Positions 1-64,000 of a stretch of 64,000 nucleotides of DNA are shown here, piece after piece (position 1 is the first letter of the stretch; every line of letters begins with the position of its first letter). The notes under the pieces are model-generated. The model had not been told where the DNA came from and made no database searches. It was given only the letters and a program-made list of their open reading frames with translations. The position numbers and the translations under genes were made by a program. The stretch spans positions 254,956 through 318,955 of the forward strand of contig RHHX01000001.1 of assembly GCA_009884515.1 (NCBI GenBank). The letters run 5' to 3'. Source of the stretch: Candidatus Mycoplasma liparidae (lineage in GTDB: Bacteria; Bacillota_I; Bacilli_A; Mycoplasmatales; Mycoplasmoidaceae).

Positions 1-258
1 TTAAACAATGTAAAAGATCTAATAAAAGAATTAGAAATTACTAATAATGAGGAAAACGTTAAATGAGCTTATAAAATGCTTATTAAAAAAGCTAAACTTG
101 ATATCATAAAACATAAAATTTCATCTTGTAGTACTGATGATAGCTGTAAAACTGATTGTTGCACTGATGGTAATTGTGAATGTGGCGATAGCTGTGAATG
201 TGGCGATAGCTGTGAATGCAATACTGGTTCAGGATGTTCAACTACTAAAGGTAAATAG
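1..258 (+). CDS. 3' end of a CDS (5' end outside the window) with a Cys-rich, metallothionein-like C-terminal tail
   Basis: Frame 1 is open from base 1 to TAG at 256-258, with one in-frame TGA at 64-66. The last 44 aa contain 11 Cys, including tandem CECGDS units. A hairpin terminator follows. Confidence 0.5.
175..219 (+). repeat. 18-nt in-frame tandem repeat (tgtgaatgtggcgatagc, about 2.5 copies) encoding CECGDS
   Basis: Direct reading gives identical copies at 175-192 and 193-210, and a partial copy at 211-219. Confidence 0.9.
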
Positions 259-294
259 TTTTAAAACTTAACTTAAATTAAAAATTTAATAAAA

Positions 295-331
295 AAAAAT
301 AATATCACTTCTTAGCGATATTATTTTTTTT
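295..331 (+). terminator. Rho-independent terminator
   Basis: The 12-bp stem aaaaataatatc / gatattattttt has a 10-nt loop and is followed by a T run. Confidence 0.7.
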
Positions 332-384
332 ATTATCTATAAAGCAAATATTATTTATAATTAGATAGAAACAATGGTGATTTT

Positions 385-1938
385 ATGAGTATATTAAGAG
401 TTAAAGGCCTTTCTCAAAGCTTTGGTCAAAAAGAAGTATTTAGAAATGTTAACTTTGATTTAAGAAAAGGCGAACATATTGGTCTTATTGGTAGTAATGG
501 TCATGGTAAATCTACTTTCATGAAAATTATTGCTAAAAAGGATGAACCTACTTTAGGTGAAATTATTTGAAGCAGAGATATTATTGTTGGTTATATGGAT
601 CAACATGCTGAATTAGATAAAGAATTAACTGTAAGAGAATTTCTTAGAAAAGCTTTTGATAATATGTTCAAACTTGAACAAAAGATGATTGGTTATTATG
701 AAAATACAGAAAATCTAAGTGATGAAAAAATTGATGAAAATATGGAAAAAGCCGGAATTATTCAAGATCAACTTTACCATGGTGATTTTTATCAAATTGA
801 TGTAAAAATAGAAAAAGTATCTGTTGGTCTTGGAATCAATGAATTTGGTTGAGATAAACTTATTAGTAATTTATCAGGTGGAGAAAGAACAAAATTACTT
901 TTAGCTAAACTTCTTTTGGAAAATCCTGAAGTTTTATTATTAGATGAACCTACTAATTTTTTAGATGAAAATCATATTGAATGATTAAAACAATATTTAT
1001 TAAATTATGAAAATGCTTTTATTTTAATATCACATGAACTTGAATTTTTAAACCCATTAGTTAATGTAATATGTCATGTTGAAAATAAAAATATAGTTCG
1101 ATACACTGGTAACTATGATTCATTTATTAAAACTTTTGAAACAAACCAAAATAAACTTATTTCAAGTTATGTTAAACAACAAAAACGAATCAATGAAATC
1201 CAAACTTTTATTGATAAAAATAGTGCAAGAGCTTCAACTAGTAAAAGAGCAAAATCAAAACAAAAGGCTCTTGATAAAATTGAAAGAATTGAATTAAACG
1301 AAAAAATTCAAATACCAAATTTCACTTTTAAAGAAGCTAGAAAACCTTCAAAAATTGTTCTTGAAACTAAAGACTTAGTTATTGGTTATGAAACTGCATT
1401 AACAAAACCTTTAAACTTAATGATTGAAAGAGGAACTAAAATTGCAATTATAGGAACTAATGGTCTTGGTAAAACTACTTTATTAAAAAGTTTAATTAAT
1501 ATTAATAAACCAATATCTGGTGAAATTAACTTAGGTCAGTTTTTAGAAATTGGTTATTTTGAACAAGAAAGTGAAAAAAGTTCTCTAACATGTCTTGAAG
1601 ATGTTTGAGAAAGTTTTGATCAGGAACACAAAAATCATAAATCAGTAAGAGGCGCTTTAGCTAGAGTTGGTCTAACTAAAAATCATATTGAATCTAGATT
1701 ATCAGTTTTAAGTGGTGGAGAACAAGCTAAAATAAAGTTATGTAAACTTATTAATAAAGAAAGTAATTTCTTAATTTTAGATGAACCTACAAACCATTTA
1801 GATAAAGCAGCTAAAGCAGAATTAAAAAGAGCTATTAAAAATTATGCTGGAACACTTTTAATAGTTAGCCATGAATCCGATTTTTATAAAGATTTAGTTG
1901 ATCAAGTTTGAGATTGTGAAACTTGAATTATCGATTAG
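385..1938 (+). CDS. ABC-F family ATPase (two ABC cassettes, no TM domain; Uup/EttA-like)
   Basis: Track ORFs 385-570, 595-852 and 1420-1608 share one frame and join through TGA codons only (checked). Walker A motifs are [12 protein letters not shown] and [12 protein letters not shown]. Signatures are [10 protein letters not shown] and [10 protein letters not shown]. Stop is TAG at 1936-1938. Confidence 0.85.
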
Positions 1939-3010
1939 CATAATAAATTAAGTTGGATTCATTTCTTTGAAAATCAACTTTTTTATCATTACCAAAGTTT
2001 TTTAATTCAGGATCAATATCTAAATAATCTTCAGCTTTTTTAATGTGAAGCATTTTAAGAAGTTTTATATATCCCAACATGTAATAAGATTTGAAAAGTA
2101 AAGGAATATTTACATATCTATATTTTGGTAAAATAAATTGACAAACAATGATCATTATTACACCAAAAGCTAATAACAAACCATTAATTACATAAGTGCC
2201 TGTAAATTCAAACTCGTTAAATCTCATCGGTTCTAAAATAAATCTGATTATTCCATAGGTGACAAAATAACTTCCGGTAATAACTCCTGCTCTAATATTT
2301 TTAATAAAATTAAAACCAATATAAATAATTCCAAAAGCAATTAAATTTGCTCATTGTTCATATAAAAACAATGGAGCATAATAAGCACCATTAACTATTC
2401 CGGTAGCGGTATTATGAGTAGCTTGCATTTTATCAAAAACACCAGGCATGAAAGATTCTAATCAACTTAAACTTCCAACTGATACCTCTTGACCAAAGAT
2501 TTCTCCATTGAAAAAATTTCCTCATCTACCAATTGCTTGGCCTATTAAAATACAAGGTATAATAGCATCAGCAAGTAGTAAAAAACTAGGTTTTCTAATA
2601 TATACTTCACCATCTTCAATAACTTGAATATGATATTTAGGTTTATTTAGCATAATATTAAAGAAAATTATTCCGGCTATTCCAGCAAAAATAACTCCTC
2701 CTTGAATGGCTAGGCCACCTTGGTTAAAATTAAAGAAATTTTCTCACTGAGCATCTCCAATGGCACAGGATCAGAGCCTAGCGCCAAAAATAGAAGCTGG
2801 AATTGCTATGAATATATAATATATTGCTAAGTCATATGAAATTTTATAAACATAATGAAGTTTGATACAAGCTATTACTAACCCTGTTAAAAACCCAAGC
2901 ATAACAAAGATTGCATATCAATATATTGGAAGGTCTCACATAATAAAGGCTATTCTAAAAGAATCTTCACTTGGTCTTAAAGTATTTCCTAAATCATCTA
3001 CTTTTAGCAT
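1928..3010 (-). CDS. lgt: Prolipoprotein diacylglyceryl transferase
   Basis: The minus frame is open from 3010 to 1928 with TGA=Trp (checked line by line). It is a multi-TM protein with the Lgt signature AIGRWGNFFNGEIFGQE. The 3' end overlaps the ABC-F stop by 11 nt. Confidence 0.8.
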
Positions 3011-3023
3011 TTAGCACTCCTTT

Positions 3024-3902
3024 TTAAAAAACATTTATCTTATTATTTTTTAAAACTAAAAATCTATTATCTTCTAACCGATATTTTTTAAAACTTGTTG
3101 ATTCAATAAAATCAATAATGTTCAAAATTTTTAAATATGATAATTGGTTAATGTTATTTGCTTTTAAAAAATTATATATTAAATAATATTGAATTTCTTT
3201 ATTTGGAATATTCTTAAAGGAAGAAATATCAAAATCAGTTTTTTTTCATTTATCTTCAAGTTCTTTAATTTCTTTAATTAAAGTTTTATTAGTATTGTTA
3301 TAATCATTTATTCTTTTAATAAAAAATAGCAGATCATCGCTTTTTCATTTACTAATTAATATTCTAATTTCATTTCTTTTATAAATTGGTTCAGAATTAC
3401 TAGAATCAATCGCATAGTGTATGTTATTCTCTACACAATATCTTTCTAACGTTGATTTTCTTAGCTTAATTAGCGGTCTTAAAATGTTTAAAGACTGATA
3501 ATTACTTTTTTTATTGATTCCATAAAAAAGTGCTTTTGATTTTTTTGAAAATTGCATAAATGCTGTTTCAATATGATCATCTAAATTGTGAGCTATTAAA
3601 ATATTATTAAGATTTATTTTATTAGCAATTTCAAGAAAAAAATTATACCTAATCTTTCTAGCTACATCTTGAAAATTATTTGACTTATATGAATCATACA
3701 TTTCATCAGTTACTTCTAGTAAGAAAAAATCAATATTATTTTTAAAACAATATTCTTTAACAATATCAACGTCAAGTTGAGAATCACTTCTTTTTTGATA
3801 ATTAATAGTGCAAACAGCTACTATTTTGTTTTTATACATATTCAACATAGCCATAGAATCAGGACCACCTGATATTGCAGCTATATATTTTTTAGCTAAC
3901 AT
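3024..3902 (-). CDS. tilS: tRNA(Ile)-lysidine synthase
   Basis: The PP-loop AISGGPDSMAM lies at the N-terminus. The frame continues past TGA 3345-3347 to TAA at 3024-3026 (292 aa). Confidence 0.85.
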
Positions 3903-4476
3903 TATTAACCTGACTAATTTTCTTAGCTAAGTTAACAAAATTATTATCTAAATTATCTTTTAAAACATCAGTTAATTTATTGATAATATTAACTACTTTA
4001 TTTTCTTCTTCTTGATTAAAATTACTCAGAACATAATTAGCTAGATCAATATTTTTATCAGGAGCTCCTATTCCAATTCTTATTCGATGAATATTTTGAT
4101 TATTAAATTTATTAATGATGTCTTTTATACCTTTTTGACCACCACTAGAACCATCTGTTTTGAATCGATAATTGCCAATTTTTGTATCAATATCATCATA
4201 AATAATTAATAGATCTTCTTTAATATCAATTTTATAAAAGTTAGCAATCTTAACAATAAAATCACCTGATAAATTCATATAAGTCATTGGTTTTGCAAAA
4301 ATTATTTTAGTATCATTAAAATGATATTCAATATAGGAACCATCAAACTTATCTTTTCATGAATCAAGATTTATTTTTTTCACTAAAATATCGATAAATT
4401 TAAAACCAACATTATGCTTATTTTTTTGATATTTTCCACCAGGATTACCTAATCCTACAATAATTTTAGTCATCAT
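3892..4476 (-). CDS. pth: Peptidyl-tRNA hydrolase
   Basis: The N-terminal motif is [18 protein letters not shown]. Track ORFs 4357-4575 and 3892-4287 are in the same frame, joined by TGA. Start is placed at MMTKIIVG. The gene overlaps the tilS start by 11 nt. Confidence 0.88.
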
Positions 4477-4648
4477 TACCTTATTAATTATAAACATTTT
4501 ATCAACATAGTTATAAATATAATTATTAGTATAATATATAGTATAATTAAATTGCTTTTTAGACTTTATAAACATTAATCAACAGTACTAATAATAATAA
4601 ATAAGAAAAATAAAATGCAAATTAATATTTATCGCTTAAAGGTTTATT

Positions 4649-5773
4649 TTGAAACTAATCATTAACAAAAACACTATTAATAAAATATTAAAGAGAACTA
4701 ATAGTGTTATTATTAATAATAACATCAATCCTTTATTGGATAATTTCTTATTGATTGCTGAAGATAAAGCATTAACTGTTATTTGTGGAAATCAAAATAA
4801 CGATCGATTAAAATTTATCATTAAAGAAGGTTTTGAAATCATTAAAGAAGGTAAGATCTTAATAAAATCAAAAATCATTTCAAAAATAGTTAATAATCTT
4901 AAAAATGAAAAAATCCTTTTAGAAAAAATTGAAGAAAATACTTTAAAAATTACTAATTCAACTTTTGAAGCTGAAATGGTTCTATTAAAAACTGATGAGT
5001 ACTTTGAGTACCAATTTAATTTATCAGAAGAAAAAGAGATATTTACTTTAACCTATGAGCAGTTTCAAACGATTGTTGATAAAACTTCTCATGCTGTTTT
5101 AATGAATAACTCATTAGTTAACTCTGTAATGAATAATATTCACTTTTTAAACGATAGTGAAAATAAAATAATCAAGATAGCTGCAACTGACGGTTTTAAA
5201 ATAGCTTTTCTAGAATTAGAATTTAATAACCCTATTAAATTGGATTTTATTGTTAGTCTTGAAATTTTTAAAAGAATATTAAGTCTTGCTAATAAAAATA
5301 GTGAAATTAAAATTAGTATTAAAGATAATAATATTTACTTTCAATTCGACGATACTTTAATTTTTTCAAGCATTGTTATTGCTCAATTTCCCCATGTTGA
5401 AAGAATGTTTATCAATAATCCAATTGTGAATTTTTCGATTGATCGAAATGAACTATTAAATTCAATAGAAAAAGGTTCTATTTTTGTTATGAAAGATGAT
5501 ACACCTATTGTTGATATTACAATTGAAAAAAGTAAAATGATTATTAATTTTAAATCATTAGAAATTGGTACATCAATTGAAACGTTAGATATTAAAAACC
5601 ATACTGGTGATAAAATAAAGATACTATTAAATGTTAATTATTTATCAGCGATTTTAAAGGCTTTTGATCATGATTATATTAAATTTGAAATCGAATCTTA
5701 TATAAAACCTATCATTATTAAAGATGAAAAAAATCATAGTTTTAAACAATTGATTTCACCTATCAGATATTAG
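4649..5773 (+). CDS. dnaN: DNA polymerase III beta subunit (sliding clamp)
   Basis: This is a 374-aa ORF with a TTG start, directly upstream of yaaA-gyrB-gyrA as in Firmicutes. The call rests on size and synteny rather than on a sharp motif. Confidence 0.75.
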   Translation: MKLIINKNTINKILKRTNSVIINNNINPLLDNFLLIAEDKALTVICGNQNNDRLKFIIKEGFEIIKEGKILIKSKIISKIVNNLKNEKILLEKIEENTLKITNSTFEAEMVLLKTDEYFEYQFNLSEEKEIFTLTYEQFQTIVDKTSHAVLMNNSLVNSVMNNIHFLNDSENKIIKIAATDGFKIAFLELEFNNPIKLDFIVSLEIFKRILSLANKNSEIKISIKDNNIYFQFDDTLIFSSIVIAQFPHVERMFINNPIVNFSIDRNELLNSIEKGSIFVMKDDTPIVDITIEKSKMIINFKSLEIGTSIETLDIKNHTGDKIKILLNVNYLSAILKAFDHDYIKFEIESYIKPIIIKDEKNHSFKQLISPIRY

Positions 5774-5790
5774 GTTTTAATTATTAATTT

Positions 5791-5824
5791 AAAAAGGTTA
5801 TCTTTTGAAAAAGTAGCCTTTTTT
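5791..5824 (+). terminator. Candidate terminator after dnaN
   Basis: A hairpin aaaggttat / gtagccttt (two G-U pairs) is followed by a T run. Confidence 0.4.
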
Positions 5825-5847
5825 ATGGTAATATTTATATATTATTT

Positions 5848-6099
5848 ATGATAAAAAAAGATGAAAAAATGCAAGAAATATTGATTAAAACAGAGTACAT
5901 TAATTTAGGTCAATTTTTGAAATTTACTAATATAGTTGAAAATGGTTCATTAGCTAAAATTTATATTAGTGAAAATGAAATCTTAGTCAATAATGAAATT
6001 GAAAATCGACGTGGTCGAAAATTATATGATGGTTATATTTTAGTTATTGATAATATCAAATATCAAATTAAAAAATCAGAGGAGATTAAGAATGATTAA
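5848..6099 (+). CDS. yaaA: S4-domain RNA-binding protein, YaaA-like
   Basis: [46 protein letters not shown] matches the Bacillus YaaA pattern. The position between dnaN and gyrB is conserved. The true start may be ATG 5869. The gene overlaps the gyrB start. Confidence 0.8.
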
Positions 6100-8089
6100 T
6101 GATAAAAAAGATGATCAAATAATTGAAGAAGAATTAAAAGAGATTATAACTGAACAAGTTGAATATACTACTGATAGTATAAAAGTTCTTGAAGGTCTTG
6201 AAGCTGTTAGAAAAAGACCAGGGATGTATATTGGTTCAACTGGTGAAAAGGGTCTTCACCATATGATCTGAGAAATAGTTGATAACTGTATTGATGAAGC
6301 TATGGCTGATTTTGCTACTTTTGTTGATCTAAAAATATGTCAAGATGGTTCTATTAGAGTTGAAGATGATGGTCGAGGTATACCAGTTGGTATCCATGAA
6401 AAAACTGGAAAATCAGGTGTTGAAACTGTTTTAACTATTCTTCATGCTGGTGGAAAATTTGATAATAGTTCATATAAAGTTTCCGGTGGGTTACATGGTG
6501 TTGGGGCTAGTGTTGTTAATGCTTTAAGTGAATGATTTAGAGTTTGAGTTCAAAAAAATAATGAAGAATATTATATTGAATTTACTAATGGTGGGGTTCC
6601 AACTGAAGATCTAAAAAAAATTGGTAAAACTGATAAAAAACACGGAACAATCATTCAATTTTATCCTGACTTTACAATCATGGAAAAAGCTGATTGAGAT
6701 GAAAAAAGAATCATTGAAAAATTAAAAGAATTAGCTTATTTAAATAAAGGCATTATTATTAGATTTTCATCAGAACAAACTGGTCTTACTGAAGAATGAA
6801 AATTTGATGGCGGACTAGAAGAATATGTTAAAGATTTGAACAGTGAAAAAGACCCTTTAATACCAATGATTATTTATGGTGAATTAAGTGGTCTTGCTAA
6901 AATTCCAAGTTCATTAAATAATGAAGCATATAACATCAAATGTGAGGTTGCTTTTCAGTATAATAAAACTTATAATAACTCTTTACATTCATTTTGTAAT
7001 AACATCAACACAGTTGAAGGTGGAACTCATGAAGAAGGCTTTAGACTTGCTATGGTTAAAGTTATTAATCGTTTTGCACTTGAATATAAATATTTAAAAG
7101 ATGGTGATGACAAAATTACTAGAGATGATGTTGTTGAAGGTTTAACTGCTATTTTATCAGTTAAACACCCTAATCCTCAATATGAAGGTCAAACTAAAGG
7201 TAAATTAGGAAATACTGAAGTTAGAAAATTTGTTAATGATATTGTTACCCAAATTTTTGAAAAATTTATGTTGGAAAACCCTGTAGAAGCTAAAATTATT
7301 CTTCAAAAATCATTACTTGCTAGAGATGCTAGAAAAAAATCTTCTGAAGCTAGAGAAGCTACTAGAAGAAAATCTCCATTTGGATCAAATTCACTTCCTG
7401 GTAAACTAGCTGATTGTTCAACTAGAAATCCTGAAATTTCAGAATTATATATTGTGGAAGGGGATTCAGCTGGTGGTAGTGCTAAAATTGGTCGAGAAAG
7501 AGAATTTCAAGCTATTTTACCTTTAAAAGGGAAGATCATTAATATTGAAAAAGCTAAATCAGATAAAATTTTTCAAAATGATGAAATTTTATATATGATT
7601 ACGGCTATTGGTGCCGGTGTTGGTCCCGAATTTGATATTGAAAAATTAAGATATAACAAAATAATCATTATGACAGATGCTGATGTTGATGGTTCTCATA
7701 TTCGAATTTTAATGTTAACTTTCTTTTTTAGATATATGCTTCCATTAATTCAAAACGGAAATGTTTTTATTGCTCAACCACCTCTTTATAAAGTATCAAG
7801 TGGAAAGACCAGTAAATATGCTTATAACGAAAATGAATTAACAGCTATTAAAGATGAATTAGGTAATGCAAGATTTACTATTCAAAGATATAAAGGTCTT
7901 GGTGAAATGGATCCAATTCAATTATGAGAAACAACAATGAATCCTGAAAATAGAGTTCTATTAAAAGTTGTAATTGAAGATGCTATTATTGCTGATAAAC
8001 AATTTTCTTTACTGATGGGTGATGATGTTGCTCCTAGAAAAGAATTTATTGCTAAGAATGCAAAATACGTTAAAAATATCGATGTTTAA
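6092..8089 (+). CDS. gyrB: DNA gyrase subunit B
   Basis: Four track ORFs share one frame, joined by TGA. Motifs are [61 protein letters not shown] and [12 protein letters not shown]. An RBS gaggag lies upstream of ATG 6092. Confidence 0.97.
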
Positions 8090-8113
8090 TAAACATTAGT
8101 TGAAAGGTTTAAT

Positions 8114-10669
8114 ATGGCTATAGGAAAATCAAAAAAAGGACGTTTGACAATTGAAGAAATTAAAGATCAATTGCTTAAAACAAAAATAATTGAACATTCA
8201 ATTGTTAATGAATTAGAAACATCTTTTATGGAATATGCAATGTCTACTATTGTAGCAAGAGCACTTCCTGATGCAAGAGATGGTTTAAAACCTGTCCATA
8301 GAAGAGTTTTATATGCGGCTTATGGTCTTAATATGACTAGTGATAAACCACATAAAAAATCTGCTAGATTAGTTGGTGAAGTTATTGGTAAGTATCACCC
8401 ACATGGTGATACTGCTGCTTATTTAACAATGGTTAGAATGGCTCAACATTTTTCAATGAGATATCCTCTTATTGATGGTCATGGGAATTTTGGTTCTGTT
8501 GATGGTGATTCTCCTGCTGCTATGAGATATACTGAAGCTAGATTAAGTAAAATATCAAATGAACTTTTAAGAAACATTGAAAAAAATACTGTTCCTTTTG
8601 TTGAAAACTATGATGGTAGTGAAATTGAACCAACTGTATTTCCAACAATATTACCTAATTTGTTATTAAATGGATCAAGTGGTATTGCTGTTGGTATGGC
8701 TACTAATATGCCTCCACATGCTTTAACTGAAGTTTGTAATGCTATTAAAGCTCTTATTGTAAATCCTGAAATTGAAATTGAAGGTTTAATGGAACATATT
8801 AAAGGACCAGATTTTCCAACCGGTGCTGAAATTGTTGGTGAAAGTGGAATTTATGATTACTTTACTACAGGTAAAGGTTCAATAACTATTCGTTCTAAAT
8901 ATACTATTGAAGATATTGGTAATAATAAACATGCAATTATCTTTAATGAAATTCCATATGTTGTTAATAAATTAAACTTAATTAATAAAATTGTTGATTT
9001 AGTTAAATCAGGCGCTATTGATAGTATTAGTGATTTAAGAGATGAATCATCAAGAGATGGAATTAGAATTGTTATTGAAACTAAAAGAGATGTAATTCCA
9101 ACAGTTTTATTAAACAAATTATACAAATCAACACCATTACAAACAAATTTTAGTGTTAATAATTTAGCTCTAGTAGACGGAGTTCCTAAAATTTTAAATA
9201 TCAAAGAGTTGATGGAAATTTATTTAAGACACCAATATGATGTTTTAGAAAGAAAATTTAAATTTGAACTTAAAAAAGCTGAAGAAAGAGCCCATATTCT
9301 TGCTGGGCTTTTAATTGCTGTTCAAAATATTGATGCTGTTATTAAAATTGTTAGATCAGCTGATAATAATGAAAATGCTCAAAAAGAATTAATTTTGAAA
9401 TTTGAATTATCAGAAATTCAATCAAAAGCAATTTTAGATATGAGATTAAGATCTTTATCTGGTCTTGAAAGAGGCAAAGTCGAAAAAGAATTTACAGAAC
9501 TTAATTTAACAATTAGTGATATTAAAGATATTCTTGCTAATAAAGAAAGACAAAGTAAGATTATTGTTGAAAACTTAGATTATCTAATTGAAAAATATGG
9601 TGATAAAAGACAAACTAATATTCTTTATGGAGTTTCAGCATCAATTGATGATGAAGATTTGATTCCTGTTGAAGATATTGTTGTAATTATGAGTAGAAGA
9701 GGGTATTTAAAACGTTTACCGATTGATACTTATCGAACTCAACATCGTGGTGGAGTTGGTGTTATTGGTTCTAAAGTTAATGAAGACGATGATATTGATA
9801 AAATATTAACAACTTCAACTCATGTTGATTTATTAATATTTACTGATTTAGGTAAAGTGTATCGAGTAAGAGGACATGAAATTCCAATTGGTTCTAGACA
9901 ATCAAAAGGTATTCCTGCTATCAACATTATTAATATTGAAAAAAATGAAAGAATTTTATCAATATTGCCAATTGATAATTATGATGATGGTAGTTTATTT
10001 TTCGTTACTAAAAATGGTCTTGGTAAAAGAACAAGACTTAGTGAATTTTCTAAAATTAGAATTACTGGTAAAATTGCTATTAGTCTGAAAGAAGAAGATA
10101 AACTTTTTGATGTTAGAAAAACAATGGGTGATGAAGAAATATTCATCGGTGCTTCTAATGGTAAATTAGTTAGATTTGCTGAAGATAATGTTAGGAAAAT
10201 GGGTAGAAAAACTTCAGGTGTTAAAGTTATTAATCTTAATATTGAAGCAAAAGAACAAGTTGTTGGTTTTAATACTTCAAGTGAAGGTGAATTTATCCTT
10301 TCTGTTGGTTCTAAAGGGTTAGGTAAATTAACTGATGTTAATTCATACCGTTTAACTAAAAGAGGAGCTAAAGGTGTTGTTACACTTAAGGTAACTCCTA
10401 AAACAGGTAAACTTGCTTCAACTAAAATAGTTAAAGGTGATGAAGAATTATTATTAATCACAACTAGTGGTAAAGTAATTCGTTTACCAATTGATCAAAT
10501 TTCAATAACTAAATCTAGAAGCACTAGTGGTGTTATTTTAATGAACTTAGAATCAGGTGAAAAAATTCAATCTGTAGCAATCTTTAAATCAGAAAGAAAT
10601 ATTGAAGAAATGGTATTAGAATTTGAAAAAACTAAACAATTAGAATTAGGAGATAATGATGAAAAATAA
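8114..10669 (+). CDS. gyrA: DNA gyrase subunit A
   Basis: This is an uninterrupted 851-aa ORF. Motifs are [27 protein letters not shown] (QRDR) and the active-site [10 protein letters not shown]. Confidence 0.97.
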
Positions 10670-11555
10670 AATAACAAAAGCAATAATTCTAGCGGCTGGA
10701 ATTGGATCAAGATTTTTACCTTCTTCAAAAGCAATTCCTAAAGAAATGTTCCCAATAATAGACATTCCAACAATTCAATTAATTGTTGAAGATGCTGTTA
10801 ATTCTGGAATTACAGATATTATTTTTGTGCTTTCTAATTCTAAAAATGCTATTGTTGAACATTTTAACTATAACTATGAATTAGAAGAACGTTTAAAAAT
10901 AAATAATAAAATAGCGGCTTATAAAAAAATAAGAGATGTTGCTGACTTAGCTAGATTTACTTTTGTTAGACAAAAAGAACCATTAGGATTAGGTCATGCT
11001 ATTTTACAGTGTAAACATTTAATCAACAAAGATGAAAAATTTGTTGTTTTATTAGGTGATAATTTTATTAAACCTATTGATAATAATTATGCAACTAAAC
11101 AATGTATTGATGCTAGTTATGAAACTAATGCAACAATCATCGGTGTTCAAGAAGTTACTGATGCAGATGTTCAAAAATTTGGAATAGTAAAACCATTTGA
11201 TAAAAAAATAGTAATTGATCAAAAACCATTTGTAATTGAATCAGTTATTGAAAAACCAAAACTAGCAGATGCTCCTAGTAAATATGCTATTTTAGGAGTT
11301 TATGTATTTGGATTTAATATTTTCAATGAAATTGAAAATATTAAAATTGATGAAAGCAATGAAATTCAATTAACAGATGCTATTTCATCATTAGCTTTAA
11401 AAGAAAAAGTTTACGCTAAAAACTTTATAGGTAAACATTATGATATTGGATCTAAATTAGGATTTGTTAAAGCAACTATTGATATTGCACTTGAAAGTGA
11501 TGAGATTAAAAAAGATGTTTTAGATTACATAAAAAGAATTATTTCCCAGAAATAA
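10656..11555 (+). CDS. galU: UTP-glucose-1-phosphate uridylyltransferase
   Basis: The N-terminal motif is [21 protein letters not shown], followed by [12 protein letters not shown]. Confidence 0.85.
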
Positions 11556-11752
11556 TTCTTTTTGTTAAGATAAATATTCTGATTTTTTCGTTTATTTTAG
11601 CAAAATATTTATTATTGAAATTTGTTCTATGTTTAGTAACAATTAAATTTGTTTTATTAGAAACAGATTGCTTTCCATTTTCAATCATAATTTATACCTC
11701 ACTTAATTAACTTTAATAAAAATTATAACATAATTATCTATGTTATATTTTT

Positions 11753-12130
11753 TTAACTTTTTTTAGTTTTTTTATCTTGGTTTTTAGTTTTTTCTTCTTT
11801 CGAATTCAAACCTTTTAATCCAAGATCATTCAGTTCATTAATAACATCAGGAGTAAATTCACTTAATAAATTTTCAATAGTTTTACTCACATCTTCAAGA
11901 TTTTTTGCACCATCAAACATTTTTTCTAGAACATTTTGAGCATTACCACTTAATTTTTCAATACCACCACTTTTTCCTAAAAAATGTAATTGAGTATTGA
12001 TAGCATTTTCAACATAATTTTCAACAAATTGCTGGAAATCGTCACCTGCTAAAACTCCAAGTTTATTAAATTCTTTTCTAAGAATCTTTAAATTTTCATC
12101 TGATATAGTTAATGTTATTCTTTTTGGCAT
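11753..12130 (-). CDS. Hypothetical protein (N-terminus MPKRITLTISDENLKIL looks ribbon-helix-helix-like)
   Basis: This is an intact 125-aa ORF immediately downstream of the DUF45-like gene on the same strand. Confidence 0.5.
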   Translation of the reverse strand: MPKRITLTISDENLKILRKEFNKLGVLAGDDFQQFVENYVENAINTQLHFLGKSGGIEKLSGNAQNVLEKMFDGAKNLEDVSKTIENLLSEFTPDVINELNDLGLKGLNSKEEKTKNQDKKTKKS

Positions 12131-12167
12131 AATTCCTCATTAATTAAATTATATATTTTTTTTAAAA

Positions 12168-12860
12168 TTATTTTTCAAATTTCATTTTTTGTCTTATTTG
12201 ATTAAAATCAGGACAAAAGATTTTAACAAAATTTCAAAATTCAGGAGAATGGTTATTATGAACTATATGAGCTAATTCATGAATAATAACATAATCAATC
12301 ATATTTTGACTTAAAGCAAATAATCTTGTTGAAAGATAGATATCCTTTGATGTTGTATTACATTTGCCTCATACACCTGTATATCACTTGTAATGAGTTT
12401 TATTATATTTGATATTCATTTTTCTTGATCAGTATTTAACTCTTGAATCAATATAATCTTTTGTTTCATTTAAAAGAATCTTTTTAACCATACTTTCATA
12501 GTTTGAAAAAGTTTTAGTATAAATAAAAATCTTATTATTAATAATTTCATATTTTTCAGCTTTAAGAGTTAGGATTGGTTTGATAGTATATTTTACATCT
12601 CTTATATATAAAATATTATTTGTTAGATCAATTCTTTTAGTATAGTTTTCTCTATTTTCAAGCATCTTATAGATCTTTTTAAAATTAAGATCAATAAAAG
12701 TTTCTATTTGATTAATAGGATAATCAAATGGGGCTGAAACTTCAATTGTCTTTAAATCATTATTTAAAATAGCTGAAAGGGTTTTATTTTTTCGATAAAT
12801 TATTTTATAAATTATTTTTTGATCACCATTGATTGCTATTCTAAAATCAAAACTTGCCAT
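12168..12860 (-). CDS. YgjP/DUF45-like zinc metallohydrolase (HExxH)
   Basis: Track ORF 12429-12860 continues through several TGA codons to TAA at 12168-12170. The C-terminal part reads MIDYVIIHELAHIVHNNHSPEFWNFV. Confidence 0.75.
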
Positions 12861-12880
12861 ATTTATCCTTTACATAGATA

Positions 12881-12914
12881 AAAAAAAATAATACTAAAAG
12901 TATTATTTTTTTTT
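12881..12914. terminator. Bidirectional hairpin terminator downstream of arcA
   Basis: The stem aaaaaaaataatac / gtattatttttttt has A and T runs on both sides. Confidence 0.7.
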
Positions 12915-12929
12915 ATCTTAAATAAATAA

Positions 12930-14162
<1,233 letters not shown>

Positions 14163-14302
14163 ATTATTACTCCTATAATTATATACATTTACATTATATT
14201 CTTTTTATATTGAATTAAAAACATTAAATATATATTTCTCCTTTTAAATAGAAAAGGAATATAATATAAAAATAAAAATATTAAGTTATTTTAAGGTTTA
14301 TT

Positions 14303-15013
14303 ATGGTTAATAAAATATTCGGTAAAAAATCTATTTTAGAAGGCATTGAAAATAAACTAGAAATAACTAAAATTATATCTAATAAAAATCAAAATGATAT
14401 TTTAGAACTTATCCCTAACAATGTTCAATTCATCATTGAAAATAATGAATATTTTCAGCAATTTGATAAAACTTTAAATCACCAATTTTGTGTAGCTTTT
14501 TTAAAAGAAAATTCAATTAAAGAATTGTCGATCAATGAATTAATAATTAAAGTTAAAAAACAAGAAGAAGTAAAAATCTTAATCTTAGATGAAATAGAAG
14601 ATCCAAGAAATTTTGGTGCAATTATTAGAACAGCAGTTTGTTTTGATGTTGATGCTATTATTTATAAAAATAAAAACCAAGTTCAAATTAATGATTTAGT
14701 TATCAAAGCAAGTATGGGTGGTGTTTATTATATTAATATGTGTAAAGTACCAAATTTATCAAATGCAATTCAAAAATTAAAAGATAATGGAGTTTGAATA
14801 TATGCTTCAATTTTAGATAAAGATGCCCTTAATTTTAATGAAGTAGAATTTGATAAAAAAAGCGCTATTATTGTTGGTAATGAAAATTTAGGTATAACTA
14901 GTATAGTAGTTAAAAACTCAGATTTTAAAGTTTTTATTCCAATAGATAACATTCAATCATTGAATGTTTCAGTTGCAACAGGAATTTTTTTAAATAAATT
15001 AAGAAATGGATAA
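14303..15013 (+). CDS. rlmB: SpoU/TrmH-family RNA 2'-O-methyltransferase (RlmB-like)
   Basis: Motifs are EDPRNFGAIIRTA, IVGNENLGI and SLNVSVATGIFL. The frame continues past TGA at 14795 to TAA at 15011-15013. Confidence 0.7.
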
Positions 15014-15019
15014 TAAATA

Positions 15020-15370
15020 ATGGCTAAAAAAGAAGTTGTTCAAAATGTTAAAAAGTATTCAATTTATAGTATTATTTGATGAATTTCATTAATTCCAGCT
15101 ATTGTTACATTTGTTTTGTCTTTACGTGGTGAAAATGAAGCACTTCAAAAATTATTTAAATTATTCGTATCGTTTAGTGTTATTTTTTCAGTTTTAGCAA
15201 TTATCGGTTTTATTGGAAAAATGGTTTATTGAGTAAAAATATTTTCATCCACAACTCAATTAAGAACAAAGAATAAAAATACATTAGTTTCATTAATGGT
15301 CCTTGATATTTTTATCCCCTTTCTTCCATTTTATATTTATCGAAAAAAAGTTGATAAATTTAGTAAATAA
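15020..15370 (+). CDS. Small membrane protein (hypothetical)
   Basis: ATG lies 6 nt after the preceding stop. The 116-aa product has three hydrophobic segments and several TGA codons, so it is absent from the track. Confidence 0.5.
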
Positions 15371-15420
15371 AAAAATACTTAATTATGTAATTAAAAAAAA
15401 TCATAATTAAGTATTTTTTT
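15371..15420. terminator. Bidirectional terminator
   Basis: A 17-bp perfect inverted repeat aaaaatacttaattatg / cataattaagtattttt lies between convergent genes. Confidence 0.7.
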
Positions 15421-15990
15421 ATTGCCAATAATAATATTTGTTGGGTATTTACTAGCTAATTTTTGCAAATTTGTAATACTTTCATTATAAATTTTTTTAT
15501 TTTCAGTAATTTTATTATTAAGAAAGATAAAATCTTTAATCTTTTTATCAAGTTCAGATTCAGGTTTAAATTCGTTTACATTGATATATTTATCTAACAA
15601 ATTGACAAGACTATTTATCATTTTTGAAAAAGTATTTCTATTTTCTAAGTTGATTTCTTCAAAAGAAGATAAGGAATTAGTTATTTTTTCAATTTTTTGT
15701 TTTGTTTTGCTATCAATTTTTAAAAAATTATTAAGTTCTATTATTAAACTTAGTTCAGATTTAAATTTAAGATCAATAGCACTAATTGAATCATTTAATT
15801 CTAAAATAACTTTATTAACATTGTGATGATTAATACTGGGAAAGATACCAAAAGTAACAATACTTGTTAGAGTATATAAAAATTTATTACCTTTTATTGT
15901 CGGTAATAATTCATGCATATCTTTTATTAAATTATTCATGTTTAATTCAATTGTTTTTGTATCACTATTTATATTTTTGGTTTCTGTCAT
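15391..15990 (-). CDS. Hypothetical membrane protein, possibly LemA family
   Basis: This is an intact 199-aa ORF. The C-terminal YNESITNLQKLASKYPTNIIIG resembles the LemA YN...FP motif. Confidence 0.45.
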   Translation of the reverse strand: MTETKNINSDTKTIELNMNNLIKDMHELLPTIKGNKFLYTLTSIVTFGIFPSINHHNVNKVILELNDSISAIDLKFKSELSLIIELNNFLKIDSKTKQKIEKITNSLSSFEEINLENRNTFSKMINSLVNLLDKYINVNEFKPESELDKKIKDFIFLNNKITENKKIYNESITNLQKLASKYPTNIIIGNKKILNYDFF

Positions 15991-16185
15991 TGGGTAACTT
16001 TATGTTCTTTTTAAAAATAAGAGCAATAATAATTAATTATTATAACATAATTATATGCCTAATAAATAGGCATATTTTTTAGTTTTTGAATTATATATAC
16101 AAGTATTTTTATATTTATATATATAATATTTAATAAAAATAATTAATTAAGTATTATATATATAATACTTTGTAAGAGGCTTCTA

Positions 16186-17079
16186 ATGAAAAAAATTACC
16201 TATATATCTTTAATACTAACACCAATGGTTTTAATATCAACTTCAGCGGTTGTTGGCATTTCTTTAACTCATAAAGAAAAAGAAAACAATGAAACAGAAA
16301 TAACTAGAACTGAAGTTAAAGTTGAAACTAGAGTTGCTAAACCAAATACAATCATAATTTCGATTTTATTAGCAACAGGGTTACCAGCAATTGGTTTAAT
16401 TTTTTTAGTTATATTATTTGCTTATTTAAAAAAACAAAAACAAGAAAAATTAAAAAAAGACGTTGCTCAATATAATAAAGAAAATGATGGCAAAGAAATT
16501 CTTGATGATGAAGGTGATCATGAAAAAGAATCTACTATTAAAACGGATGATGAATCTAAAGAAGTAATTACTGAAAAAGAATCTACTATTAAAACGGATG
16601 ATGAATCTAAAGAAGTAATTACTGAAAAAGAATCTAAAGAACCTTCTGAAGAAAAAAGAAGCAATTCTAAATCTAAAAAAGATAAAAAATTAAAAACTCC
16701 AATTAAAGTAAAACCTTTAATCATGAAAATTAATCCAGGGAAAAGTAAAGAAGTTCGTGAAATTAGTAAAGGTGATAAACATTCATTAGGAACTGTTTTC
16801 CTTAAGAAAGCAACTAATTTAGCTGAACAAACAATGAACTTAATCAATAATTTTATTATGGATAATTTTGATATTGAAGTAGTTAAAGATTATAAATCAA
16901 TTATTTCAACTATTAATTCAATTAATCAAAGTGAAAAAGAAATTTTAACTAAAGGTTATACTATGTGCCAAGATTTTTATAAATCTAAAGATTTAGACAA
17001 ACCATTTTTAAATAAAGAATGATTAGCTGAATTAACTGATATTTCAGCTAAAATTCTTGAAATAACTGAAAAAAATTAA
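16186..17079 (+). CDS. Membrane-anchored Lys/Glu-rich protein with internal tandem repeat
   Basis: It has an N-terminal signal-like segment plus a second TM segment. The frame continues past TGA 17020 to TAA at 17077-17079. Confidence 0.6.
16521..16640 (+). repeat. 51-nt coding tandem repeat (2 full copies plus a partial one) encoding EKESTIKTDDESKEVIT
   Basis: Identical copies lie at 16521-16571 and 16572-16622. Confidence 0.9.
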
Positions 17080-17084
17080 TTTTT

Positions 17085-18188
17085 ATGAATATAATTAATT
17101 TTAAAAAAAAATTAATTAAAATTCCTCTGTCTTTTTCTGGTATCGGTCTTGGTATTGCTTCCTTTGGAAATTTAACTGAATCAATTTCATCTGATTTTAC
17201 AAAAGATATTGTTAATTATAATGATATTAATAATAATATTTTTCAAACAATATGTATGATTGTTGCTTTTATTATTATTGCAATAATAATAATGAGAATT
17301 TTTGCAAGTCTTGATAATTTTAAAAAAGAACTACGCGATCCTTTATTATGTGGTCTATTACCATTAATTCCAGTATTTGGTGGATTACTAGCAGGATATA
17401 TTGCTTCAATTCCAACTTTTAATGATAATACATTAGTTCCAACAGTAAATGCTGCCACTATTATTGGTGCTATTATTTTGATTGCTTGCATTTTGTTTCA
17501 TGTTGTTATTTTGTTTTATTTTTTGTTTTTTACTTTTAAAAATAAAAATCAAATTAAAGACGGAATTTTTGCATCTTGATTTATGCCACCAGTTACAATA
17601 ATTATTTATTCAATAGTTAGTTTTAACTTTCCTAGTGCAATATTACCAGATATTTTATTTCAAATAATTTGATACTTTGGTTTTTTAATGTTTATTATTT
17701 TTGCACCATATAGTTTTTATAAAATTGTTTTTGCTGATAATTTACCTGAAGATAAAATCCCAACAATTGCTGTTTTAGCATCTCCAAGCTCAATAACACT
17801 ATTAGGGTTTTTAAGTGTTTTTGTAGATAAAGGTAAACCTGTTCCTGGGTATAATGAATCTTTTATTGTTAGTATTGTTTTAATTTTAGTCATGCTTTCA
17901 TTTTGTTCAGCTCTATTTTTAATATTAATTTTGTTTAAAATACTTAGAACAAAATTCAATCCTAGTTATTCATCTTTAGGACTTGCAGCAGTAATAACAC
18001 CACTTGCAATGTTTGAAACACATATATTCTTTAGAGAACATGAATCTAGTGTAGCTATTGCTAATTTATTTTTAGCTATTTCTTTAATTGAAACAGTGTT
18101 TGCTACAATTATGATTTTTGTTTTATCAAGTAAATTCTTTATATCAATTCCAAAATGAATAAAATTAGATCCTGTCTTAAAAAATTAA
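17085..18188 (+). CDS. Polytopic membrane transporter, TehA/TDT (SLAC1-like) family candidate
   Basis: Track ORFs 17085-17579 and 17688-18158 are in the same frame, joined through TGA (checked). There are about 10 hydrophobic segments. The family call is by overall resemblance only. Confidence 0.4.
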
Positions 18189-18333
18189 ATTTTAAGTTAT
18201 TTTCCTTTAATATGTATTTATATATTGTGAACTTTGGTTTCATAACAATAATGAAGTAATACTTTGAAAACGACGCTTAGTAATTCTAATAAGTGAGTTT
18301 TATTATTAATTTTATAATAATTGGAGGTTTATA

Positions 18334-19464
18334 ATGATTAGTTTATGTTTTGTCTTATTTGGCGATGCTGATTTTAATATTCAAAAATTAAAATTGAATT
18401 TTGATCAAAAATTTAAATATTTAATTTCGTATAACCAAAGAGATGAAAATGAATATTTAAAATTTACCGAATCAGATTTTATAAAAAATAATAAGAATAT
18501 TCATGCTTATTTAGGTAATAAAGTTTATTGAGGTGATATTTCAATTGTTGATTCAATGGTAAATATTATTAATAAAGCTAAAGAAATATTTAACACAAAA
18601 TATGCTTTTGTAATTGATAGTAAAGCTGTTTTAATAAGAAGTTATGATTATATTTTAAATAAACTTGAAAGTAATGAAAATTGTAATTTTTTTGATTTTA
18701 ATGCAAATTGAAAGACAATTTATCGAACAATATATAAAAAAGATGGATTTCATCATTATTATAAGAATATGACGACTTTATTTTATGTATTTAGAAATTA
18801 TGATTTTAAAAACACAACTAGAGAAGTCGGGATGGGAGGTCTAATACGTGTCAAAAAAATAATTTATACTGCTTTTAAAAATAGAAAAAAATATTTAAAA
18901 CAACTTTGAAAAGAAAAAAAATATTCAGAATATTTTTTAATTCAAAAGAAATATTTAAAATCTTTTGGTTGATTTTTTTCAATTCACTTTATTTACTCAA
19001 ACGATAACTTTTGAGTAAGTGAGTATCATGGCTTTAAACCTGAAATTTTCTTCGGAAAAGAAAGTTTAACAGAATATGATAAAGAATTATTAAATAACTG
19101 TTATATGAATTTCGGATTTAATTTTTCTGGTAATTTGAATTACTTATATGATCTTGTAAATTCAGATATTTTTAAGAAAAATTATGAAATGTTTAAAAAT
19201 ATTTGAGCTCCAGAAGAATGTATTTTTTCAGCATCATATATTGAATATAATAAAAATTGAAAAAACGAAAAAACATATACTTATATTTTTAGAAATTTTA
19301 GAGTCTTTTCAAAAAAGAAAAAAAATAATGAATTAAAAGAAATACTTTTTAATGAATCAGATCCTAATTATGGGTATTATTTTTTTTACCGACAAGTTAT
19401 TAATGAAAAAGAATTAGAACAAATTGAAAATTTTTTGATTGAAAATAAAGAAAGAATGAATTAA
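18334..19464 (+). CDS. Trp-rich cytoplasmic protein, paralog A; possible GT14 (core-2/I-branching-like) glycosyltransferase
   Basis: An RBS ggagg lies upstream. The frame was checked as open with 10 TGA codons (376 aa). VYWGDISIVDSMVNII resembles the GT14 V-WG-S-V motif. Confidence 0.6.
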
Positions 19465-19552
19465 ATATTAAATATATTTTTTTTTTGTAATAATTTATAT
19501 TATTTTATGGTGATGAAATTTTTTATTTAGTAAAAATAATTTAAGGATTTTA

Positions 19553-20677
19553 ATGATTACTTTATGCTGTATTTTATTTGGTGATGCTAATTTTAATATT
19601 GAAAAATTAAAATTAAATTTTAATGAAAAATTTAAGTATTTAATCTCATATAATCAAAGAGATGAAAATGAATATTTGAAATTTGTAAAGTCAGATTTTA
19701 TAAAAAAAAACAAAAATATTCATGTTTATTTAGGTAATAAAGTTTCTTGAGGTGATATTTCAATTGTTGATTCAATGGTAAATATTATTAATAAAGCTAA
19801 AGAAATATTTAATACAAAATATGTCTTCATAATTGATAGTAAAACAGTTTTAATAAGAAGTTATGACTATATTTTAAACAAACTTGAAAGTGATGAAAAT
19901 TGTAATTTTTTTGATTTTAATAAAAATTGAAAAACAATTTACCAAAATAAAAAAGATACTTATTATCATAGACCACGAATTATAACTACTTTGTTCTATT
20001 TATTTAGAGATTATAATTTTAAAACTCCAATGGGAGGAGGGTGAAAAGAAGGTTTAATTCGTATTAATGAAATTCTTAGTATTGCTAAAAAAAATAAAAA
20101 AGAATATTTAAAGCGACTTTGAAGAGAAAAAAAATATTTTGAATATTTTTCAATTCAAAAAAAATACTGAAAATCATTTATCAGAATTTTTTCGATTAAC
20201 TTTATTTCCTCATATAGTAATTTTTGAACAACAGAATATCATGGTGCTGATCCTAAAATCTTTTTCGGAAAAGAAACTTTAACAAAAAATGATGAAGATA
20301 TACTAACTAAATGTTTTCTAAATTTCGGATTTAATTTTTCTGGTAGCCTAAATTATCTATATAATCTCGTAAATTCAGATATTTTTAAGAAAAATTATGA
20401 AAAGTTCAAAAATATTATTGGTCCTGAGGAATGAATTTTTTCTTTATCATATACTGAATATAATAAAAATTGAAAAAATGAAAAATCATATACTTGTACT
20501 TTAAGAAATTCAAAAGCTTATTTTAAAAAGAAAAAAGAAAACGAATTAAATAAAACACTTTTTAATAAATTAGACCCTAATTATGGTTATTATTTTTTTT
20601 ATCGAAAAATCTTTAATGAAAAAGAATTGGAAAATATCAAAAAGTTTATAAATAAAAATGAAAATACATTAAACTAA
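19553..20677 (+). CDS. Paralog B of the preceding gene (tandem duplicate)
   Basis: It is collinear with 18334-19464 over its full length, for example MITLCCILFGDANFNIEKLKLNF versus MISLCFVLFGDADFNIQKLKLNF. The frame was checked as open (374 aa). Confidence 0.6.
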
Positions 20678-20707
20678 TAATAAAACTTATCATTAATTAG
20701 GAACAAA

Positions 20708-21367
20708 ATGAAAATTGAATTTAAAAAAATTAAAGAATCAAATGTTATTGCAATTGGAGGCATGATTGCTGCCGGCAAAACGACTTTAATCCATAACTTA
20801 TCAAAACTATTAAATTGTTCTGTTATTGAAGAAATTGACCATAATGATGAAATTCAAACAGTACTTCTAAGAGCTTTATATGAAAAAAAGAATGTTGTAG
20901 CACCAGCTGTCTTTCAACTTTACTTTTTCTTAACACGATTTGAAAACTATAAAAAAGCAGCCTCATCAACTGATGATTTCTTTTTAGTTGATAGAACTGT
21001 TTTTGAAGATCGTTTATTTGCTCATAGAAATATGGCAAAAGATCCAATTACTTTCGGTTTTTATGATGTTTTATGAACTAATAAAATTCAAGAATTAATC
21101 TATTCAGTAGGAATTCCTAAACTATATATCATTATTGATATTGAATGAGAACTTTTTAAAGAAAGATTATTTGAAAGAGAAAGAAAAATAGAAACAGATA
21201 ACTATAAATTGAATGAAGAATATTTCAAAAATTTATGATCAGGTTATACTGATTATTTAGTTCAAATATGTCAGACATATGGAATTGATTATATTGTTGT
21301 TAGTGCTAGTGATGAACAAGAAATTAAATTAGATAAAATAATGAAATATTTAAGCACCAAAAACTAA
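20708..21367 (+). CDS. Deoxynucleoside (dA/dG-type) kinase
   Basis: It has the P-loop IGGMIAAGKTTL and a dNK-type LVDRTVFEDRLFA. The frame continues past TGA at 21074. Confidence 0.8.
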
Positions 21368-21448
21368 AAATATTTACTTAATTAATAAGTTTTTTATTGC
21401 ATTTTCTTATTAATTATATTAAAATTAAAATAGTTATTTTAAGTAAAT

Positions 21449-21523
21449 GGCCACATAGCTCAGCGGTAGAGCAACCGGCTGTTAACCGGTTGGTCGTAAG
21501 TTCGATCCTTACTGTGGCCGCCA
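21449..21523 (+). tRNA. tRNA-Asn (GTT)
   Basis: The cloverleaf has acceptor ggccaca/tgtggcc, anticodon loop ct-GTT-aa, T arm gtaag-ttcgatc-cttac and an encoded CCA. Confidence 0.92.
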
Positions 21524-21529
21524 TTTATT

Positions 21530-21606
21530 GGCCCGTTGGTGAAGTGACTCAACACACACGCCTTTCACGCGTGCATTCACGGGTTTGAATCCCGTACGGG
21601 TCACCA
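21530..21606 (+). tRNA. tRNA-Glu (TTC)
   Basis: It has acceptor ggcccgt/acgggtc (one G-U pair), anticodon stem cacgc/gcgtg with loop ct-TTC-ac, and CCA. Confidence 0.9.
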
Positions 21607-21627
21607 TTTAAAACAAACTAAATATAT

Positions 21628-21650
21628 AAGAAAGAAATTACTTTCTTTTT
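21628..21650 (+). other. Terminator-like hairpin inside the tRNA cluster
   Basis: The stem aagaaag / ctttctt is followed by a T run and lies between tRNA-Glu and tRNA-Val. Confidence 0.3.
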
Positions 21651-21652
21651 GT

Positions 21653-21728
21653 GGAGTGTTAGCTCAGTTGGGAGAGCAATTGCCTTACAAGCAATAGGCC
21701 GTGGGTTCGAGCCCCTCACACTCCACCA
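21653..21728 (+). tRNA. tRNA-Val (TAC)
   Basis: It has acceptor ggagtgt/acactcc, anticodon loop ct-TAC-aa and CCA. The T stem has one U-U mismatch. Confidence 0.85.
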
Positions 21729-21732
21729 TTTC

Positions 21733-21807
21733 GCCGTCGTGGCTCAACGGCAGAGCAACTGACTTGTAATCAGTAGGTTGTAGGTTCAACTCCTATCGAC
21801 GGCACCA
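21733..21807 (+). tRNA. tRNA-Thr (TGT)
   Basis: It has acceptor gccgtcg/cgacggc, anticodon loop ct-TGT-aa and CCA. Confidence 0.9.
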
Positions 21808-21830
21808 TTTATAACATTCAATTTATTTGT

Positions 21831-21914
21831 GCACTTGTGGCGGAATGGCAGACGCGCTAGACTTAGGATCTAGTTCCGCGAGGAGTGGGAGTTCAAGTCT
21901 CTTCAAGTGCACCA
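21831..21914 (+). tRNA. tRNA-Leu (TAG), long variable arm
   Basis: It has acceptor gcacttg/caagtgc, anticodon loop ct-TAG-ga, a long variable arm and CCA. Confidence 0.9.
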
Positions 21915-21925
21915 AATTAAACAAT

Positions 21926-21958
21926 AAAAAAGAACAGAATTTATTTCTGTTCTTTTTT
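21926..21958 (+). terminator. Terminator of the tRNA cluster
   Basis: The stem aaaaaagaacagaa / ttctgttctttttt is followed by a T run. Confidence 0.75.
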
Positions 21959-21960
21959 CA

Positions 21961-22573
21961 CTCATTCATAGGTATTTCTTATATTTACTAAAAATTGTTA
22001 TTAGTAAAATATTACATAGAATCGTAAAAATAATTAAAAATCTTTACTCCTTACTAATGAAGATTTTTTTCATGAAATAAAAAGGTTTTTATATACAAAA
22101 TGTAAGATATAATTAAGAGATTAGAAAAAATTTTCGAAAATGAAACATGGATTCATACTACTTTTTCTAATGGGAATAGACTTCATTTAAAATTTGATAT
22201 TAATTCGCTACCACATTGTTTTGGAATACAAAAAATACAAAAATATAAAAAAAAAAATTCTGAAGATATCATAGATAAAATAAAGGAAAACGAATAAATA
22301 TTCAAAAGATAAACAACAACTCAACAATAAAAAATGATTCCAAAGCACTTATATATAATAAAATTGAATGTGTTAACATTTTCTTTTATATAAAAAAATT
22401 TGCTATGTTTTAATTCGTCTATTAAAAATTCAAAATTAGATCATAATTTTGACAGCGTTTATATTATATCTGTAAGAAAAATTGAAAAAGACAAACAATT
22501 AAAAAGGTTTTTAACCAAAAATAACCATATTGCATCTATGAAAAAGATAGCATTAGTACCAAAAAATGAATAG
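21961..22573 (+). repeat. Degraded copy of the ~0.65 kb unit found intact at 47281-47941
   Basis: The leader, hairpin and coding part are collinear with 47281-47941, for example ttcatgaaataaaaaggtttt and ccacattgttttggaataca. Confidence 0.85.
22100..22573 (+). pseudogene. Pseudogene of the 177-aa protein encoded at 47405-47938
   Basis: Codon 2 is TAA where the intact copy has CAA. There are further stops and an internal deletion relative to the intact copy. Confidence 0.85.
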
Positions 22574-22623
22574 ATATTATTCTACAAAACAGTTAAAAAT
22601 GAACTAATCTAGTTTATTTTTTA

Positions 22624-22973
22624 TTAATCATATCATCCACCACTATTAACATAACCTGCTTTTCATAAAACATTAGCAAAATCATTTGCTTATTTTACAC
22701 ATTCACCTCAACTAAGGAGACCAATTTTATCATAACCTCAAAATGCTTTTAGTAGTCCATTACTACCAGTAGGTCCATCAAAAAAAATAATTCTTTTATA
22801 AGGGACCACTAGAACCTATTCCCTCAGAATAAGTTCATCGATAAATTTTATTACCAACAATAACTTCAACAGGGTTAGCAACAATGCTAATAGCAACTAT
22901 TGATAAAATAGTTAGAGTTAATAATGCTGCACCTACTATAAGAATACTTATATATTTTTTTTATATTATTCAT
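22624..22973 (-). pseudogene. Disrupted gene for a signal-anchored, Trp/Gly-rich protein
   Basis: The ATG frame stops after 28 codons. A one-base change in the A8 run (plus-strand T8 at 22955-22962) would give MNNIKKYISILIVGAALLTLTILSIV. More frame breaks lie downstream. Confidence 0.6.
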
Positions 22974-23108
22974 TTATTTTTCTCATAATATTATAATTTT
23001 CTTTTCCCTTATTATTTATAATAAAACATCATTAGAAATAGTTATTTAATATTTTTTTCCTTTATTTATTAATAATCAATTAAAATATTACTTTATAAAG
23101 GAATTTTA

Positions 23109-24239
23109 ATGATTTTAAAAGAAAATTTTTATATCAAAAATATCTTTGAAAAAGATAAGCAAACTATCTTTTTTGACCTTGAAATGGATAAGTATCATTT
23201 ACTACAAATAGGTGCTATCAAAGTCAAGAATAACAAAGTTATCGATAAAATTTCACTATCTTGTTTTAATAGAAAAAAATTGACAACATTTATTCAATAC
23301 TTTTTAAAAATTGATGATCAAAGTTATTTAAAAGATTCTGATTGAGAAATCTATGAAAAGTTTCATAAGTTCTGTTTATCAAGTGATTATATAATTAACT
23401 TTGGTAGTTGAGATGGACACTTTATTAAACTATTAAGATATAAAAACTCTCATAAAGTATCAGGTGAAACAAATGAGAAGTTAGAATTTATTGATATTGA
23501 TGAATTTGCTCTTTGAAAAAAGTACAAAGTTAGATTATCACTAGATGGGTGATCTAATGTGTTTGATTGTGAAAATAAAAACTCTCATGAAGCTTTATTT
23601 GATTCTTATAAACTTTATAATGTTACAAAAGCATTCATTGAAAATGAAGAAGCTGATTTAACTGAAAAAATATTTTTTGAATCAATAAGACCTAGAAAAA
23701 CAATTAATAATATTAAAGAAATTTCTAAGCTTAATTTAAATCAAATAAAAGAAAATGGTTTAGAAAATACCAAGAAGATAACTTTTATTAGTTATAAAAC
23801 CTCAGTTAACCACTTATCACCTACCTATGATGCTGATGATTCAAATAGAATTGATAGAGAAAAGAGTATCAACATTAATATTATTGATGTTGATATGAAT
23901 GGGAAAATTATCAAAAGTATTAAAGAAGAATTTGTTTTAGTTGGTGAAAACATTTATAATGAAGAAAAAGAAATTAAAAATATTATTGTCAGAACAAACA
24001 TATTAGATAATTTAGAACAAACATTAATAATCAGTAATCACTTTAATAAAGATATTGCCCAAGCTTATTTTATAGAAAATAAAAATTTATTTCTTTTTTA
24101 CAAAATTAATTTAACAAAATTAACGGATTATTATCAATGAAGAAATAATGAAAAAGCTTCTTTAGAAAATAAAGAATCCCTTAAAAAATTTATTGATTGA
24201 TCTTTTTTAGTAGTCAATAAATATATAAAAAAAACTTAG
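23109..24239 (+). CDS. DEDDh-type 3'-5' exonuclease domain fused to an uncharacterised C-terminal half
   Basis: Two track ORFs are in the same frame, joined through TGA (checked; 376 aa). Exo I is IFFDLEMD, Exo II-like is NFGSWDGHF, and Exo III is NSHEALFDSYK. Confidence 0.65.
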
Positions 24240-24258
24240 CTTTTATCTAAGTTTTTTT
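24227..24258. terminator. Bidirectional terminator between convergent genes
   Basis: The stem is aaaaaaaacttag / ctaagttttttt. Confidence 0.7.
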
Positions 24259-24261
24259 ATT

Positions 24262-25645
24262 TTAATAAGAAGGATTATTTGTAATATATTCTCGTTTAAC
24301 TATTTTTCTGATTTCAGTTATTTCTTTTTGGGTTATTTCATTATTTAGAACTTTATAATTGTTTAAAGATTTATTAAAATCTTCGATTGTATATTCTCAA
24401 GCTTTATATTTATCTCATTTTTTGTAATTATTATGATTTTCAATTTGACACATAATTCTTAGTAAATTAGTTTTAAAATTTTCTTCTTGATACCATTCAT
24501 CAATTTGTTTTCATCTGATATCATATAGGGCTTCAAATGACTCATCAGATTTAATTCTAATACCCATATCTATTATTACCTTATACATTCCTGTATTAAT
24601 AATATGGAACTTATATAATTTAGGTAAATAATCATGAAGTTTTTCATAACGGTTCATTAATTCATATTTGCTAACTTCTGTTTTGTTCTTTTTTAATACT
24701 TGAATTTTTCTGTTTTCTATTGCTGAACCATAAGGGCATGATATGCAACCAAGTCTTTTAAATCTTAAATTTTGTTTGTCTAAATCCAAATTATGATCAA
24801 AATTATAAGCTTCGTTAATTTCTAATCTTTTTAGTTTTATATATCTTCAAACATCTTTCTCATTTCAAATAGATAATGGCCTACTCATAGGTTTTTTATT
24901 ATTAAAAATATTACATCCACTATCAATTCATGATTTTTTTCTCATTATTGATTCACCTGCCATGGTTCCAATAAAACTAGGACGATTATCTTTTTTTAAC
25001 CCACCTTTTATATAAGTACAACATTTTTCTGAAAAAGGTATAAGAACCAGATAAGGTGTTTTTTGGGGAATAATCCTGATATTTAGCTGGAATTTCAGGA
25101 AATTTCGACATTTTATCATCAAGTAAAAATAATTGTGCCTTACTTAATTTAAAATATGTTGTACTTTCAATATTAAAAATTCAGCTGCTTAAACCTGTTT
25201 TGCTTTTAGAATTTTTTACCCTATTAAGTAAAACAGATGTTTGTTTTGAAAATATTGGATAGCCCTTTTCATCAAGAATTTGATTTCAGGGCATTTTAGG
25301 AGGTTTTATTAATAATTCTTTTATGTATTCATTTTTTTCTCGATATTTTTCACAAGTGTCTTTAATAAACTTTAAAGTTGATGGAAAGGTAATTTCAACT
25401 GCATAAGCAGGTATTAAATATATTTTTGATTTTAATTCTTTATGAACTTCATTAACAAGATGAAACAAAATACTAGAATCCTTACCGCCACTAAAGGAAA
25501 TAGTTATTTCTTCATATTTATTTTTTTCAGCTCATTCAATAAATTCTTTTATTTTCTTTTTTGCTCAAATAATTTTATCATTTAATGGCATATATTTATT
25601 AAGTTCACTAAAATGAATTTTTCTATTTTCGCTACTATCAATCAT
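24262..25645 (-). pseudogene. PAPS-reductase-like PP-loop ATPase gene interrupted by one frameshift
   Basis: The N-terminal frame (ATG 25645) carries ITISFSGGKDSSILF and ends at TAA 24986-24988. The C-terminal frame opens at 25143, carries IPFSEKCCTYIKG, IGTMAGES and RLGCISCPYGS, and ends at TAA 24262-24264. Confidence 0.75.
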
Positions 25646-25676
25646 AAAAAATATTATATTTGTAGATCATAAAATA

Positions 25677-25700
25677 AAAAGCAACTTTAGTTGCTTTTTA
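25677..25700 (-). terminator. Hairpin overlapping the stop of the PD-(D/E)XK gene
   Basis: The stem is aaaaagcaac / gttgcttttt with a 4-nt loop. Confidence 0.55.
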
Positions 25701-26574
25701 CTGTTAAATAGTTTTTAAGTTCTTCTAATTTTTTTAATGATGAATCTGTTGCATTAATTGTAATACTAGCATCTTTCATTGCTCCTCATTTTTTAACTAT
25801 AATTTCAGGTAAATTTTCATCAATAAATAGATGAACTCGAATATTTTCTAAATCTACTGTATATGTATTTAAAATATCATTTTCAGAATTTGCATTTATA
25901 TCAATTCATTTTTTCTTTTTTGTTTTTAATAAATCAGGAAGCGGTTCTAATAAATCATATAAGTCTAATATAGTCTTTGCATCCCTAATGCAAATAAATT
26001 TAACTATGATTATTTTTTTATTTTTTGCTTCTTCTAATTGTCTTATGCTAATAATAAATTCATTATTTTTTTTAGTTGCAGCTTTTACTTCTAAAAAAGT
26101 ATCACCATACTTAAAATCATATAATTCTTCATCTATTAAACGCAAATTATTTTTGAAATCTATATCTAGAATATTTTTACCTTCTATCATAAATAAAGCT
26201 TCAGCTATATCACCATAAATCCTTTTTCTAATATCTTTTATAAATTTTGATTTTGAAAAATATTCAATTATTTTTTCGAAAGCAGATTGGATTGATTTAT
26301 TTTCGTTTAATAATATTTTATTGATTTCTGTACAAACTTCCTCTAAAAAATCAAGATCAAATACTTTTTTATTAAAAGAAAAGTAATGGGCAGAAATATT
26401 TTTATTAATTTTATTATTAAATATTTTATATTCACCTTTGTATTTAATATGGTCATACTTTATTTTTTCAAGATCACCTAAATGCAGATTATTGTAATCT
26501 ATATTTGAAATAAATAATCCATAATTATCATTGTTATTTATTATATCTATTATTCAATTATTTTGATTTTCCAT
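25687..26574 (-). CDS. PD-(D/E)XK motif protein (nuclease-fold candidate), third gene of the operon
   Basis: The frame was checked as open (295 aa). Motifs are RIYGDIAEALFMIEG, then LYDFKYGDTFLEVKAATKK. The ATG at 26572-26574 overlaps the Z1 gene's 3' end by 17 nt. Confidence 0.7.
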
Positions 26575-27958
26575 AGTTTGTGCCCCTAACTAAATCTAAT
26601 TCTTTATCTATTTTTCTTAATTCTGGCTCGATAAGGGAAATATTTTGAATTTCTCCTTCTTTAAAAAGATTAATATATCTTTCACAATTTTCAAGAGCAT
26701 TAAATGTTTTTTCATCCATTAATATTTTCATATGTTTTACTCGATATTCTTTTCTATACCCAAACCATCTACATCTTTGTAATAAAGTATCAACAGTGAT
26801 AATTTCATTTGGAGTGTTCAGGAATAATTCAACCATTAAATTTTCAAATGTATTACCTCTTGAAAGTAAGTGTCCACCAATAATTATTTTGTATGTTTTA
26901 TTTTCTATTCCTTTTTCTTGATTAATATTTTCGGAATTTAGAATTATTATTTCTATTCCGTCGGTATATTTTTTAACAAATTCAATGAATTTATCTTTTT
27001 CAATTGATGTTTTTTCAAAATACTTATTATAAAAAAAATCATAATTATCTTTCATTGATCTGATTATTTTCGAGCAACTTCTTGCTATTTCTTCATGCTT
27101 TGATGTTTCTAAAAATCAATTAATTAATAAATCAGAATCAATATTTTTTACTTCAAAACTATCTTTTTGTTCAAAATATAAATTATATGAAGCAATAAAA
27201 TGTGTAATTATAGATTTTCTTAATTTTGCATGTTGAATATCTTCGCCAGTTTCTATATCATCTTCTAAATTAGTGATATATATTTCTTCTTTTTTTTCAT
27301 TAAAATATTTTCAACCAGTATAACCATCTCCTGGTTTTCACGAAAATATTTTTCTAGCTTTTAAAGAAATAGAACTACTACTTAAAATATTACCATATGG
27401 TGTTGCAGTAACTTTTAATAGTTTTGAATTATAAAATCTTTCAAATATTTCTTTAATTGCTACATATAATGCACTAGGATTACTTTCTGATTTTTCTATA
27501 TTAATTGAACCAAAATCAGATTCATCATCAATTATTAAAACTTTTTTATCTCTTAAATCAATATCATCAAAAATATTTTTTCTAAGATTATCAATAGTTT
27601 TTGCATTTTTAATGATATTGAACAATGATGGTATATTTTTATTGAATGATTTTTCAGAATCTTTTATAATTTGTATTTGCAATTTTCCTGATGTTGTAAA
27701 TTCTATTAATTCTTTTTCTAATCTTGTTTGTGTCTGATTAAGTAAAGAATTAGTATTTCCTCCAAAAATAATAATATAGTTATATTTTAAGTCAATAGCT
27801 GTTTTAATTATTTCTAATATTTTTCTTGTTTTTCCAGATTGAACTTGTGCGATACATAAAACAATTTCATCTTTATCTGATTCTAAAATATTCCGAAAAT
27901 TATATTCTTTGTTTGTGAATATTTCTTTATTTTTTATTTTTTGACCAAGTTCTCACAT
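26558..27958 (-). CDS. Z1-domain protein with an N-terminal P-loop NTPase module
   Basis: The frame was checked as open (466 aa). Walker A is AQVQSGKTRK and Walker B-like is VLIIDDESDFGS. The Z1 hallmark is IIGGHLLSRGNTFENL...VDTLLQRCRWFGYRKEY. Confidence 0.8.
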
Positions 27959-27969
27959 TTTATCACCCA

Positions 27970-29742
27970 CTATATTTTTTTACAATATGAAACAACATCA
28001 TTAAATGTTGTTATAAAATCTTTTTTAACCATATCATTTATTGTGTTAACTTCATTTGAAATTATCATAATAATAATAATTGGATAAATAATTTTTCCTC
28101 TTATGTTAGTATCCCCATTTATTAAAAGAGGTTTTCAAAAGGAGTGATCATTATTAAAAAAAACTTCAATTCTTTTTTCATCTTGGTTTCTTTTAATTTT
28201 TATTAAATCAGAACCTAATTTATTACTTTCATATATTCTTGCTTCATATTCAGTATCATAAATAAAAAACTTGAAAAAATTATCTCCATTTTCATCCTTA
28301 TTAATTGAACAATTAATATTAGATAAATGATTAGATACAATATTTTTAATAGTTTTTAATTCATCACTATCAACCTTCTCATTTTTTTGATATTTAGTTA
28401 GTTCTACAATATGTTTTATTATTCCTCATAAAGATCTATATAAAAATTTAGTTTGTTCTTGAAGGACTAAATCCGAACTTTTGTCTTTTTCTTCATCATA
28501 TGATCAATCAAATTTAGATTTATTTTTATCAGGACTTTCAATACCAGTTAAATTTATTTCACCATACATTCACCTATAAGTTGGATCAGCTTTTGATTCT
28601 GTAAACATAAGATTACTACATTGTTCACCCTCATTTGGTCCATGATTTATTGCTCTGTCAATATGATATGTAGTCAATCCGGTATATTTTTGTTTGGAAA
28701 AACTATTTTTATCATTTTGAAAATCACCACCTAATATACCAAATGAAATTTTAGTTTCATTTCTATTAAGACGTATTTCTCTTTCAAAAAATAGGTCTTT
28801 CGCACCTAGAAATTTTTCATATGATTCTATTCTTAAATCTAAAAAAGCATTAATGTAGTTAATTGAAGGAAGAACTAATGTTTCGCCTCTTTCACTACAA
28901 TAATTCTTTATTTTTTCTTGTTTTTCGTCATCATTTAAATAATTAATTTCCTCTAATTTTATTAATTCTTTTTTAATTTCTAATTTTATTTCATTAATTT
29001 TATCATCAGATATTTGTTTACTTTTTCCCTTTTGATAATTTATGAATTGACTAAAATTAAACGGAATATTTTTGAATTCTTGAATAAAAACTTTTCCATT
29101 TAAACCACTCCTTTCATCAGCTGCAATGTATGAGAGAGATATTTTTAATCCTCTTTTAATTAATTTAGAATATCTTTGTCCTAATGCATTTTTTATTTCT
29201 GTAAGTCTTGCCTTATTTATTTTTCTATCTCTATAAATATTAGAAATGATAATTTTTGTTCCTGATTCCGAATCAGGAAAAATATTTTCATTTGTTTCTA
29301 CTGCTTGTAATTCTATTGCTTTTGATTTATTTTTTGTTTTTGTTTCAAAATCAATACAATATGTTTTTTCGTCTTTCTTTTTACTATAAACTAAACCATC
29401 TTCTCCAAATCAAAAAATGCCTAATTTCATTCCTATTCCATATTGATTGTAGTCATTATTTGTTTTTCCTTCTCTACTATTAGGTTGCATAGCATTTAAT
29501 AATTCAAGCATATCCATACCATTAGCATTATCACTAATAGTAATCTTTTTGTTTTTAACATCACTATAGTCAATCTCGATATTAATTATTAAACCATCTA
29601 TAGGATTATCAGGATTTTTATTTTTATATGAAGAAACAGAATTGTCAATAAATTCTGATAAAGCTAATCAATGAGTTGTTCTTTCATTTTGATAACCTCT
29701 TATTAATTCATATGTTGCTACAAGTTTTATTGTATTATCCAT
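27970..29742 (-). CDS. GHKL (HATPase_c_3 / MORC-like) ATPase, first gene of the operon
   Basis: The 590-aa frame was checked triplet by triplet and has no TAA or TAG. It is missing from the track because six TGA codons and a scarcity of in-frame start codons break it up. N box is LSEFIDNSVSS, G1 is ITISDNANGMD, and G2 is NQYGIGMKLG. Confidence 0.8.
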
Positions 29743-29803
29743 GCATGTATTCCTTCATTTTTGATCTATAAAATTATATTGAACATTCTTAAATATTAAA
29801 ACC

Positions 29804-29816
29804 AACAATAGTTGTT
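29804..29816. promoter_or_regulatory. Short inverted repeat (aacaa-tag-ttgtt) in the divergent intergenic region; operator candidate
   Basis: It lies between the GHKL-operon start (29742) and the XRE gene start (29855). It is short and could be chance. Confidence 0.2.
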
Positions 29817-29854
29817 CTATAATTATGATTATAAGTAGAAAAATAGAGAATGAG

Positions 29855-30193
29855 ATGGACAAAAATGAAAACAAATCAAAACCCAACGGGGGGGGGGGAG
29901 ACAGTTATAAGCAATATGTTCCTAATATCAAATTATTCATTACTGAATTAAGAAATAAACTACTGAAAATAACTATTGAACAGTTTATTTTCCAAATGGG
30001 CTGAAATAATGTGCAATATTATCAAAAAATAGTTAATGGTTATTATGATAAAAATCATGAAAAAAAATACAGTATTCCAACAATAGATATATTATTTGGA
30101 GGAATTAGTCACGCTATTTATAATTTTGATAATTGAAAAAATAAAGAAAATGAAATTAATGATTTAATAATAGAATTTTTTAAAAATTGATAG
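29855..30193 (+). CDS. XRE-family helix-turn-helix regulator containing a poly-G tract
   Basis: The product is MDKNENKSKPNGGGGDSYKQY..., with an HTH-like ITIEQFIFQMGWNNVQYYQKIVNG. It is in frame with the current G11 tract and ends at TAG 30191-30193 (112 aa). Confidence 0.65.
29888..29898 (+). repeat. Homopolymeric G11 tract (coding, codons 12-15 of the XRE gene)
   Basis: Direct count gives G at 29888-29898. This is the longest G/C run in the window. Confidence 0.95.
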
Positions 30194-30232
30194 AAAAATA
30201 ATCCTATTGATTTTTCAAAAGACAACTATAGT

Positions 30233-30240
30233 TGTATAAT
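30233..30240 (+). promoter_or_regulatory. Extended -10 element TGTATAAT, 8 nt upstream of the HNH gene ATG (near-leaderless mRNA)
   Basis: This is a sequence match only. No clear -35 or SD sequence was seen. Confidence 0.3.
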
Positions 30241-30248
30241 AAATCAAT

Positions 30249-31194
30249 ATGATTAATACGATTGAATGAGAAAAATTTTTAAAAAATATTAACAAAAAAG
30301 CAATATTAAATAGTAAAGAATACAAATGGTTAAAATATCCATATAAACCAGCATTATTATTATCAATAATTGATAGTGTTGAGAGTGGAAAACTGTTCAA
30401 TCAGGATATTGATTTAAATAATTTGAATATTATTAAAAAATATTATGAATATATTACATATAATTATGAATTTTGAAGTTATATTACAAAAAATGAAAAA
30501 TCAAAAAAAGTTTGAGATACCGGGATTAAAAACATTACAGTTCAAAAGCAAGTATTAAGAAATATTTGTGAAATGCCAGCTTCTAAATTGATGACTAATA
30601 ATTCTATTTTTCAATTTGATAATGAAAGCAAGAAAATAAGAATAAATTTATCTATCAATTCAGATGAAATTGAAGAATATAGAAAAGAATTAATTAATGT
30701 TTGTATTTATTCATTAAGAGATAGCAATAAAAATGCTTATGAATGATTAGAAGAAAATAACTATAGTCAATTTAAAGAATATGTTTATGAAAAAATATAT
30801 AGAAAAACTTTGACGTTTTCAAAAAGTAGAGGATATTTGCAACATGTTTTTGCTACTAGTGTTAAAGATAGAGATGGTAAATGCATTGTATGTTGTATTA
30901 ATAGACCGGAATTATTACAAGCATGTCATATCAAACCTTTTTCACAATGTTCTAATCAAATAGAACAAACTGATGCTAATAATGGGATAACTTTGTGTGC
31001 AAATCATCATAAATTATTTGATGTTGGTTTGTTTACATTTGATGAAAAATGAAATATAAAAACTAATAATAAAAAATTATTAGATGATGATATTGATCTT
31101 TTTTTTAAACAATATGAATTTTGTTATTCAAATATTAAAAAAGAATTTGGATTTTTAAATACTTATTTAAAATTTCATAATGAAAAAATATATA

Positions 31195-31211
<17 letters not shown>
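30249..31211 (+). CDS. HNH nuclease (HNH_2-type C-terminal domain) with an uncharacterised N-terminal ~200 aa
   Basis: The frame is open with 6 TGA codons (320 aa). The C-terminal part reads LQACHIKPFSQCSNQIEQTDANNGITLCANHHKLFDVGLFTF, and the N-terminal part reads KYPYKPALLLSIIDSVESGKL. Confidence 0.75.
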
Positions 31212-32950
<1,739 letters not shown>

Positions 32951-32958
<8 letters not shown>

Positions 32959-34231
32959 TTTTATTACAACTTTCTAATTTTAAAAAATTATTAATTTCAT
33001 CAAAACTAATATGATGTTCGATTTTATCAATTTGACTCTTGATAATAACCTTATTATTTTTTATTTCTTCATCACCAATAATAATTATGTTTTTTGTTTT
33101 ATGTTTATCAACGAATTTAAAATGTGTTGATAATTTATATGTTTGATTATTAATGATCACTTTTATATTATCTTTTCTTAAAGTGTTAAGAATTTTCATT
33201 GCATGAATATGACTTTTCTCTGATAAAGGTAAAATAATTACATCATATGTAAAATCATCTAAAAAATCAGGATTTTCTTCAAGAGTTGATATTATCATTC
33301 TTTCAATACCAAGACCAAATCCAATTCCAATCACATCAGGTCCACCAGTTTGTTCTATTAATTTATTATAACGACCACCACCAATAATTGTTGACTGTCC
33401 TTTTAAAATTTTTGAATTTAAAATAAATTCAAAAATAACGCCATTATAATAATCCAATCCTCTAACAAGAATTGGATTTATAATATATTTAATATCCATA
33501 AAATCCATTATTTTTTGAAAATTTTGAAAATATGTTTTTTCTTCATTTGTTAAAAATACTTCAATTTTTGGTGCATTAATAACAAAATCCTTTGAACCAT
33601 CGACTTTATCATCCAAAATCCTTAAAGGATTGACATTAATTCTATTTTGAGAATCTTTAGATAACTTATCTTTATGCTCAAGAAAATAAGTATTTAAAGC
33701 TGCAGTTCATTTATTTCTAGATTCATCACTACCAATATTATTAATTTCTAATTTATAGTTAGTAATTTTTAATTTTCTTAAAATAGTAGTTGCCAATAAA
33801 ATAACATCAACTTCATCATATAAAGTTACATTACCAATGTATTCAACACCAAATTGATTAAATTGTCTTTGTCTTCCTGATTGAGGTCTTTCATATCTAA
33901 ACATTGGACCAATATAATAAACTTTTAAAAAGTTGCTCGTTTTTAAAAGTTTATTTTCAACAATTGCTCTAATAGTTCCAGCAGTACCTTCAGGTCTTAG
34001 AACTAAACTTCTTCCACCTTTATCAGTAAAATCATAAAATTCTTTAGTAACAATATCAGTTGTTTCACCAACTGATTTTATATATAAATCTTTTGATTCA
34101 AAAATAGGAGTTCTTATTTCATTAATATTGAATTCTTCAGCTGTTTCTTTAAAAATTCTTTCAATTTTGCTAAATATTTTAGCATCATTATCAATTAAAT
34201 CAACGGTTCCCCGAGGTCTTTTATAATCCAT
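32951..34231 (-). CDS. hisS: Histidyl-tRNA synthetase
   Basis: Motifs are LRPEGTAG and YYIGPMFRYERPQSGRQRQFNQFGVE. Start is at MDYKRPRGT. The gene overlaps the aspS start by 8 nt. Confidence 0.93.
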
Positions 34232-34248
34232 AAAATAATACTTTATCC

Positions 34249-36387
34249 CTAAATTAATTCTCAATCATCAATAGTATTTCTAAACATTAATTCATTCATT
34301 ATTTTGTCTAAATGTTTATAGTTTTTAACATATAATTCAATATTAATTATACAAGTTTTTTCTATTTTATTTTTATTTAGAAGAAAATAAGAAATATTAG
34401 CCCGATACTTAACAGTGATATTCATTATTTTTGAAGATAGTGAAGTTGATCAAGGAGAATATATTTTTATTTTTGCTTTAAAATAACGATCAGTTTTTTT
34501 AATGTTTGCGAAATTTCATTCAACAACAATTCGTTTTAATTCTTCATTATCTTTAATAGTTTTACAACCAAATCTGTGAATGTTTAAAGTTTTATTTTTC
34601 AAAATTCCCACAATATCTAAAGTAGGTATTTTACTACAACAGTTAGGGATTCCAATTCCATCATATTCAATATTATCAATTTCATTAAATAATGATTTTC
34701 TACGAGAAAAACGATAAGTTAAACTTTTAACTACTTGAACAATATTTTTATCTGGAATATTTGAAAAAATATTAGCAATATCTTCGATTTTAATTTCTTT
34801 AACAAGCTTAATAAAATCTTCAAGTTCTAATTGGTTGTATTCAAGTTTAATAGTTTCTAAAATATGTTCAATCATAATTGAAGAATCTTTAACAATTATT
34901 TCATCTAAGAATTTTTTAATATTTATTTTATCAATATTATCAATTTCTTTTAATTCATTTCTAATGATATTTTTAGTTGCTATTTTCTTTGTTAATTGTA
35001 GTCAATACTTGTTAATTGTTTTAAAATTTGAAAATTCAACTGAAATAATATCACCAGATTCAATAGTTGAGTCTCAAGACACTCTCTTATTATTAATAAA
35101 AAAGGCATTTAAATATGGAAATTTTTCTTTTAAAACTTTTGACACAAAATCAATCGCATTCGAGTTACTAATAATAGAAACCCATTTATTTTCATCTTTG
35201 AAAAAAACTTCAATAATTTTGTTTTTTGAAATTTCTTTAATAGCTAGTAATTTTTCATCTTGTCTAGTAGTACTATCACTTAAATAATCACTAATCATAT
35301 TTTGAATTAAACGTTCTGATTGTTCTTTTTCATGTGATTCTTTGTACTTTCAATGTCCAGCAATACCAAATTCATTTTTAATATCCATTTTTTTAGTTCT
35401 AATTTGGATTTCAATAGTTGAATCTTCATAAATAATAGTTGTATGTAAAGATTGATATAAGTTAGCTTTTGGATTAGAAATATAATCTTTTAAATTTGCC
35501 TTTATATGATAATAGTTTAAATGGATTAAACCTAAAACACTATAACAATCCATAATATCATCAACCATAATTCTAATACCAAATAGATCAGTGCAATTTA
35601 TTATATTAGTTTCAAATTCATTTTTTAAATAAGTAGAATAAACACCTTTAATTCTCTTTTTCATTTCATGATTAATAGAGTTGTTATTTAATAATGAAGC
35701 AATATCATTACTAATTGATTCGAATTTTTCACCCTTAGATGCTATTTCAGCATCAACAGTTTCAGTTAATTCTTTATATTCTTTTGGATGTAAAACTTTG
35801 AAACAAATATTTAACAATTCAGTTTTAATTCAAAATAAACCTAATCTTCCAGCAATATTAGCATAAATTTCAAGAGTTTCTTTTGCTATTACTCTTTGTT
35901 TTTCAGGTTTTAAATACTCAATAGTCTTCATATTATGTAACCGATCAGCTATTTTAATAATAATTGCTCTTAAATCAATTGAAATAGACATAAAAACTTG
36001 AATAATATAATCGTTCTTATCTTCAGATTTATAATCTTCATTGTCTCTGTTTGATTTAGAAATATCAGAAACTTTAGTAACCATTACTACAAGTCGAGTA
36101 ATATCATCACCAAATTTTTTTTTCATTAGTTCTTTAGTACAATCTGTATCTTCAATAACATCATGAAGAATAGCAGCACAAATTGTATTAATATCTAAAT
36201 ATAATTCAATTAAAATAACAGCAACAGCAATTGGATGAATTATATAAGGCTCACCAGATTTACGAAGTTGTTTACCATGTTTTTCATTAGCAAAATCAAT
36301 AGCTTTGTCTACTAATTCCCTTTCTGATTCTGAATAATCAAAGTCAGACATTTTTTTAAGTAAGTCATTTTTTTTCTTTTTAATCAT
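34249..36387 (-). CDS. relA: Bifunctional (p)ppGpp synthetase/hydrolase (RSH family)
   Basis: Four track ORFs share one frame (checked). The HD domain reads HPIAVAVIL...ILHDVIEDT, and the synthetase part reads FGIRIMVDD...YQSLHTTI. Stop is TAG 34249-34251, 17 nt before hisS. Confidence 0.9.
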
Positions 36388-36449
36388 TCAATTCTCATCT
36401 AGAAATTTTATTTAACAAAATTTTATATAATTATATATAATTAATTGAT

Positions 36450-39400
36450 ATGTTTTCTAAAAAAAGTAAAAAATCTCTTTTAAATATTTGAAAAAGATTA
36501 TTAGGTTGATCTTCAATTTCAATTTTAATGTTGGGTGGATTATCTGGAGTTGCAGCATCTGGATATTATATGAGTCAAGATGCAAATTTAGGTTCAGATT
36601 TTGGTTCTGGAACTTCTTTCGATATTCAATTATCTCTTGATGAAACTTTAACTAAGGAACAAAACAATCAAGCAATTCAAGATTCAGCAGTTGCACTTGA
36701 AAATATTTTGAATAATTTGGGTTTATCTCAAGTTTTAGTAAATAGTGGAACAACAACAATTAATAATAATCAAACAGGCGGAATTAGTAAAAAATTCGGT
36801 GTTTTAAGTGCTAGTTTTGATACTTCAAATGAAATATTTGGATTATTAGATATTGATGAAAAAAATAATGAAATTATTAATAATTTCAAAATTTATTCTC
36901 AAGCTTTAAATACTTATAATGTTGAACTTGAAAATATTAGTACTGAATATCCAAATACAAAAACTAGACCAACTGGAAGAACAAATGGTATTAATGGTGT
37001 AATTCTTGATGAAACTACACCTGTTAATTCTTATTTTTTAAATGATGACAAAAATTATAAATCATTAAATGTTCATGATGGTAAATATTTTACTACGGAA
37101 AATGAACTTATTGATATTGGTGAAGCAGTTCAAATCGAATTACCAACCAATAAAGATTTTTTTGCTACATCAAATTTTATTAAAGACAAAAATGATTTTA
37201 ATGAATCAATAGTACCTCCAGAACCACCACCTACTGAAAGATATAAATCTTCTAAAGTTGGTGAAGAACCAGACCCAGAACCACCACCTCCAGATTTAAC
37301 TGATGCTTATCAAACTTCTCAATCTTGAATGCTTTGAAAAGATAAATCTTCATTTATTAATAAATTAAATAATTTGACTTATGCAAGTTTATATAATCTA
37401 TATGCTAATGGTGGAAGAACTGACATTGGAGAATCTAGTATGTCTGATCAACGTTGATTTATCGATCTTGAAGCTAATGCAAAAATTAATCGATATTTAC
37501 AAACATTAAATGATGTTGAAAGATTATTTGTTGAATTTGTTGGTGATCTTGTTTATTTTGATTTAATAGTTACTGAAGCTAATTTAATGACAATCTTATA
37601 TGATTTCTATAATTCAGAAGTATTTGCACCTAATAATTCATATAAAGTGGATATTGCATCAGGAACTCCTAGTAATAAACAATATTCAACTTCTATTATT
37701 AATGGTTGATATTTTCTTGAAAGTGACAACACTGATTTAAGTTCATTATTTGGAACATCTTTATACGGAATGATTGATTATCGAAATTATAAGAATTATT
37801 TCTTTGATGATAATAATGTTGTTATTCAAAATGCGGATGAACCTATTCTTGAATTTAATGATAATTCAATTAGAATAAAACCCAATTCTAAAGTTGATAG
37901 TATCAATATTAGTCCAACTACCCTAAGAAACAAATTAATAGAAACAAGAATTCCTGTTGATTATGGTAATTATTCAAGAAATTTAGTTCTTTTATTTGAT
38001 GAATATCAAGCAATAAATGCATGAAGTGGACCAATTTATAAGCCTGATACTGATACTCAAATACTAACTGATGAAGCTAATCAAAGAAAAGAAAAAATTA
38101 GTAATTTATTTAGTAGTAATACATTATTATCTTTTTCTGGATCTAATATTAGTACTTTAGGTTTAACCTTTATTGGATTATCAGCTTTTGATTTCTTTAT
38201 ATTCTCATTGATTATTTTAATTTTAACAATTGGGATAATTATTTCAGTTTTATATCGATTCCCAGGATTTATATCATTTATAATGGGAGCATCAGCTTTC
38301 GGGTTTTCTATTTTATTTTTCAATTTATTTGGATTAACATTTAATTTCTATGTTTATGCAGCACTTTTTGTTGCAGCATTTATTAATTTTTTCATTCCGT
38401 TATTATTATTTAAAAATGTAAAGAAGGAAGTCAAGCAAGGATCAATGATTGCACCTGCTTTTCAAAAATCAATGTTTAAATATAGCAAGATGTTTGTTGA
38501 TATTTATATAGTTGAAATAATAATAGCGCTTTCGTTCTTTTTCTTTGCAACATCACAAATTTCATCATTTGGAGCAATGTTAGTCGTTAATGCACTGGTT
38601 TCTTTATTAATTAACTATGTATTACTATATTTATTGTTAATAATTTTAATTAGAGTTTATTCAAGTAAAATTAATTTCTTATTTGCTTCTAAAAGAACAT
38701 TATCAATTAATGATCATATAAATAGTGAAGCTTTAAGTTCAAATACAATTGCTAATTTAGAAGATTCTAAATTTAAAAACTTAATTAGAAGTAAACACTT
38801 TTTTACAATAAAATTGTTTAATAAAAGAAACATGTTCATTGCAGCTTTTCCATTTGTAATAGCAATTGTTGGATTTATCTTATTTTTTGCTCTTCCAAAT
38901 GGTGTTGCTGGTTTTAATGGTCAAACAACTGTTGGATCGACTTTAGTTATTAATAACTTTAATATTATCGGATGAACACCACAAGAAATTCTTAAAATGC
39001 TTAATTTAGAAGAAGCAAGTTTCTTTTTAAATATTGATAATGACCAAATGATTATTGCTATTGGTAGTAATTATATAATTCCTACAATTAATAATCCTTT
39101 ATTAACTAATAATTTAAATATTTTTGATTTAAACTTTGTTGCTAATGAAAACTTATTGGCATCGATATCAAATGGAATATTCTTTAGTATGTTGTTTTTA
39201 ATAGTTTGATCTGTTATTTCTTTAAATATTATTTCTGTAATTCCAATTTTAATAATTAATATTTTCTCAACAGGAATATCATTATTATTATCTTGATTAT
39301 TGATTAATTTAATTGGGGTGGAATCAATGGCTTTTGTTAGTATTATTTATGTTTTAAATTCAATACTATCTTTTATTATTGTTTCTTCTTTAAAATCAAG

Positions 39401-39752
39401 TTGAAATCGTAAAAAAGGTGTTTCACATGAATCTTTAAAAGATATTGTTACTCAAATTACTGCTAGATTAAAACCAACATTAATTATTTGAAATACCATC
39501 TTATTATCATTTACATTATTAATGGCTGCTTTTGGAACTGCTAATTTAGTTGTTGGGTTTTTATTGGTTTTCATAAATAGTATAATTATTTACTTAATTA
39601 GCTTATATATCCTTCCTCAACTATGATATATGTTTGTTATTTTAAGAGATAAGTATCAAAATGAAATTAATAATATTTCAAGCAAAAAAATTAGACCATC
39701 AAGTTATGATGTTGTCGATGAACAAAATATAAAGGGTATTAATCACCATTAG
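36450..39752 (+). CDS. secDF: Protein translocase subunit SecDF fusion (1100 aa) with a Pro-rich insert
   Basis: All track fragments (36528, 37770, 38208 and 38997) are in one frame, with gaps checked as TGA only. There are two clusters of about 6 TM helices. It lies next to apt and relA, as in Firmicutes. Confidence 0.75.
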
Positions 39753-39760
39753 GAGTATTT

Positions 39761-40300
39761 ATGAATGAAAATAAACTTAAATTAGTAATGGATAAAATCA
39801 TTACTATTAAAGATTTTCCAAGAAAAGGCATTGCTTTTAAAGATATAACGCCAATTTTTAAAGAACCTGAGTTAGTTAGGATCATTACTAATGCTTTTAT
39901 TGAAAAAATAAAAGATATTGAATATGACATTATTGTTGCTCCTGAATCAAGAGGATTCTTATTTGGAGTAGCTTTATCATTAGCGGTTAATAAACCTTTA
40001 GTGCTAATTAGAAAGCCCGGAAAATTACCAAGAGAAGTTATTTCAATTGATTATGGACTTGAATATGGGAAATCAACAATTGAAATTCATAGAGACGACA
40101 TTAAAAAGAATGATCGGATTCTAATCATTGATGATTTATTAGCAACTGGTGGTACTATTTTTGCTATTGAAACTCTAGTAAAATCAGTGGGAGCAATTTC
40201 AGTTGCAAATTTGTATTTAATTGAATTAGTCGGCTTACAATCTAAAAAATTAGAAAGTGAAAAAATCTCTTTAATAAAATATGAAAAACCATATTTATAA
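39761..40300 (+). CDS. apt: Adenine phosphoribosyltransferase
   Basis: It has the PRPP motif ILIIDDLLATGGT and DFPRKGIAFKDITP. Confidence 0.93.
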   Translation: MNENKLKLVMDKIITIKDFPRKGIAFKDITPIFKEPELVRIITNAFIEKIKDIEYDIIVAPESRGFLFGVALSLAVNKPLVLIRKPGKLPREVISIDYGLEYGKSTIEIHRDDIKKNDRILIIDDLLATGGTIFAIETLVKSVGAISVANLYLIELVGLQSKKLESEKISLIKYEKPYL

Positions 40301-40315
40301 TAATTATTTAAATTT

Positions 40316-40357
40316 AAACTGATCATTTTCCATAATTTGAAAAATGATCAGTTTTTT
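40316..40357 (+). terminator. Rho-independent terminator after apt
   Basis: The stem aaactgatcattttc / gaaaaatgatcagttt is followed by a T run. Confidence 0.8.
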
Positions 40358-40429
40358 ATAATTAAAAGTTTTAATTCTATTTGGTATACTTTATTAAAGT
40401 ATTTAATTTTTTTGAGGTCATTATATAAT

Positions 40430-43400
40430 ATGGAAAATACAAATAAAATCATAACTAGAGAGATAGCAGAGAAAATTCTTAAGAATAATATTGCTAAGGA
40501 AATTCAAGAATCAGATTTATGAGAATATGATGAAATAGCTGATAATGCTTTTTCTAATTTTACTGATCTTATTTCAATTCGAATTGGTGACAATATTAAA
40601 AAAATAGGAGCTGAAGCTTTTAGTTGATGCTCTGAACTTATTTATGTAAAACTTCCTAATAATTTAGAAATTTTAGAACAAAAAGTATTTTCTTTTTGTA
40701 TTAATTTAACAAAAATTATCTTTAGTAAAAATCTTTTAAAAATTGATGCATCTGCTTTTGAAAATTGTGAAAGCTTAATTAACTTAGAATTACCAAATAC
40801 TTTAACTGAAGTTGGTGCAAGTGCTTTTATGAGTTGTTCATCGATTAAAGAGTTTATTTCACCTCAAAGTTTAACTTTAATTGGAGTTAGCGCTTTTTCA
40901 AATTCTATTAAATTAGAAAGATTTACTTTTTCTAACCAAATAAGTGTTATTCCAAGTCGTTTATTTAAAGATTGTATTTCTTTAAATAATGTTTTAATTC
41001 CCACTAGTGTTACATTAGTTGAAAATAATGTTTTTACAGGATGTGAATCTTTAACAGGGATTAATTTTCCAGAATCAATTGCAACTTTTGGAACTTTTAG
41101 TTTCACAGGATGTAAAAGTCTTATTGAAATAAGAATACCAGAACAAGTAACAGATTTACCTAATAGAGCTTTTAAAGACTGTCTTTCATTATTAAAAGTT
41201 CATTTTAATCATAATTTAGTTAGAATGAGTAATTATGCATTTGCTAATTGTCCTTTATTAAAAACAGTTAATTTACCAGAATCATTAGAATATATTGATC
41301 GAAACACTTTTTTAGATTGTGCTAATCTTGAAAGCATTGATATTAAAAATAAAGTAAAAGAAATTGCATATGGTGCTTTTAAAAACTGTTATGCATTAAA
41401 TAATGTTGTTCTTCATGATGGTTTAAAAATAATTGGAGAAGTTAGTTTTTCTAATTGTTATTCACTTAAAAAAATTTATATCCCTGATTCAGTTACTCAA
41501 ATCGGTCAAAGAGCATTTTCAAGATGTAATACTCTTGAAGAAGTTAGATTTTCAAATTCAATTATTTTAATTCCAGCAGGATGTTTTATTGAAAATAAAA
41601 ATTTAAAGAAAATTATTTTACCAGAATCTATTATTAAAATAGATCATTTTGCTTTTGAAAACTGTAAATTAGTTGAAAGTATTGAATTTAATAAAAATCT
41701 TCAAGTAATTGAAAAAGGTGTTTTTCAAGGATTGGGAAAATTAGAAGAAATAACAATTCCGGCATATTTATATAAATTAAACAAATATGCTTTTTACAAT
41801 TGTCCTAATGTTAAAAAAATTACTAGTCCTAATAAATTTTTAGAAACGATTGTTGATTGATTTAATCAAGACTTATCAAAAGTTGTCTTAGTAAACTCTG
41901 ATATTGTTGAAACACCTGAAGTAATTGAAAATATTGAAGAATATTTTGAAATAAATGATCAAGTTATTTTAACTAATGAATTATTAGATATTAATGATTA
42001 TTACAAAGAAGATGTGCCTGAAGTTAATGATGATCATGAATTAATCGTTATGAATGACCTTTCTGAAAAAGAACCAGTTGAATACTTTGAAATAGATGAT
42101 CATGCTATTTTAACTAATGAGTTATTAGATGTTAATGATTATTACAAAGAAGATGCTCCTGAAGTTAATGATGAGCCTGAATTAATCGATATGAATGACC
42201 TTTCTGAAAAAGAACCAGTTGAATACTTTGAAATAGATGATCATGCTATTTTAACTAGTGAATTATTAGATATTAATGATTATTATGAAGAAGATGCTTC
42301 TAAAGAATCTAAAATTGATGACAAACCAACTCAAAATGAAGAATTATTAAATGTTAGTGATATTTTTGAAGAAGAAGATTATAAAGTTACTGATGATCAT
42401 GAATTAATCGATATTAAAGATATGTTTGAAGAAGATAGTAATGGTATTATTAGTGAAACTATTTGATTAGACAATAAAAAAGAAGAGTTATACTCTCAAA
42501 TTCCAATTGATGTTACAAGACAATTTGAAGATAATATTGATGGCGAATACATCAATATTCTAACAAAACAAATAGCTGATAAAATCTTAACAAGAGAATT
42601 TGCTCCCGGAATAAATAGTATTGAACTTAAAGAAAAGAATCTAATGGGTTATACAGATATTTTTGATTCTGCTTTTGAAGGCAATAATGTAATTAATAAA
42701 GTAACTTTTCCTGAAACAATTAAATATATTGGAGCAAATGCTTTTAAAAATTGTGAAAATTTAAGAGTAATTATCATTCCTGAAACTGTAATTGAAATTG
42801 TTCAAACAGCTTTTGATAATTGTAATAATTTAGAAGTGGTAATAGTACCAAAAAAATTCATTAACCAATTTGAAAATGGTAACATCACTATTTCACATGT
42901 TGTACAATTTGAATCAAAATTTAATAAAAAAAGACTTTTAACAAAAGAAATAGCTAATAAATTATTTACTAAAAAAAGAATGATAGCTATTAATCATATT
43001 ATTACAAAAGACAATTTAAAAAATTATCACGGAATTAATGATAATGCTTTTGAAAACTTTACAAAACTAATTGCGATCGATATTCCTGATAATTTTGATA
43101 GAATTGGTGATTCTTCTTTTGAAAACTGTTCATCATTAGTTGATATTAGAATTCCGGAATCAATAACTGAAATCGGTTATCAAGCTTTTAGAGGTTGCAG
43201 TTCACTTCTTGAAATTCAATTACCTAATTCAATCATTAAAATAAAAAGTAGAACATTTAAAGATTGTTCAAAACTTAGACAAATTAACTTTTCAAAAAAA
43301 CTAAGAGAAATTGGTAACAGAGTTTTTGAAGGATGTAATAAATTAGAAAAAATATATTTTCCTGATACAGTTAATTTAATTGGTTATTCAGCTTTTGAAG

Positions 43401-44533
43401 CTTGTAGTAATTTAACTGAAATTAAATTATCTAATTCTTTGCAAATAATTTCTAATTCAACTTTTGCTGAATGTAAAAATTTAACTTATATTAAATTACC
43501 TAATTCAATTATTAAAATTGAAGATAATGCTTTTGAAGCTTGTAGTAAATTATTTGGAATATCAATTCCTGATAAAGTAGTTGAAATCGGTAATAATGTT
43601 TTTGCATTATGTACAAAATTAAATAATATTGATATTAATGATAATCTTGAAAAAATTGGTAATTTTGCTTTTTTAGATTGTAAATCACTTGTTAAAATTG
43701 AATTACCAAAGAAAATAACAACAATTTCAACTGGTTTGTTCCAAAATTGTTCAAAACTTTCTCATGTTTCAATGTCTGAAAATATTACTAAAATTGAAGA
43801 TCTAGCATTTAACTCTTGTAGTTATTTATCAAAAATAACACTTTCAAAAAATATTACATCAATTGGTGAAAGTGCCTTTAAAGATTGCTTTAGATTAGCA
43901 TATATTAATTCACCTGAAGAATTAACAACAATTGCTGATAAAGCATTTAAAAATTGTTCTAAATTAAAAGAAATTACTTTATCTAATAAATTAACTTCAA
44001 TTGGAAATAGAACTTTTAAAGATTGTCTAAGTTTAGCTAAAATTAATATTTCAAGCTTAATAACCGAAATTAAAGATAGTACTTTTGAAGGATGTTCTGA
44101 TCTAACTAAAGTTCATTTTAGTCAAAACAATCTAACTAAAATAGGAAGTTCAGCTTTTTACGGTTGTTCTAAACTATCATCAATACTATTTCCAGATTCA
44201 GTTACTGAAATTAATTCTCAAGCATTAGCAGAATGTGAATCATTAACAAGTGTTAATATTCCAGATAACTTAAAAGTTCTTTCTGAAAAATTATTTAAAA
44301 ATTGTTCAAAATTAAAAACAGTTATTATTCCTAATAATATTTTAATTATTGAAAATAATGTTTTTGAAAACTGTGTTTCATTAAAAGAAATTAAGTTTCC
44401 AAGAGAAATAACGCAACTAGGCGAAAATATTTTTTTAAATGCTATAGCAATTGAAGAAATAATGGTTCCAACGAGTTTAAAAGAATTTAAAAAAAGTTTT
44501 AATACTATTTGAAGTATTATTAAGTGATACTAA
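40430..44533 (+). CDS. Giant BspA-like leucine-rich-repeat (LRR_5-type) protein, 1367 aa, with a central acidic repeat region
   Basis: Track ORFs 40337, 40829, 42014 and 42644 are all in one frame, with gaps checked as TGA only. There are dozens of ~23-aa units of the type IxIPxSVTxIGxxAFxxCxxL. An RBS tgaggt lies upstream. Confidence 0.85.
41939..42300 (+). repeat. 141-nt coding tandem repeat (about 2.6 copies, 47-aa acidic unit)
   Basis: Units start at 41939, 42080 and 42221 and encode EYFEIDDHAILTNELLDVNDYYKEDAPEVNDEPELIDMNDLSEKEPV. Confidence 0.9.
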
Positions 44534-44579
44534 CCCACCACTTATGGAACGATAGTAAGTACACAAAACTCAAGTAATA

Positions 44580-44850
44580 GTTTTAAGTCATTATTCGGTT
44601 TAACTAATCATGCTTTTTGAAGAGGAATTTTTGACCTCTTTTTTGCTTTTTCCACTTATATTTATTACTATTTTAGGATTTTTATTAGGATATGATTAAA
44701 TATTAGGTATGGCTTTAAGTATTGGTCAAATAGCTATTGCAATCATTATCTTACCAACTAGTATTTTTGAATTTAAAAATAGACTCTTATGAAGTGAACC
44801 TGTTTCCACACCAATTAAGACCTTATTTTTATGTTAACAATCAGTTTTTA
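44580..44850 (+). pseudogene. Fragment of an ABC-2 permease paralog (compare 58952-59914)
   Basis: It is collinear at roughly three-quarters nt identity with 59000-59290 (estimated by eye), for example aatcatgctttttgaagagga versus aatcattctttttgaagagga. It contains multiple stops. Confidence 0.7.
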
Positions 44851-44857
44851 TTATATT

Positions 44858-44968
44858 ATTGTAATTGAATGTGAAACTAATGATCAATTAGATAATAGTG
44901 AAAAATATTATATAGACTATTATGATTCTTTTAATAATGGTTATAATTTAACAGGTAGAAATAAATAA
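44858..44968 (+). pseudogene. C-terminal fragment of a GIY-YIG-type nuclease gene
   Basis: It reads SEKYYIDYYDSFNNGYNLTGRNK-stop, which resembles the ...YWI..Y.....GYN end of the GIY-YIG domain. There is no N-terminal part. Confidence 0.4.
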
Positions 44969-45240
44969 TTAATAAAATAAAAAAAAACTTTAGTTTTTAC
45001 TACCTTCAATATATGAAATGGATTTTCCTATTTTAGATGTAATTATCAATCAATCTTGATATTAAACATTAGATTTTGCATTAAAAAGTATGATAGATCT
45101 CATAATATAGAAGAAGTTAATAATACTTAACTAAGAAAAATTATTATTATGTATGATTATAAAGTTTATGTTAAGGCATAAAAACAAGTCATTTAATGAT
45201 TTATTCTATTCAGAAATATATTTTAAATAGATTTTGATAT

Positions 45241-45280
45241 AATTAAATTAGCAAATTATTAAAAATTTGCTAATTTAATT
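45241..45280. promoter_or_regulatory. Perfect 16-bp inverted repeat ending 4 nt upstream of a small ORF
   Basis: The arms are aattaaattagcaaat and atttgctaatttaatt, with an 8-nt spacer. Confidence 0.4.
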
Positions 45281-45283
45281 AAT

Positions 45284-45427
45284 ATGAAAGGAATAAATAT
45301 GGATAATAACAATAATAAAGCAAATCAAGTGAATAATAACAACACTGATCAAGCACATAATAATAGTCAATACAACAGCACTAACGATAATAAAGCAAAT
45401 CAAATGAATCCGAATAATAAAAAATAA
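45284..45427 (+). CDS. Small Asn/Gln-rich protein (47 aa)
   Basis: The product is MKGINMDNNNNKANQVNNNNTDQAHNNSQYNSTNDNKANQMNPNNKK. It is framed by a palindrome upstream and a strong terminator downstream. Confidence 0.35.
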   Translation: MKGINMDNNNNKANQVNNNNTDQAHNNSQYNSTNDNKANQMNPNNKK

Positions 45428-45443
45428 TTATTATCTAAGATTG

Positions 45444-45489
45444 ATGTAAAAAAAAGCTTCACTTTTAAAAGTGAAGCTTTTTTTTACAT
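45444..45489. terminator. Bidirectional terminator (19-bp perfect arms)
   Basis: The arms are atgtaaaaaaaagcttcac and gtgaagcttttttttacat. Confidence 0.8.
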
Positions 45490-45519
45490 CATTTTACTAA
45501 TTTTATTGATTACAATTGA

Positions 45520-45987
45520 TTATTTTTTTGTTCTTATAAATTCAATAGGAAAATACAAGCAAATAATTTTTGTTTCGTTATTATCAAATCTTTTTATATT
45601 ATCAGAATTATTTAATGTTTTTAATCTAATAACAACACCTATTAATCTGCTAGTTTTAATATCACATATTCTTCTTTTACAAAAATCTACTCTCTTGTTT
45701 ATAACGGTTTCAGTAGGATAATTATTTTTAACAAATTCTTCAATTTCATTCTTTTTTATAATATATGCTTGTTTATTTTTTATTTCTTTTTCAACACCTA
45801 AATAAAAAATTGAAGAGTTATTAGTTTTATCAAATGCTCTAGATTCAAAATCTCTTTTATTCATATCAGAAAGTTTATTAAATTCCAAAATTATATTTTT
45901 AATAAAATGAGGATCAATTTCAATTAAATCTTTCAAATTTTGCTTCTTTAAAAAATTAAAATTCATAAAAAGTTGGTGTTTATTCAT
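45520..45987 (-). CDS. Unknown 155-aa protein, translationally coupled to the Panacea-domain gene (candidate toxin partner)
   Basis: ATG 45985-45987 lies one nt after the upstream stop (45989-45991). The track ORF's TTG start at 46029 is the alternative. I recognised no motif. Confidence 0.55.
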   Translation of the reverse strand: MNKHQLFMNFNFLKKQNLKDLIEIDPHFIKNIILEFNKLSDMNKRDFESRAFDKTNNSSIFYLGVEKEIKNKQAYIIKKNEIEEFVKNNYPTETVINKRVDFCKRRICDIKTSRLIGVVIRLKTLNNSDNIKRFDNNETKIICLYFPIEFIRTKK

Positions 45988-45988
45988 A

Positions 45989-46459
45989 TTAAATAATAAG
46001 TTTAGATGAAAAAAATTCTTGAATTTCAATTTTATTTATTGAATTAAAGCCAATTGGTTTATTTGAATTATGAATTCAGGGATCTGTTTCATGAGAAAAT
46101 TCTACAAGATTGTATACACCCATTTTTATTAATGCAGTGATTAATTTTTTCAGATATTTAATTTCTTCTTTACTATATGTTTCTTCATCAAAAGAAAAAA
46201 TTTTATTTATTAAAGAAGGGTTATTAATATTATCTCTATATTGCACTTCTACAGGGCCATATTTTCAAGATTCAAATTTTGGATCTCAAAGATCTTTTTT
46301 AAAATTTTTATAAAAACCACCATAAACAAAATATAAAATTTTGTGCATAACTAATTCAGAAATAATTTCTGTTTTTTCATCTAAAGTATTTTTATTTCTA
46401 AAAACATCTATTTCTAAGGCAACATTTTTTATAAAATCAATTAAGTTTGTACTTTTCAT
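45989..46459 (-). CDS. Panacea / DUF4065 (SocA-like) antitoxin-domain protein
   Basis: The frame was checked as open with 3 TGA codons (156 aa). It reads HKILYFVYGGFY...FESWKYGPVEVQYRD...EFSHETDPWI, matching the KLLYxA...AWxYGPV pattern. Confidence 0.6.
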
Positions 46460-46562
46460 GTCAAGCCCTCTTTTAGTAATTATAATATATCAAAAACATA
46501 TACTTATCGTTTAGTAGTAAATATTATGTAAAATCTACTAATTTTCAATTAAAATATCAATT

Positions 46563-47180
46563 TTATTTTAATTCTATTTCATATCTAAGAATAGTTTTAA
46601 GATTCTCTGTTTTAGTTTTTCTAAAATCAGATAAATATATTTCTTGATGAGTTAAATTTTTTATTTTATATTCACTATCTTTAATAAATGCTTTTATTTC
46701 ATCAAGAGTTTTCTTTTCTTCATCAAATGAACCGATATGTAACATTTGAACAACTAAATGTTCGTCTTTAATTTCAAAGTAAAAATTATTTAAATAATCA
46801 AAGTCCATTTTTTCTTTTAATTGATTAAATAAGTCTTGATTAAAGAAATCTGGTTGCCTAATCATAATAGTATAAATTAGTTTCTCTTTATCAATATTTT
46901 CTAATGTTATTTCTTTTTCAGATAAATCTCATTTACCTTCTAAAGGATAGACTACATAATCAGTATAACGATTAGCAATTAGTTCTTTTTTTAAAAGTAA
47001 TATTTTAGCTTTATAAGAGAATTGATAAAGTGCTTGTATTTTAGCTGCAAATTCATCACTATTAGAATTACCTTTACCATTAATACAAAGATAATTCTGC
47101 TTATTAATTTTTATCACACGAGGAACTTTACTTAAGCTATATATTTCTTTTTCAAATTTTCTTCAATTATTTTTTTTCAT
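46563..47180 (-). CDS. GyrI-like small-molecule-binding domain protein
   Basis: Two track ORFs are in the same frame (checked; 205 aa). Motifs are YVVYPLEGKWDL, MLHIGSFDEE and HQEIYLSDFRKTKTENLKTILR. Confidence 0.6.
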
Positions 47181-47280
47181 ATTTAAATTTTACTATGTTT
47201 TTAGATTGTTAAATATTTATATCTTGATTTTAATTATTTATAAATTTATATTACAATATTTTTATAAGTGGTAATTATTC

Positions 47281-47941
47281 TCATAGGTTAGGCTTGACCA
47301 GATACAGGGCGCTATAAAAATATTGTATGGAATCATAAATTAAAAACCTTCTTCCTTACCAATGAAGGTTTTTTTCATGAAATAAAAAGGTTTTAATACA
47401 TAAAATGCAAGACATAATTAATAGATTAGAAAAAATTTTTGAAAACAGCACAGGAATTCATACTACTTTTTCTAATAAAAATATACTTCATTTAAAATTT
47501 AGTATTAATTCTTTACCACATTGTTTTGGAATACAAGAAATACAAAGATATATAAAACTAAGTCCTGGAGATATTCTAGATAAAATAAAAAAAAATGAAA
47601 TAAATATTGAAAAGATAAGGAAAAACCTAACAATAAAGAAAGATGATAGAGCAACTATATATAATAAAATTGAATGCATCAACGTTTTTTTAAATTTAAA
47701 AATAAATGACATTAATAATATTTTTTTATTTAAGGATATAAATTTTGAAAAATATTCAGTTGACTATGTTCTTTTATATAAAAAATATTTATTATGTTTT
47801 AACTCATCTATTAAAAATTCAAAGTCAGATCCTAATTTTGATAGTGTTTATATTATGTCTATAAGAAAAATTACAAATGACAAACAATTAAAAAATTTTT
47901 TAACAGAAAATAATCATATTACATATATGGAAAAATAAAAT
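47281..47941 (+). repeat. Intact copy of the repeat unit (leader, hairpin and 177-aa ORF) also present, degraded, at 21961-22573
   Basis: See the feature at 21961-22573. The hairpin arms 47342-47351 / 47364-47373 carry a compensatory change relative to 22036-22045 / 22059-22068. Confidence 0.85.
47405..47938 (+). CDS. Hypothetical 177-aa protein (island-associated family)
   Basis: This is an intact ORF in the track. The HLKFSINSLPHCFGIQEI segment vaguely recalls the HLxGL core of PBECR-type nuclease toxin domains, but that is speculative. Confidence 0.55.
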   Translation: MQDIINRLEKIFENSTGIHTTFSNKNILHLKFSINSLPHCFGIQEIQRYIKLSPGDILDKIKKNEINIEKIRKNLTIKKDDRATIYNKIECINVFLNLKINDINNIFLFKDINFEKYSVDYVLLYKKYLLCFNSSIKNSKSDPNFDSVYIMSIRKITNDKQLKNFLTENNHITYMEK

Positions 47942-48124
47942 TAGTTTCAAATAAATAACCATTATCCATAGAATATTTAAAAGATTATTCAACTTATCTA
48001 GATAATTTATTTTTCATTTCTCTATTTATTTTATTTTTAACAATAGTTTTGAGTTTTTGTAAAATAAGATAAATATAAAAAAGCTGAATAATTTTTAAAT
48101 TTTTATAAATGATAAACTGTATCT

Positions 48125-49172
48125 ATGAAATTCGATTCCTATTTAAAAGAAAATTTATTGAAAAATGAAAATGAAGTTTTAGAAAAATCTTCATCGTATT
48201 TTCAAGGTAATTTTTCAAAGTGAAATATTAGTAGATGCAGAATAGATGTTTCCTTCTGACCTATAGTTTTAGCTGAAATTTTAACTAAAAAAAATTTTAA
48301 AACAGAAAACCAAATAGGAGAGTTTTATTTAGCTAAAACTAGAGAAATAGAAAACAAAAATAGGAATTATAAAAATTCTAATCGTATGGATTCTAGTGCT
48401 CTAAAAGCTTGATTTAAAATTACAACACCCAATAAAGAAGATCTTGATTATTTAGGTGAAAAGAATTTTGACGATATTATTTATACTCTTACAGAATACA
48501 TTGATACAGTTATAAAAAAATAAGATTGAAAATAAAAAAGTAGATTCTTGGAATGAGTATATATCCCAATACAGAGAAATAAATTATTTGCTAGCAAATA
48601 GAAGTGATTTTGAATTTGCTGAAAAAATGAGTCAAGTTATTTCAAAAAATACAAAACCGATATCTTGAAAAATAATTGATAATAAAACAAAATTTAAACC
48701 AGTTTCTATTTTAGAATCTAAAATAAATTCACTTAACTTTACTGAAAATAAAGAATCTGATTTAGAAATTATTGGTTATCATGGAGAAGAAATAGCTTTT
48801 TCTTTTTTGAAAGAAAAATATGGCTCTGAAAATGTTAGATGAATATCAAAAGAAAAAAAGTATAGTGATCATGATTTTGAAGTTATGGATCATCAATATA
48901 AAAAATTTATAGAAGTTAAATCATCAAAAACAAAAGAAATGAACAGATTCTTTTTATCAAGAAATGAATTAAATTTTTATGAAAAAAATAAAGAAAATTA
49001 TTGCCTTTTATTTATTTGAAATATTTATGAAAATAGAAAAGAGAATTTAGTTCCTATTTATTTTTTGGAAAAACCAAATATTAAGATTTCAATGGAAAAA
49101 ATAGGACTAAATAACAAATCAAACACTTTCTATATAACTCCATACAACTTTATTAGTCATTTACTTAAATAA
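48125..49172 (+). pseudogene. DUF3883-like (PD-(D/E)XK-fold) protein gene split by a frameshift in an A7 tract
   Basis: ORF1 48125-48523 ends in ...ata aaa aaa taa. ORF2 is open from 48516 to 49172 in the +1 frame. Deleting one A (48514-48520) would fuse them. ORF2 carries IIGYHGEEIAFSFL, YSDHDFEV, FIEVKSSKT and FFLSRNEL. Confidence 0.6.
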
Positions 49173-49230
49173 AATTATAAAATAGACAAAATTAAATTTT
49201 TGAATATTTTGCGACACTTTAATTTTTATT

Positions 49231-50115
49231 CTAGAAATCAGAAGATGAAGTTCTATAAACACCGTCTAGTGTTTTATCATCCTTATTTTTATAATCTTTT
49301 CATCCATCAGCTGTTGTTTTTCAATTAACTAGTTTTGAAGCAGTTGTTGGATAATCAATAATAATATTTTCTAAAGTTTCTCAATAACCATCTTCACGTT
49401 TAGAAATTTTTTGTAATTTTGCGAATTCTTTTATCCTCTTTTCATTTATTTTTTGAGATTTTTGATCAATACCTTTCCTATTTGATATTAATTCAAAACT
49501 TGGAAAAAAGAGAACCTTTAAGTAAAATAAAAATACCTTGTTGATAAATTAAATTAGTACCTTCATAAGAGAAAACATTATCATCATTTTTAATAGCTTG
49601 CTTTGAAAACAATATAATATTTTTATATTTTAGGAAAATTAAAATTTTATCAATAATTTTAATAATTTCATCGTTTGTATAATCATCAATATAGGGTTCT
49701 TTACTTCACTTATCTTTATTTGTTAAAGAATAAAGTAGAACACTATTATCATCTATAAATAAGTTTATAAAATATCATTCTAAATAATCTATTTTTGTTG
49801 AATCTAATTTATTTGTATTAACAAAATATATTATTCTATTAAATTCCTTTTTTTATCTATATTATGGTTATTACATCTTTGAAAAAGATGTGTACTTTTT
49901 CCAATATATATATCTTTAATTTCATCATTTATTAAAAAGTAGATTCCAGCATTGTTTAATAGGTCAATTTGATTAATTTCTAATGAATTGAATGAATTGT
50001 TTATTATATTTCTTGGCAAATCTACTAAAAATAAACTTTCAAATTCATCAACCTTTAATCCCTGTTTATCATTTTCTTCATAAAAAATTGTTTTTATTCA
50101 ATGTTGTTTTTCCAT
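49231..50115 (-). pseudogene. GIY-YIG nuclease gene broken into several frames
   Basis: The N-terminal ORF 49831-50115 (94 aa) carries GIYFLINDEIKDIYIGKSTHLFQRCNNH and ends at TAA. Downstream sense-strand pieces in other frames end in ...ASKLVNWKTTADGWKDYKNKDDKTLDGVY. Confidence 0.6.
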
Positions 50116-50206
50116 ACATATCCTTTTTTAAATAAATGAATTTTAAGAGATGAATGTTGTAAACTGTTTATATTTATGTTTACTTATATTCTTTTTGGTA
50201 ATAAAA

Positions 50207-50551
50207 TTACTGCTCATCATATGCTCAATGTCATTCTTCATCAATCTTTATTTTCATTCTTCCAATGTATGAACCTTCACGTTTATGAATTTTTTTTATA
50301 GCAAATGTAATAGAATTAACATTACCATTTAATTTGTTTCCTTTTTCTTGATTTGAAACAAAAGATAAGACTTGGTAATTATTTAAATGACTGATACCTT
50401 TTAAAGCCGAAGGTCAAATATGATCAATATTTCAAGACCCTTTTGAATCACCTTTTTGATAGTTATCATAATGAACAACTCGACCAAACGGATCTATACC
50501 ATTTTTTTTCTTACCAAAATTTTTATTTCAGACATAATCTTTTGTATCCAT
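50207..50551 (-). CDS. Small stand-alone HNH endonuclease (114 aa)
   Basis: The frame was checked as open with 5 TGA codons. It reads SWNIDHIWPSALKGISHLNNYQVLSFVSNQEKGNK. Confidence 0.65.
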
Positions 50552-50629
50552 ATAAAATATTATATATAAATATTCTTTAAAAAAATTATATAGTAATGTT
50601 GCAAAAATTGAGGCATGCTCTTAATTTTA

Positions 50630-50637
50630 CCCCCCCC
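50630..50637. repeat. Homopolymeric C8 (G8 on the minus strand), about 80 nt upstream of the HNH gene start
   Basis: This is a direct count. It is the second longest G/C run in the window. Confidence 0.9.
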
Positions 50638-50714
50638 TTTGTTAAAAAAAGTTTTTTTATTATAAAAATGAAAAAGATTGTTAATGATTTTCGCTTCTAT
50701 AATATTTTAAATTA

Positions 50715-51150
50715 TATGTAGTTATTTAAAAACCTCTTTTGATCTAATATTTTTTTTGAAAAAAATGTATAACATTAAAAAACTAAAATAAAAGATCATA
50801 TTCTAAAATTATTTGAATATAAACTCACCTTCTTTAAATTTTAACTTTGATATTCATTTTATTAATTTCGCCCCACTTTTATTCTAAGAGAATACCGATT
50901 AAATAATAATCCTTCATTATTTTGCCGCTTACCTTTTTATTAATAACAAACATTAGCAATTATTCTTTCTCTTGAAAAACTCTATAATTTAATTAGCAAA
51001 TAAATAATTGATTTTCTGAAAAATGCACAACCTTAATATGATATGATCGTTGATTATATTTATTTCTTTTATCAAGAGCAAATACACTGATATTTTCATA
51101 ATACCAGGAATAATTATTCTATTTATATCTATTTTATGTAGTATATAAAA
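50715..51150 (+). pseudogene. Degraded paralog of lspA
   Basis: It is collinear with 57397-57850 (tttaaaaac.ctcttttgatctaatattttttttgaaaaaaa) and is riddled with stops. A remnant reads EKLYNLISK...YDMIVDYI versus GGLYNLIDKW...YDAVVDYI. Confidence 0.7.
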
Positions 51151-51343
51151 CCAATGTAAATATTAATGTTTACGAAAGGGACATTAATGTTAAAAATCCA
51201 GTTTATGAAATTATTGAAAATTTAGTTTTTAAAATATAAAATAATCTAAAAACTTAGATATAAAACATTTATTATTTAATATATTAATAGATATCATCAA
51301 AAACAAAATTAATATAGTTAAATTTTTAGGAAAAGAGTAATAA

Positions 51344-53946
51344 ATGAAAAAGAGTTTTTTATCAATATTATTTACATTAGGAAGTATAGTTACTCCGATT
51401 CTATTAACCGGTACTTTATCAAATAATTTTAATGTAGTTTTAAATCAAGATACTTTATTAAATACAAATAAAAACCAGAATATTAATCAAAGTTCAATTT
51501 TTACTAAAGAAATGGCTGATACACTTGTTGCTCAAAAAGAAAATGATTTTGGTTTAAATTGAGAAGGTAATTTAAATTCTGATGATTTTGATGAAATAAC
51601 TTCAATAGCTCCTAATGCTTTTAGATTTAATACTAAAATAATTAGTGTTAGATTACCATATTCAGTTAAAATAATTGGAACTAATGCCTTTGCTAGCGCT
51701 ACTAATTTAACTTATATTCAAGCTCTTGGTGCAATAGATATTGGTGATAATGCTTTTCCTTGAATGAATCTTGAAGAATCCATTCCTAAATATAAAGTTT
51801 TGCTTACTTTTAGTAATGAATTAGTTCCAACAAATATTGATACAAATACTAAATTAATAGCATTACTTAGTCAATGAGGAATTGAAAATTATTCCTTTGT
51901 TAAATTTCATCAACCTAAAATAAATGTTGAAAAAATTGTTGATAATAATTTTATTAAAAATTTAATTAGATATAAAAAGCTAGATCTTGATATATCACCT
52001 TGGAATGGCACTTTATTTGAAAGTGATTTTTACAATGCAATAAGTATTGCACCCGCTGTTTTTAAGGATAATACCGAAATAATTAGTGTTAGATTACCAG
52101 ATTCAATTAAAATAATTGGAGCTGATGCCTTTAGTGGATGTACTAATTTAACTCATATTTGAGCATTTGGTGCAAGAAGTATTAGAACTAATGCTTTTTT
52201 AATACACCAGCAATAAATGGAAAAGGAACTAATAAAATTATTTTATCAATAACAGATACAATAACAGATGAACAATTACCAATATTAATGAAAAATTGAG
52301 GATTAACTACAAATCAAATAAATGCTAATGTTGTTAGTTTGTTTGAACCTCCATTAGCTCCAACAATTGCTGCTGATCAAGTTATTAGTTCTTTATTTGT
52401 TAGTAAATTAATTAATTTTAAAGAAATAACATCATCAACTACTTGAGATGGAATTTTAACTGCTAATGATTTTGAAAATGCAAGAACTATTGAACCAGGT
52501 GCTTTTTTTGATCAAAAATCTATTATTTCAATTGCTTTGCCAACAACAGTTATTACGATTGGAGATAATGCTTTTAGTGGAGTTAGTAATTTAACTGCTG
52601 TTTCAGCATTTGGTGCAACAACTATTAAACCTGATGCTTTTTTAAATACTAATTTAGAAGTTAAAAGCCTAAATTTAACTTATTCAAATGAATTATTTGA
52701 TTCTTGAAAAACATGAGGAATGAATCCTGATCCTACTAATTGAAAAAAAATAAAATGAATCAATCCCCCTACAATTAAACCATCAGTAACTAGTAAAATA
52801 ATAACAAGTGATTTTTTAATTAACCTAGTTAGATATAAAGAATTTTATAGTAATGGTAATGGTTGGAATGGCATTATTAATAGTAGTGATTTAATAAATG
52901 CAACAAGTATATCTACTGCAGCATTTGATATAACTGGAGCACCTAATAATGCTTTAAAAAATAAAATTTTAGAAGTTAATCTACCTGATACTTTTGTTAG
53001 TTTAGAACCTAATGCTTTTTCTGGAACTCTTAGATTAAAAAAATTAACAGCTTTATCAGTTCATACAATTGATAATAATGCTTTTGCTTCAGCTCTTGGT
53101 TTAATTGAAGCTGGAGGAGAAATTAATTTGACTTTTTCTTTAAAGAAAATAGTTGATTTAAATATAACTGGTTTAATTAATGATAAAATAGTAACAAACA
53201 ATACTACTTTGAATAGATTAATTGCAAGTTGAGGTGTTATTCCCCAAAATGTAACAAATACTAAATTTAGTTTATTACCAACTAATGGAATTGTCGATAG
53301 CACTTTTGTTAATTTATTAATTTTTAAAAAGAGTATTGAAACTGCTTTTTGAGATAATACTTTAGTTACTACTGATTTTATTGGTGCAACTACTATTGCT
53401 GATAATGCTTTTACAGTTATTCCTTATCTACTTAATTCAAAAACAGTTACCATAATAACTTCAATTAGTTTACCAACAACAGTTAAAACAATTGGCGATA
53501 ATGCTTTTAGTGGAGCTAGCGCTTTAACTACTTTAACTGCTTATGGCATAACGAGTATTGGAACTAATGCTTTTAAAGGTTTATTAAATATCAGAGATGA
53601 TGGTATTAAATTAACATCAAGTGCAAACATATCAATTGATAAAGCTGAAAGTTGAGGGACTACTGCTAATAAATTAGATATTTTTAATATTCCTCCAGTT
53701 ACAACAGAAGATATTGATCAAAATAATTTAATCATTATTATAGCACTTAGTAGCGTTGCTGTTTTATTAATAGGATTAGCTATTACAGGGTTTATTTATT
53801 ATCATAGAAAATTAAATAGTAATGGTATTTCAGATAATCCATCTGGAATAAAAAATAAATCTAGAGATTTAAAAGAAAATAAAACTACAAAACCAAAGGA
53901 TGATGAAGCATCTAAACCTAATAATAAAAAAGAATCACCACTTTAA
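51344..53946 (+). pseudogene. BspA-like LRR surface protein gene (N-terminal signal/TM and C-terminal TM anchor) with a single frameshift in a T tract
   Basis: Frame 2 is open from 51344 to TAA 52214. Frame 1 is then open from 52201 to TAA 53944-53946; both were checked. The junction is gct-tttttt-aat (T6 at 52195-52200), and one extra T restores a single ~866-aa ORF. Confidence 0.8.
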
Positions 53947-53989
53947 TAATTAAAATATATAAATAAAAAACTATAAGAAAGACTAATAA

Positions 53990-55069
53990 ATGAAAAAAAT
54001 ATCAAAAACACTCACTTTATCAACATTATTTATATTAAGCAGCATAACTGCTTCCATTTTATTATTCATTACTTTATCAAGTAATTTTTATTTAACTTCA
54101 AATAAAAACACTTCATTAAATACAAGTCAAAAAAATAATCATAATCTAAGAACTAATTTTACTAAGGAAATGGCTGATGCAATTATTATTCAAAAAGAAT
54201 TAGATATGAACTGAGATGGTAGTTTAGTTGAAGCTGATTTTATAAATGTAACTAGTATTGCTGCTAGTGCTTTTGAAAGTAATACTAAGATCACTTCAAT
54301 TAGTTTACCAACAACAGTTAAAACAATTGGAACTAATGCTTTTGCTAATGCTACTAATTTAATTACAATAACAACTTATGGAGCAACAATTATTTGACGA
54401 GATGCTTTTAATAATCTTAATAATCTCAATACCTTAAACTTAACTTATTCCGCTCCTCTATTTGATTCTTGAAAAACATGAACAAGTATTGGTGATTATC
54501 CTACTAATTGAAAAAAAATAAAATGAATTAATCCGCCCACTAAACCAGTATCTAATCTAACAATAACTAGTGATTTTATATTTGACTTAATTAGATATAA
54601 AGAATTTAATAATAGTAATGTTTGGAATGGTGTTTTAGTTGAGGCTGATTTTATAAATACAACTAGTGTTGCTAATGGCGCTTTTTGAAATAATATTAAA
54701 ATTACTTCAATTACTTTACCAGATACAGTTATTAGTATTGGAACCAATGCTTTTAATGGAGCTATAAATTTAAATACTGTTTCAGCACTTGGTGCAACAA
54801 ATATTGGAACCAATGCTTTTGCTAAAACAATATCTTTAATTCCTAAAGGAATTAAATTAACATCAAGTGTTAATATATCTCCTAATAATGCTAAAAGTTG
54901 AGGAATTCATTTTGATAAATTAGATATCCAAATGAATACTCTTTTACCAGTAGTTAATGATGAGCAAATTGATTTAATTATTATCATATCAATTTCTATT
55001 GTTGTTGCTTTACTACTTGTGTTGAATATTGGCGGATTTATTTATTATCGTAAAAATATATCTAAATAA
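53990..55069 (+). CDS. BspA-like LRR surface protein, shorter paralog (359 aa) with a C-terminal TM anchor
   Basis: It shares modules with the preceding gene, for example LNLTYS..LFDSWKTW...PTNWKKIKWINPP and DFI..L.RYKEF. I did not re-verify the whole frame codon by codon. Confidence 0.75.
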
Positions 55070-55230
55070 CAAAATTCAGATATATATATATAATAATCAA
55101 TCACTGTAAATATTTATAAAAAAATATTTTATCAATCAACTATATCATATAAAGTAATAAAGTTATTATTGAAAATGAAAATTTAATTGATTTTATAAAC
55201 GAGGTTTCTTTAGAAATAAAATTTTTAATA

Positions 55231-56316
55231 ATGAAGAAAAATAAAAGTGATGAAATTATTTCTGAATTAGTTGTGCATAATATTTTATATATCGCACTGT
55301 TTATAAAAATTTTTAAAAGTATTCTAAGTAAATCTGCGGATTTAATATTTGTTGATCTGCCATATAATATGACATTAGATAAAATATTAAAAAGACCAAA
55401 CGGCGATGTTTTTAGTGGAATGAATGATGAATGAGATAAATATGAGTCATTAGAATCTTATGATAAAGAATGCTCAATTTGATTAAAAGAATCACTAAGA
55501 ATATTAAAAGATAATGGGAGTTTATGAGTAATAGGTTCGTTTCAAAATATTCATAGATTAGGTTATTTACTTCAGGATTTAGGATGTTGAATTATTAATG
55601 AAATAGTTTAAGAAAAAAGTAACCCTGTTCCTAATTTTGCTGGGACAAGATTTACTAATAGTCAAGAAACATTATTGTGAGTTGTTAAAAATAAGAAAAG
55701 TAAATTTACATTCATTTATAAAACTATAAAACATATTAATGGTGGAAAACAAATGAAATCTATTTGAAGATTTTCTATCGCTGCAGGTAATGAGAGATTA
55801 AAAGATGAAAACGGTATAAAAATTCATTCAAGCACTATTAGAAGGAATAATATTAGCAAGCACAAAGCTACAATGATATAGTTTTAGACTCTTTTAGTGG
55901 AACAGGAACAACTTGCTCACGCTTCTAAATTATGAGGCAGAAGATTTATTGGAATTGAAAAAGATCAAAAATATTTTGAAAGTTCATTAAAAAGGGTGAA
56001 TTCAGTAAAAGAAAACATAGAAAATGACTGTTTAAAATTTGCTGTTTTAGATAAAAACCCCGAACCTGTTTCATTTAAGGATTTGATGAAAAACGGAATT
56101 CTAAAAGAAAATGAACAAATAATAATTAAAGATGAAATTTATAGTTTTAATAATGATGCAACCATAACTTATAATCAAGCTAATCTCTCACTAAATCAAT
56201 TATGTAAAATAATTTTTAAAAAATCAACAAACGCTTGAACAAATATAAACTTGCTTAATGGTGAAAATATAGATTCTTTGAGAGGGAAATATAGAGATAA
56301 AGTTTTATCTTTATAA
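55231..56316 (+). pseudogene. Dead CcrM/M.HinfI-like (beta-class, N6-adenine) DNA methyltransferase gene
   Basis: Motif IV is ADLIFVDLPYNM, followed by NGSLWVIGSFQNIHRLG. TAA at 55609-55611 replaces the conserved Trp in NEIV-stop-EKSNPVPNF. The region downstream of IKIHS, where this family carries its conserved motif, is scrambled by several frameshifts. The C-terminal part GRRFIGIEKDQKYF survives. Confidence 0.75.
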
Positions 56317-56361
56317 AAGTCTTATATTAAAAAAATATAATCAATCGAGAAAGGAATATAT

Positions 56362-57325
56362 ATGTTTGTAAGAAAAACTTATAAGTCAAGAAGAATTTAA
56401 TGAATTATTCAATAGAAAGATTTTCGATTCCTCAATCCAAAAGCTTTTAAATGCTATTGTTGAATATCCCGATAAGATATGTTGGTATTTTTAAGGCAAC
56501 AAAACTACAAAAATAAACTTTATCAAAATTTATCACAATCATTAGAAATTAAGTTTGGTAATGCAACAGAAGATATTATTGAAATTTTTTTGAAAAATCA
56601 GGTTATAAAATTCATAATAAAAAAATAGAAATATTAGTTTCTGATAGCAAAAATATTAAATTAAATTTTGATCAGTTATTTGAAGATGAAGAAAACTCAA
56701 TAATTTATATAATAGAACAAAAGATAAGAGATAATCATGATAGCATGAAGAAAAAAGGACAATTTTTAAATTTTGAAAAAAAGTATGAAATAATTTCAAA
56801 AAAATATCAACCACAAGGAAAAAATAATTTCAATCTTATGATTTATCGATGATTCTTTTTGGGGACAATAGAAATAAATAAGTTAAATGAAAATTTACCT
56901 AAAAGTTCCGAAGATAAATTTTATTTATTATATGGAAAAGATATTTTTGAAAAAATAAATTTTAAAGTTAATTTTTTGGAATGAATATGTTAATTTATTA
57001 GAAATATCAAAAGAAACAATTCCGGAAATATCTAAATTAAATTTAGATGAAAAACCCAATAGCAACGCTAAAAGAATTAAACAAAATTAAGTTAACCAAT
57101 ATAAATAAAATTTTTTCAAATAAAGAATTAACAAAAACTATTATTCCAATTTTGTTTCCAACAGGAGAAACTTTAAAATTGTATAGTGAACAAGATGAAT
57201 TGTTGAATAACAAAAAATACAATAAAACTAGACAAATAATAGATAGTTATTTAAAAAAAATTGATGAAAAATATAAATCTAACAAAATAAATCCAAATTT
57301 CTCTAAAAAAGTACTTTATAAGTAA
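56362..57325 (+). pseudogene. Heavily degraded gene next to the dead methyltransferase; probable cognate restriction endonuclease remnant
   Basis: There are many stops and frame changes. Surviving pieces include FNRKIFDSSIQKLLNAIVEYPD and IIYIIEQKIRDNHDSMKKKGQF (E-x-K-like). Confidence 0.4.
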
Positions 57326-57396
57326 ATAATTTAGTGCATAATATTTTTTATTTCATTCAAATTCTAAAAATAGAGTGTTATAGTAAAATTAATTAT

Positions 57397-58020
57397 ATGG
57401 AATTTTTAAAAACACTCTTTTGATCTAATATTTTTTTTGAAAAAAAAATAAATAACATTAAAAAAACTAAAATCAAAGATTATCTTCTAAAATTATTTGC
57501 ATATAAACTTATTTTTTTAAAATTTTTAACTTTCATATTCATTTTATTAATCTCAGCTCCATTAACTTTTATATTAAGAGATTATTGATTAAATAATTAC
57601 GCACCGGGTATTGTTGTTTTTAATAAAGGAATGGGTTTAAGTTTTGGTAATGATTGAGATCAAGGAATTATCTATCTTTTTAAAATAATACCAATTATTA
57701 TTTTGCTATTTACTTTGCTATTAACAACAAATATGTTAATAGCAACATCAGCAATTATTATTTTTCTTGGAGGTCTTTATAATTTAATTGACAAATGATT
57801 AGTTGATTATCCAAACAGTGGCGAACCTCAATATGATGCTGTTGTAGATTATATTCATATATGAAATTCAGTAGCTAATGTACCTGATGTTTTCGTAACA
57901 ATTGGAACAGCACTTCTATTAGCATCACTTATTTATGTAATTTATAAAATGAATGAAAATGATGATACTGAAGATGATATTGATCTTGAAAATATCAATA
58001 ATGAAGTTATTAAAAATTAA
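57397..58020 (+). CDS. lspA: Lipoprotein signal peptidase II
   Basis: The frame is open with 6 TGA codons (207 aa). It reads FLGGLYNLIDKW...DAVVDYIHIWNSVANVPDVFVTIG. Confidence 0.75.
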
Positions 58021-58092
58021 ATTTTTACTTCATAAATTATATTTATTTTTAATGTTAAAATGAATATAAAAGTTTTTTTATATGCAGTTAAT

Positions 58093-58762
58093 ATGCAAAT
58101 ATTAGTTGTCGGTGGAGCTGGTTCTATTGTTATTGAAGAATTAATTAAAAATAAAAACATTAATAAAATAATTATTTTTGATGATCTTTCAAATAGGTTT
58201 TAAAGAACTGATTCCCAATAATATTCATTTTATATTAGATTCAATTCTTGATAAAAATACTTTAGATAAAGTATTTAATGAAAATAAAATTGATTTAGTT
58301 ATTCATTTAGCAGCTAAAACAAGTGCCGCTGAATCAATTTTAAAACCTAGTAAATATTGAGAAACTAATTTATCAGGCAATAGTAATTTATTAATAGCTA
58401 TGAAAAATAATAATCTTAAAAAAATTATTTTTCATCAACTGCAGTCGTTTATGGTGAAGTATCATCATCAACAATTAATGAAACTGATGATAACATTCCA
58501 GTTAATCCATATGGAAGTTCTAAATTAGATTGTGAAAAGGTAATTTGTGAAGAAAACCATATCAATAATATTGAATATGTTGTTTTCAGATATTTTAATG
58601 TTGCTGGAGCAACTAAAACAATCGGCTTAAGACCTTAATAACTGACTTTATTAATTCCTAATATTAATAAAGTCAGTTATTGAAGAAGCTATTATTCCGA
58701 ATAATTTAAAGGAATTTAGAAAAGGTTTTAATAATATTTGAAATTTAATAACTTGATATTAA
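58093..58762 (+). pseudogene. UDP-glucose 4-epimerase (galE-like) remnant
   Basis: It begins MQILVVGGAGS, then TAA after 36 codons. Later pieces, in other frames, are LVIHLAAKTSAAES, STAAVYG (the leading residues lost to a frame break), NPYGSSKL and FRYFNVAGA. There is an internal deletion. Confidence 0.7.
58637..58681. repeat. Perfect 19-bp inverted repeat with a 7-nt loop at the galE deletion point
   Basis: The arms are aataactgactttattaat and attaataaagtcagttatt. No flanking T run follows. Confidence 0.85.
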
Positions 58763-58951
58763 AAACATAATATCTTTTAATTAAAACTTAATGTTTTAGA
58801 AATAAAAAAGCTATTATAGGATTTAGTGACTTTTAAAATTAGCTATTTTAAGTTAGACAAAAAATACAAAAAAAAAGAAGAAGAAGTATAATTAAGTAAT
58901 ATTATTTATGCATAGAAAAGTTTCAAGAATATCGAAATTAAGGAGAAGAAA

Positions 58952-59914
58952 ATGCAATTAACTGCAATAAATAAAGTTTTTAATAAAGATTTTTTCTATG
59001 GATTTAAACCATTATTTAGTTTAATTAATCATTCTTTTTGAAGAGGATTTTTTGGCCCATTTTTTGCTTTTTTCTTTCCTCTTATTTTTATAAGTATTTT
59101 AGGTACTTTATTAGGATATGATCAAATATTAGGGGGAGCTCTTATTATTGGACCAATAGCTATTTCTGTTATTGTATTACCTAATGCTATTTTTGAATTT
59201 AAGGAATCATCACTTTTAAAAAGGATAGGTTCAACACCAATTAAACCATTATTTTTTATGTTAACAATAGGTTTTTTCTATTTAATATTAATGATCATCT
59301 CATTAATTTGAAGTTTGATTTTTTCTTTAATGATGTTTTCTCAATATTGAGATATCGGAAGAGTAATAGTTGAAGCTGTAGTAGGAACAAAACCAGAAGT
59401 ACTTGCTCCTTCATTTTCTGAAGTCTTAAATATTGTTAATTGAGGCGGAGTTATCTTCGGACAAATAATGTCTATGATAGTCGGTGTATCTATTGGTATT
59501 GTCTTAGCTTCTTTTGCTACATCAAGTATGATGATTATGGGAATGGGGACAATTATTTTAATTTCAACTCAATTTTTAACTGGTCAAGTACTTCCTCCAT
59601 CAATGATTGTTGAAGTTGATGTGATGTGATACGGTGGATATTTTCTTTCTCCTTTTAAGGCACCGACATCAATTATTTTAGAATCATGAAATGGTTCAGC
59701 GACAGTTATTAATGATTTTCAAATTGAATTTCTTACGTCAAATCCTTTTGATTTAAATCAACCTTGAATTTATTTTGATGCAACGGCATTTCCAAAAGAA
59801 CTTGAAATATTAAGTAGTTGAGAAAAATGATTGAATATATTTTTACCATTTATTTGATTCATTGGTTTCATGCTTATATCTATGAAGAAATTTAAATGAT
59901 CAACAAGGGGATAG
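58952..59914 (+). CDS. ABC-2 type transporter permease
   Basis: An RBS aaggag lies 7 nt upstream. The 320-aa polytopic protein has 12 TGA codons and sits directly upstream of the ABC ATPase. Confidence 0.7.
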
Positions 59915-59917
59915 ATT

Positions 59918-60766
59918 ATGTCTAAAAAATCAAATAATTTTATCATTGATGATAAAAATTTAACAAATTCTGTAATTAAAGCTTTCTTTATTGAAGAAAT
60001 TAATCAAGAAATTAATCAAGATGAAAAAGAAGTATTTATTACTGATTTTGCTTCTAATGGCAAGAAACTTATTGAAATTAAAAATATTTATAAAAGTTTC
60101 GGTTCTCATAAATCTGAAAAAAAAGTATTGAAGAACATTAATTTTGATATTAATTATTTAGAACATACAGCTTTATTAGGTTGTAATGGAGCTGGGAAAA
60201 CTGTTTTATCAGAAATCATTTGTGGTATTAATAAAGCAACATCTGGAGAAATTATTCATAATTTTAGTACTGATAACTATAAAAAAAAGATTGGAATCCA
60301 ATTTCAGGATTCATCATATCCTCAAGGTATTACTGTTAAGAAAGTAATTAATTTTATAGTTTCAGTTTACAAAACCAAAATATCTAATGATGAATTAAAA
60401 GCTTTGATTAAAATTTTTGGTATTGAAGAAATTTATAATAAAAAAGCTATGGGTTTATCAGGAGGAGAACAACAAAGACTAAATCTTTTATTATCTTTAA
60501 TTCATAAACCTGAGTTTATTATTTTAGATGAATTATCAACAGGTCTTGATATAAAGATTAAATCAAGAATTAAAAGATTCATTAAAGAATATATTAAAGA
60601 GCATAATATCACAATACTAATTGTTTCACATGATATGGATGAAGTAGAATATTTAGCTAAGAGAATTGTAGTTATGTATCTTGGTCAAGTTTATGTTGAT
60701 GCTAGTAAAGAAGAAGTTATTGAAAAATACGGATCTATTCAAAATTGTATTGAAAGATATATTTAA
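59918..60766 (+). CDS. ABC transporter ATP-binding protein
   Basis: This is an intact track ORF. Walker A is LLGCNGAGKTV, the signature is LSGGEQQRL, and Walker B is IILDELSTGLD. Confidence 0.9.
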   Translation: MSKKSNNFIIDDKNLTNSVIKAFFIEEINQEINQDEKEVFITDFASNGKKLIEIKNIYKSFGSHKSEKKVLKNINFDINYLEHTALLGCNGAGKTVLSEIICGINKATSGEIIHNFSTDNYKKKIGIQFQDSSYPQGITVKKVINFIVSVYKTKISNDELKALIKIFGIEEIYNKKAMGLSGGEQQRLNLLLSLIHKPEFIILDELSTGLDIKIKSRIKRFIKEYIKEHNITILIVSHDMDEVEYLAKRIVVMYLGQVYVDASKEEVIEKYGSIQNCIERYI

Positions 60767-60781
60767 TTATATAAATATCTA

Positions 60782-61483
60782 TGATTAAAAATATCCTTGT
60801 TCATTTTATTTATAACAATGAACATATTTTTTTTCACTATATTCTATATCAAGTAATAGTTGAATATGAGAAACAGATAATATTCAACAAATAATATTTG
60901 GAACAACTTCTGGTATCGTTTCATTTATAGGTATTTGTTGCAATATTAAAAATTAATCACAAGAAAAGAGCGGTTATTGATAAGGTATATTAAATTCTAT
61001 TGCCTTTGGAATATTTGCTTTATCTGTAAATTTAACAGGTGATTTTATAGTAAATGTGATTTATATCTTTTTACTTATATTCATCTTATTTAAAAACAAA
61101 AATAACATTAAGATCCAAGAAAGAAGATTAGAAAAAAAATCAATTCTAATTCTTATTACTACTTTTTTATTATCTTTCTTTTTAATACCCATATTGAATA
61201 GTGAATTAGCTAATGCATTAAATATTTTAAATTTTAAATATGGATCGAACTTTAATTATTATTGAGCTGGTAGAACATTAGATTCTTTAATAAATCCTAT
61301 CTCAATAGTTGCATTTATTACTATGATTACTGATTATCAAAAAACATGATATATCTGAATAGTAAAAATAGCCTTGCAATTACATTTTTCTCTGGAATTG
61401 GAATAGTTAATATTTCAATATTAATGACGAATATTTTATTTTTGATATTATCTATTTACAATTTAAAAAGAAGAATTAAAAAC
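60782..61483 (+). pseudogene. PnuC-like (nucleoside/vitamin-type) transporter gene with stops and a frameshift
   Basis: Pieces GILNSIAFGIFALSVNLTGDFIVNVIY and DSLINPISIVAFITMITDYQKTWYIWIVK continue in another frame as NSLAITFFSGIG...SIYNLKRR. A TAA lies inside the N-terminal part. Confidence 0.4.
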
Positions 61484-62110
61484 ATGAAAATAGCAATAAT
61501 AGGTCCAGGAGCTGTTGGTAAAACAACAATTATAAAATATTTAGAACAAGATTTAAAAGAATTTGAATTCATTTACGAAAGAACAAATCTAATAAATGAG
61601 GATTTTGAAAAATATATGGAAGATATGCAATCTAATGCTTTTGAAATGCAAAAGAACTTCTTTTATTATAGAAAAGAAGAAGTTCAAAAACTTAATAATT
61701 TTAAAAATGTAATAATTGATAGACATTTAATCGATGATTTTATATTTCCTCAAGTTCATATTGAATCAGGTAATTTTACAGAACAAGAAGCAATTGATTG
61801 AAAAAAAATAGAAAAGAAATATTTAAATTTTTTAGAATCAACGCCTAAATTAGATTTTGTCTTTTTATTAGAAGGTAATAATGAAGAAATAAAGAAAAGA
61901 AGAGTGAACCGTTCTCAAAATGAAAAAATAAGAGAATTTGAATTAAATAATCATACTTTCTTTGAAAAAGTTAATGAAAAATATAAGAGTCTAGAATTTA
62001 TTTTATCTATTTCTAAATATTCAAAGAAATGTATTATTTTGGAAAATAATGATTCAAAAGAAACAGCTGAGAAGATAAAACAAATAATTTTAGATTTTTT
62101 ATATGTTTAA
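61484..62110 (+). CDS. P-loop kinase of the deoxynucleoside-kinase type (second copy in the window)
   Basis: It begins MKIAIIGPGAVGKTT and has IIDRHLIDDFIFPQV. The same frame continues past TGA at 61799. Confidence 0.55.
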
Positions 62111-62161
62111 TTTTATATTATAATTTTTAAAAGAGTCTAATTAATAAAATTACGGAGCAAT

Positions 62162-63151
62162 ATGAAAGTATATATAAACTGTTTTTCTACTGCAAAAAAT
62201 TTTAATAATGTCTATAATGATTTCCTTGAAAAAGCAAATAATTTGGAATCATTAAAAGTAGAAACTTATCCATTCAAAGTTGATAATAATCAAGTTTGAG
62301 TTGAATTTGATGATCATATAAAATTACTTCGAACAATTAAATTTTTTGATGATGTAATTGATCTTGAATTAAGAAAATTTAATGAATTTTTTTCTATGAC
62401 AATAACAGTAAGTGATTCCTTTATTAATAAAAAATATATCCACCGAGGAGTTTTATTTTTACTTCCAAATAAAGATTGAGAAAAAATAAAAAATTCATCA
62501 ATTATCAAAAGTTATGAAATAACTAACGAAGGGATTATTTTTAAATTTTTATTTTATTCTAAAATCAAATATAGTGAAATTGTTAATTTAGAAAGTAAAA
62601 TTATGGACTTTGAAATTATGATTGCAAAAGAAGACAAACTTAATAAAGAATTTACAATAGTTGGTAATATTCGTAATCTAAATTTAAATGATAATGTTGC
62701 AGTTAGAATTCATTATCAATGCGAAACATCAGAAATATTTGGATCTAAACACTGTGATTGTAAGGAACAATTAGATATCTTTTTTGAAACAATGAAGAAT
62801 AATAGTAATTCTATTCTTATTTATTGTCATGAAGAAGGTAGAGGATTAGGTTTGTTTAATAAAATTAATGCTTATTATTTAACTGCTACAGAAAAACTTG
62901 ATACACATGATGCAATGTTAAAGATTGCAGGAAAAACAGAAAATAGAATGTTTGAAATACCAGCAGATATTCTATTTGACTTACAAATAAAAAAAATAGA
63001 ACTGTGAACAAATAATCCTTTGAAAATAGAACCAATTAAAGCACGTTCAATTAAAGTTTTGAGAAAAAAAATATGAAGTAATAATTTATCATACAATGGG
63101 AATAAATACATAGTAGAAAAAAAGAATAAAATGGGTCATATTAATGATTAA
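62162..63151 (+). CDS. GTP cyclohydrolase II (RibA-like) domain fused to a ~150-aa unknown N-terminal domain
   Basis: The frame is open from ATG 62162 (checked). Zinc Cys motifs lie in RIHYQCETSEIFGSKHCDCKEQL, followed by CHEEGRGLGLFNKINAYYL and LWTNNPLKI. Confidence 0.65.
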
Positions 63152-64000
63152 CATTATAATAAATTTGTCAGGAAAATCTGAAAATTTATATGAAAATTAT
63201 ATAAAAAAGCATCCAAAAGATAAAAACAATTTTTTTTATGTCTATACCCCATATGATATTATAGATAACGTAAAAATAAAAATAATCAAAACACCGATGA
63301 ACAATTGTTTAGCAACACTTATGAACAACATTTTTTGAATTATAAACCAATCTATTTACTATTCAAAGGATATTCAAGAAATTGAAAAAATTATAATTTA
63401 TCATAATCAAGAAATTTTAAATAGCTTTGTTAAAAATATTGAAAATCAACAAAAAAATATTGAAATTGAAAAAAATTATTTAATTATTAATGATAAAAAA
63501 TTACTAGAAATTCCAACAACTAGTTTTTATAATATAAATATTTTATTTAAACAAAATTTATTTTTAGAAGTGTGACTTTATTTATTAAAAGAAATTTCAA
63601 ACATAAATTTTAATTTTGAAATTCCAAATACATTTATTATAATGTGTAAAAATGATAAAAACATTCAAAACATCTTAAAAAAGAAAAATGAGAACACACT
63701 TTATATTAATGGAGGTAATGAAGGTTCTTTATTTTACAAAGATGCTAATAAACAACAAATAATTAAGAAAATATCAAAAGAAAAAACTTTAACTTCTCTT
63801 TATAAAAAAAACAAAGTTATATATTTTCCAGAAGGAGTAGAAAATTTTTATCATAAAGACACATTATCAATCAAAATCTCAAAAAGAAGAGAGTTCTCTT
63901 ATATTGAATATGAATATGAGAACTGCATCCTACCTTGTGCTTCTATTAATTTCCCTCAAGCTGCTAGATTAGCAATTTTACAAAGAAAAAAGAATATTTT
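63144..64000 (+). CDS. Hypothetical protein, 3' end beyond the window
   Basis: The frame was checked as open from ATG 63144 to the window end (TGA codons only). It overlaps the previous stop by 8 nt. Confidence 0.5.

Follow-up and report, generated by a model that had tools for sequence, protein, structure and literature searches.

A defence-type gene cluster, probably long-resident and not a recently integrated island, between a tRNA cluster and aspS in Candidatus Mycoplasma liparidae

One close described system is the type 3 operon that Iyer, Abhiman and Aravind reported in 2008 (PMC2292703), in which a MORC or paraMORC ATPase is combined with a Z1 SFII helicase and a novel RE-fold protein. 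The Z1 helicase of such operons bears the motif DThhQxuRhFG, and DNA methylases (mostly Dcm) and Vsr are frequent partners (PMC2292703). Defence genes can also be replaced in situ between strains, as exemplified by the RM/Z1/DUF4420 island of Corynebacterium (Puigbo et al. 2017, PMC5379612).

The locus considered here lies in a window of 64,000 nucleotides (the whole stretch analysed; GCA_009884515.1 RHHX01000001.1:254956-318955) from a Ureaplasma-like bacterium; its assembly, possibly a metagenome-assembled genome (MAG), consists of 3 contigs and is 85% complete. The reading frames require genetic code 4 (TGA = Trp), every gene being shattered under table 11, and its ORFs were labelled by profile searches (Pfam, NCBIfam and PADLOC). 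The features, in window positions, are as follows.

20708-21367: dNK, left flank
21449..21914, plus strand: tRNA cluster Asn-Glu-Val-Thr-Leu (ARAGORN), left flank, outside the locus
21926..21958, plus strand: terminator hairpin of the tRNA cluster (terminator scan), left breakpoint of the variable slot
21959..23071, no strand: strain-variable slot, in this genome 1.1 kb of gene remnants (two pseudogenes)
22006..22625, plus strand: pseudogene, decayed duplicate of an intact 177-aa ORF (47405-47938), 79-82% identical, with an 82-bp deletion
22590..22973, minus strand: decayed ORF, disrupted in more than one frame, of a small membrane-anchored protein
23109..24239, plus strand: exo-like orphan gene of 376 aa, its N-terminal half weakly DnaQ-like (NCBIfam PRK06309, E 5e-5)
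24262..25645, minus strand: PAPS-reductase-like PP-loop gene, frame-split (Pfam PAPS_reduct on both halves, E 7e-6 each)
25687..26574, minus strand: DUF4420 PD-(D/E)XK-type nuclease gene (Pfam PF14390, E 1e-6)
26558..27970, minus strand: SF2 helicase with C-terminal Z1 domain (Pfam Z1, E 6.7e-19; ResIII, E 2.5e-6)
27970..29742, minus strand: GHKL (paraMORC-type) ATPase, first gene of the operon (Pfam HATPase_c_3, E 7.7e-18)
29855..30193, plus strand: small conserved gene, divergent from the operon, XRE-like by eye only
30249..31211, plus strand: HNH_2 endonuclease (Pfam HNH_2, E 2.1e-14)
31185..31234: AT-rich palindrome across the convergent HNH and aspS stop codons (inverted repeat I9, 87% complementary)
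31216..32958, minus strand: aspS, right flank, outside the locus, with hisS and relA beyond

The 9.3 kb block is a genuine defence-type gene cluster, of which about 8 kb is old inheritance and the first 1.1 kb is strain-variable. We regard it, with a probability of roughly 0.8, as a long-resident chromosomal defence locus that sits at a synteny breakpoint and comprises three layers of different age, and not as a recently integrated mobile island. An earlier, sequence-only reading had described the stretch from the tRNA cluster terminator (21958) to the aspS terminator as non-housekeeping. This is borne out under code 4 as far as aspS (31216), and housekeeping genes do resume on both sides, with dNK and the tRNA cluster on the left and aspS, hisS and relA on the right. 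The tRNA cluster itself is kept in all 12 of the 12 genus genomes. At the other end, the palindrome looks like a bidirectional terminator and marks the right border of the locus.

At the centre of the locus stands the three-gene operon already proposed from the sequence, now confirmed by Pfam (DUF4420, Z1 plus ResIII, HATPase_c_3). Together with the PAPS-like gene, its members form one co-directional, closely packed gene string, in which the 5' end of the DUF4420 gene overlaps the 3' end of the helicase gene by 17 nt. The translated helicase shows a Walker A (SGKT), DDESD and DTLLQRCRWFG, and matches PADLOC Helicase_II (E 1.7e-39). The DUF4420 match is barely over its cut-off (28.7 vs 27 bits), and a D...EVK motif can be read in the translation. 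The start of the ATPase, a MORC/paraMORC type at the domain level, was fixed via alignment to the corresponding gene of a related genome (G010, below) and via the 590-aa gene call of a JGI metagenome contig. The Mza equivalog cut-offs of NCBIfam were unreached (MzaC, 69.8 bits vs 1500; MzaB, 14.6 vs 850). No methylase domain was found by Pfam or NCBIfam in any ORF of the locus, nor in the scanned G010-specific ORFs, and the PAPS-like gene stands where the linked methyltransferase (Dcm or Dam, often with Vsr) would be in a type 3 operon.

That the PAPS-like gene is frameshifted, as first read, is upheld by the PAPS_reduct matches in two frames. The lesion is a +1 change in a short run of A (on the plus strand, A5 at 25028-25032 vs A4 in the intact allele), and it would be very recent; intact copies encode 464 aa (G010) and 460 aa (JGI contig). 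A dead modification gene next to intact restriction genes is awkward for a model resembling restriction-modification (R-M), an awkwardness that is lifted if the operon is switched off or if the extra base was introduced in assembly. Matches of the PAPS-like protein to known modifiers are weak (BrxP, E 4e-12 with the intact allele; DndC, E 0.002), and a PADLOC profile search of the island ORFs returned no other Dnd or BREX protein.

The remaining genes of the core are less uniform. The gene called an exonuclease fusion is real; its label is weak, since the one NCBIfam match, to a Pol III epsilon profile, is far under the cut-off. Its AlphaFold model is unusable (pLDDT 41), its relatives fill only 3 clusters among 5.8 billion proteins, and it is clade-restricted (3/61 family genomes), the G010 protein being 76% identical. 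Similarly, the small divergent gene stands as a gene and the XRE regulator label given to it does not stand firmly, as neither Pfam nor a PDB profile search yielded a significant HTH match; it carries a G11 tract at 29888-29898, and its homologues adjoin the cassette in at least seven loci. The assignment of an HNH nuclease was correct. By sequence, this protein matches VcaM4I (PDB 6yex, E 7e-7), and in its AlphaFold model (pLDDT 86) only the HNH part fits VcaM4I and TagI (Foldseek E 6e-6); its mainly helical N-terminal domain (~190 aa, pLDDT about 90) matched no EVE, PUA, SRA or other solved reader.

How old is the locus? Positions 385-44533 of the window are collinear, gene for gene, with contig G010:C5 of an uncultured Ureaplasma MAG from another species (AspS 75% identical), and the shared order runs exo-like, PAPS-reductase-like, DUF4420, Z1 helicase, GHKL ATPase, small gene, HNH. 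Island proteins are 64-80% identical between the two genomes, and 30 flanking genes are 40-92% identical. In a second relative (G009), three contig fragments carry, respectively, the HNH and small genes beside aspS, the GHKL and Z1 genes (C29) and the PAPS-like gene (C27). G009 and G010 are sisters (AspS 90%) and the present genome (G000) is their outgroup. Since all three carry the locus, its core is older than the split of G000 from G009/G010, an age drawn from one independent sister lineage and thus a single deep comparison. The next relatives have AspS identities of 45-50% and synteny is lost there, so an insertion just after the tRNA cluster may have occurred long ago.

Composition tells the same story of a native sequence. 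A comparison of k-mer and codon usage with the flanks had been suggested as a sign of an island, and no compositional difference was found: the tetranucleotide distance lies at the 77th percentile of the genome, GC is 22.3% vs 23.5% genome-wide (23rd percentile), RSCU distances are inside the genome range (percentiles 0.21-0.84), and GC3 is slightly raised for the exo and PAPS-like genes only (95th-98th percentile). The absence of an integrase or transposase from the island was confirmed with Pfam and NCBIfam (PF00589, PF00665). The genome has only two tyrosine recombinases (PF00589), both on contig C2, and no rve transposase (PF00665) anywhere. Equally, the tRNA-Leu 3' end has no direct repeat in the island (best match 12 vs a null of 12.6 +/- 1.6) or at the right border (10 vs 9.6), and repeat finding for att-like pairs gave AT-rich chance pairs only.

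Do tRNA-Leu and aspS abut in relatives, as one would look for around an insertion? They are adjacent in none of those examined. In more remote members of the genus, the gene after tRNA-Leu is ymdB or pepP, and a three-gene block follows the 3' end of aspS; in this genome these genes lie 84-260 kb away, and, judged by gene order, the locus sits at a synteny breakpoint. The sequence-only reading had itself named an unchanged order in relatives, without compositional difference, as evidence against an accessory island, and this largely describes the exo-to-HNH part, whose order is shared by the two close relatives available (in full in G010, on three contig fragments in G009). Gene order, divergence and composition all argue against the insertion of 9.3 kb as one island. 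The description as accessory holds for the family as a whole, where 44 of 135 genomes have a Z1 helicase, located elsewhere on the chromosome, and for the slot; it is not supported for the 8 kb core as a recent insertion.

The slot is where strains differ. It was seen in three states, empty, 1.1 kb and 4.1 kb, with shared breakpoints at 21958 and ~23072. In the present genome it holds the dead copy of a repeat unit and the broken membrane protein gene, both as originally read; the latter has no relatives anywhere searched. In the conspecific, 99.6%-identical JGI contig it holds KAP_NTPase and SLFN-like (Schlafen-like) helicase genes (~4.1 kb), content that matches PADLOC PDC-S20 (a candidate system, hit by the KAP NTPase at E 4e-24) and PifA; in G010 and in ENA contig L094 it is empty. 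Alignment to the JGI contig and to G010 stops exactly at 21958, past the terminator and outside the tRNA gene. Identity to the JGI contig is 98.9% to the left of that point. Beyond 23072 it is 99.63% across 18,142 bp, and strain-level variation stops there, without extending into the 8 kb core. Thus, defence-type genes are clustered here and content is replaced between strains at a fixed site, as in a defence island or hot spot.

Across the family, the PAPS-like gene is found in 45 of 135 genomes, beside the trio in 12 of 16 Z1 loci; of the 44 genomes other than this one that bear it, 21 have it on one contig with a Z1 gene, within 10 kb. The neighbours of the cassette differ by locus (rplJ, pfkB, a hydrolase and, once, a tyrosine recombinase), and its presence at many unrelated positions implies that the module moves or is lost over long timescales.

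In total, these observations are consistent with a proposed arrangement of three layers. The oldest would be the core (23072-31215), vertically inherited since before G000 diverged from G009/G010 and made up of the exo-like orphan, the GHKL/Z1/DUF4420/PAPS-like string, the divergent poly-G small gene and the separate HNH_2 gene. A second layer would be the recurrent module of small gene, PAPS-like, GHKL, Z1 and DUF4420 genes, with or without HNH_2. The youngest would be the slot (21959-23071) that separates the tRNA-Leu terminator from the promoter region of exo, and whose content strains would swap with no recombinase on site. Reading roles from domain content and gene neighbourhood, we posit that the GHKL, Z1 and DUF4420 proteins form an ATP-driven restriction complex, as Iyer et al. 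(2008) proposed for their type 3 operons, and that the PAPS-like enzyme would be the source of a self-marking DNA modification, replacing the usual Dcm methylase. The small gene would be turned on and off by its poly-G tract, and the HNH_2 enzyme would work separately, perhaps against modified foreign DNA. We would go further only tentatively, and think it rather unlikely as a whole, that Mycoplasmoidaceae have a methylase-free, R-M-like trio in which a 460-aa PAPS-reductase-family protein provides self-marking by a possibly sulfur- or adenylation-dependent DNA modification, controlled through phase variation at a conserved poly-G tract in the divergent small gene, the present locus being a "modification-off" allele.

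Could the whole 9.3 kb be a single integrative island, acquired at the tRNA-Leu 3' end, whose integrase and att sites have since disappeared? The tRNA cluster adjoins the locus, the cargo consists of defence genes, the tRNA-side junction is variable and the cassette is patchy in the family; moreover, one cassette ends ~50 bp from a tRNA-Arg gene (G135), the tyrosine recombinase mentioned above lies beside another (G073), and a different GHKL-Z1 pair stands directly downstream of the same tRNA cluster in G001, which fits a long-lived hot spot. Against these stand the lack of an integrase or its remnant, a tRNA 3' end repeat no better than chance, native composition, sister-lineage order with divergence like that of the flanks, flanks that are adjacent in no relative, and strain variation that ends at 23072 and spares the core. 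We judge a single integrative event improbable.

Harder still to credit is a non-defence role, in which this clade would retain the helicase, GHKL ATPase, nuclease, PP-loop enzyme and exonuclease as a housekeeping module of its own for DNA repair or nucleotide metabolism. Presence is patchy (Z1 in 44 and the PAPS-like gene in 45 of 135 genomes), positions vary, and several genomes without Z1 have a degraded PAPS-like gene; the domain trio is known from R-M contexts, the nearest non-Mollicute PAPS relatives neighbour ParB-methylases in modules of phages or integrative elements (ICE-like), and the HNH_2 domain resembles modification-dependent restriction enzymes. These points outweigh the stable inheritance, a protein divergence similar to that of housekeeping genes, the match across the family between PAPS-like (about 50%) and AspS (45-49%) identities, and the presence of the Z1 helicase in 11 of 11 genomes of one genus (g22). 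A chimeric MAG join of tRNA cluster, island and aspS was also considered, given an incomplete and possibly metagenomic assembly, and was rejected with near certainty: the order is repeated in three independent assemblies, G010 and the JGI contig spanning tRNA cluster to aspS and L094 covering the dNK/tRNA-cluster/exo side only.

How, then, does a long-resident defence locus of this kind compare with known systems? With tRNA-targeting integrative islands it shares a position directly downstream of a tRNA gene and accessory cargo, but their integrase, attL/attR repeats, compositional signal and empty site (here, tRNA-Leu/aspS) are missing. Like chromosomal defence islands, it has defence-type genes among housekeeping genes and a slot that differs between near-identical strains with no recombinase on site; unlike them, 8 kb is non-polymorphic and syntenic across species 25% diverged in AspS, hot-spot behaviour being confined to 1.1 kb. 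The HNH_2 protein has the C-terminal catalytic domain of VcaM4I (EVE-HNH) and TagI by sequence and fold, whereas its N-terminal part resembles no solved reader domain. The PAPS-like protein has in common with DndC (phosphorothioation) and BrxP (BREX type 4) a PP-loop/PAPS_reduct domain and the position expected of self-marking in a defence operon, but DndA/B/D/E, BrxA/B/C/L and PglZ partners are absent. Finally, the locus has the GHKL ATPase, the Z1 SF2 helicase with its motif and the PD-(D/E)XK DUF4420 protein of operon type 3, all in one direction; in place of the methylase, the conserved partner of the trio is the 460-aa PAPS-reductase-family gene, a linkage seen in no fewer than 21 family genomes. 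Taken as an island, the locus is unremarkable, and it is the PAPS-linked cassette that deserves to be followed up.

The stretch between the tRNA-Leu terminator and aspS (21959-31215) is a block of non-housekeeping genes, as a sequence-only reading had observed, and profile searches bear out the gene inventory given there, with the labels "XRE" and "exonuclease" being soft. That reading interpreted the block as a 9.3-kb accessory island inserted at tRNA-Leu, and the interpretation survives in part: this is a defense locus with a variable slot beside the tRNA terminator (21959-23071), but its 8-kb core (23072-31215) was not recently inserted. We conclude that the core is long-standing, passed on vertically, and situated at a synteny breakpoint and that, as an island, the locus is an ordinary defense-gene cluster of a familiar type. 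The window has a GC content of ~22%, and only code 4 (TGA = Trp) gives open reading frames for its genes. The features of the locus and its flanks, from left to right, are as follows.

20708-21367, left flank: deoxynucleoside kinase (dNK) gene (Pfam dNK, E 3.6e-21)
21449-21914, left flank: tRNA cluster Asn-Glu-Val-Thr-Leu
ending at 21958, left flank: terminator hairpin after the tRNA cluster
first in the locus: decayed copy of a 177-aa ORF (intact at 47405-47938), 79-82% identical, with an 82-bp deletion
second in the locus: broken orphan ORF for a membrane-anchored protein
23109-24239, third in the locus: exonuclease-like gene (exo), 376 aa
between exo and DUF4420: PAPS_reduct gene, in two frames
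next, in this order: DUF4420, Z1/ResIII, and HATPase_c_3 genes
right end of the locus, before aspS: small divergent gene, then HNH_2 gene
31216-32958, minus strand, right flank: aspS
minus strand, right flank, beside aspS: hisS and relA

The "exonuclease" label stems from one weak profile match (E 5e-5). Among 5.8 billion proteins, just three clusters match this orphan protein, a PDB sequence search gave no match, and the AlphaFold model from a three-sequence alignment has a pLDDT of 41. The "XRE" label for the small divergent gene likewise reflects a pattern seen by eye but no significant helix-turn-helix match, whether in Pfam searches with the single protein, in Pfam searches with eight homologues, or in a PDB profile search. 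Elsewhere in the window, positions 18334-20677 hold a tandem pair of TGA-rich paralogues (~375 aa) for which Pfam gave no match; the pair is tandem in the related genome G010 as well (64-71% identical), so that the duplication is older than the species split.

Of the genomes compared, the two closest are G010 (uncultured Ureaplasma sp. MAG, CAMQYY01; AspS 75% identical) and G009 (AspS 74% identical). Contig C5 of G010 is collinear, gene for gene, with window positions 385-44533 and runs aspS, HNH, small gene, GHKL ATPase, Z1 helicase, DUF4420 nuclease, PAPS-reductase-like (PAPS-like) gene (intact, 464 aa), exo, tRNA cluster, and dNK, with island proteins 64-80% and 30 flanking genes 40-92% identical to those of the window. 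In G009, which is fragmented, the HNH and small genes adjoin aspS, contig C29 carries GHKL and Z1, and C27 carries the end of the PAPS-like gene. Given that G009 and G010 are sisters (AspS 90%), with the present genome (G000) as outgroup to both, the locus is older than that split. Nor does composition carry a foreign signal; the island is native in this respect. Among 385 same-size windows, its tetranucleotide distance from the genome mean ranks at the 77th percentile, its GC content is 22.3% versus 23.5% for the genome, and its codon-usage distances are unremarkable, GC3 being slightly raised in exo and the PAPS-like gene only. There is no tyrosine recombinase in the island and no rve transposase in the whole genome, and the 3' end of tRNA-Leu is repeated in the island no better than chance.

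A second indel separates the two lineages between the PAPS-like gene and exo, where G010 and G009 have ~6.6 kb of duplicated paralogues versus 22 bp in the window; on these two lineages alone, either gain or loss would fit. In this array of uncharacterized genes (G010:C5:18197-24800 and contig C27 of G009), one pair encodes proteins of 348 and 330 aa and one family proteins of 252, 222, and 256 aa; the last ~60 residues of exo recur as additional copies, and G009 also has an additional C-terminal PAPS fragment. Homologues of the 252/222-aa family of G010 occur in G000 at C2:94366-95055 and C2:110016-110445, ~1-3 kb from the only two tyrosine recombinase genes of the genome (C2:95835-96272 and 113188-113631), and inversion or shuffling may take place at this C2 site.

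The two flanks are adjacent in none of the genomes examined, and insertion between tRNA-Leu and aspS gains no empty-site support. In the remaining members of the genus, AspS is just 45-50% identical. There, tRNA-Leu is followed by ymdB (G011 and G002), by an M24 peptidase gene (G012), or by a different GHKL-Z1 pair (G001), and a three-gene block lies next to the 3' end of aspS (G008, G012, and G006). In G000, these neighbors lie elsewhere (ymdB at C1:14134-14934, the peptidase gene at C1:9018-10064, and the three-gene block at C1:370613-373270), which places the locus at a rearrangement breakpoint. The arrangement in G001 (contig C51; stretch L067, 12575-17506) is the same tRNA cluster and then ORFs of 114 and 320 aa, a GHKL ATPase of 487 aa, and a Z1 helicase of 684 aa that belongs to the second Z1 type (the 645-aa helicase of G000, below). 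A different Z1 system occupies the equivalent position in this distant genus member.

Variation between strains is confined to 1.1 of the 9.3 kb. A 24.4-kb metagenome contig (JGI Ga0261694_1000015) comes from a near-identical strain: it matches window 23072-41211 at 99.63% identity (18,142 bp, 58 substitutions) and window 20809-21958 at 98.9%. Between those matches it has ~4.1 kb that encode a KAP-family NTPase together with a helicase of the Schlafen-group-3/DUF2075 type, broken into two pieces (L095, 9300-13102), where the window has 1.1 kb of pseudogenes; for the NTPase, PADLOC gives PDC-S20 (E 4e-24) and, as a weaker match, PifA. The slot is empty in G010 and in ENA contig k141_20570 (L094), with terminator-to-exo gaps of no more than ~80 and ~15 bp, respectively. 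The hot spot proposed beside the tRNA is real at 21959-23071, but it does not extend to the whole 9.3 kb, and it starts past the terminator, outside the tRNA. We considered a target-site duplication around the slot, since a short imperfect motif, TCATTCATAGG/CATCATTAGA, is present at both window junctions; it is absent from the JGI junctions, and we therefore treat it as chance. Part of the JGI NTPase region recurs in G000 at 72-76% identity (C1:322496-323220, C1:334184-334419, and C2:147669-148412), and window 44500-50600 is a second accessory stretch (Panacea/SocA, GyrI-like, the intact 177-aa ORF, NOV_C/DUF3883-type, and small HNH-like genes) whose GyrI-like region matches JGI slot DNA at 72% identity. 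The slot is a clean natural case of in situ cargo replacement, with base-level breakpoints and without a recombinase, in a minimal genome. More generally, tRNA adjacency and non-housekeeping cargo are no proof of recent insertion, which is a caution for island calling.

The GHKL, Z1, DUF4420, and HNH genes of the window are intact, with their motifs present. For the PAPS-like gene and the small divergent gene, the comparison was made at assembly level through the independent, near-identical JGI contig. One surplus base in a short homopolymer breaks the window PAPS-like gene: positions 25028-25032 read A5 on the plus strand, where the JGI strain has A4. The corresponding G010 sequence also has one base fewer (minus strand, C + T5 versus CC + T5 in the window). 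Because both halves are still ~80% identical to G010, the break is either very recent or a sequencing error; the alignments of the other ~40 window genes to G010 run full length, evidence against an assembly prone to indels in general. The small divergent gene contains a G11 tract (29888-29898), the sole run of at least nine G in the window, and the tract is G12 in G010 (L013, about 12440-12460) despite 25% protein divergence and a genome of 22% GC. The JGI contig (L093, about 9650) has a tract 7 nt shorter, and the ORF called there has just 65 aa. These length differences would fit a phase-variable tract; poly-G is also error prone in assemblies. The JGI contig also has an intact PAPS-like gene; the window has the small gene in frame and the PAPS-like gene broken. 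Between GHKL and the small gene, window 29800-29830 is near-identical in G010 and holds a 5-bp inverted repeat (AACAA TAG TTGTT) and a TTAAAA-16-TATAAT promoter-like site; it could be an operator.

Across the family, a Z1 helicase is present in 44 of 135 genomes and a PAPS-like gene in 45 of 135. The latter directly adjoins GHKL-Z1-DUF4420 in 12 of the 16 Z1 loci fetched, and in 21 of the 44 other genomes with a PAPS-like gene it shares a contig with Z1 at a distance of at most 10 kb, most of the rest being too fragmented to judge. Homologues of the small divergent gene stand beside the cassette at no fewer than seven loci and HNH_2 genes at four, and the neighbors vary by locus (rplJ, pfkB, a hydrolase, and one tyrosine recombinase). 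At 45-50% AspS identity, tree signal would not separate ancient vertical descent of the cassette from transfer. The comparative data show the PAPS-like gene as an integral, well-conserved partner of the trio in Mollicutes. Its protein is ~50% identical across the family, versus mostly ~30-37% (range, 24-40%) for GHKL, Z1, and DUF4420, a gradient that resembles the usual pattern in which a modification gene is better conserved than its restriction genes. In four family genomes without a Z1 match (G050:C2, G060:C1, G109:C1, and G112:C2), PAPS-like genes are shorter, split, or interrupted by internal stops, which suggests that the gene decays after loss of the trio. A second Z1 helicase in G000 (C2:247864-249165; 645 aa, 30% identical to the window Z1) is conserved in G009:C7 and G010:C1, so that the genome has two Z1-type systems.

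The HNH protein has a confident predicted model (pLDDT 86). VcaM4I and TagI, which are modification-dependent enzymes, match it through the HNH domain only, and a fold search gave no structural match for its ~190-aa N-terminal domain; a type IV-like role is plausible. We rejected a phosphorothioate-binding enzyme as unsupported, given that the NCBIfam PT-DNA restriction match covers the HNH part only (33.5 versus a cutoff of 180 bits) and that the fold search had no sulfur-binding domain match.

Outside Mollicutes, the closest relatives of the PAPS-like protein are ~300 aa long and belong to replication modules of phages and integrative (ICE-like) elements, one adjoining ParB-N6/N4 methylases and another an SNF2 helicase. 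Our literature search found no description of a PAPS-reductase and Z1/GHKL/DUF4420 system, and one on "Mza" gave unrelated matches only; a description of either may still exist. Profile searches of the locus ORFs found no methylase at the window locus. The GHKL/Z1/DUF4420 trio corresponds to operon type 3 in Iyer et al. (2008; PMC2292703), who report frequent linkage of that operon to DNA methylases and Vsr. The part of the locus with potential novelty is the PAPS-reductase-linked, apparently methylase-free form of this cassette, and the pairing of a PAPS-like gene with the trio, at a locus where no methylase was found, offers a hypothesis worth testing.

Follow-up and report, generated by a model that had tools for sequence, protein, structure and literature searches.

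In the window, that is, the whole 64-kb stretch of DNA analysed here, open reading frames were called with genetic code table 4, and Pfam matches were judged against the gathering scores. This independent calling reproduced three tightly packed genes on the minus strand, encoding a GHKL ATPase, a DEAD-Z1 protein and a DUF4420 protein (Table 1). All three frames are intact, the first two genes being separated by an 11-nt gap (27959-27969) and the last two overlapping by 17 nt (26558-26574). The preliminary description had reported the same arrangement, and the motif strings that it quoted were all found. Its family assignments, GHKL (HATPase_c_3), Z1 and PD-(D/E)XK (DUF4420), also held in the Pfam scan, in which every match exceeded its gathering score. 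In addition, the PADLOC Helicase_II model matched the Z1 gene (1.9e-39), and there was no PADLOC model for the GHKL or the DUF4420 protein.

Table 1. Features of the locus, in window coordinates.
Feature	Position	Strand	Remarks
Intact 376-aa gene	23109-24239		
PAPS-reductase / PP-loop gene, candidate modification enzyme, frameshifted	24262-25645	-	ORFs 24986-25645 and 24262-25119; Pfam PAPS_reduct on each half
Frameshift site	25032-25036	.	A5 on + strand = T5 on coding strand; T4 in nearest strain
DUF4420 PD-(D/E)XK-type nuclease candidate, 295 aa	25687-26574	-	Pfam DUF4420 1e-6, 28.7 bits (cut-off 27)
DEAD-Z1 SF2 helicase-like motor, 466 aa	26558-27958	-	Pfam Z1 6.5e-19, 68.8 bits (cut-off 25); ResIII 28.2 (22.5)
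GHKL / paraMORC-like ATPase, 590 aa	27970-29742	-	Pfam HATPase_c_3 6.6e-18, 65.5 bits (cut-off 25)
Divergent intergenic region, GHKL operon / small gene, 112 bp	29743-29854	.	
Small protein, 112 aa, conserved core ~65 aa	29855-30193	+	Adjoins PAPS gene in most lineages
G11 homopolymer, 5' part of small gene, in frame	29888-29898	+	Candidate phase-variation switch
HNH_2 endonuclease, 320 aa, helical N-terminal domain	30249-31211	+	Pfam HNH_2 2.1e-14

Conserved motifs and flanking genes

The GHKL protein keeps the N-box and the G1 (DNANGM), G2 (GIGMK) and G3 (SGT) boxes, and conserved motifs of the Z1 protein are Walker A/B, TATP, motif V and QRxRWFGYR. The pattern GDxxE ... D..DF ... ExK of DUF4420, whose conservation reaches 90% or more among 17 homologues, is present in the window copy. 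When we compared the triad with 13-20 homologues, all residues conserved at 90% or more were retained with two exceptions. In GHKL, a valine conservatively replaces an isoleucine (I->V), and in Z1 the change G37A affects the first residue of Walker A, elsewhere an invariant glycine. A PDB sequence search with the triad proteins gave nothing useful; the best match of the GHKL protein was MORC2 (E = 0.23), and the DUF4420 protein had none.

Local HMMs detected no Dcm-like ORF in the 64 kb. AIPR gave no Pfam match in the flanking ORFs and none across the 64 kb with a single-sequence HMM of limited sensitivity. The sole methyltransferase found in the window is an N6_N4_Mtase broken into three ORFs (55153-56313). 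These results agree with the earlier statements that a C5 methyltransferase and AIPR are absent and that the only methyltransferase is a dead N6A enzyme at 55 kb. The statement that most other genes of the island are decayed was an exaggeration, since the HNH_2, small and 376-aa genes are intact and the PAPS-reductase-family (PAPS) gene, absent from the preliminary description, is the one clearly broken neighbour.

In the divergent intergenic region, promoter-like matches were generic only and no more frequent than in shuffled sequence; promoter and terminator scans were uninformative in such AT-rich DNA (66 sites against 68.6 expected). The small protein showed no Pfam or PDB sequence homology, and a role as an Xre/C-protein-type helix-turn-helix regulator obtained no significant support from a PDB profile search and Pfam scans of each member. 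Between closely related assemblies that agree in the flanking sequence, its poly-G tract varies in length (G6, G9, G10, G11 or G12), which alters the reading frame, these lengths being taken from (metagenome) assemblies and not from reads. A G/C tract of 7-12 nt occupies the same position in most other lineages, and the only other G/C run of at least 6 nt in the 64 kb is a C8. Phase-variable R-M loci of Mollicutes and host-adapted bacteria share this feature, a 5' coding G/C tract varying in length among near-identical strains. They differ in that the tract lies here in the small protein gene, and in two lineages inside the PAPS gene itself, and not in a methyltransferase or specificity gene.

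The small gene and the HNH_2 gene usually travel with the PAPS gene. Full-length HNH_2 homologues adjoin PAPS cassettes in L011, L018, L026, L032 and L036, and HNH_2 is a facultative companion of the cassette. Its AF2 model had a pLDDT of 86, and the best PDB match was VcaM4I (5e-6), in the HNH part only. The N-terminal domain was considered as a sulfur-binding, SRA or EVE reader, but no reader domain could be assigned; it is mostly helical in the AF2 model, and VcaM4I and TagI match the HNH part only. Likewise, the NCBIfam model PT-DNA_restrict reached 33 bits against a cut-off of 180, again in the HNH part only.

The PAPS-reductase-family gene and its frameshift

The PAPS gene begins 41 nt downstream of the triad. 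The preliminary description had allowed that a cognate C5 methyltransferase and AIPR might be encoded immediately beyond the genes it read; neither was found there, and that concern was borne out in spirit by the PAPS gene, a modifier candidate that is not a methyltransferase.

In the nearest strain (L123), which is 99.4-100% identical over the locus, the PAPS gene is intact and encodes 460 aa, and the change from T4 to T5 is the sole frame-breaking difference between the two copies. The dN/dS values of the two halves against L001 were 0.13-0.19, indicating strong purifying selection on both. The window copy keeps 56 of the 58 family-invariant residues, and the two changes are common to the intact proteins P0286 and P0287. 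All of this would be expected if the extra base had arisen by error at a short homopolymer during sequencing or assembly, the cassette being complete and working and a state without modifier never having existed. On the other side, the Z1 gene differs from that of L123 by seven nonsynonymous changes to one synonymous, including the Walker-A glycine to alanine, whereas seven neighbouring genes together show 9:24 (Fisher p = 0.003); such an excess is expected if restriction was being relaxed in a lineage that had truly lost its modifier. The housekeeping genes of the window also showed no other frameshift-like breaks in ORF calling. We consider a sequencing error rather unlikely, albeit a serious contender. 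The GHKL protein has no amino-acid difference from that of L123.

The intact PAPS orthologue matched Pfam PAPS_reduct (59.8 bits), PADLOC BrxP (3.6e-14) and phrog_424 (1.5e-23), BrxP being the closest defence-family profile. PADLOC DndC models matched the window copy weakly (0.002-0.009) and in an N-terminal fragment, and the clade had no NCBIfam match at E <= 0.1, DndC and SspD included. By these curated sequence models, the window PAPS clade is neither DndC nor SspD. Its nearest relatives are phage proteins annotated as PAPS reductases, to which no role is assigned.

The AF2 model (pLDDT 90) shows a PAPS/APS-reductase fold with confidence. The protein carries an SGGKDS PP-loop and invariant cysteines in a CC-x90-CxxC arrangement, which resembles the 4Fe-4S motif of APS reductase (PMC1175818) and is probably a [4Fe-4S] site. 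When the model was used for a fold search, the matches were CysH, APS reductase, CysD, FAD synthase, TilS and TtuA; no DndC, SspD or BrxP structure was among them, and the chemistry is therefore not narrowed by structure.

Gene neighbourhoods and the modifier slot

Mollicute PAPS proteins clustered at 80% identity into 24 lineages, in 16 of which a GHKL gene adjoins the PAPS gene, mostly together with Z1 and DUF4420 and in several gene orders. The gaps between GHKL and PAPS are often a few tens of bases. Close relatives show the same synteny, GHKL-Z1-DUF4420-PAPS, with an intact PAPS gene of 464 aa, and a relative with only 38% Z1 identity has all of these genes, arranged differently. Thus the PAPS gene is a conserved neighbour of the triad in Mollicutes.

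The same place is held by other enzymes elsewhere. The earlier statement that such triads usually go with Dcm was correct: at 65 of 80 metagenomic Z1 loci we found Dcm-(GHKL)-Z1-(DUF4420). A low-GC locus (L052) has PAPS-GHKL-Z1-DUF4420, two loci (L124 and L126) have Dam(MethyltransfD12)-GHKL-Z1, a non-Mollicute contig (L125) has DndC-like-GHKL-Z1, and Spiroplasma sabaudiense has GHKL-Z1-DUF4420-DndC-like. The DndC-like proteins of L125 and S. sabaudiense matched PADLOC DndC at 1e-80 and 4e-87 and TIGR03183 at 255 and 263 bits, respectively, against a cut-off of 290. The PAPS gene therefore fills a slot held elsewhere by Dcm, by a methyltransferase of the Dam type or by a DndC-like enzyme. Other partners of the PAPS gene are a DUF262 protein together with a PLD-SNF2 fusion, and in two lineages (L021 and L028) it stands with the small gene alone beside housekeeping genes, with no effector. 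In these settings it acts as a portable module.

The preliminary description had proposed that a reduced three-gene version is kept intact and acts without self-marking, for example as a modification-dependent or ATP-gated nuclease, in which case the PAPS gene would be an unrelated passenger of the island. Here, we need to consider that a Malacoplasma MAG (L010) has Abi_2-GHKL-Z1-DUF4420-like genes with neither Dcm nor PAPS detected within 10 kb, and that the window itself has an intact triad beside a broken PAPS gene. To our knowledge, MZA systems contain GHKL and Z1 proteins and no methyltransferase, which would favour this view. MzaABCDE resembles the triad in having a Z1 protein and a GHKL ATPase of MutL type. 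The window locus was rejected as a member, with scores of 14.6 bits for MzaB (cut-off 850) and 69.9 bits for MzaC (cut-off 1500) and no AIPR (MzaE) found. Against a self-sufficient triad stand the repeated adjacency of PAPS and GHKL in several orders and the Dcm, Dam or DndC-like genes that homologous triads carry in the PAPS slot. Moreover, a modification-dependent nuclease would turn against the DNA of its own host if its operon also encoded a DNA modifier. Finally, the linked PAPS gene is intact in relatives, and the three-gene state must have arisen within the 0-0.6% of nucleotide divergence that separates this locus from that of L123; because the extra base is absent from so close a strain, there has been no time for a three-gene version to be maintained. 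Based on these observations, a triad that needs no self-marking is very unlikely, and the intact three-gene module is best read as a just-decapitated or mis-read complete system and not as a maintained minimal one.

Known systems and the proposed cassette

GHKL-SFII-RE-fold operons have been predicted as R-M systems with a Dcm-linked paraMORC (Iyer, Abhiman & Aravind 2008, PMC2292703). The paraMORC-Z1-RE-fold ('NRE'/DUF4420) form has the same three families in the same order in tight operons, sometimes with an HNH nuclease attached, and the window likewise shows in one operon a GHKL protein with its ATP boxes, a DEAD-Z1 protein with its motifs and an RE-fold protein with E-D-ExK. The differences are as follows. 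First, Dcm is absent from the window and a PAPS-family gene is in the modifier slot. Second, Z1 here is a short form of ~430-510 aa, compared with ~715 aa. Third, the window cassette adds a small protein with a hypermutable tract. For the canonical system, the characterisation that we found in the literature is computational only.

The only biochemically studied Z1 protein that we found in the literature is the H-subunit of CglI, an ATP-driven dsDNA translocase needed for cleavage (PMC5861437). The CglI/NgoAVII systems, which consist of R and H subunits and a methyltransferase (PMC5861437, PMC4267653), share DEAD-Z1 with the window at the domain level only. The window lacks the PLD/B3 R-subunit and has instead the GHKL ATPase and the PD-(D/E)XK candidate nuclease, its locus has no methyltransferase, and its Z1 protein of 466 aa extends little beyond the Z1 domain and has no counterpart of the H.CglI C-terminal domain (H.CglI residues up to 632; boundaries from PMC5861437).

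In Dnd (DndC), Ssp (SspD) and BREX type 4 (BrxP), a PAPS-reductase/PP-loop protein is the modification enzyme (PMC12914056; PMC12707154), and the window has one such gene, frameshifted. The likeness, which is one of genes, extends to the DndC-like genes adjoining homologous GHKL-Z1 in S. sabaudiense and L125 and to the DUF262 partners at some loci. The effectors of the window are, however, entirely different. PADLOC and Pfam detected no DndD/SspC/BrxC-type ATPase and no DndE/SspB among the locus proteins, no cysteine desulfurase is linked at the window locus, and the ATPases present are GHKL and DEAD-Z1.

Alternatively, the PAPS enzyme could belong to the system without marking self DNA. As a subunit for specificity, sensing or effector function, it might, for instance, adenylate or thiolate invading DNA or a nucleotide signal, or it could serve tRNA or sulfur metabolism and be merely co-regulated. 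The missing DndD/DndE-type partners would fit such roles, as would the effector-less loci beside housekeeping genes, the phage relatives with no assigned role and the apparent tolerance of gene loss in the window. Yet the gene takes the same position as three kinds of established DNA modification enzyme and pairs with two unrelated nuclease/helicase effector sets. It also associates with a DUF262 protein of the kind found in phosphorothioate systems (PMC12914056), and phase-variable companions such as the small gene are typical of restriction-modification loci. Weighing these points, we regard a non-marking role as unlikely.

Based on these observations, we suggest, with a probability of about 60%, that the triad is the restriction half of a cassette with a PAPS modifier, a Mollicute variant of the predicted paraMORC-Z1 R-M systems using a non-methyl mark, whose modifier in the window was just lost or mis-read. 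The cassette would comprise five to six genes, arranged as (HNH_2) <- (small phase-variable protein) <-> GHKL - DEAD-Z1 - DUF4420 - PAPS. The PAPS enzyme, with its PP-loop ATP pyrophosphatase motif and probable Fe-S site, would mark self DNA by adenylation chemistry, most plausibly with a backbone phosphorothioate as made by DndC, SspD and BrxP, and the triad would attack DNA without the mark. By analogy with CglI, DEAD-Z1 may translocate dsDNA with ATP, GHKL may clamp or loop DNA as proposed for paraMORCs, and DUF4420 would do the cutting. The poly-G tract of the small gene may toggle the cassette on and off; such a switch would imply that the modification side is needed for restriction, as it is in Type I, Type III and BREX systems, so that loss of the modifier would not be lethal. 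In the window, the modifier would either have been broken very recently by a frameshift of one base or have been misread at a homopolymer. Counting against this cassette model, the window strain seems to live with a broken modifier beside intact restriction genes. The absence of the phosphorothioate partners DndD/SspC/BrxC and DndE/SspB, the placement of the PAPS clade outside DndC/SspD and nearest to phage proteins, the effector-less PAPS loci, the modifier-free L010 and the origin of the tract lengths in metagenome assemblies also count against it.

More tentatively, and at somewhat less than even odds, a Mollicute-specific PAPS Fe-S enzyme and its small phase-variable partner might form a compact, portable DNA-marking module of a new kind, producing either phosphorothioate without DndA/D/E helpers or another adenylation-dependent modification. 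It would take the place of methyltransferases in providing the self signal to two or more unrelated restriction machines, GHKL-Z1-DUF4420 and PLD-SNF2 + DUF262, and the phage 'PAPS reductases' would then be of the same type. If so, these widespread phage proteins, now treated as sulfur-metabolism genes, would be DNA-modification enzymes.

Among the defence-island modules still lacking a biochemical account, GHKL-Z1-nuclease operons rank with the commonest. One restriction module accepts four kinds of modifier, namely Dcm, Dam-type, DndC-like and a separate PAPS-reductase clade, which indicates that it reads 'marked versus unmarked' generically and gives a handle for dissecting its mechanism. 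If the Mollicute enzyme marks DNA, near-minimal genomes would contain a very small system of non-methyl modification, genetic manipulation of mycoplasmas and genome transplantation might face a new barrier, and there would be a hint as to what the PAPS reductases of phages do. Intact cassettes are present in the cultured Malacoplasma muris RIII-4 and Spiroplasma sabaudiense Ar-1343, which makes the system directly testable.

The three-gene module and the interrupted gene beside it

The G+C content of the window is 21-29%. ORF calling with table 11 broke up every gene of the region, and table 4 (TGA = Trp) restored the ORFs. By table-4 calling we recovered the three intact minus-strand ORFs of the preliminary description, with the same 11-nt gap and 17-nt overlap, and every motif quoted there was found in the three proteins. 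The Pfam search placed them in HATPase_c_3 (GHKL), Z1 with ResIII, and DUF4420, all above the gathering thresholds. PADLOC 'Helicase_II' matched the Z1 protein at 1.9e-39, and PADLOC contains no model for the GHKL or DUF4420 protein. Of the residues conserved to 90% or more in sets of 13-20 homologues, the triad has kept all but two: Z1 has A for G at the first position of Walker A, and GHKL has V for I, a conservative change. ORFs resembling Dcm or AIPR were not found anywhere in the 64-kb window, and the sole methyltransferase of the window is indeed broken. This N6_N4_Mtase protein at 55153-56313 has a C-terminal RAMA domain; it falls into three ORFs in a row and is therefore a pseudogene or frameshifted.

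The triad belongs to the paraMORC-Z1-RE-fold class, which is known and has been characterised computationally only. Identity with MZA was rejected based on the MzaB and MzaC scores, and identity with a CglI-type enzyme was also rejected.

Coordinates of the features discussed, with positions in the window unless a contig is named
Feature	Position	Strand	Description
GHKL ORF	27970-29742	minus	590 aa, table-4 ORF calling, HATPase_c_3
Z1 ORF	26558-27958	minus	466 aa, table-4 ORF calling, Z1 + ResIII
DUF4420 ORF	25687-26574	minus	295 aa, table-4 ORF calling, DUF4420
PAPS halves	24986-25645 and 24262-25119, overlapping	minus	Pfam PAPS_reduct N- and C-terminal parts
Small gene	29855-30193	plus	conserved core about 65 aa
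HNH_2 protein	30249-31211	divergent from the triad	320 aa, intact
Dam-type methyltransferase, then GHKL-Z1 (430 aa) and a 255-aa protein	L124 5556-10062; L126 5558-10060

On the strand of the triad, 41 bases beyond the DUF4420 gene, follow two overlapping PAPS_reduct ORFs that the preliminary description did not mention; they are halves of one gene (PAPS, of the PAPS-reductase/PP-loop family). Relatives with 72-77% Z1 identity carry GHKL(598)-Z1(462)-DUF4420(291)-PAPS_reduct(464, intact), and the surrounding synteny, relA-hisS-aspS and the divergent HNH_2 gene, is unchanged in them. In the DNA alignment there was one frame-breaking indel, and the remaining indels were multiples of three. The closest relative retrieved, the JGI contig L123, is 99.4-100% identical over the locus and encodes an intact PAPS product of 460 aa; the sole frame-breaking difference is T5 in the window (the A5 run at 25032-25036 of the plus strand) against T4 in L123. 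The dN/dS values of both window halves, compared with the more distant locus L001, were 0.13-0.19, and those of neighbouring housekeeping genes were 0.23-0.30. Since near-identical L123 is intact and dN/dS is low, the break must have arisen very recently or be a sequencing error in a homopolymer. Either way, there is no time depth to the earlier argument for a maintained three-gene version.

The Z1 gene bears on the choice between these two explanations. Between the window and L123 (99.5% identical), Z1 showed 7 nonsynonymous and 1 synonymous differences, while seven neighbouring genes together showed 9 and 24, respectively (Fisher p = 0.003). At least five of the Z1 replacements are derived in the window strain, and among the replacements is G37A at the first Walker-A glycine, which is G in every other homologue examined. 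Although the numbers are small, this excess favours a real loss of PAPS, and the pattern fits a motor that is being relaxed or attenuated in a lineage lacking its modifier. At L002 14919-15491 and L004 6780-7352, 1.2 kb downstream of an intact PAPS, there is a second, fragmentary PAPS-family ORF that matches the last ~75 profile positions only and may be a leftover of an earlier cassette.

The modifier slot of GHKL-Z1 modules

A profile of the PAPS family, run over GTDB genomes, gave 30 loci, of which 28 belong to Mycoplasmataceae-type genomes; one of these is the complete genome of Malacoplasma muris RIII-4 (NZ_CP177248.1, about 847-868 kb). The loci were annotated with custom HMMs, and clustering of the PAPS proteins at 80% identity gave 24 Mollicute lineages. 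GHKL adjoins PAPS in 16 of these, mostly followed by Z1 and DUF4420, in layouts that vary among triad-PAPS, PAPS-triad, divergent, or with HNH_2 and the small gene between. Two further lineages carry PAPS with other effectors, two carry PAPS and the small gene alone next to housekeeping genes, and the contigs of the rest were too short for judging the neighbourhood. The other effectors, joined to PAPS and the small gene in place of the triad (L015 359-4998 and L026 11631-16092), are a GmrSD_N/DUF262 protein of 451-464 aa and a fusion of PLD(NgoFVII-like) with an SNF2 helicase, 1022-1100 aa long. Further downstream, L026 also has genes for AIPR and for a long-form Z1.

We then looked at the slot from the Z1 side. 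A Z1 profile run over metagenomes yielded 80 loci. In 65 of them Dcm occurs with a Z1 protein of about 715 aa; GHKL is present in most of these and DUF4420 in many. In the three low-GC loci PAPS stands in place of Dcm, as in L052 (PAPS-GHKL-Z1-DUF4420). Sampling of individual short-form Z1 proteins for gene neighbourhood revealed HNH_2-Dcm-x-GHKL-Z1-DUF4420 in Spiroplasma alleghenense, MethyltransfD12 (Dam-type)-GHKL-Z1 in two contigs (L124 and L126), and PAPS_reduct-GHKL-Z1-DUF4238 in the non-Mollicute contig L125 (32% GC, table 11). It also revealed GHKL-Z1-DUF4420-PAPS_reduct-x-GmrSD_N in Spiroplasma sabaudiense Ar-1343 (L127, CP006934.1 453782-471323), and Abi_2-GHKL-Z1-DUF4420-like with the modifier absent in one Malacoplasma MAG. 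As for the details of these contigs, L124 has a separate cluster of long Z1, AIPR and MutH-like genes nearby; in L125 the DUF4238 protein takes the place of DUF4420, with an AAA_15/AAA_21 ATPase ahead of the cluster; and in S. sabaudiense the DndC-like gene is followed by a 293-aa unknown protein and then the GmrSD_N protein.

The PAPS proteins of L125 and S. sabaudiense form a clade distinct from the window PAPS. PADLOC DndC profiles matched them at 1e-80 and 4e-87, and TIGR03183 (DndC) gave 255 and 263 bits against a cut-off of 290. PADLOC PDLC03333 'MTase_II' ('Type II methyltransferase') also matched the DndC-like proteins over ~300 residues (1e-42 to 1e-53), so that this model seems to include a DndC-like domain.

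Judged by gene neighbourhood, the modifier slot of homologous GHKL-Z1 modules has four different occupants, Dcm, Dam-type, DndC-like and the window PAPS clade. The first three are families of established DNA-modifying enzymes, and it is mainly because of this shared slot that we read the window PAPS as the self-marking component. On this reading the module is not the uncharacterised system working without self-marking that had been proposed. As far as we found in the searchable literature, replacement of the methyltransferase by PAPS-reductase-family enzymes, in two independent clades of which one is DndC-like, is new.

The putative modifier, the small gene and a possible switch

The intact PAPS orthologue scored 59.8 bits with Pfam PAPS_reduct; its best match in PADLOC was BrxP (3.6e-14), and in PHROGs it matched the phage 'PAPS reductase' phrog_424 (1.5e-23). 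No DndC or SspD model of NCBIfam matched it. PAPS-reductase-family proteins of Clostridium, Ruminococcus, Vibrio and Enterobacter phages share 25-28% identity with it over ~75% of its length. The AF2 model (29 homologues) is confident, with pLDDT 90 and pTM 0.86. It matched the folds of CysH, APS reductase, CysD and the FAD-synthase PAPS domain, more remotely TilS, TtuA and NcsA, and among viral proteins those of COG3969 and phage PAPS reductases. Common to the family are an SGGKDS PP-loop and the invariant cysteines C211-C212 and C303-x-x-C306, a pattern equal to the -CC-x~80-CXXC- that binds the [4Fe-4S] cluster in APS reductases (PMC1175818).

Phosphorothioation is our leading guess for the self-mark that PAPS would set. 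The brxPCZL genes of BREX type 4 have recently been validated genetically as phosphorothioate-synthesis genes (PMC12914056). In known phosphorothioate systems, a P-loop ATPase is needed as well, along with a small component for DNA recognition (PMC12707154). The only ATPases of this cassette are GHKL and DEAD-Z1, and its sole small partner is the product of the small gene.

The small gene adjoins PAPS in most lineages, divergently or directly downstream, and its product showed no homology to Pfam or PDB entries. Its 5' part contains a G/C homopolymer, which is G11 and in frame in the window and L001, G10 in L002 and G9 in L003; a further five assemblies from this species group have G12, and 99.5%-identical L123 has G6, with identical flanks for each length compared. 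Most other lineages have a G/C tract of 7-12 at the matching position, and in two lineages the tract is located in the 5' end of PAPS itself. Since the G+C content of the genome is ~23% and just one further G/C run of at least 6 occurs within 64 kb, this tract looks like a phase-variation switch. The other run is C8 at 50630-50637, between small ORFs near 50.2-51.3 kb. Both the portable module of PAPS and the small gene and its hypermutable tract are new to the searchable literature as far as we found.

If the modifier side is switchable, restriction must be harmless with the modifier off. The simplest arrangement would be one in which restriction depends on the modifier or on its partner, as it does in Type I, Type III and BREX systems, and such dependence would also explain survival of the window strain with a broken PAPS.

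The presumed restriction side and the surroundings of the locus

H.CglI was the sole Z1 protein with biochemistry that we found; in it the DEAD-Z1 domains make up a full SF2 motor that consumes ATP to translocate dsDNA, and the R subunit requires this motor for cleavage (PMC5861437). In 2008, Iyer et al. predicted a joint action of RE-fold proteins, SFII helicases and paraMORC GHKL ATPases in R-M systems, in most cases together with Dcm, Vsr and AIPR, and proposed that DNA is looped between recognition and cleavage sites (PMC2292703). By analogy to H.CglI and this prediction, Z1 would be the motor, GHKL a clamp or looper, and DUF4420 the nuclease.

Five or more other lineages have full-length homologues of HNH_2 next to their PAPS cassettes, whether or not the triad is present, and we regard HNH_2 as a second nuclease that the cassette may or may not carry. 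HNH proteins near Dcm-linked triads have in common with it the C-terminal HNH half only, and their N-terminal domains differ. In the AF2 model the N-terminal domain of HNH_2 is helical, and no structure match to it was found.

We compared alleles between two conspecific assemblies (L001 8200-11700 and L005 8180-11700, orthologous to window 25900-29742). While the RelA, HisS and AspS proteins are 100% identical, GHKL is 62% and Z1 74% identical, and PAPS, HNH_2 and DUF4420 are 95-98% identical. Divergence is maximal at GHKL residues ~230-470, where nucleotide identity is 57-64%, rising gradually on either side. This points to a possible specificity region that has undergone allelic replacement or diversifying selection. 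Variation of this kind in GHKL and Z1 is typical of regions that determine specificity or are exposed to anti-restriction, and may hint at a part in DNA recognition.

The stretch from the dNK gene to aspS behaves as a variable defence hotspot. About 1.1 kb of the window (21960-23046) contains no ORF of at least 80 aa and has no counterpart in L001, L005, L013 or L123; L123 carries KAP_NTPase and SLFN-like helicase genes in the equivalent place (1-2100). At 18334-19464 and 19553-20677 are tandem paralogous genes encoding proteins of 376 and 374 aa with near-identical N-termini, and similar serial copies are also present in L001 and L005.

Follow-up and report, generated by a model that had tools for sequence, protein, structure and literature searches.

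A run of eleven G residues lies near the 5' end of a small gene in the window (the whole 64-kb stretch of DNA analysed here, with a GC content of 23.5%), raising the question of whether such a tract is a hypermutable switch and, if it is, what would be switched. We conclude that the tract very likely acts as an on/off switch that is prone to slippage. Two observations lead to this view: related loci have a repeat in the same place but with varying length and sequence, and a likely operator precedes the transcription units of the surrounding gene cluster.

The G11 tract and its reading frames

Genes were read with translation table 4, in which TGA encodes Trp; open reading frames called with table 11 are fragmented, whereas the table-4 genes are clean. 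The small gene then has the following features.

29855..30193, + strand: small ORF of 112 aa (table-4 translation) for a putative regulator of an unannotated family, predicted to be helical and XRE/C-protein-like in DNA binding
29888..29898, + strand: G11 simple-sequence repeat, the candidate switch, at codons 12-15 of the small ORF
29855..29857, + strand: start codon ATG_a, from which the protein body is read in frame at tract lengths G8, G11 and G14
29865..29867, + strand: second possible start codon, ATG_b, sharing its frame with an ATG at 29850-29852; the body is in frame at G9 and G12

The tract is the only G run of six or more in the window, the sole other G or C run of that length being a C8 at 50630-50637; from base composition, about 7e-6 runs of 11 or more G or C would be expected. 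It encodes GGGG (GGG GGG GGG GGa) within an N-terminus that reads MDKNENKSKPN-GGGG-DSYKQ... Sequence and translation thus confirm what the earlier note had described, namely a G11 in AT-rich DNA that encodes GGGG at codons 12-15 of an in-frame 112-aa ORF. GGG accounts for just 6.2% of the Gly codons in the window, and CCC for 2.7% of the Pro codons. Selection at the protein level for a Gly linker was considered and rejected, since homologs encode Pro runs or His-Thr repeats at this position, using the rarest codons.

Read from ATG_a, the gain of one G gives ...GGGGRQL* with a stop after 3 codons, and the loss of one G leaves 20 codons before a stop. Contrary to what had been supposed, the gain need not be an OFF state: with one additional G, the protein body can also be read in frame from the ATGs at 29850 and 29865, so that an allele of this length is not necessarily OFF in the window genome and the locus is no simple plus-or-minus-one switch. 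With start codons in two different frames, two of every three tract lengths may be ON, which may make the switch less binary. At G10 and G13 no upstream ATG in the window is in frame, leaving one frame in three without a start. ATG_b corresponds by homology to the start that relatives L001-L003 use at G11, and two ATGs in different frames are kept 5' of the tract in 9/9 loci of the window's clade. The repeat is of a length at which slippage occurs (a G/C run of about 7 or more) and separates the start codon(s) from the folded domain, two of the features by which contingency loci are recognised.

Tract length differs between near-identical relatives

The comparison set comprised 21 homologous loci from 9 lineages, all of them metagenome assemblies. 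A simple repeat is found at the same 5' position of the gene throughout this set, in the form of G11-12, C8-13 or (CA)11. Within the window's clade the tract is G11 in the window and in L001-L003 (4 loci) and G12 in L004-L008 (5 loci); the orthologs in which it occupies this place are 78-83% identical to the window protein in amino-acid sequence, and the loci are ~83% identical in DNA. L001 (G11) and L008 (G12) are 99.2% identical over 11.6 kb, and L002 (G11) and L006 (G12) are 99.4% identical. The protein P0068, from the same 90% cluster, is explicable only by a G13 allele read from the alternative ATG, and members of this cluster point to the existence of both G11 and G13 alleles on the same backgrounds.

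The same pattern is seen among more distant homologs, where L013, L015 and L014 carry C10, C11 and C12, respectively, with 0-1 mismatches otherwise in 1.7-2.4 kb. The tract is C9 in L009 and L010, C8 in L012, C10 in L016 and L017, and C13 in L022-L024, and in L011 its place in the gene is taken by (CA)11. Among the loci for which all runs were listed (every locus of the window's clade, L009 and L022-L024), the tract is the sole G or C run of six or more. Comparing tract length among strains, a check that the earlier note had proposed, was consequently positive: lengths differ between otherwise near-identical sequences, a further mark of a contingency locus. As a whole, the comparisons argue strongly for phase variation. 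The repeat is in frame at 8 loci and out of frame at 12, each of the 12 being one unit away from an in-frame length; in the eight lineages other than the window's clade, the upstream start is in frame at one tract length in three. Because the position of the repeat is kept while its identity changes between poly-G, poly-C and (CA)n, it is mutability that is conserved, and not a peptide. In mycoplasma restriction-modification (R-M) genes, poly(G) tracts of 6-11 vary in length by fragment-length analysis (PMC9465063).

The small gene lies within a putative defence island

The opposite-strand gene upstream of the small gene starts at 29742, which leaves an intergenic region of 112 bp (29743-29854). 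The neighbouring genes are as follows.

27970..29742, - strand: GHKL ATPase gene (Pfam HATPase_c_3), the first gene of the divergent operon
26558..27970, - strand: Z1 and SF2 helicase-like gene (Pfam Z1 and ResIII)
25687..26574, - strand: DUF4420 gene, putative PD-(D/E)XK (Pfam)
24262..25645, - strand: PAPS_reduct (BrxP/DndC-like) gene, broken in the window by one extra C at 25037-25038
30249..31211, + strand: HNH_2 nuclease gene, 320 aa (Pfam HNH_2, 2e-14; PADLOC HNH models)

Coordinates and Pfam matches agree with the earlier account of a GHKL/Z1/PD-(D/E)XK operon diverging across a 112-bp gap and, at 30249-31211, of an HNH nuclease gene next to the regulator. The small gene lies 55 nt 5' of this HNH_2 gene on the same strand, and the HNH protein has NCBIfam matches, below cutoff, to PT-DNA_restrict and to the MAG4270 family. 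The PAPS_reduct gene is intact in the relatives (464 aa), and its ATG at 25645 is preceded, 7 nt away, by a TATAAT box (25653-25658). We considered the frameshift in the window's copy as a second repeat switch and rejected it, the change being a single extra C in 'ACC' with no tract. The enzyme genes of the island carry no repeat of their own. PAPS_reduct and/or HNH_2 are linked to the small gene in most subfamily-B lineages (L009, L011, L013, L016, L022 and L024); neither is adjacent to it in L012.

The small protein is predicted to be a helical regulator

The family of the small protein comprises 44 clusters. Disorder is predicted for the first ~15-20 residues of the protein, among them the Gly run, and an AlphaFold2 model of the ortholog P0001, calculated from a 13-sequence alignment, reached a pLDDT of 81, with residues 1-15 below 50 and a confident helical core after the disordered repeat segment (a two-sequence input gave an unusable model with a pLDDT of 43). 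The model contains helices at residues 20-31, 36-43, 48-55, 72-85 and 93-105, plus a hairpin insert. Foldseek searches of the PDB and BFVD with this model returned no significant match (none with E<0.3); the weak matches (TM 0.5-0.64 per target, E>0.3) are mostly to C.Esp1396I, C.BclI, C.AhdI, Aca1, DdrO and cI.

At the level of sequence, the Pfam and NCBIfam profiles, HTH_3 and XRE included, gave no match to the window protein or 13 family members at E values up to 1-10, a PDB sequence search gave no HTH match, a PADLOC search gave nothing meaningful, and no sequence homology of the small regulator to the C-protein family was found. The names 'HTH cro/C1-type' and 'XRE family', derived from UniProt, are limited to distant subfamily-A members. 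The label 'XRE' that had been given to the 112-aa protein is thus without sequence support from Pfam, NCBIfam or the PDB, and the structural model is only suggestive of an XRE/C-protein-like fold. The ORF body has a dN/dS of 0.03-0.2 in the window's clade, a range that includes the out-of-frame alleles, whose bodies stay intact. Such values mean that the ORF is under purifying selection, and this persistence of intact out-of-frame alleles lends indirect support to reversible switching in a clonal population.

A palindrome recurs at the island promoters

The palindrome CAACWAWAGTTG occurs in exactly 3 copies in the 64-kb window, against 0.05 expected, and all three are at promoters of the defence cluster: one in the promoter of the regulator itself, one next to the HNH -10 box and one upstream of the PAPS-reductase gene. 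Its half-sites are laid out as CAAC-WAW-AGTTG. Relatives hold CAACWAWAGTTG at the same places, and also before different cargo genes. The sites and the promoters around them are listed below.

29802..29815, + strand: operator-like site O1, CCAACAATAGTTGT, imperfectly palindromic, occupying the spacer between the -35 and -10 boxes of the small gene
29796..29823, + strand: predicted promoter of the small gene, TTAAAA - 16 nt - TATAAT, with the -10 at 29818-29823 (10/12 matches)
29773..29778, - strand: putative -10 box (TATAAT, read by eye) of the divergent GHKL/Z1/DUF4420 operon
30222..30235, + strand: operator-like site O2, ACAACTATAGTTGT, a perfect 14-bp palindrome that abuts and overlaps the HNH -10 box (TGTATAAT)
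30212..30240, + strand: predicted promoter of the HNH gene, TTTTCA - 17 nt - TATAAT (10/12 matches), with the -10 ending 8 nt before the ATG
25681..25694, - strand: operator-like site O3, GCAACTAAAGTTGC, forming part of a longer inverted repeat, AAAAAGCAAC/GTTGCTTTTT

The two best promoter-like sites of the region are those that contain the motif. O1 is found at the same position in L001-L005, L007 and L008, about 42 nt upstream of the probable start of the divergent GHKL transcript, and the small-gene promoter around it is invariant in 5/5 aligned loci (the window and L001-L004). In the same aligned loci the block GATCTAYAAAATTATATWGAACA at the divergent -10 is conserved; a two-hexamer promoter scan did not pick up this -10 box. 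At the HNH gene, a palindrome lies 17-28 nt 5' of the start codon in every lineage that has the gene, and the mRNA is probably leaderless because the -10 box ends only 8 nt before the ATG. O3 overlaps the DUF4420 stop codon about 36 nt upstream of the PAPS_reduct start, and is present at the same intergenic position in L001, L002, L005, L007 and L008. As part of a hairpin-like inverted repeat that ends the upstream operon, O3 could instead be a terminator-like element; terminator scans around both intergenic regions found none. The palindromes are putative binding sites, most likely of the small regulator but perhaps of another factor.

A proposed mechanism for switching

We consider it probable that the G11 tract is a phase-variation repeat in a small DNA-binding regulator and flips expression of the island via the palindrome. 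Slipped-strand mispairing during replication would gain or lose one G within a population, and the folded body would thereby move into or out of frame with the start codon(s), leaving single cells with or without the regulator. In the window, the gene should be ON at G11 from the ATG at 29855 and OFF at G10 and G13, with G12 and G9 being ON solely if the ATG at 29850 or 29865 is used. The regulator, most likely as a dimer, would bind CAAC-WAW-AGTTG at O1, O2 and O3, repressing its own gene and the HNH gene and modulating the PAPS-reductase and divergent GHKL/Z1/PD-(D/E)XK units. The repeat would in this way flip the whole defence island between two expression states in a clonal population. A role for the protein as controller of the flanking genes, as the earlier note had envisaged, has indirect support in the finding that the operator-like palindrome is present solely at promoters of the cluster. 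Transcriptional slippage on 11-13 G could make OFF alleles leaky, and homopolymer lengths in short-read assemblies can be miscalled.

A broader version of this proposal, on which we are evenly divided, is that the small-regulator subfamily in AT-rich Mollicutes acts as a stochastic master switch of a defence module not described before, with a PAPS-reductase-family enzyme, a putative DNA modifier, and an HNH_2 nuclease at its core. A poly-G, poly-C or CA repeat just after the start codon would have been repeatedly gained or retained, and variable cargo, such as GHKL/Z1/PD-(D/E)XK or SNF2/GmrSD_N, would be wired to the switch via the same operator.

Alternative explanations

The regulator might instead be an activator like the classical C proteins, with in-frame alleles turning on the HNH and defence genes and out-of-frame alleles silent, a possibility that we regard as unlikely. 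The inferred starts of the PAPS_reduct and GHKL transcripts lie about 41-42 nt downstream of the centres of O3 and O1, respectively, a spacing typical of class II activators. The 12/20 alleles that are out of frame would be easily tolerated if OFF meant a silent island, and low concentrations of a classical C protein activate the C/R promoter (PMC12707154). At the regulator and HNH promoters, however, in those lineages where a TATAAT is visible, the spacer is taken up by one palindrome, which abuts a consensus -10 (TGTATAAT, TATAAT) or overlaps it; -10 boxes of such strength work without activation, and RNA polymerase should be blocked by a protein bound at this site. The Mollicutes C protein HsdC, moreover, is described as a repressor of its own operon (PMC12707154).

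It is improbable that the tract serves mainly as an expression tuner, in which RNA-polymerase or ribosomal slippage together with the two starts would yield graded amounts of regulator at every length. The retention of two ATGs in different frames in 9/9 clade loci fits such a role, as do the alternative ATG frame that is open at G13, per P0068, and the low, frame-dependent expression kept by frameshifted mycoplasma SSR reporter constructs (bioRxiv 10.64898/2026.04.01.715767). But the other eight lineages have their upstream start in frame at only one length in three, and even in the window's clade there is no in-frame ATG for the relatives' G12 or the window's G10. The polymorphism that we observe is, in addition, at the DNA level.

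An antitoxin-like inhibitor that acts on the adjacent HNH nuclease at the protein level, and not via the palindromes, is a still weaker candidate that we think very improbable. Many XRE-type antitoxins exist, the order of a small gene followed by a nuclease gene on the same strand resembles antitoxin-toxin pairs, and a weak BFVD match is named antidote protein. Out-of-frame alleles nevertheless stand alongside intact HNH genes in at least 8 loci, so the small protein is not required to survive the nuclease, and conserved palindromes at several promoters, including those of non-HNH genes, call for a DNA-binding factor.

Least credible of all is that the length differences are sequencing or assembly errors, or the out-of-frame copies decaying pseudogenes, with no reversible switching: although the comparison sequences are metagenome assemblies in which homopolymers are error-prone, and the L006 contig starts 36 nt before the tract, hinting at assembly trouble, identical sequences from different records have the same length (L002 and L003, L006 and L008, L016 and L017, L022 and L023), long G, C or CA repeats occupy one gene position in 9 lineages against codon bias, and the ORF bodies of the window's clade are intact under the low dN/dS given above, with out-of-frame alleles exactly one unit off.

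Implications

Phase variation of restriction systems usually involves a repeat within an enzyme gene (mod, hsdS or dcm). Here the repeat lies in a dedicated controller, and every transcription unit of the island is preceded by the likely operator of that controller. If the G11 tract gates a regulator as we propose, a single slippage event could therefore switch several nucleases, together with a putative DNA-modifying enzyme, between armed and disarmed states. For bacteria poor in regulators, this would be a cheap hedge between defence on the one hand and DNA uptake or the cost of autoimmunity on the other. The occurrence of different repeats at one site across lineages provides unusually clear evidence of selection on mutability itself. 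Should the subfamily as a whole act as a master switch, then whole defence islands, and not single enzymes, would be phase-varied through a controller. Beyond the switch itself, the analysis brings to light an uncharacterised PAPS-reductase/HNH module and a small, putative DNA-binding family that lies outside the domain databases, and supplies a concrete candidate operator sequence.

Comparison with known systems

The closest parallel in gene organisation is with the controller (C) proteins of R-M systems (C.PvuII, C.AhdI and C.Esp1396I, and HsdC of Mycoplasma gallisepticum), which are likewise small proteins (~80-120 aa), helical as the window's protein is predicted to be, encoded just 5' of a nuclease gene on the same strand, with palindromic sites, candidate operators here, at their own and their partner's promoters. 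Mollicutes use C proteins for R-M control (PMC5282649). The candidate operator is unlike a C-box: CAACWAWAGTTG differs from the canonical GACT/AGTC, as well as from the Mollicutes motifs (GTGTTAN5)2, AACGAAT repeats and GGACN5GTCC, and there is one palindrome per promoter here in place of paired C-boxes. The partners also differ, being a PAPS-reductase-family protein and an HNH_2 nuclease instead of a methyltransferase and a type II endonuclease. Our literature search found no paper on a C gene with a hypermutable repeat.

In the nature of its repeat, the locus resembles the poly(G) CpG methyltransferase and poly(GA) type III mod genes of M. agalactiae; the ORFs compared contain either a dinucleotide repeat or a run of 6-13 G or C. 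It shares with the phase-variable R-M genes and phasevarions of mycoplasmas a length polymorphism between strains that truncates the product, and a small AT-rich Mollicute genome (PMC9465063; PMC5909438). Those R-M systems have the repeat in the enzyme gene (mod, hsdS or dcm), where it changes methylation directly, whereas here it is in a dedicated regulator. Phase-variable regulators are known from the poly-C of Bordetella bvgS and the homopolymers of Campylobacter flgR and flgS. The poly-G of Klebsiella rmpA is similarly a homopolymer in a regulator ORF that causes stochastic ON/OFF switching of a regulon (bioRxiv 10.1101/2025.09.12.675794; PMC8355987). Regulators of the rmpA, bvgS and flgR type govern capsule, virulence or motility genes, in contrast to the DNA-defence island proposed as the regulon here; and unlike in those cases, the repeat is kept across a whole protein subfamily, with a repeat sequence that is lineage-specific.

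The enzymes of the island recall several DNA-modification and restriction systems. PAPS_reduct matches the PADLOC model for BrxP of BREX type 4 (E 4e-14 to 2e-20), the L016 ortholog has a weak match to DndC, and the HNH protein matches 'PT-DNA_restrict' (NCBIfam NF045808), the model for ScoMcrA-like, phosphorothioate-sensing HNH nucleases, the NCBIfam matches of the island proteins being far below curated cut-offs (33-50 bits against 180, and 20 against 290 for DndC). No DndA, DndB, DndD, DndE, Ssp or other BREX genes were found near the island, which lacks a full set for Dnd (DndA-E), Ssp (SspA-D) or BREX type 4 (BrxA, B, C and L with BrxP). As judged from the predicted DNA binding and direction of regulation, the locus would combine elements of known kinds, as a repeat-gated, C-protein-like controller of an uncharacterised PAPS-reductase/HNH island.

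A G tract sets the reading frame of a small gene

The window has a GC content of 23.5% and reads TGA as Trp; ORFs were taken with table 4, which is clean, table 11 calling fragmenting every gene. The unbroken G11 at 29888-29898 is the sole run of at least six G within the 64 kb, the only other G/C run of at least six is a C8 at 50630-50637, and about 7e-6 runs of the G11 length are expected by composition. As the earlier note had read it, the tract lies in frame within a 112-aa protein (table-4 ORF at 29855-30193, +; MDKNENKSKPN-GGGG-DSYKQ...), where it encodes the Gly run of codons 12-15 with a triplet, GGG, that makes up 6.2% of Gly codons in the long ORFs of the window. That note's further claim, that a change of one G meets a stop within a few codons, holds for the gain of a G read from the ATG at 29855 (...GGGGRQL*); loss of one leads to a stop after 20 codons, and the ATGs at 29850 and 29865, which share another frame, meet the protein body at G12 or G9. 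In the window an upstream in-frame ATG is absent at G10 and G13 only. Because the second frame opens at G12 and G9, the switch is potentially one between ON, ON via an alternative start, and OFF, and not a plain +/-1 ON/OFF device.

The surroundings match the earlier description of a GHKL/Z1/PD-(D/E)XK operon diverging from this gene across 112 bp, with an HNH nuclease gene downstream; beyond these lies a PAPS_reduct gene missing from that description:

24262-25645, minus: PAPS_reduct gene
25687-26574, minus: DUF4420/PD-(D/E)XK gene, divergent from the small gene
26558-27970, minus: Z1 + ResIII gene, divergent from the small gene
27970-29742, minus: HATPase_c_3 (GHKL) gene, divergent from the small gene
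30249-31211, plus: HNH_2 gene, 55 nt 3' of the small gene

Elsewhere in the window, the C8 at 50630-50637 (G8 on the minus strand) lies ~80 nt 5' of a minus-strand 114-aa ORF (50207-50551) that matches HNH_4 weakly and below the cutoff, and could be a second, promoter-proximal variable tract near another small nuclease gene. A short ORF at 55897-56316 resembles the C-terminal end of N6_N4_Mtase, again weakly and below the cutoff, and is probably a DNA methyltransferase gene remnant. Tandem paralogous ORFs at 18334-19464 (376 aa) and 19553-20677 (374 aa) have near-identical N-termini, MI(S/T)LC..LFGDA.FNI.KLKLNF.

Tract length differs between closely related loci

A search of 5.8 billion proteins returned two related clusters alone. 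Their contigs and scans of GTDB genomes and JGI metagenomes yielded a set of eight syntenic loci, L001-L008 (two of the records are titled 'uncultured Ureaplasma sp.'), whose DNA shares ~83% identity with the window. The position of the G tract is the same in each of the eight, its length being G11 in L001-L003 and G12 in L004-L008. At G12 neither conserved ATG of these relatives is in frame with the body, which is why the gene has been called as a 78-aa fragment (protein P0002). A comparison of tract length across strains had been proposed earlier, and G11 and G12 are indeed found between loci that otherwise scarcely differ, the pair L001 (G11) and L008 (G12) sharing 99.2% identity across 11.6 kb and the pair L002 (G11) and L006 (G12) 99.4%. 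The ORF body 3' of the tract is intact in 9/9 loci with pairwise dN/dS of 0.03-0.2, so that, by these measures, the out-of-frame copies are not decaying. The GTDB MAG contig of L006 starts just 36 nt 5' of its G12 tract (L006, 1-48); this appears to be an assembly break beside the repeat, as heterogeneous or low-quality reads there would be expected to cause.

Looking up cluster members by exact sequence extended the set with alleles known from proteins alone, the stated lengths being deduced: a G11 allele on an L006/L008-type background (P0067), a 119-aa protein, MEKNEKQVKNQR-GGGG-YKQ..., that only a G13 tract translated from the alternative ATG could give (P0068), and, from the window's own species, a full-length (P0064) and a shortened (P0065) variant.

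The repeat is retained across a wider family

Among 1.84 billion representatives, an hmmsearch picked out 13 family clusters, and a profile search of 90% clusters picked out 44; they fall into two groups, subfamilies A and B. Subfamily A proteins are ~97-100 aa with the motif 'NEAKMLEEIR...', and both repeat and defence-gene context were absent from the fetched examples. Subfamily B, which includes the window, has N-terminal Pro/Gly runs or is called from an internal Met, and at the DNA level every fetched lineage carries a repeat at the same place.

Repeats at the small gene in other subfamily-B loci
L009: C9, in frame
L010: C9, frame not scorable (contig cut)
L012: C8, out of frame
L011: (CA)11, out of frame
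L013 / L015 / L014: C10 / C11 / C12, C11 alone in frame
L016, L017: C10, out of frame
L022, L023: C13, in frame
L024: C13, out of frame from a GTG start

Each from its own sequencing run, L013, L014 and L015 show 0-1 substitutions in 1.7-2.4 kb, tract aside. Over 21 loci in 9 lineages the gene is in frame in 8, out of frame in 12 and unscorable in 1, and 12/12 out-of-frame loci are exactly one repeat unit off an in-frame length. The repeat codes for Gly, Pro or His-Thr depending on the lineage, is written in the rarest codons (CCC supplies 2.7% of Pro codons) and encodes a stretch of AF2-predicted disorder, which together indicate that the conserved feature is a mutable tract and not a peptide.

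The small protein may adopt an XRE-like fold

Searches of Pfam, NCBIfam, PADLOC and PDB sequences with the single protein, a 13-member profile and the members individually gave no meaningful match. The AF2 model, from 13 sequences, is confident (pLDDT 81, pTM 0.71) and contains helices at 20-31, 36-43, 48-55, 72-85 and 93-105 plus a short hairpin insert. Foldseek against PDB and BFVD returned nothing significant; the non-significant PDB matches were mostly R-M controllers (C.Esp1396I, C.BclI, C.AhdI), plus Aca1, DdrO and lambda cI, with TM of 0.5-0.64 per target, and the weak BFVD matches were mainly Cro/CI/XRE proteins. Two distant subfamily-A members bear the UniProt-derived names 'HTH cro/C1-type domain' and 'XRE family'. 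The earlier assignment of the gene as an XRE-type HTH regulator thus finds no support from sequence models but is consistent with the weak (non-significant) Foldseek similarity; an XRE-like DNA-binding fold is plausible from the model, in a family that by sequence lies outside recognised HTH_3 membership.

Operator-like palindromes accompany the transcription units

A five-locus alignment contains two invariant blocks amid diverging intergenic DNA. The sequence CAACWATAGTTGT occurs exactly at 29803-29815 and 30222-30235, the second copy being a perfect palindrome, ACAACTATAGTTGT. Allowing one mismatch gives five matches against 0.24 expected, and the relaxed core CAACWAWAGTTG identifies a third site (0.05 expected):

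29803-29815: O1, within the spacer of the promoter predicted for the small gene (TTAAAA-16-TATAAT, 29796-29823)
30222-30235: O2, against the -10 box of the predicted HNH promoter (TTTTCA-17-TATAAT, 30212-30240)
25682-25693: O3, over the stop codon of DUF4420 and ~36 nt 5' of where PAPS_reduct starts (25645)

The two promoters that hold the motif are the best promoter-like matches of the region, and the same site positions are retained in relatives. Distant lineages with the HNH gene carry the palindrome as (C)CAACTATAGTTG(G), 17-28 nt 5' of the HNH start and beside a TATAAT-like box, and further copies precede PAPS_reduct, the GHKL operon (L009) and an SNF2 helicase cargo gene (L016). The pattern bears the signature of a putative small regulon, with one candidate operator per transcription unit, and the obvious candidate for its binder is the adjacent, always-linked small protein. 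In subfamily A, a related sequence, GTAACTATGGTTGG, is found 5' of the family gene itself (L018, ~318-331; also L019 and L020), which hints that autoregulation via an AACTAT-GTT-type site may be ancestral to the family.

The predicted -10 boxes of HNH and PAPS_reduct end 7-8 nt before the ATG (box and start codon together span 30235-30251 and 25643-25658), so that both mRNAs would be leaderless or nearly so if these boxes are used. Leaderless transcripts occur among some C-protein-controlled mRNAs.

A putative modification-plus-restriction island

PAPS_reduct, the small gene and HNH_2 form the core kept in subfamily B, while GHKL/Z1/DUF4420 accompany it in some lineages, are missing from L011 and L022, and are replaced by SNF2/GmrSD_N in L016. 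The nearest PADLOC model to the PAPS_reduct protein is BrxP (E 4e-14 to 2e-20), and the L016 ortholog has a weak DndC match under the NCBIfam curated cut-off; the HNH protein matches the NCBIfam models 'phosphorothioated DNA-binding restriction endonuclease' and 'MAG4270 family', both under curated cut-offs. It is reasonable to regard the island as a putative modification-plus-restriction module.

Controller and operator are paired with differing cargo by lineage: an SNF2/ResIII helicase and GmrSD_N in L016 (131-4856), an HNH gene 3' of PAPS_reduct on the strand opposite to the small gene in L022 (811-3259), and GHKL/Z1 genes on the other side in L009 (7348-11360). The motif CAACTAWAGT precedes each unit in all three.

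PAPS_reduct is intact in relatives (464 aa) and in the window is broken into two overlapping ORFs by a single extra C at 25037-25038 (ACC vs AC in L001). Because this C sits outside any repeat, we rejected the frameshift as a repeat-tract switch; it probably reflects either genuine inactivation by mutation or an error in sequencing. The broken copy coincides with an in-frame regulator in the window genome.

A proposed mechanism and its alternatives

Repeat slippage would decide whether the regulator is translated. Of this scheme, the repeat and its polymorphism are demonstrated, as are the frame consequences. Once made, the regulator would bind the palindromes and repress the small-gene and HNH promoters, since both have consensus -10 boxes and the site takes up their spacer and -10 region. 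Its centre is ~41-42 nt 5' of the inferred transcript start at PAPS_reduct and at the divergent GHKL operon, where repression or activation could follow. We regard repression of HNH as fairly probable, and a regulator that activates instead of repressing as rather unlikely. At any single locus the tract length may be a homopolymer miscall, but lengths agree between identical-sequence records (L002/L003, L006/L008, L016/L017, L022/L023). The small protein is not an essential antitoxin, because many loci combine an out-of-frame allele with an intact HNH gene. All comparisons set assembly against assembly, and it is from these that we infer switching within a population.

Comparison with known systems

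In R-M enzyme genes of mycoplasmas, variation has been demonstrated for poly(G) tracts of 6-11 and for poly(GA) tracts (PMC9465063). Also established are phasevarions, phase-variable regulators (rmpA, for example) and C proteins, one in Mollicutes among them; the published Mollicutes C-protein motifs (PMC5282649) differ from the operator-like palindrome described here. Our literature searches turned up no controller gene gated by a repeat of its own, and the arrangement is therefore a variation on known kinds. Its components include an unannotated protein family, a new candidate operator and an uncharacterised enzyme module.

Follow-up and report, generated by a model that had tools for sequence, protein, structure and literature searches.

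A Panacea-type gene pair with an undescribed partner protein, a candidate toxin–antitoxin module of an uncultured Mollicute

Two adjacent genes in the 64,000-nucleotide stretch of DNA analysed here (this whole stretch is called the window below) encode a Panacea (DUF4065/SocA-like) protein and a 155-aa partner. The Panacea domain of PanA proteins is an antitoxin domain that pairs with dozens of unrelated toxins. Judged from the sequences of the two genes and of their homologues, they probably constitute a two-gene, type II toxin–antitoxin (TA) module of the PanAT style in an uncultured Mollicute, with the partner as the putative toxin. As far as tested, the pair is a credible and previously uncatalogued PanAT-type candidate with a new effector family. 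A sequence-only reading of the same DNA had put forward a candidate TA pair with an undescribed PanT-type partner, a proposal that is supported both by the Panacea match and by the exclusive linkage of the partner to PanA. The features of the locus are the following (coordinates, strand, description, basis).

46460..46562, reverse strand: operon promoter and leader, 103 nt (sequence, consensus scan, alignment)
45989..46459, reverse strand: panA, putative antitoxin, 156-aa standalone Panacea (DUF4065/SocA-like) protein, three TGA=Trp codons (table-4 ORF, Pfam, PHROG)
45985..45991, reverse strand: stop/start junction TAA-T-ATG, 1-nt spacer (sequence; spacing in homologous pairs)
45520..45987, reverse strand: candidate panT, putative toxin, 155-aa basic soluble protein, zero TGA codons (ORF, homologues)
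45442..45491, no strand assigned: bidirectional intrinsic terminator, perfect 25+25-nt palindrome with a GC-rich core and A8/T8 flanks (folding)

The GC content is ~22% throughout the window. With genetic code table 11, the upstream gene is split at three TGA codons, so all ORFs were retranslated with table 4 (TGA = Trp). A single 156-aa ORF, 46459..45989 (−), was then obtained, containing HKILYFVYGGFY, FESWKYGPVEVQYRD and SHETDPW. Its TAA stop codon (45991..45989) is followed by a single spacer base (45988) and by the ATG (45987..45985) of the partner ORF, which begins MNKHQLFMNFNFLKKQNLKDLIEIDPHF and ends at 45520. The protein strings quoted in the sequence-only reading, as well as the 1-nt gap that it gave between stop and ATG, were all recovered in these table-4 ORFs of 156 and 155 aa. 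An alternative in-frame TTG is present upstream of the partner ATG, at 46029. Homologues of the partner begin at the M-x-KHQLF position, and the start was therefore placed at ATG 45987 rather than at this TTG. No Shine-Dalgarno (SD) sequence precedes the partner ATG which, together with the adjoining panA stop, makes translational coupling the natural reading. Across all intact homologous pairs, the spacing between the two genes stays within −1 to +9 nt. An ORF on the opposite strand (45506..45721) overlaps the partner gene, and has no homologue, dN/dS or model support of the partner's kind.

Between panA and a GyrI-like gene 5′ of it lies the 103-nt promoter region. An SD sequence, AGAGGG, is placed ahead of panA at 46471..46466 (−), and a putative −10 box, TATAAT, at 46484..46479 (−), both recognised by their match to the consensus only. 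Likewise, a consensus match alone designates a possible alternative promoter, TTGAAA-16-TAATAT, at 46548..46521 (−). The −10 and SD are common to the orthologous locus L001 and to L002 in the alignment. A conserved operator palindrome 5′ of panA was not evident in this upstream alignment. No DNA-binding domain is found in the pair, which leaves autoregulation unexplained. On the other side, the palindrome starts 29 nt past the partner stop. Its fold energies are −30.6 and −31.7 kcal/mol on the two strands (z of −10.5 and −10.9), and none of 200 shuffled sequences was equally stable. It ends both the panA-partner operon and a convergent small ORF, 45284..45427 (+). The pair had been described as bracketed by a strong bidirectional terminator: the terminator is strong and bidirectional indeed, and lies on the 3′ side, but on the 5′ side nothing comparable to the 45442-45491 palindrome was found, and a promoter region takes its place.

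We examined the upstream protein by HMM, as had been suggested for the Panacea/DUF4065 assignment. It matches Pfam SocA_Panacea PF13274 with 44.6 bits, above the Pfam gathering score of 25.7 bits (E=3.2e-11), over residues 40-128, and the match spans profile positions 3-112 of 113. A second match of PanA, at E=2e-19, is to phrog_1281, one of the phage protein families (PHROGs). The GPV motif, a Panacea signature in beta2 that is needed for neutralisation (PMC8832971), occupies residues 68-70, within WKYGPVEVQY (65-74); G68, P69, V70 and the flanking residues are invariant in the clade alignment. The protein has no extra N-terminal or neutralisation domain (‘noNTD’ type), and is thus a standalone PanA. 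Its pI is 6.3 in the window and ranges from 5.5 to 6.3 across the clade, and the dN/dS of the gene is 0.2-0.5. No solved structure related to the PanA clade was detectable by sequence.

The partner, by comparison with Pfam, NCBIfam, PADLOC, PHROGs and PDB sequences, gave zero matches. Running the first four collections on all 10 members of the partner family brought out no known toxin family, and a PDB profile search with the family was empty. The 155-aa ORF, which had been called unknown, is therefore undescribed with respect to these resources. Relatives do exist: an exhaustive phmmer search over 1.84 billion representative proteins returned 3 clusters, with 99, 62 and 44% identity, and a profile search of 5.8 billion clusters returned 11. 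These clusters are unnamed or annotated “hypothetical protein [Malacoplasma sp.]”, and all come from metagenome-assembled genomes (MAGs) or metagenomes of uncultured Mollicutes. A scan of genome contigs with a 4-member partner alignment had for sole match a MAG named ‘uncultured Ureaplasma sp.’. Viral contigs, scanned for the partner, gave nothing. Two scans of metagenome contigs, with the partner alignment and with the PanA alignment, gave nothing among the matches listed, an outcome that, for such short AT-rich patterns, does not count as evidence of absence.

Distant members of the family, 172-175 aa long, keep the motifs (BLASTP E = 6e-7, a single comparison), and in homologues with identities as low as 20-27%, frame and motifs are retained, as is the location beside PanA. 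Residues N57, F61, Y62, E66, N88, K104 and R114 are invariant in the partner alignment, whereas G64, Y90, P147-I148 and E149 are near-invariant. The protein is basic (pI 9.6 in the window, 9.1-9.6 in the family) and hydrophilic, without any transmembrane segment, the maximal 19-residue Kyte-Doolittle mean being 0.92. A membrane-toxin reading of the partner, which we considered, is ruled out by this composition. The dN/dS of the partner is 0.35-0.63, so that both genes are under purifying selection, more relaxed for the partner. The same trend is seen in pairwise identities (82% for PanA vs 62% for the partner, and 64 vs 45%), PanA always being the better conserved.

Linkage of the two families was analysed by predicting ORFs anew under table 4 in every locus retrieved, and scanning them with HMMs of both families. 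Intact pairs, with PanA followed by the partner, were found in nine distinct loci (the window, L001 (=L019), L002, L003, L007/8, L009, L011, L017/18 and L043), in which partner identity goes from 99% down to ~20%. In two of these, L017/18 and L043, PanA is cut by the contig edge. The loci include the ‘uncultured Ureaplasma sp.’ MAG and Malacoplasma sp. MAGs. Every partner homologue with upstream sequence on its contig has PanA directly upstream (~11 clusters, a small sample). The check proposed earlier, whether homologues of the partner are recurrently adjacent to Panacea genes, thus turned out positive wherever the contig reaches. The family is confined to one narrow AT-rich group of Mollicutes, and part of this conserved adjacency therefore reflects shared ancestry.

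The pair was nevertheless found in at least 6 different genomic contexts, flanking genes differing among the window, L001, L003, L007, L011, L013/15 and L017. In L001 it neighbours dnaE/epimerase/lspA, in L007 genes of glycerol catabolism, and in L013–16 the arc operon/clpB. The window has the GyrI-like gene upstream, and a gene for an LRR protein further downstream, past small ORFs and the terminator. The GyrI-like gene adjoins the pair only in the window and in L002, and is 3 kb off in L001.

Decayed pairs were observed in three lineages. In L012, PanA and the partner are both truncated. In L015/16, PanA has a frameshift in an A-run and the partner a TAG nonsense codon, and in L013/14 the same PanA frameshift is accompanied by further frameshifts in both genes. 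A fourth lineage, L004–6, has an orphan, intact PanA (66% identity), and no partner relic was found downstream of it in L004, where we searched for one; the gene is cleanly gone. Among the loci examined, no intact partner without PanA was found, the locus L010 merely beginning at a contig edge. A partner that does harm on its own would be expected to leave orphans of PanA only. The L013 and L015 strains, which are 98.8% identical, share the PanA frameshift, but their partner lesions are independent. Either a damaged PanA was tolerated for some time beside an intact partner, if the frameshift is ancestral, or PanA damage selected twice for inactivation of the partner, the two partner lesions then being compensatory.

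A structure of the partner was predicted with AlphaFold2 from a 10-sequence alignment (pLDDT 83.9, pTM 0.81), and four of the five models agreed in confidence. An earlier run on 4 sequences (pLDDT 66, with uninformative Foldseek results) is superseded by this model. The predicted topology consists of a short N-terminal strand, five helices and three long antiparallel strands; residues 126–136 form a variable, low-confidence loop. A Foldseek search of the model against PDB and BFVD gave nothing at E ≤ 0.001, the best matches being at E = 0.67 (TM ≤ 0.25) for PDB, and at E = 0.014 (TM 0.29) for BFVD. The RelE/ParE, MqsR, MazF, Fic, ART and toxSAS folds were all considered, and none was recognisable by sequence or by Foldseek. 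For a model predicted from 10 sequences and compared to the folds of PDB and BFVD, the partner may represent a new fold.

We propose that the module would operate as follows. One promoter would drive a bicistronic panA-partner mRNA, panA would be translated from its own SD, and the partner would be made by termination-reinitiation 1 nt past the panA stop, which would tie synthesis of the toxin to that of the antitoxin. The basic, cytosolic 155-aa protein would be the toxin, probably an enzyme or a nucleic-acid-directed inhibitor, with an active surface that may be formed by N57, Y62, E66, N88, K104 and R114, with E149. The acidic, standalone PanA would neutralise it by direct binding, and loss or inactivation of PanA would free the toxin. 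Neutralisation by binding is put forward by analogy with published standalone PanAs: in such antitoxins the Panacea domain itself neutralises directly (PMC10440598), pull-downs have recovered PanA–PanT complexes, and neither ClpXP nor Lon was needed for neutralisation (PMC8832971). The charges, with a pI of 9.1-9.6 for the partner and 5.5-6.3 for PanA, follow the pattern of a classical type II pair. The decay pattern comprises the joint lesions, the orphan intact PanA and, in the window, a PanA relic at 55153. The soluble, basic character of the partner, and the conserved E, K, R, Y and N residues around the predicted β-sheet, point to an enzyme that would act on nucleic acid or on the translation apparatus; as to its target, RNA or translation is a tentative proposal.

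Each new family of Panacea partners is a potential new mechanism of growth inhibition. The present one has neither relatives outside a few uncultured Mollicutes nor a detectable fold neighbour, and the study of it might uncover a toxic activity of a new kind. Few TA systems have been documented in organisms with very small genomes, and this module would extend their number. That the partner founds a new toxin family in the full sense, with an unrepresented fold, a clade confined to Mollicutes and a mechanism unseen among TA toxins, seems to us rather doubtful. If true, it would mean that Panacea antitoxins recruited effectors invented within Mollicutes, and that a rare functional TA system is present in near-minimal genomes. 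For expression in E. coli, the partner gene needs no change, having no TGA codon, and three codons of panA have to be recoded. Should the partner be non-toxic, it would join a sizeable class of conserved Panacea-linked genes without known role, an outcome of interest for the idea that Panacea does more than neutralise and is a sensor.

Such a non-toxic partner is what is predicted if the two genes form a conserved module that is not a TA system, in which the partner would be a cofactor, substrate or regulator of the Panacea protein, and the latter would do some sensing or housekeeping specific to these Mollicutes. About half of the Panacea proteins lie outside TA-like loci, and about a third of the tested PanT candidates, 8 in number and with the phage Emek member of T1 among them, had no toxic effect in E. 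coli (PMC8832971). Better conservation of PanA than of the partner, the lack of a recognisable toxin domain or fold in the partner, and a PanA frameshift in L013/L015 that may have been tolerated beside an initially intact partner all fit with this alternative. Exclusive adjacency, 1-nt coupling and acidic/basic charges are nevertheless typical of TA modules, as are the patchy distribution, the joint decay and the asymmetry by which only PanA is found as an orphan, and neither protein has a housekeeping function or a wider conservation. We therefore regard a non-TA module as possible, though not likely. Less likely still is chance adjacency, or a 155-aa ORF that is not a real gene. Long ORFs do arise spuriously in AT-rich genomes, and the protein collection contains no exact copy of the 155-aa sequence, but the frame, the motifs and the PanA neighbour persist in homologues with as little as 20-27% identity, dN/dS is below 1 and the AF2 model is confident, so that this explanation is already effectively refuted.

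Two other alternatives concern what the pair is for, and how PanA acts. The pair might primarily serve abortive infection against phages or mobile elements, with PanA sensing the intruder and releasing the effector, which is compatible with a TA architecture. The NetFlax authors hypothesise a Panacea sensor and link TAs to defence systems (PMC10440598). PanA matches phage protein families, and the window contains a NOV_C/TmtA-C-terminal-like protein at 48588..49172 (PADLOC TmtA, E=5e-17), HNH and GIY-YIG fragments, and, at 55153, a decayed N6_N4 methyltransferase fused to the PanA relic. However, neither protein of the pair matches PADLOC, viral contigs yielded no copy of the pair, a phage trigger is not known, and in other loci its neighbours are housekeeping genes (dnaE/lspA, glycerol catabolism, arc operon/clpB), which makes a primary role in defence improbable. 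Alternatively, PanA could be a proteolytic adaptor delivering the partner to a protease, in the manner of the type VI SocAB system. SocA, the first characterised Panacea protein, acts in this way with ClpXP, and PanA has a weak match to the NCBIfam SocA equivalog, NF047745 (SocA_antitoxin), of 48.6 bits, far under its cut-off of 190. Mollicutes generally lack ClpXP, and a ClpXP-dependent SocAB mechanism is unlikely in them. Moreover, the partner is not SocB-like, and the PanAs tested so far form complexes with their toxins and neutralise them without ClpXP or Lon (PMC8832971). We consider this last mode of action very improbable.

Returning to the TA reading, the pair was compared with known systems. 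The RelE/ParE/MqsR mRNA interferases are, like the partner, small, basic and cytosolic. They also resemble its predicted model in being alpha+beta, with helices followed by a three-stranded antiparallel sheet, and in having conserved K, R, E and Y residues which, in the model of the partner, would lie on or near strands. Likeness in topology and residues leads to a guess, of low confidence, of an RNase-like activity. The partner differs from these toxins in having no PDB-chain, Pfam or Foldseek match, and with its 155 aa and five predicted helices is considerably larger than typical RelE-type toxins. In SocAB of Caulobacter crescentus, a type VI TA system in which SocA is the Panacea adaptor that delivers SocB to ClpXP (PMC8832971), the antitoxin shares the Panacea domain with the window PanA, which is far below the SocA equivalog (48.6 vs 190 bits), and the partner, having no family match, is unrelated to SocB.

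Two catalogued PanT clusters have Mollicute entries, T1 (Mycoplasma, Ureaplasma, Spiroplasma) and T22 (Phytoplasma). T1, predicted to be an mRNase, is the largest of the published PanT clusters. Among its members are those of Ureaplasma urealyticum, U. parvum, the Mycoplasma mycoides group, Spiroplasma citri and Salmonella phage Emek (YP_006560566.1). The C. cadaveris member of T1 is toxic in E. coli, whereas that of phage Emek is not (PMC8832971). As in the window pair, a standalone PanA lies upstream and a small hypothetical protein downstream, with gaps of −62 to ~100 nt, and T1 likewise occurs in Mollicutes. A T1 comparison set was begun with Emek YP_006560566.1 (Dataset S1) and with the partner encoded next to PanA in Legionella adelaidensis, a PanA that the catalogue lists with a T1 toxin under an older accession. 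Homologues of these from P. aeruginosa and Pontibacter, identified by similarity and absent from the catalogue, complete the set. Viral contigs searched to widen the T1 profile contained near-identical Emek-type copies only. The hhalign comparison of the partner family with T1 gave a probability of 0.08% for a 2-member profile and of 0.07% for a 4-member profile, and HMM scores between T1 and the partner were ≤ ~3.5 bits. The T1 motifs K-P-x-F-S, S-Q-x-T-W and W-L-D-x-x-F-x-L-Y-x-H are absent from the window partner. T1 membership was accordingly rejected by this profile-profile comparison, with a set that leaves out the Mollicute T1 and Phytoplasma T22 members, which is the main residual uncertainty on novelty. 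No Mollicute T1 or T22 protein was among the phmmer matches of the partner in the 1.84 billion representatives. Partners of PanA homologues in a Legionella plasmid, Streptococcus satellite phage Javan54, Brochothrix phage BL3 and Salmonella phage Emek are all unrelated to the window partner.

The catalogue as a whole holds 1,268 PanAT pairs and 88 toxin clusters, 41 of them without known domain, and was built with in-silico criteria, by which the genes are ≤100 nt apart, occur in ≥2 species and are not part of an operon longer than three genes (PMC8832971). In agreement with these three rules, and with the spirit of the reciprocity filter, the genes of the window pair are 1 nt apart (−1 to +9 in homologous loci), intact pairs occur in the nine distinct loci, neighbour genes differ between loci, and PanA adjoins all partner homologues with upstream sequence, in the ~11 clusters. 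The family is found only in MAGs and metagenomes of uncultured Mollicutes, and so falls outside the coverage of the catalogue, which is RefSeq-based. In addition, PanA evolves more slowly than the partner in the window pair, the reverse of the common trend in TA systems. The resemblance to published PanAT systems (Kurata et al. 2022, PMC8832971; NetFlax, Ernits et al. 2023, PMC10440598) is otherwise close: the order, antitoxin then toxin, is that of the window pair, 41 of the 88 published toxin clusters are domain-less like its partner, and a two-gene architecture is kept across species in changing contexts, as is also true of the pair described here.

A cluster of small genes and gene fragments surrounds panA, which encodes a putative Panacea antitoxin, and its candidate toxin partner, and a second PanA-like sequence lies near 55 kb. 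These features, and others of the window and of related loci (L numbers, from other Mollicute genomes and metagenomes), are as follows.

Features in the window and in related loci
21449..21914 (+): five-tRNA cluster, Asn-GTT, Glu-TTC, Val-TAC, Thr-TGT, Leu-TAG
40337..44533 (+) and 51344..55069 (+): BspA-like leucine-rich-repeat protein and run of paralogous surface proteins
44831..44968 (+), 49831..50115 (-) and 50207..50551 (-): short GIY-YIG / HNH endonuclease-like ORFs or fragments
45284..45427 (+): Asn-rich ORF and possible small gene, 47 aa (MKGINMDNNNNKANQVNNNNTDQAHNNSQYNSTNDNKANQMNPNNKK)
46563..47180 (-), and 11247..11840 in L001: GyrI-like small-molecule-binding protein (PF06445, E=5e-9)
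47405..47938: ORF of unknown function before the 48588 gene (phrog_3446, E=6e-7)
48125..48523: ORF of unknown function before the 48588 gene
48588..49172 (+): NOV_C-domain protein, 194 aa (PF13020, E=9e-15)
55153..55608 (+), downstream to about 56400: PanA-methyltransferase ORF (family HMM and PF01555)
L004 6001..6504 (also L005, L006): orphan PanA
L013 4486..5517 and L015 4278..5309 (also L014, L016): decayed PanA-partner pairs

The first 50 or so residues of the ORF starting at 55153 match the PanA-family N-terminus (HMM E about 1e-6), reading NLIDFINEVSLEI...ISELVVHNILY, and pass directly into an N6_N4 DNA methyltransferase (E=5.9e-14) in which the DLPYN motif is present and whose frame is interrupted further 3′ by in-frame stops. 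It looks as if a second copy of panA had left this remnant, joined to a restriction-modification methylase that is decaying. The NOV_C-domain protein also matches the C-terminus of PADLOC TmtA models (E=5e-17), and may be a stand-alone nuclease-like piece of a defence protein. Matches among the short endonuclease-like ORFs were to PF01541 (GIY-YIG, E=1e-4) and HNH_4 (E=0.008). Considered together, the endonuclease fragments, the apparent PanA-methylase relic, the small ORF and the NOV_C protein suggest that the 44.7-50.6 kb region is a variable island holding remnants of defence and mobile elements.

The small ORF is convergent to the panAT operon, with which it shares the bidirectional terminator at 45442-45491. 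A second strong hairpin (palindrome 45240-45281, -17.5 kcal/mol, z -6.2) stops 2 nt upstream of its ATG.

Both the window and L002 have the GyrI-like gene immediately upstream of panA. It was rejected as a conserved third component of the pair, because in L001, from an 'uncultured Ureaplasma sp.' MAG, its position is 3 kb away on the downstream side, and the remaining loci lack it.

In L013 and L015 (98.8% identical), both strains have the same PanA frameshift in an A7 run, whereas the lesions inactivating the partner differ: one strain has a TAG nonsense codon, the other two frameshifts. Recurrent loss of the toxin to compensate for a damaged antitoxin may explain this, or the decay may have been neutral. 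The L004 PanA is intact, with an 11-aa insertion and 66% identity to the window PanA; no partner relic was found in the about 580 nt of non-coding DNA after it, and the orphan gene is flanked by mraZ/rsmH-side genes on one side and ftsH on the other.

Elsewhere, no rRNA accompanies the tRNA cluster within the 64-kb window. The BspA-like protein is very large (1398 aa) with acidic repeats inside, and paralogous signal-peptide and LRR-type surface proteins are arranged in a run. All of these are variable surface antigens of the kind typical for Mollicutes that live in association with a host.
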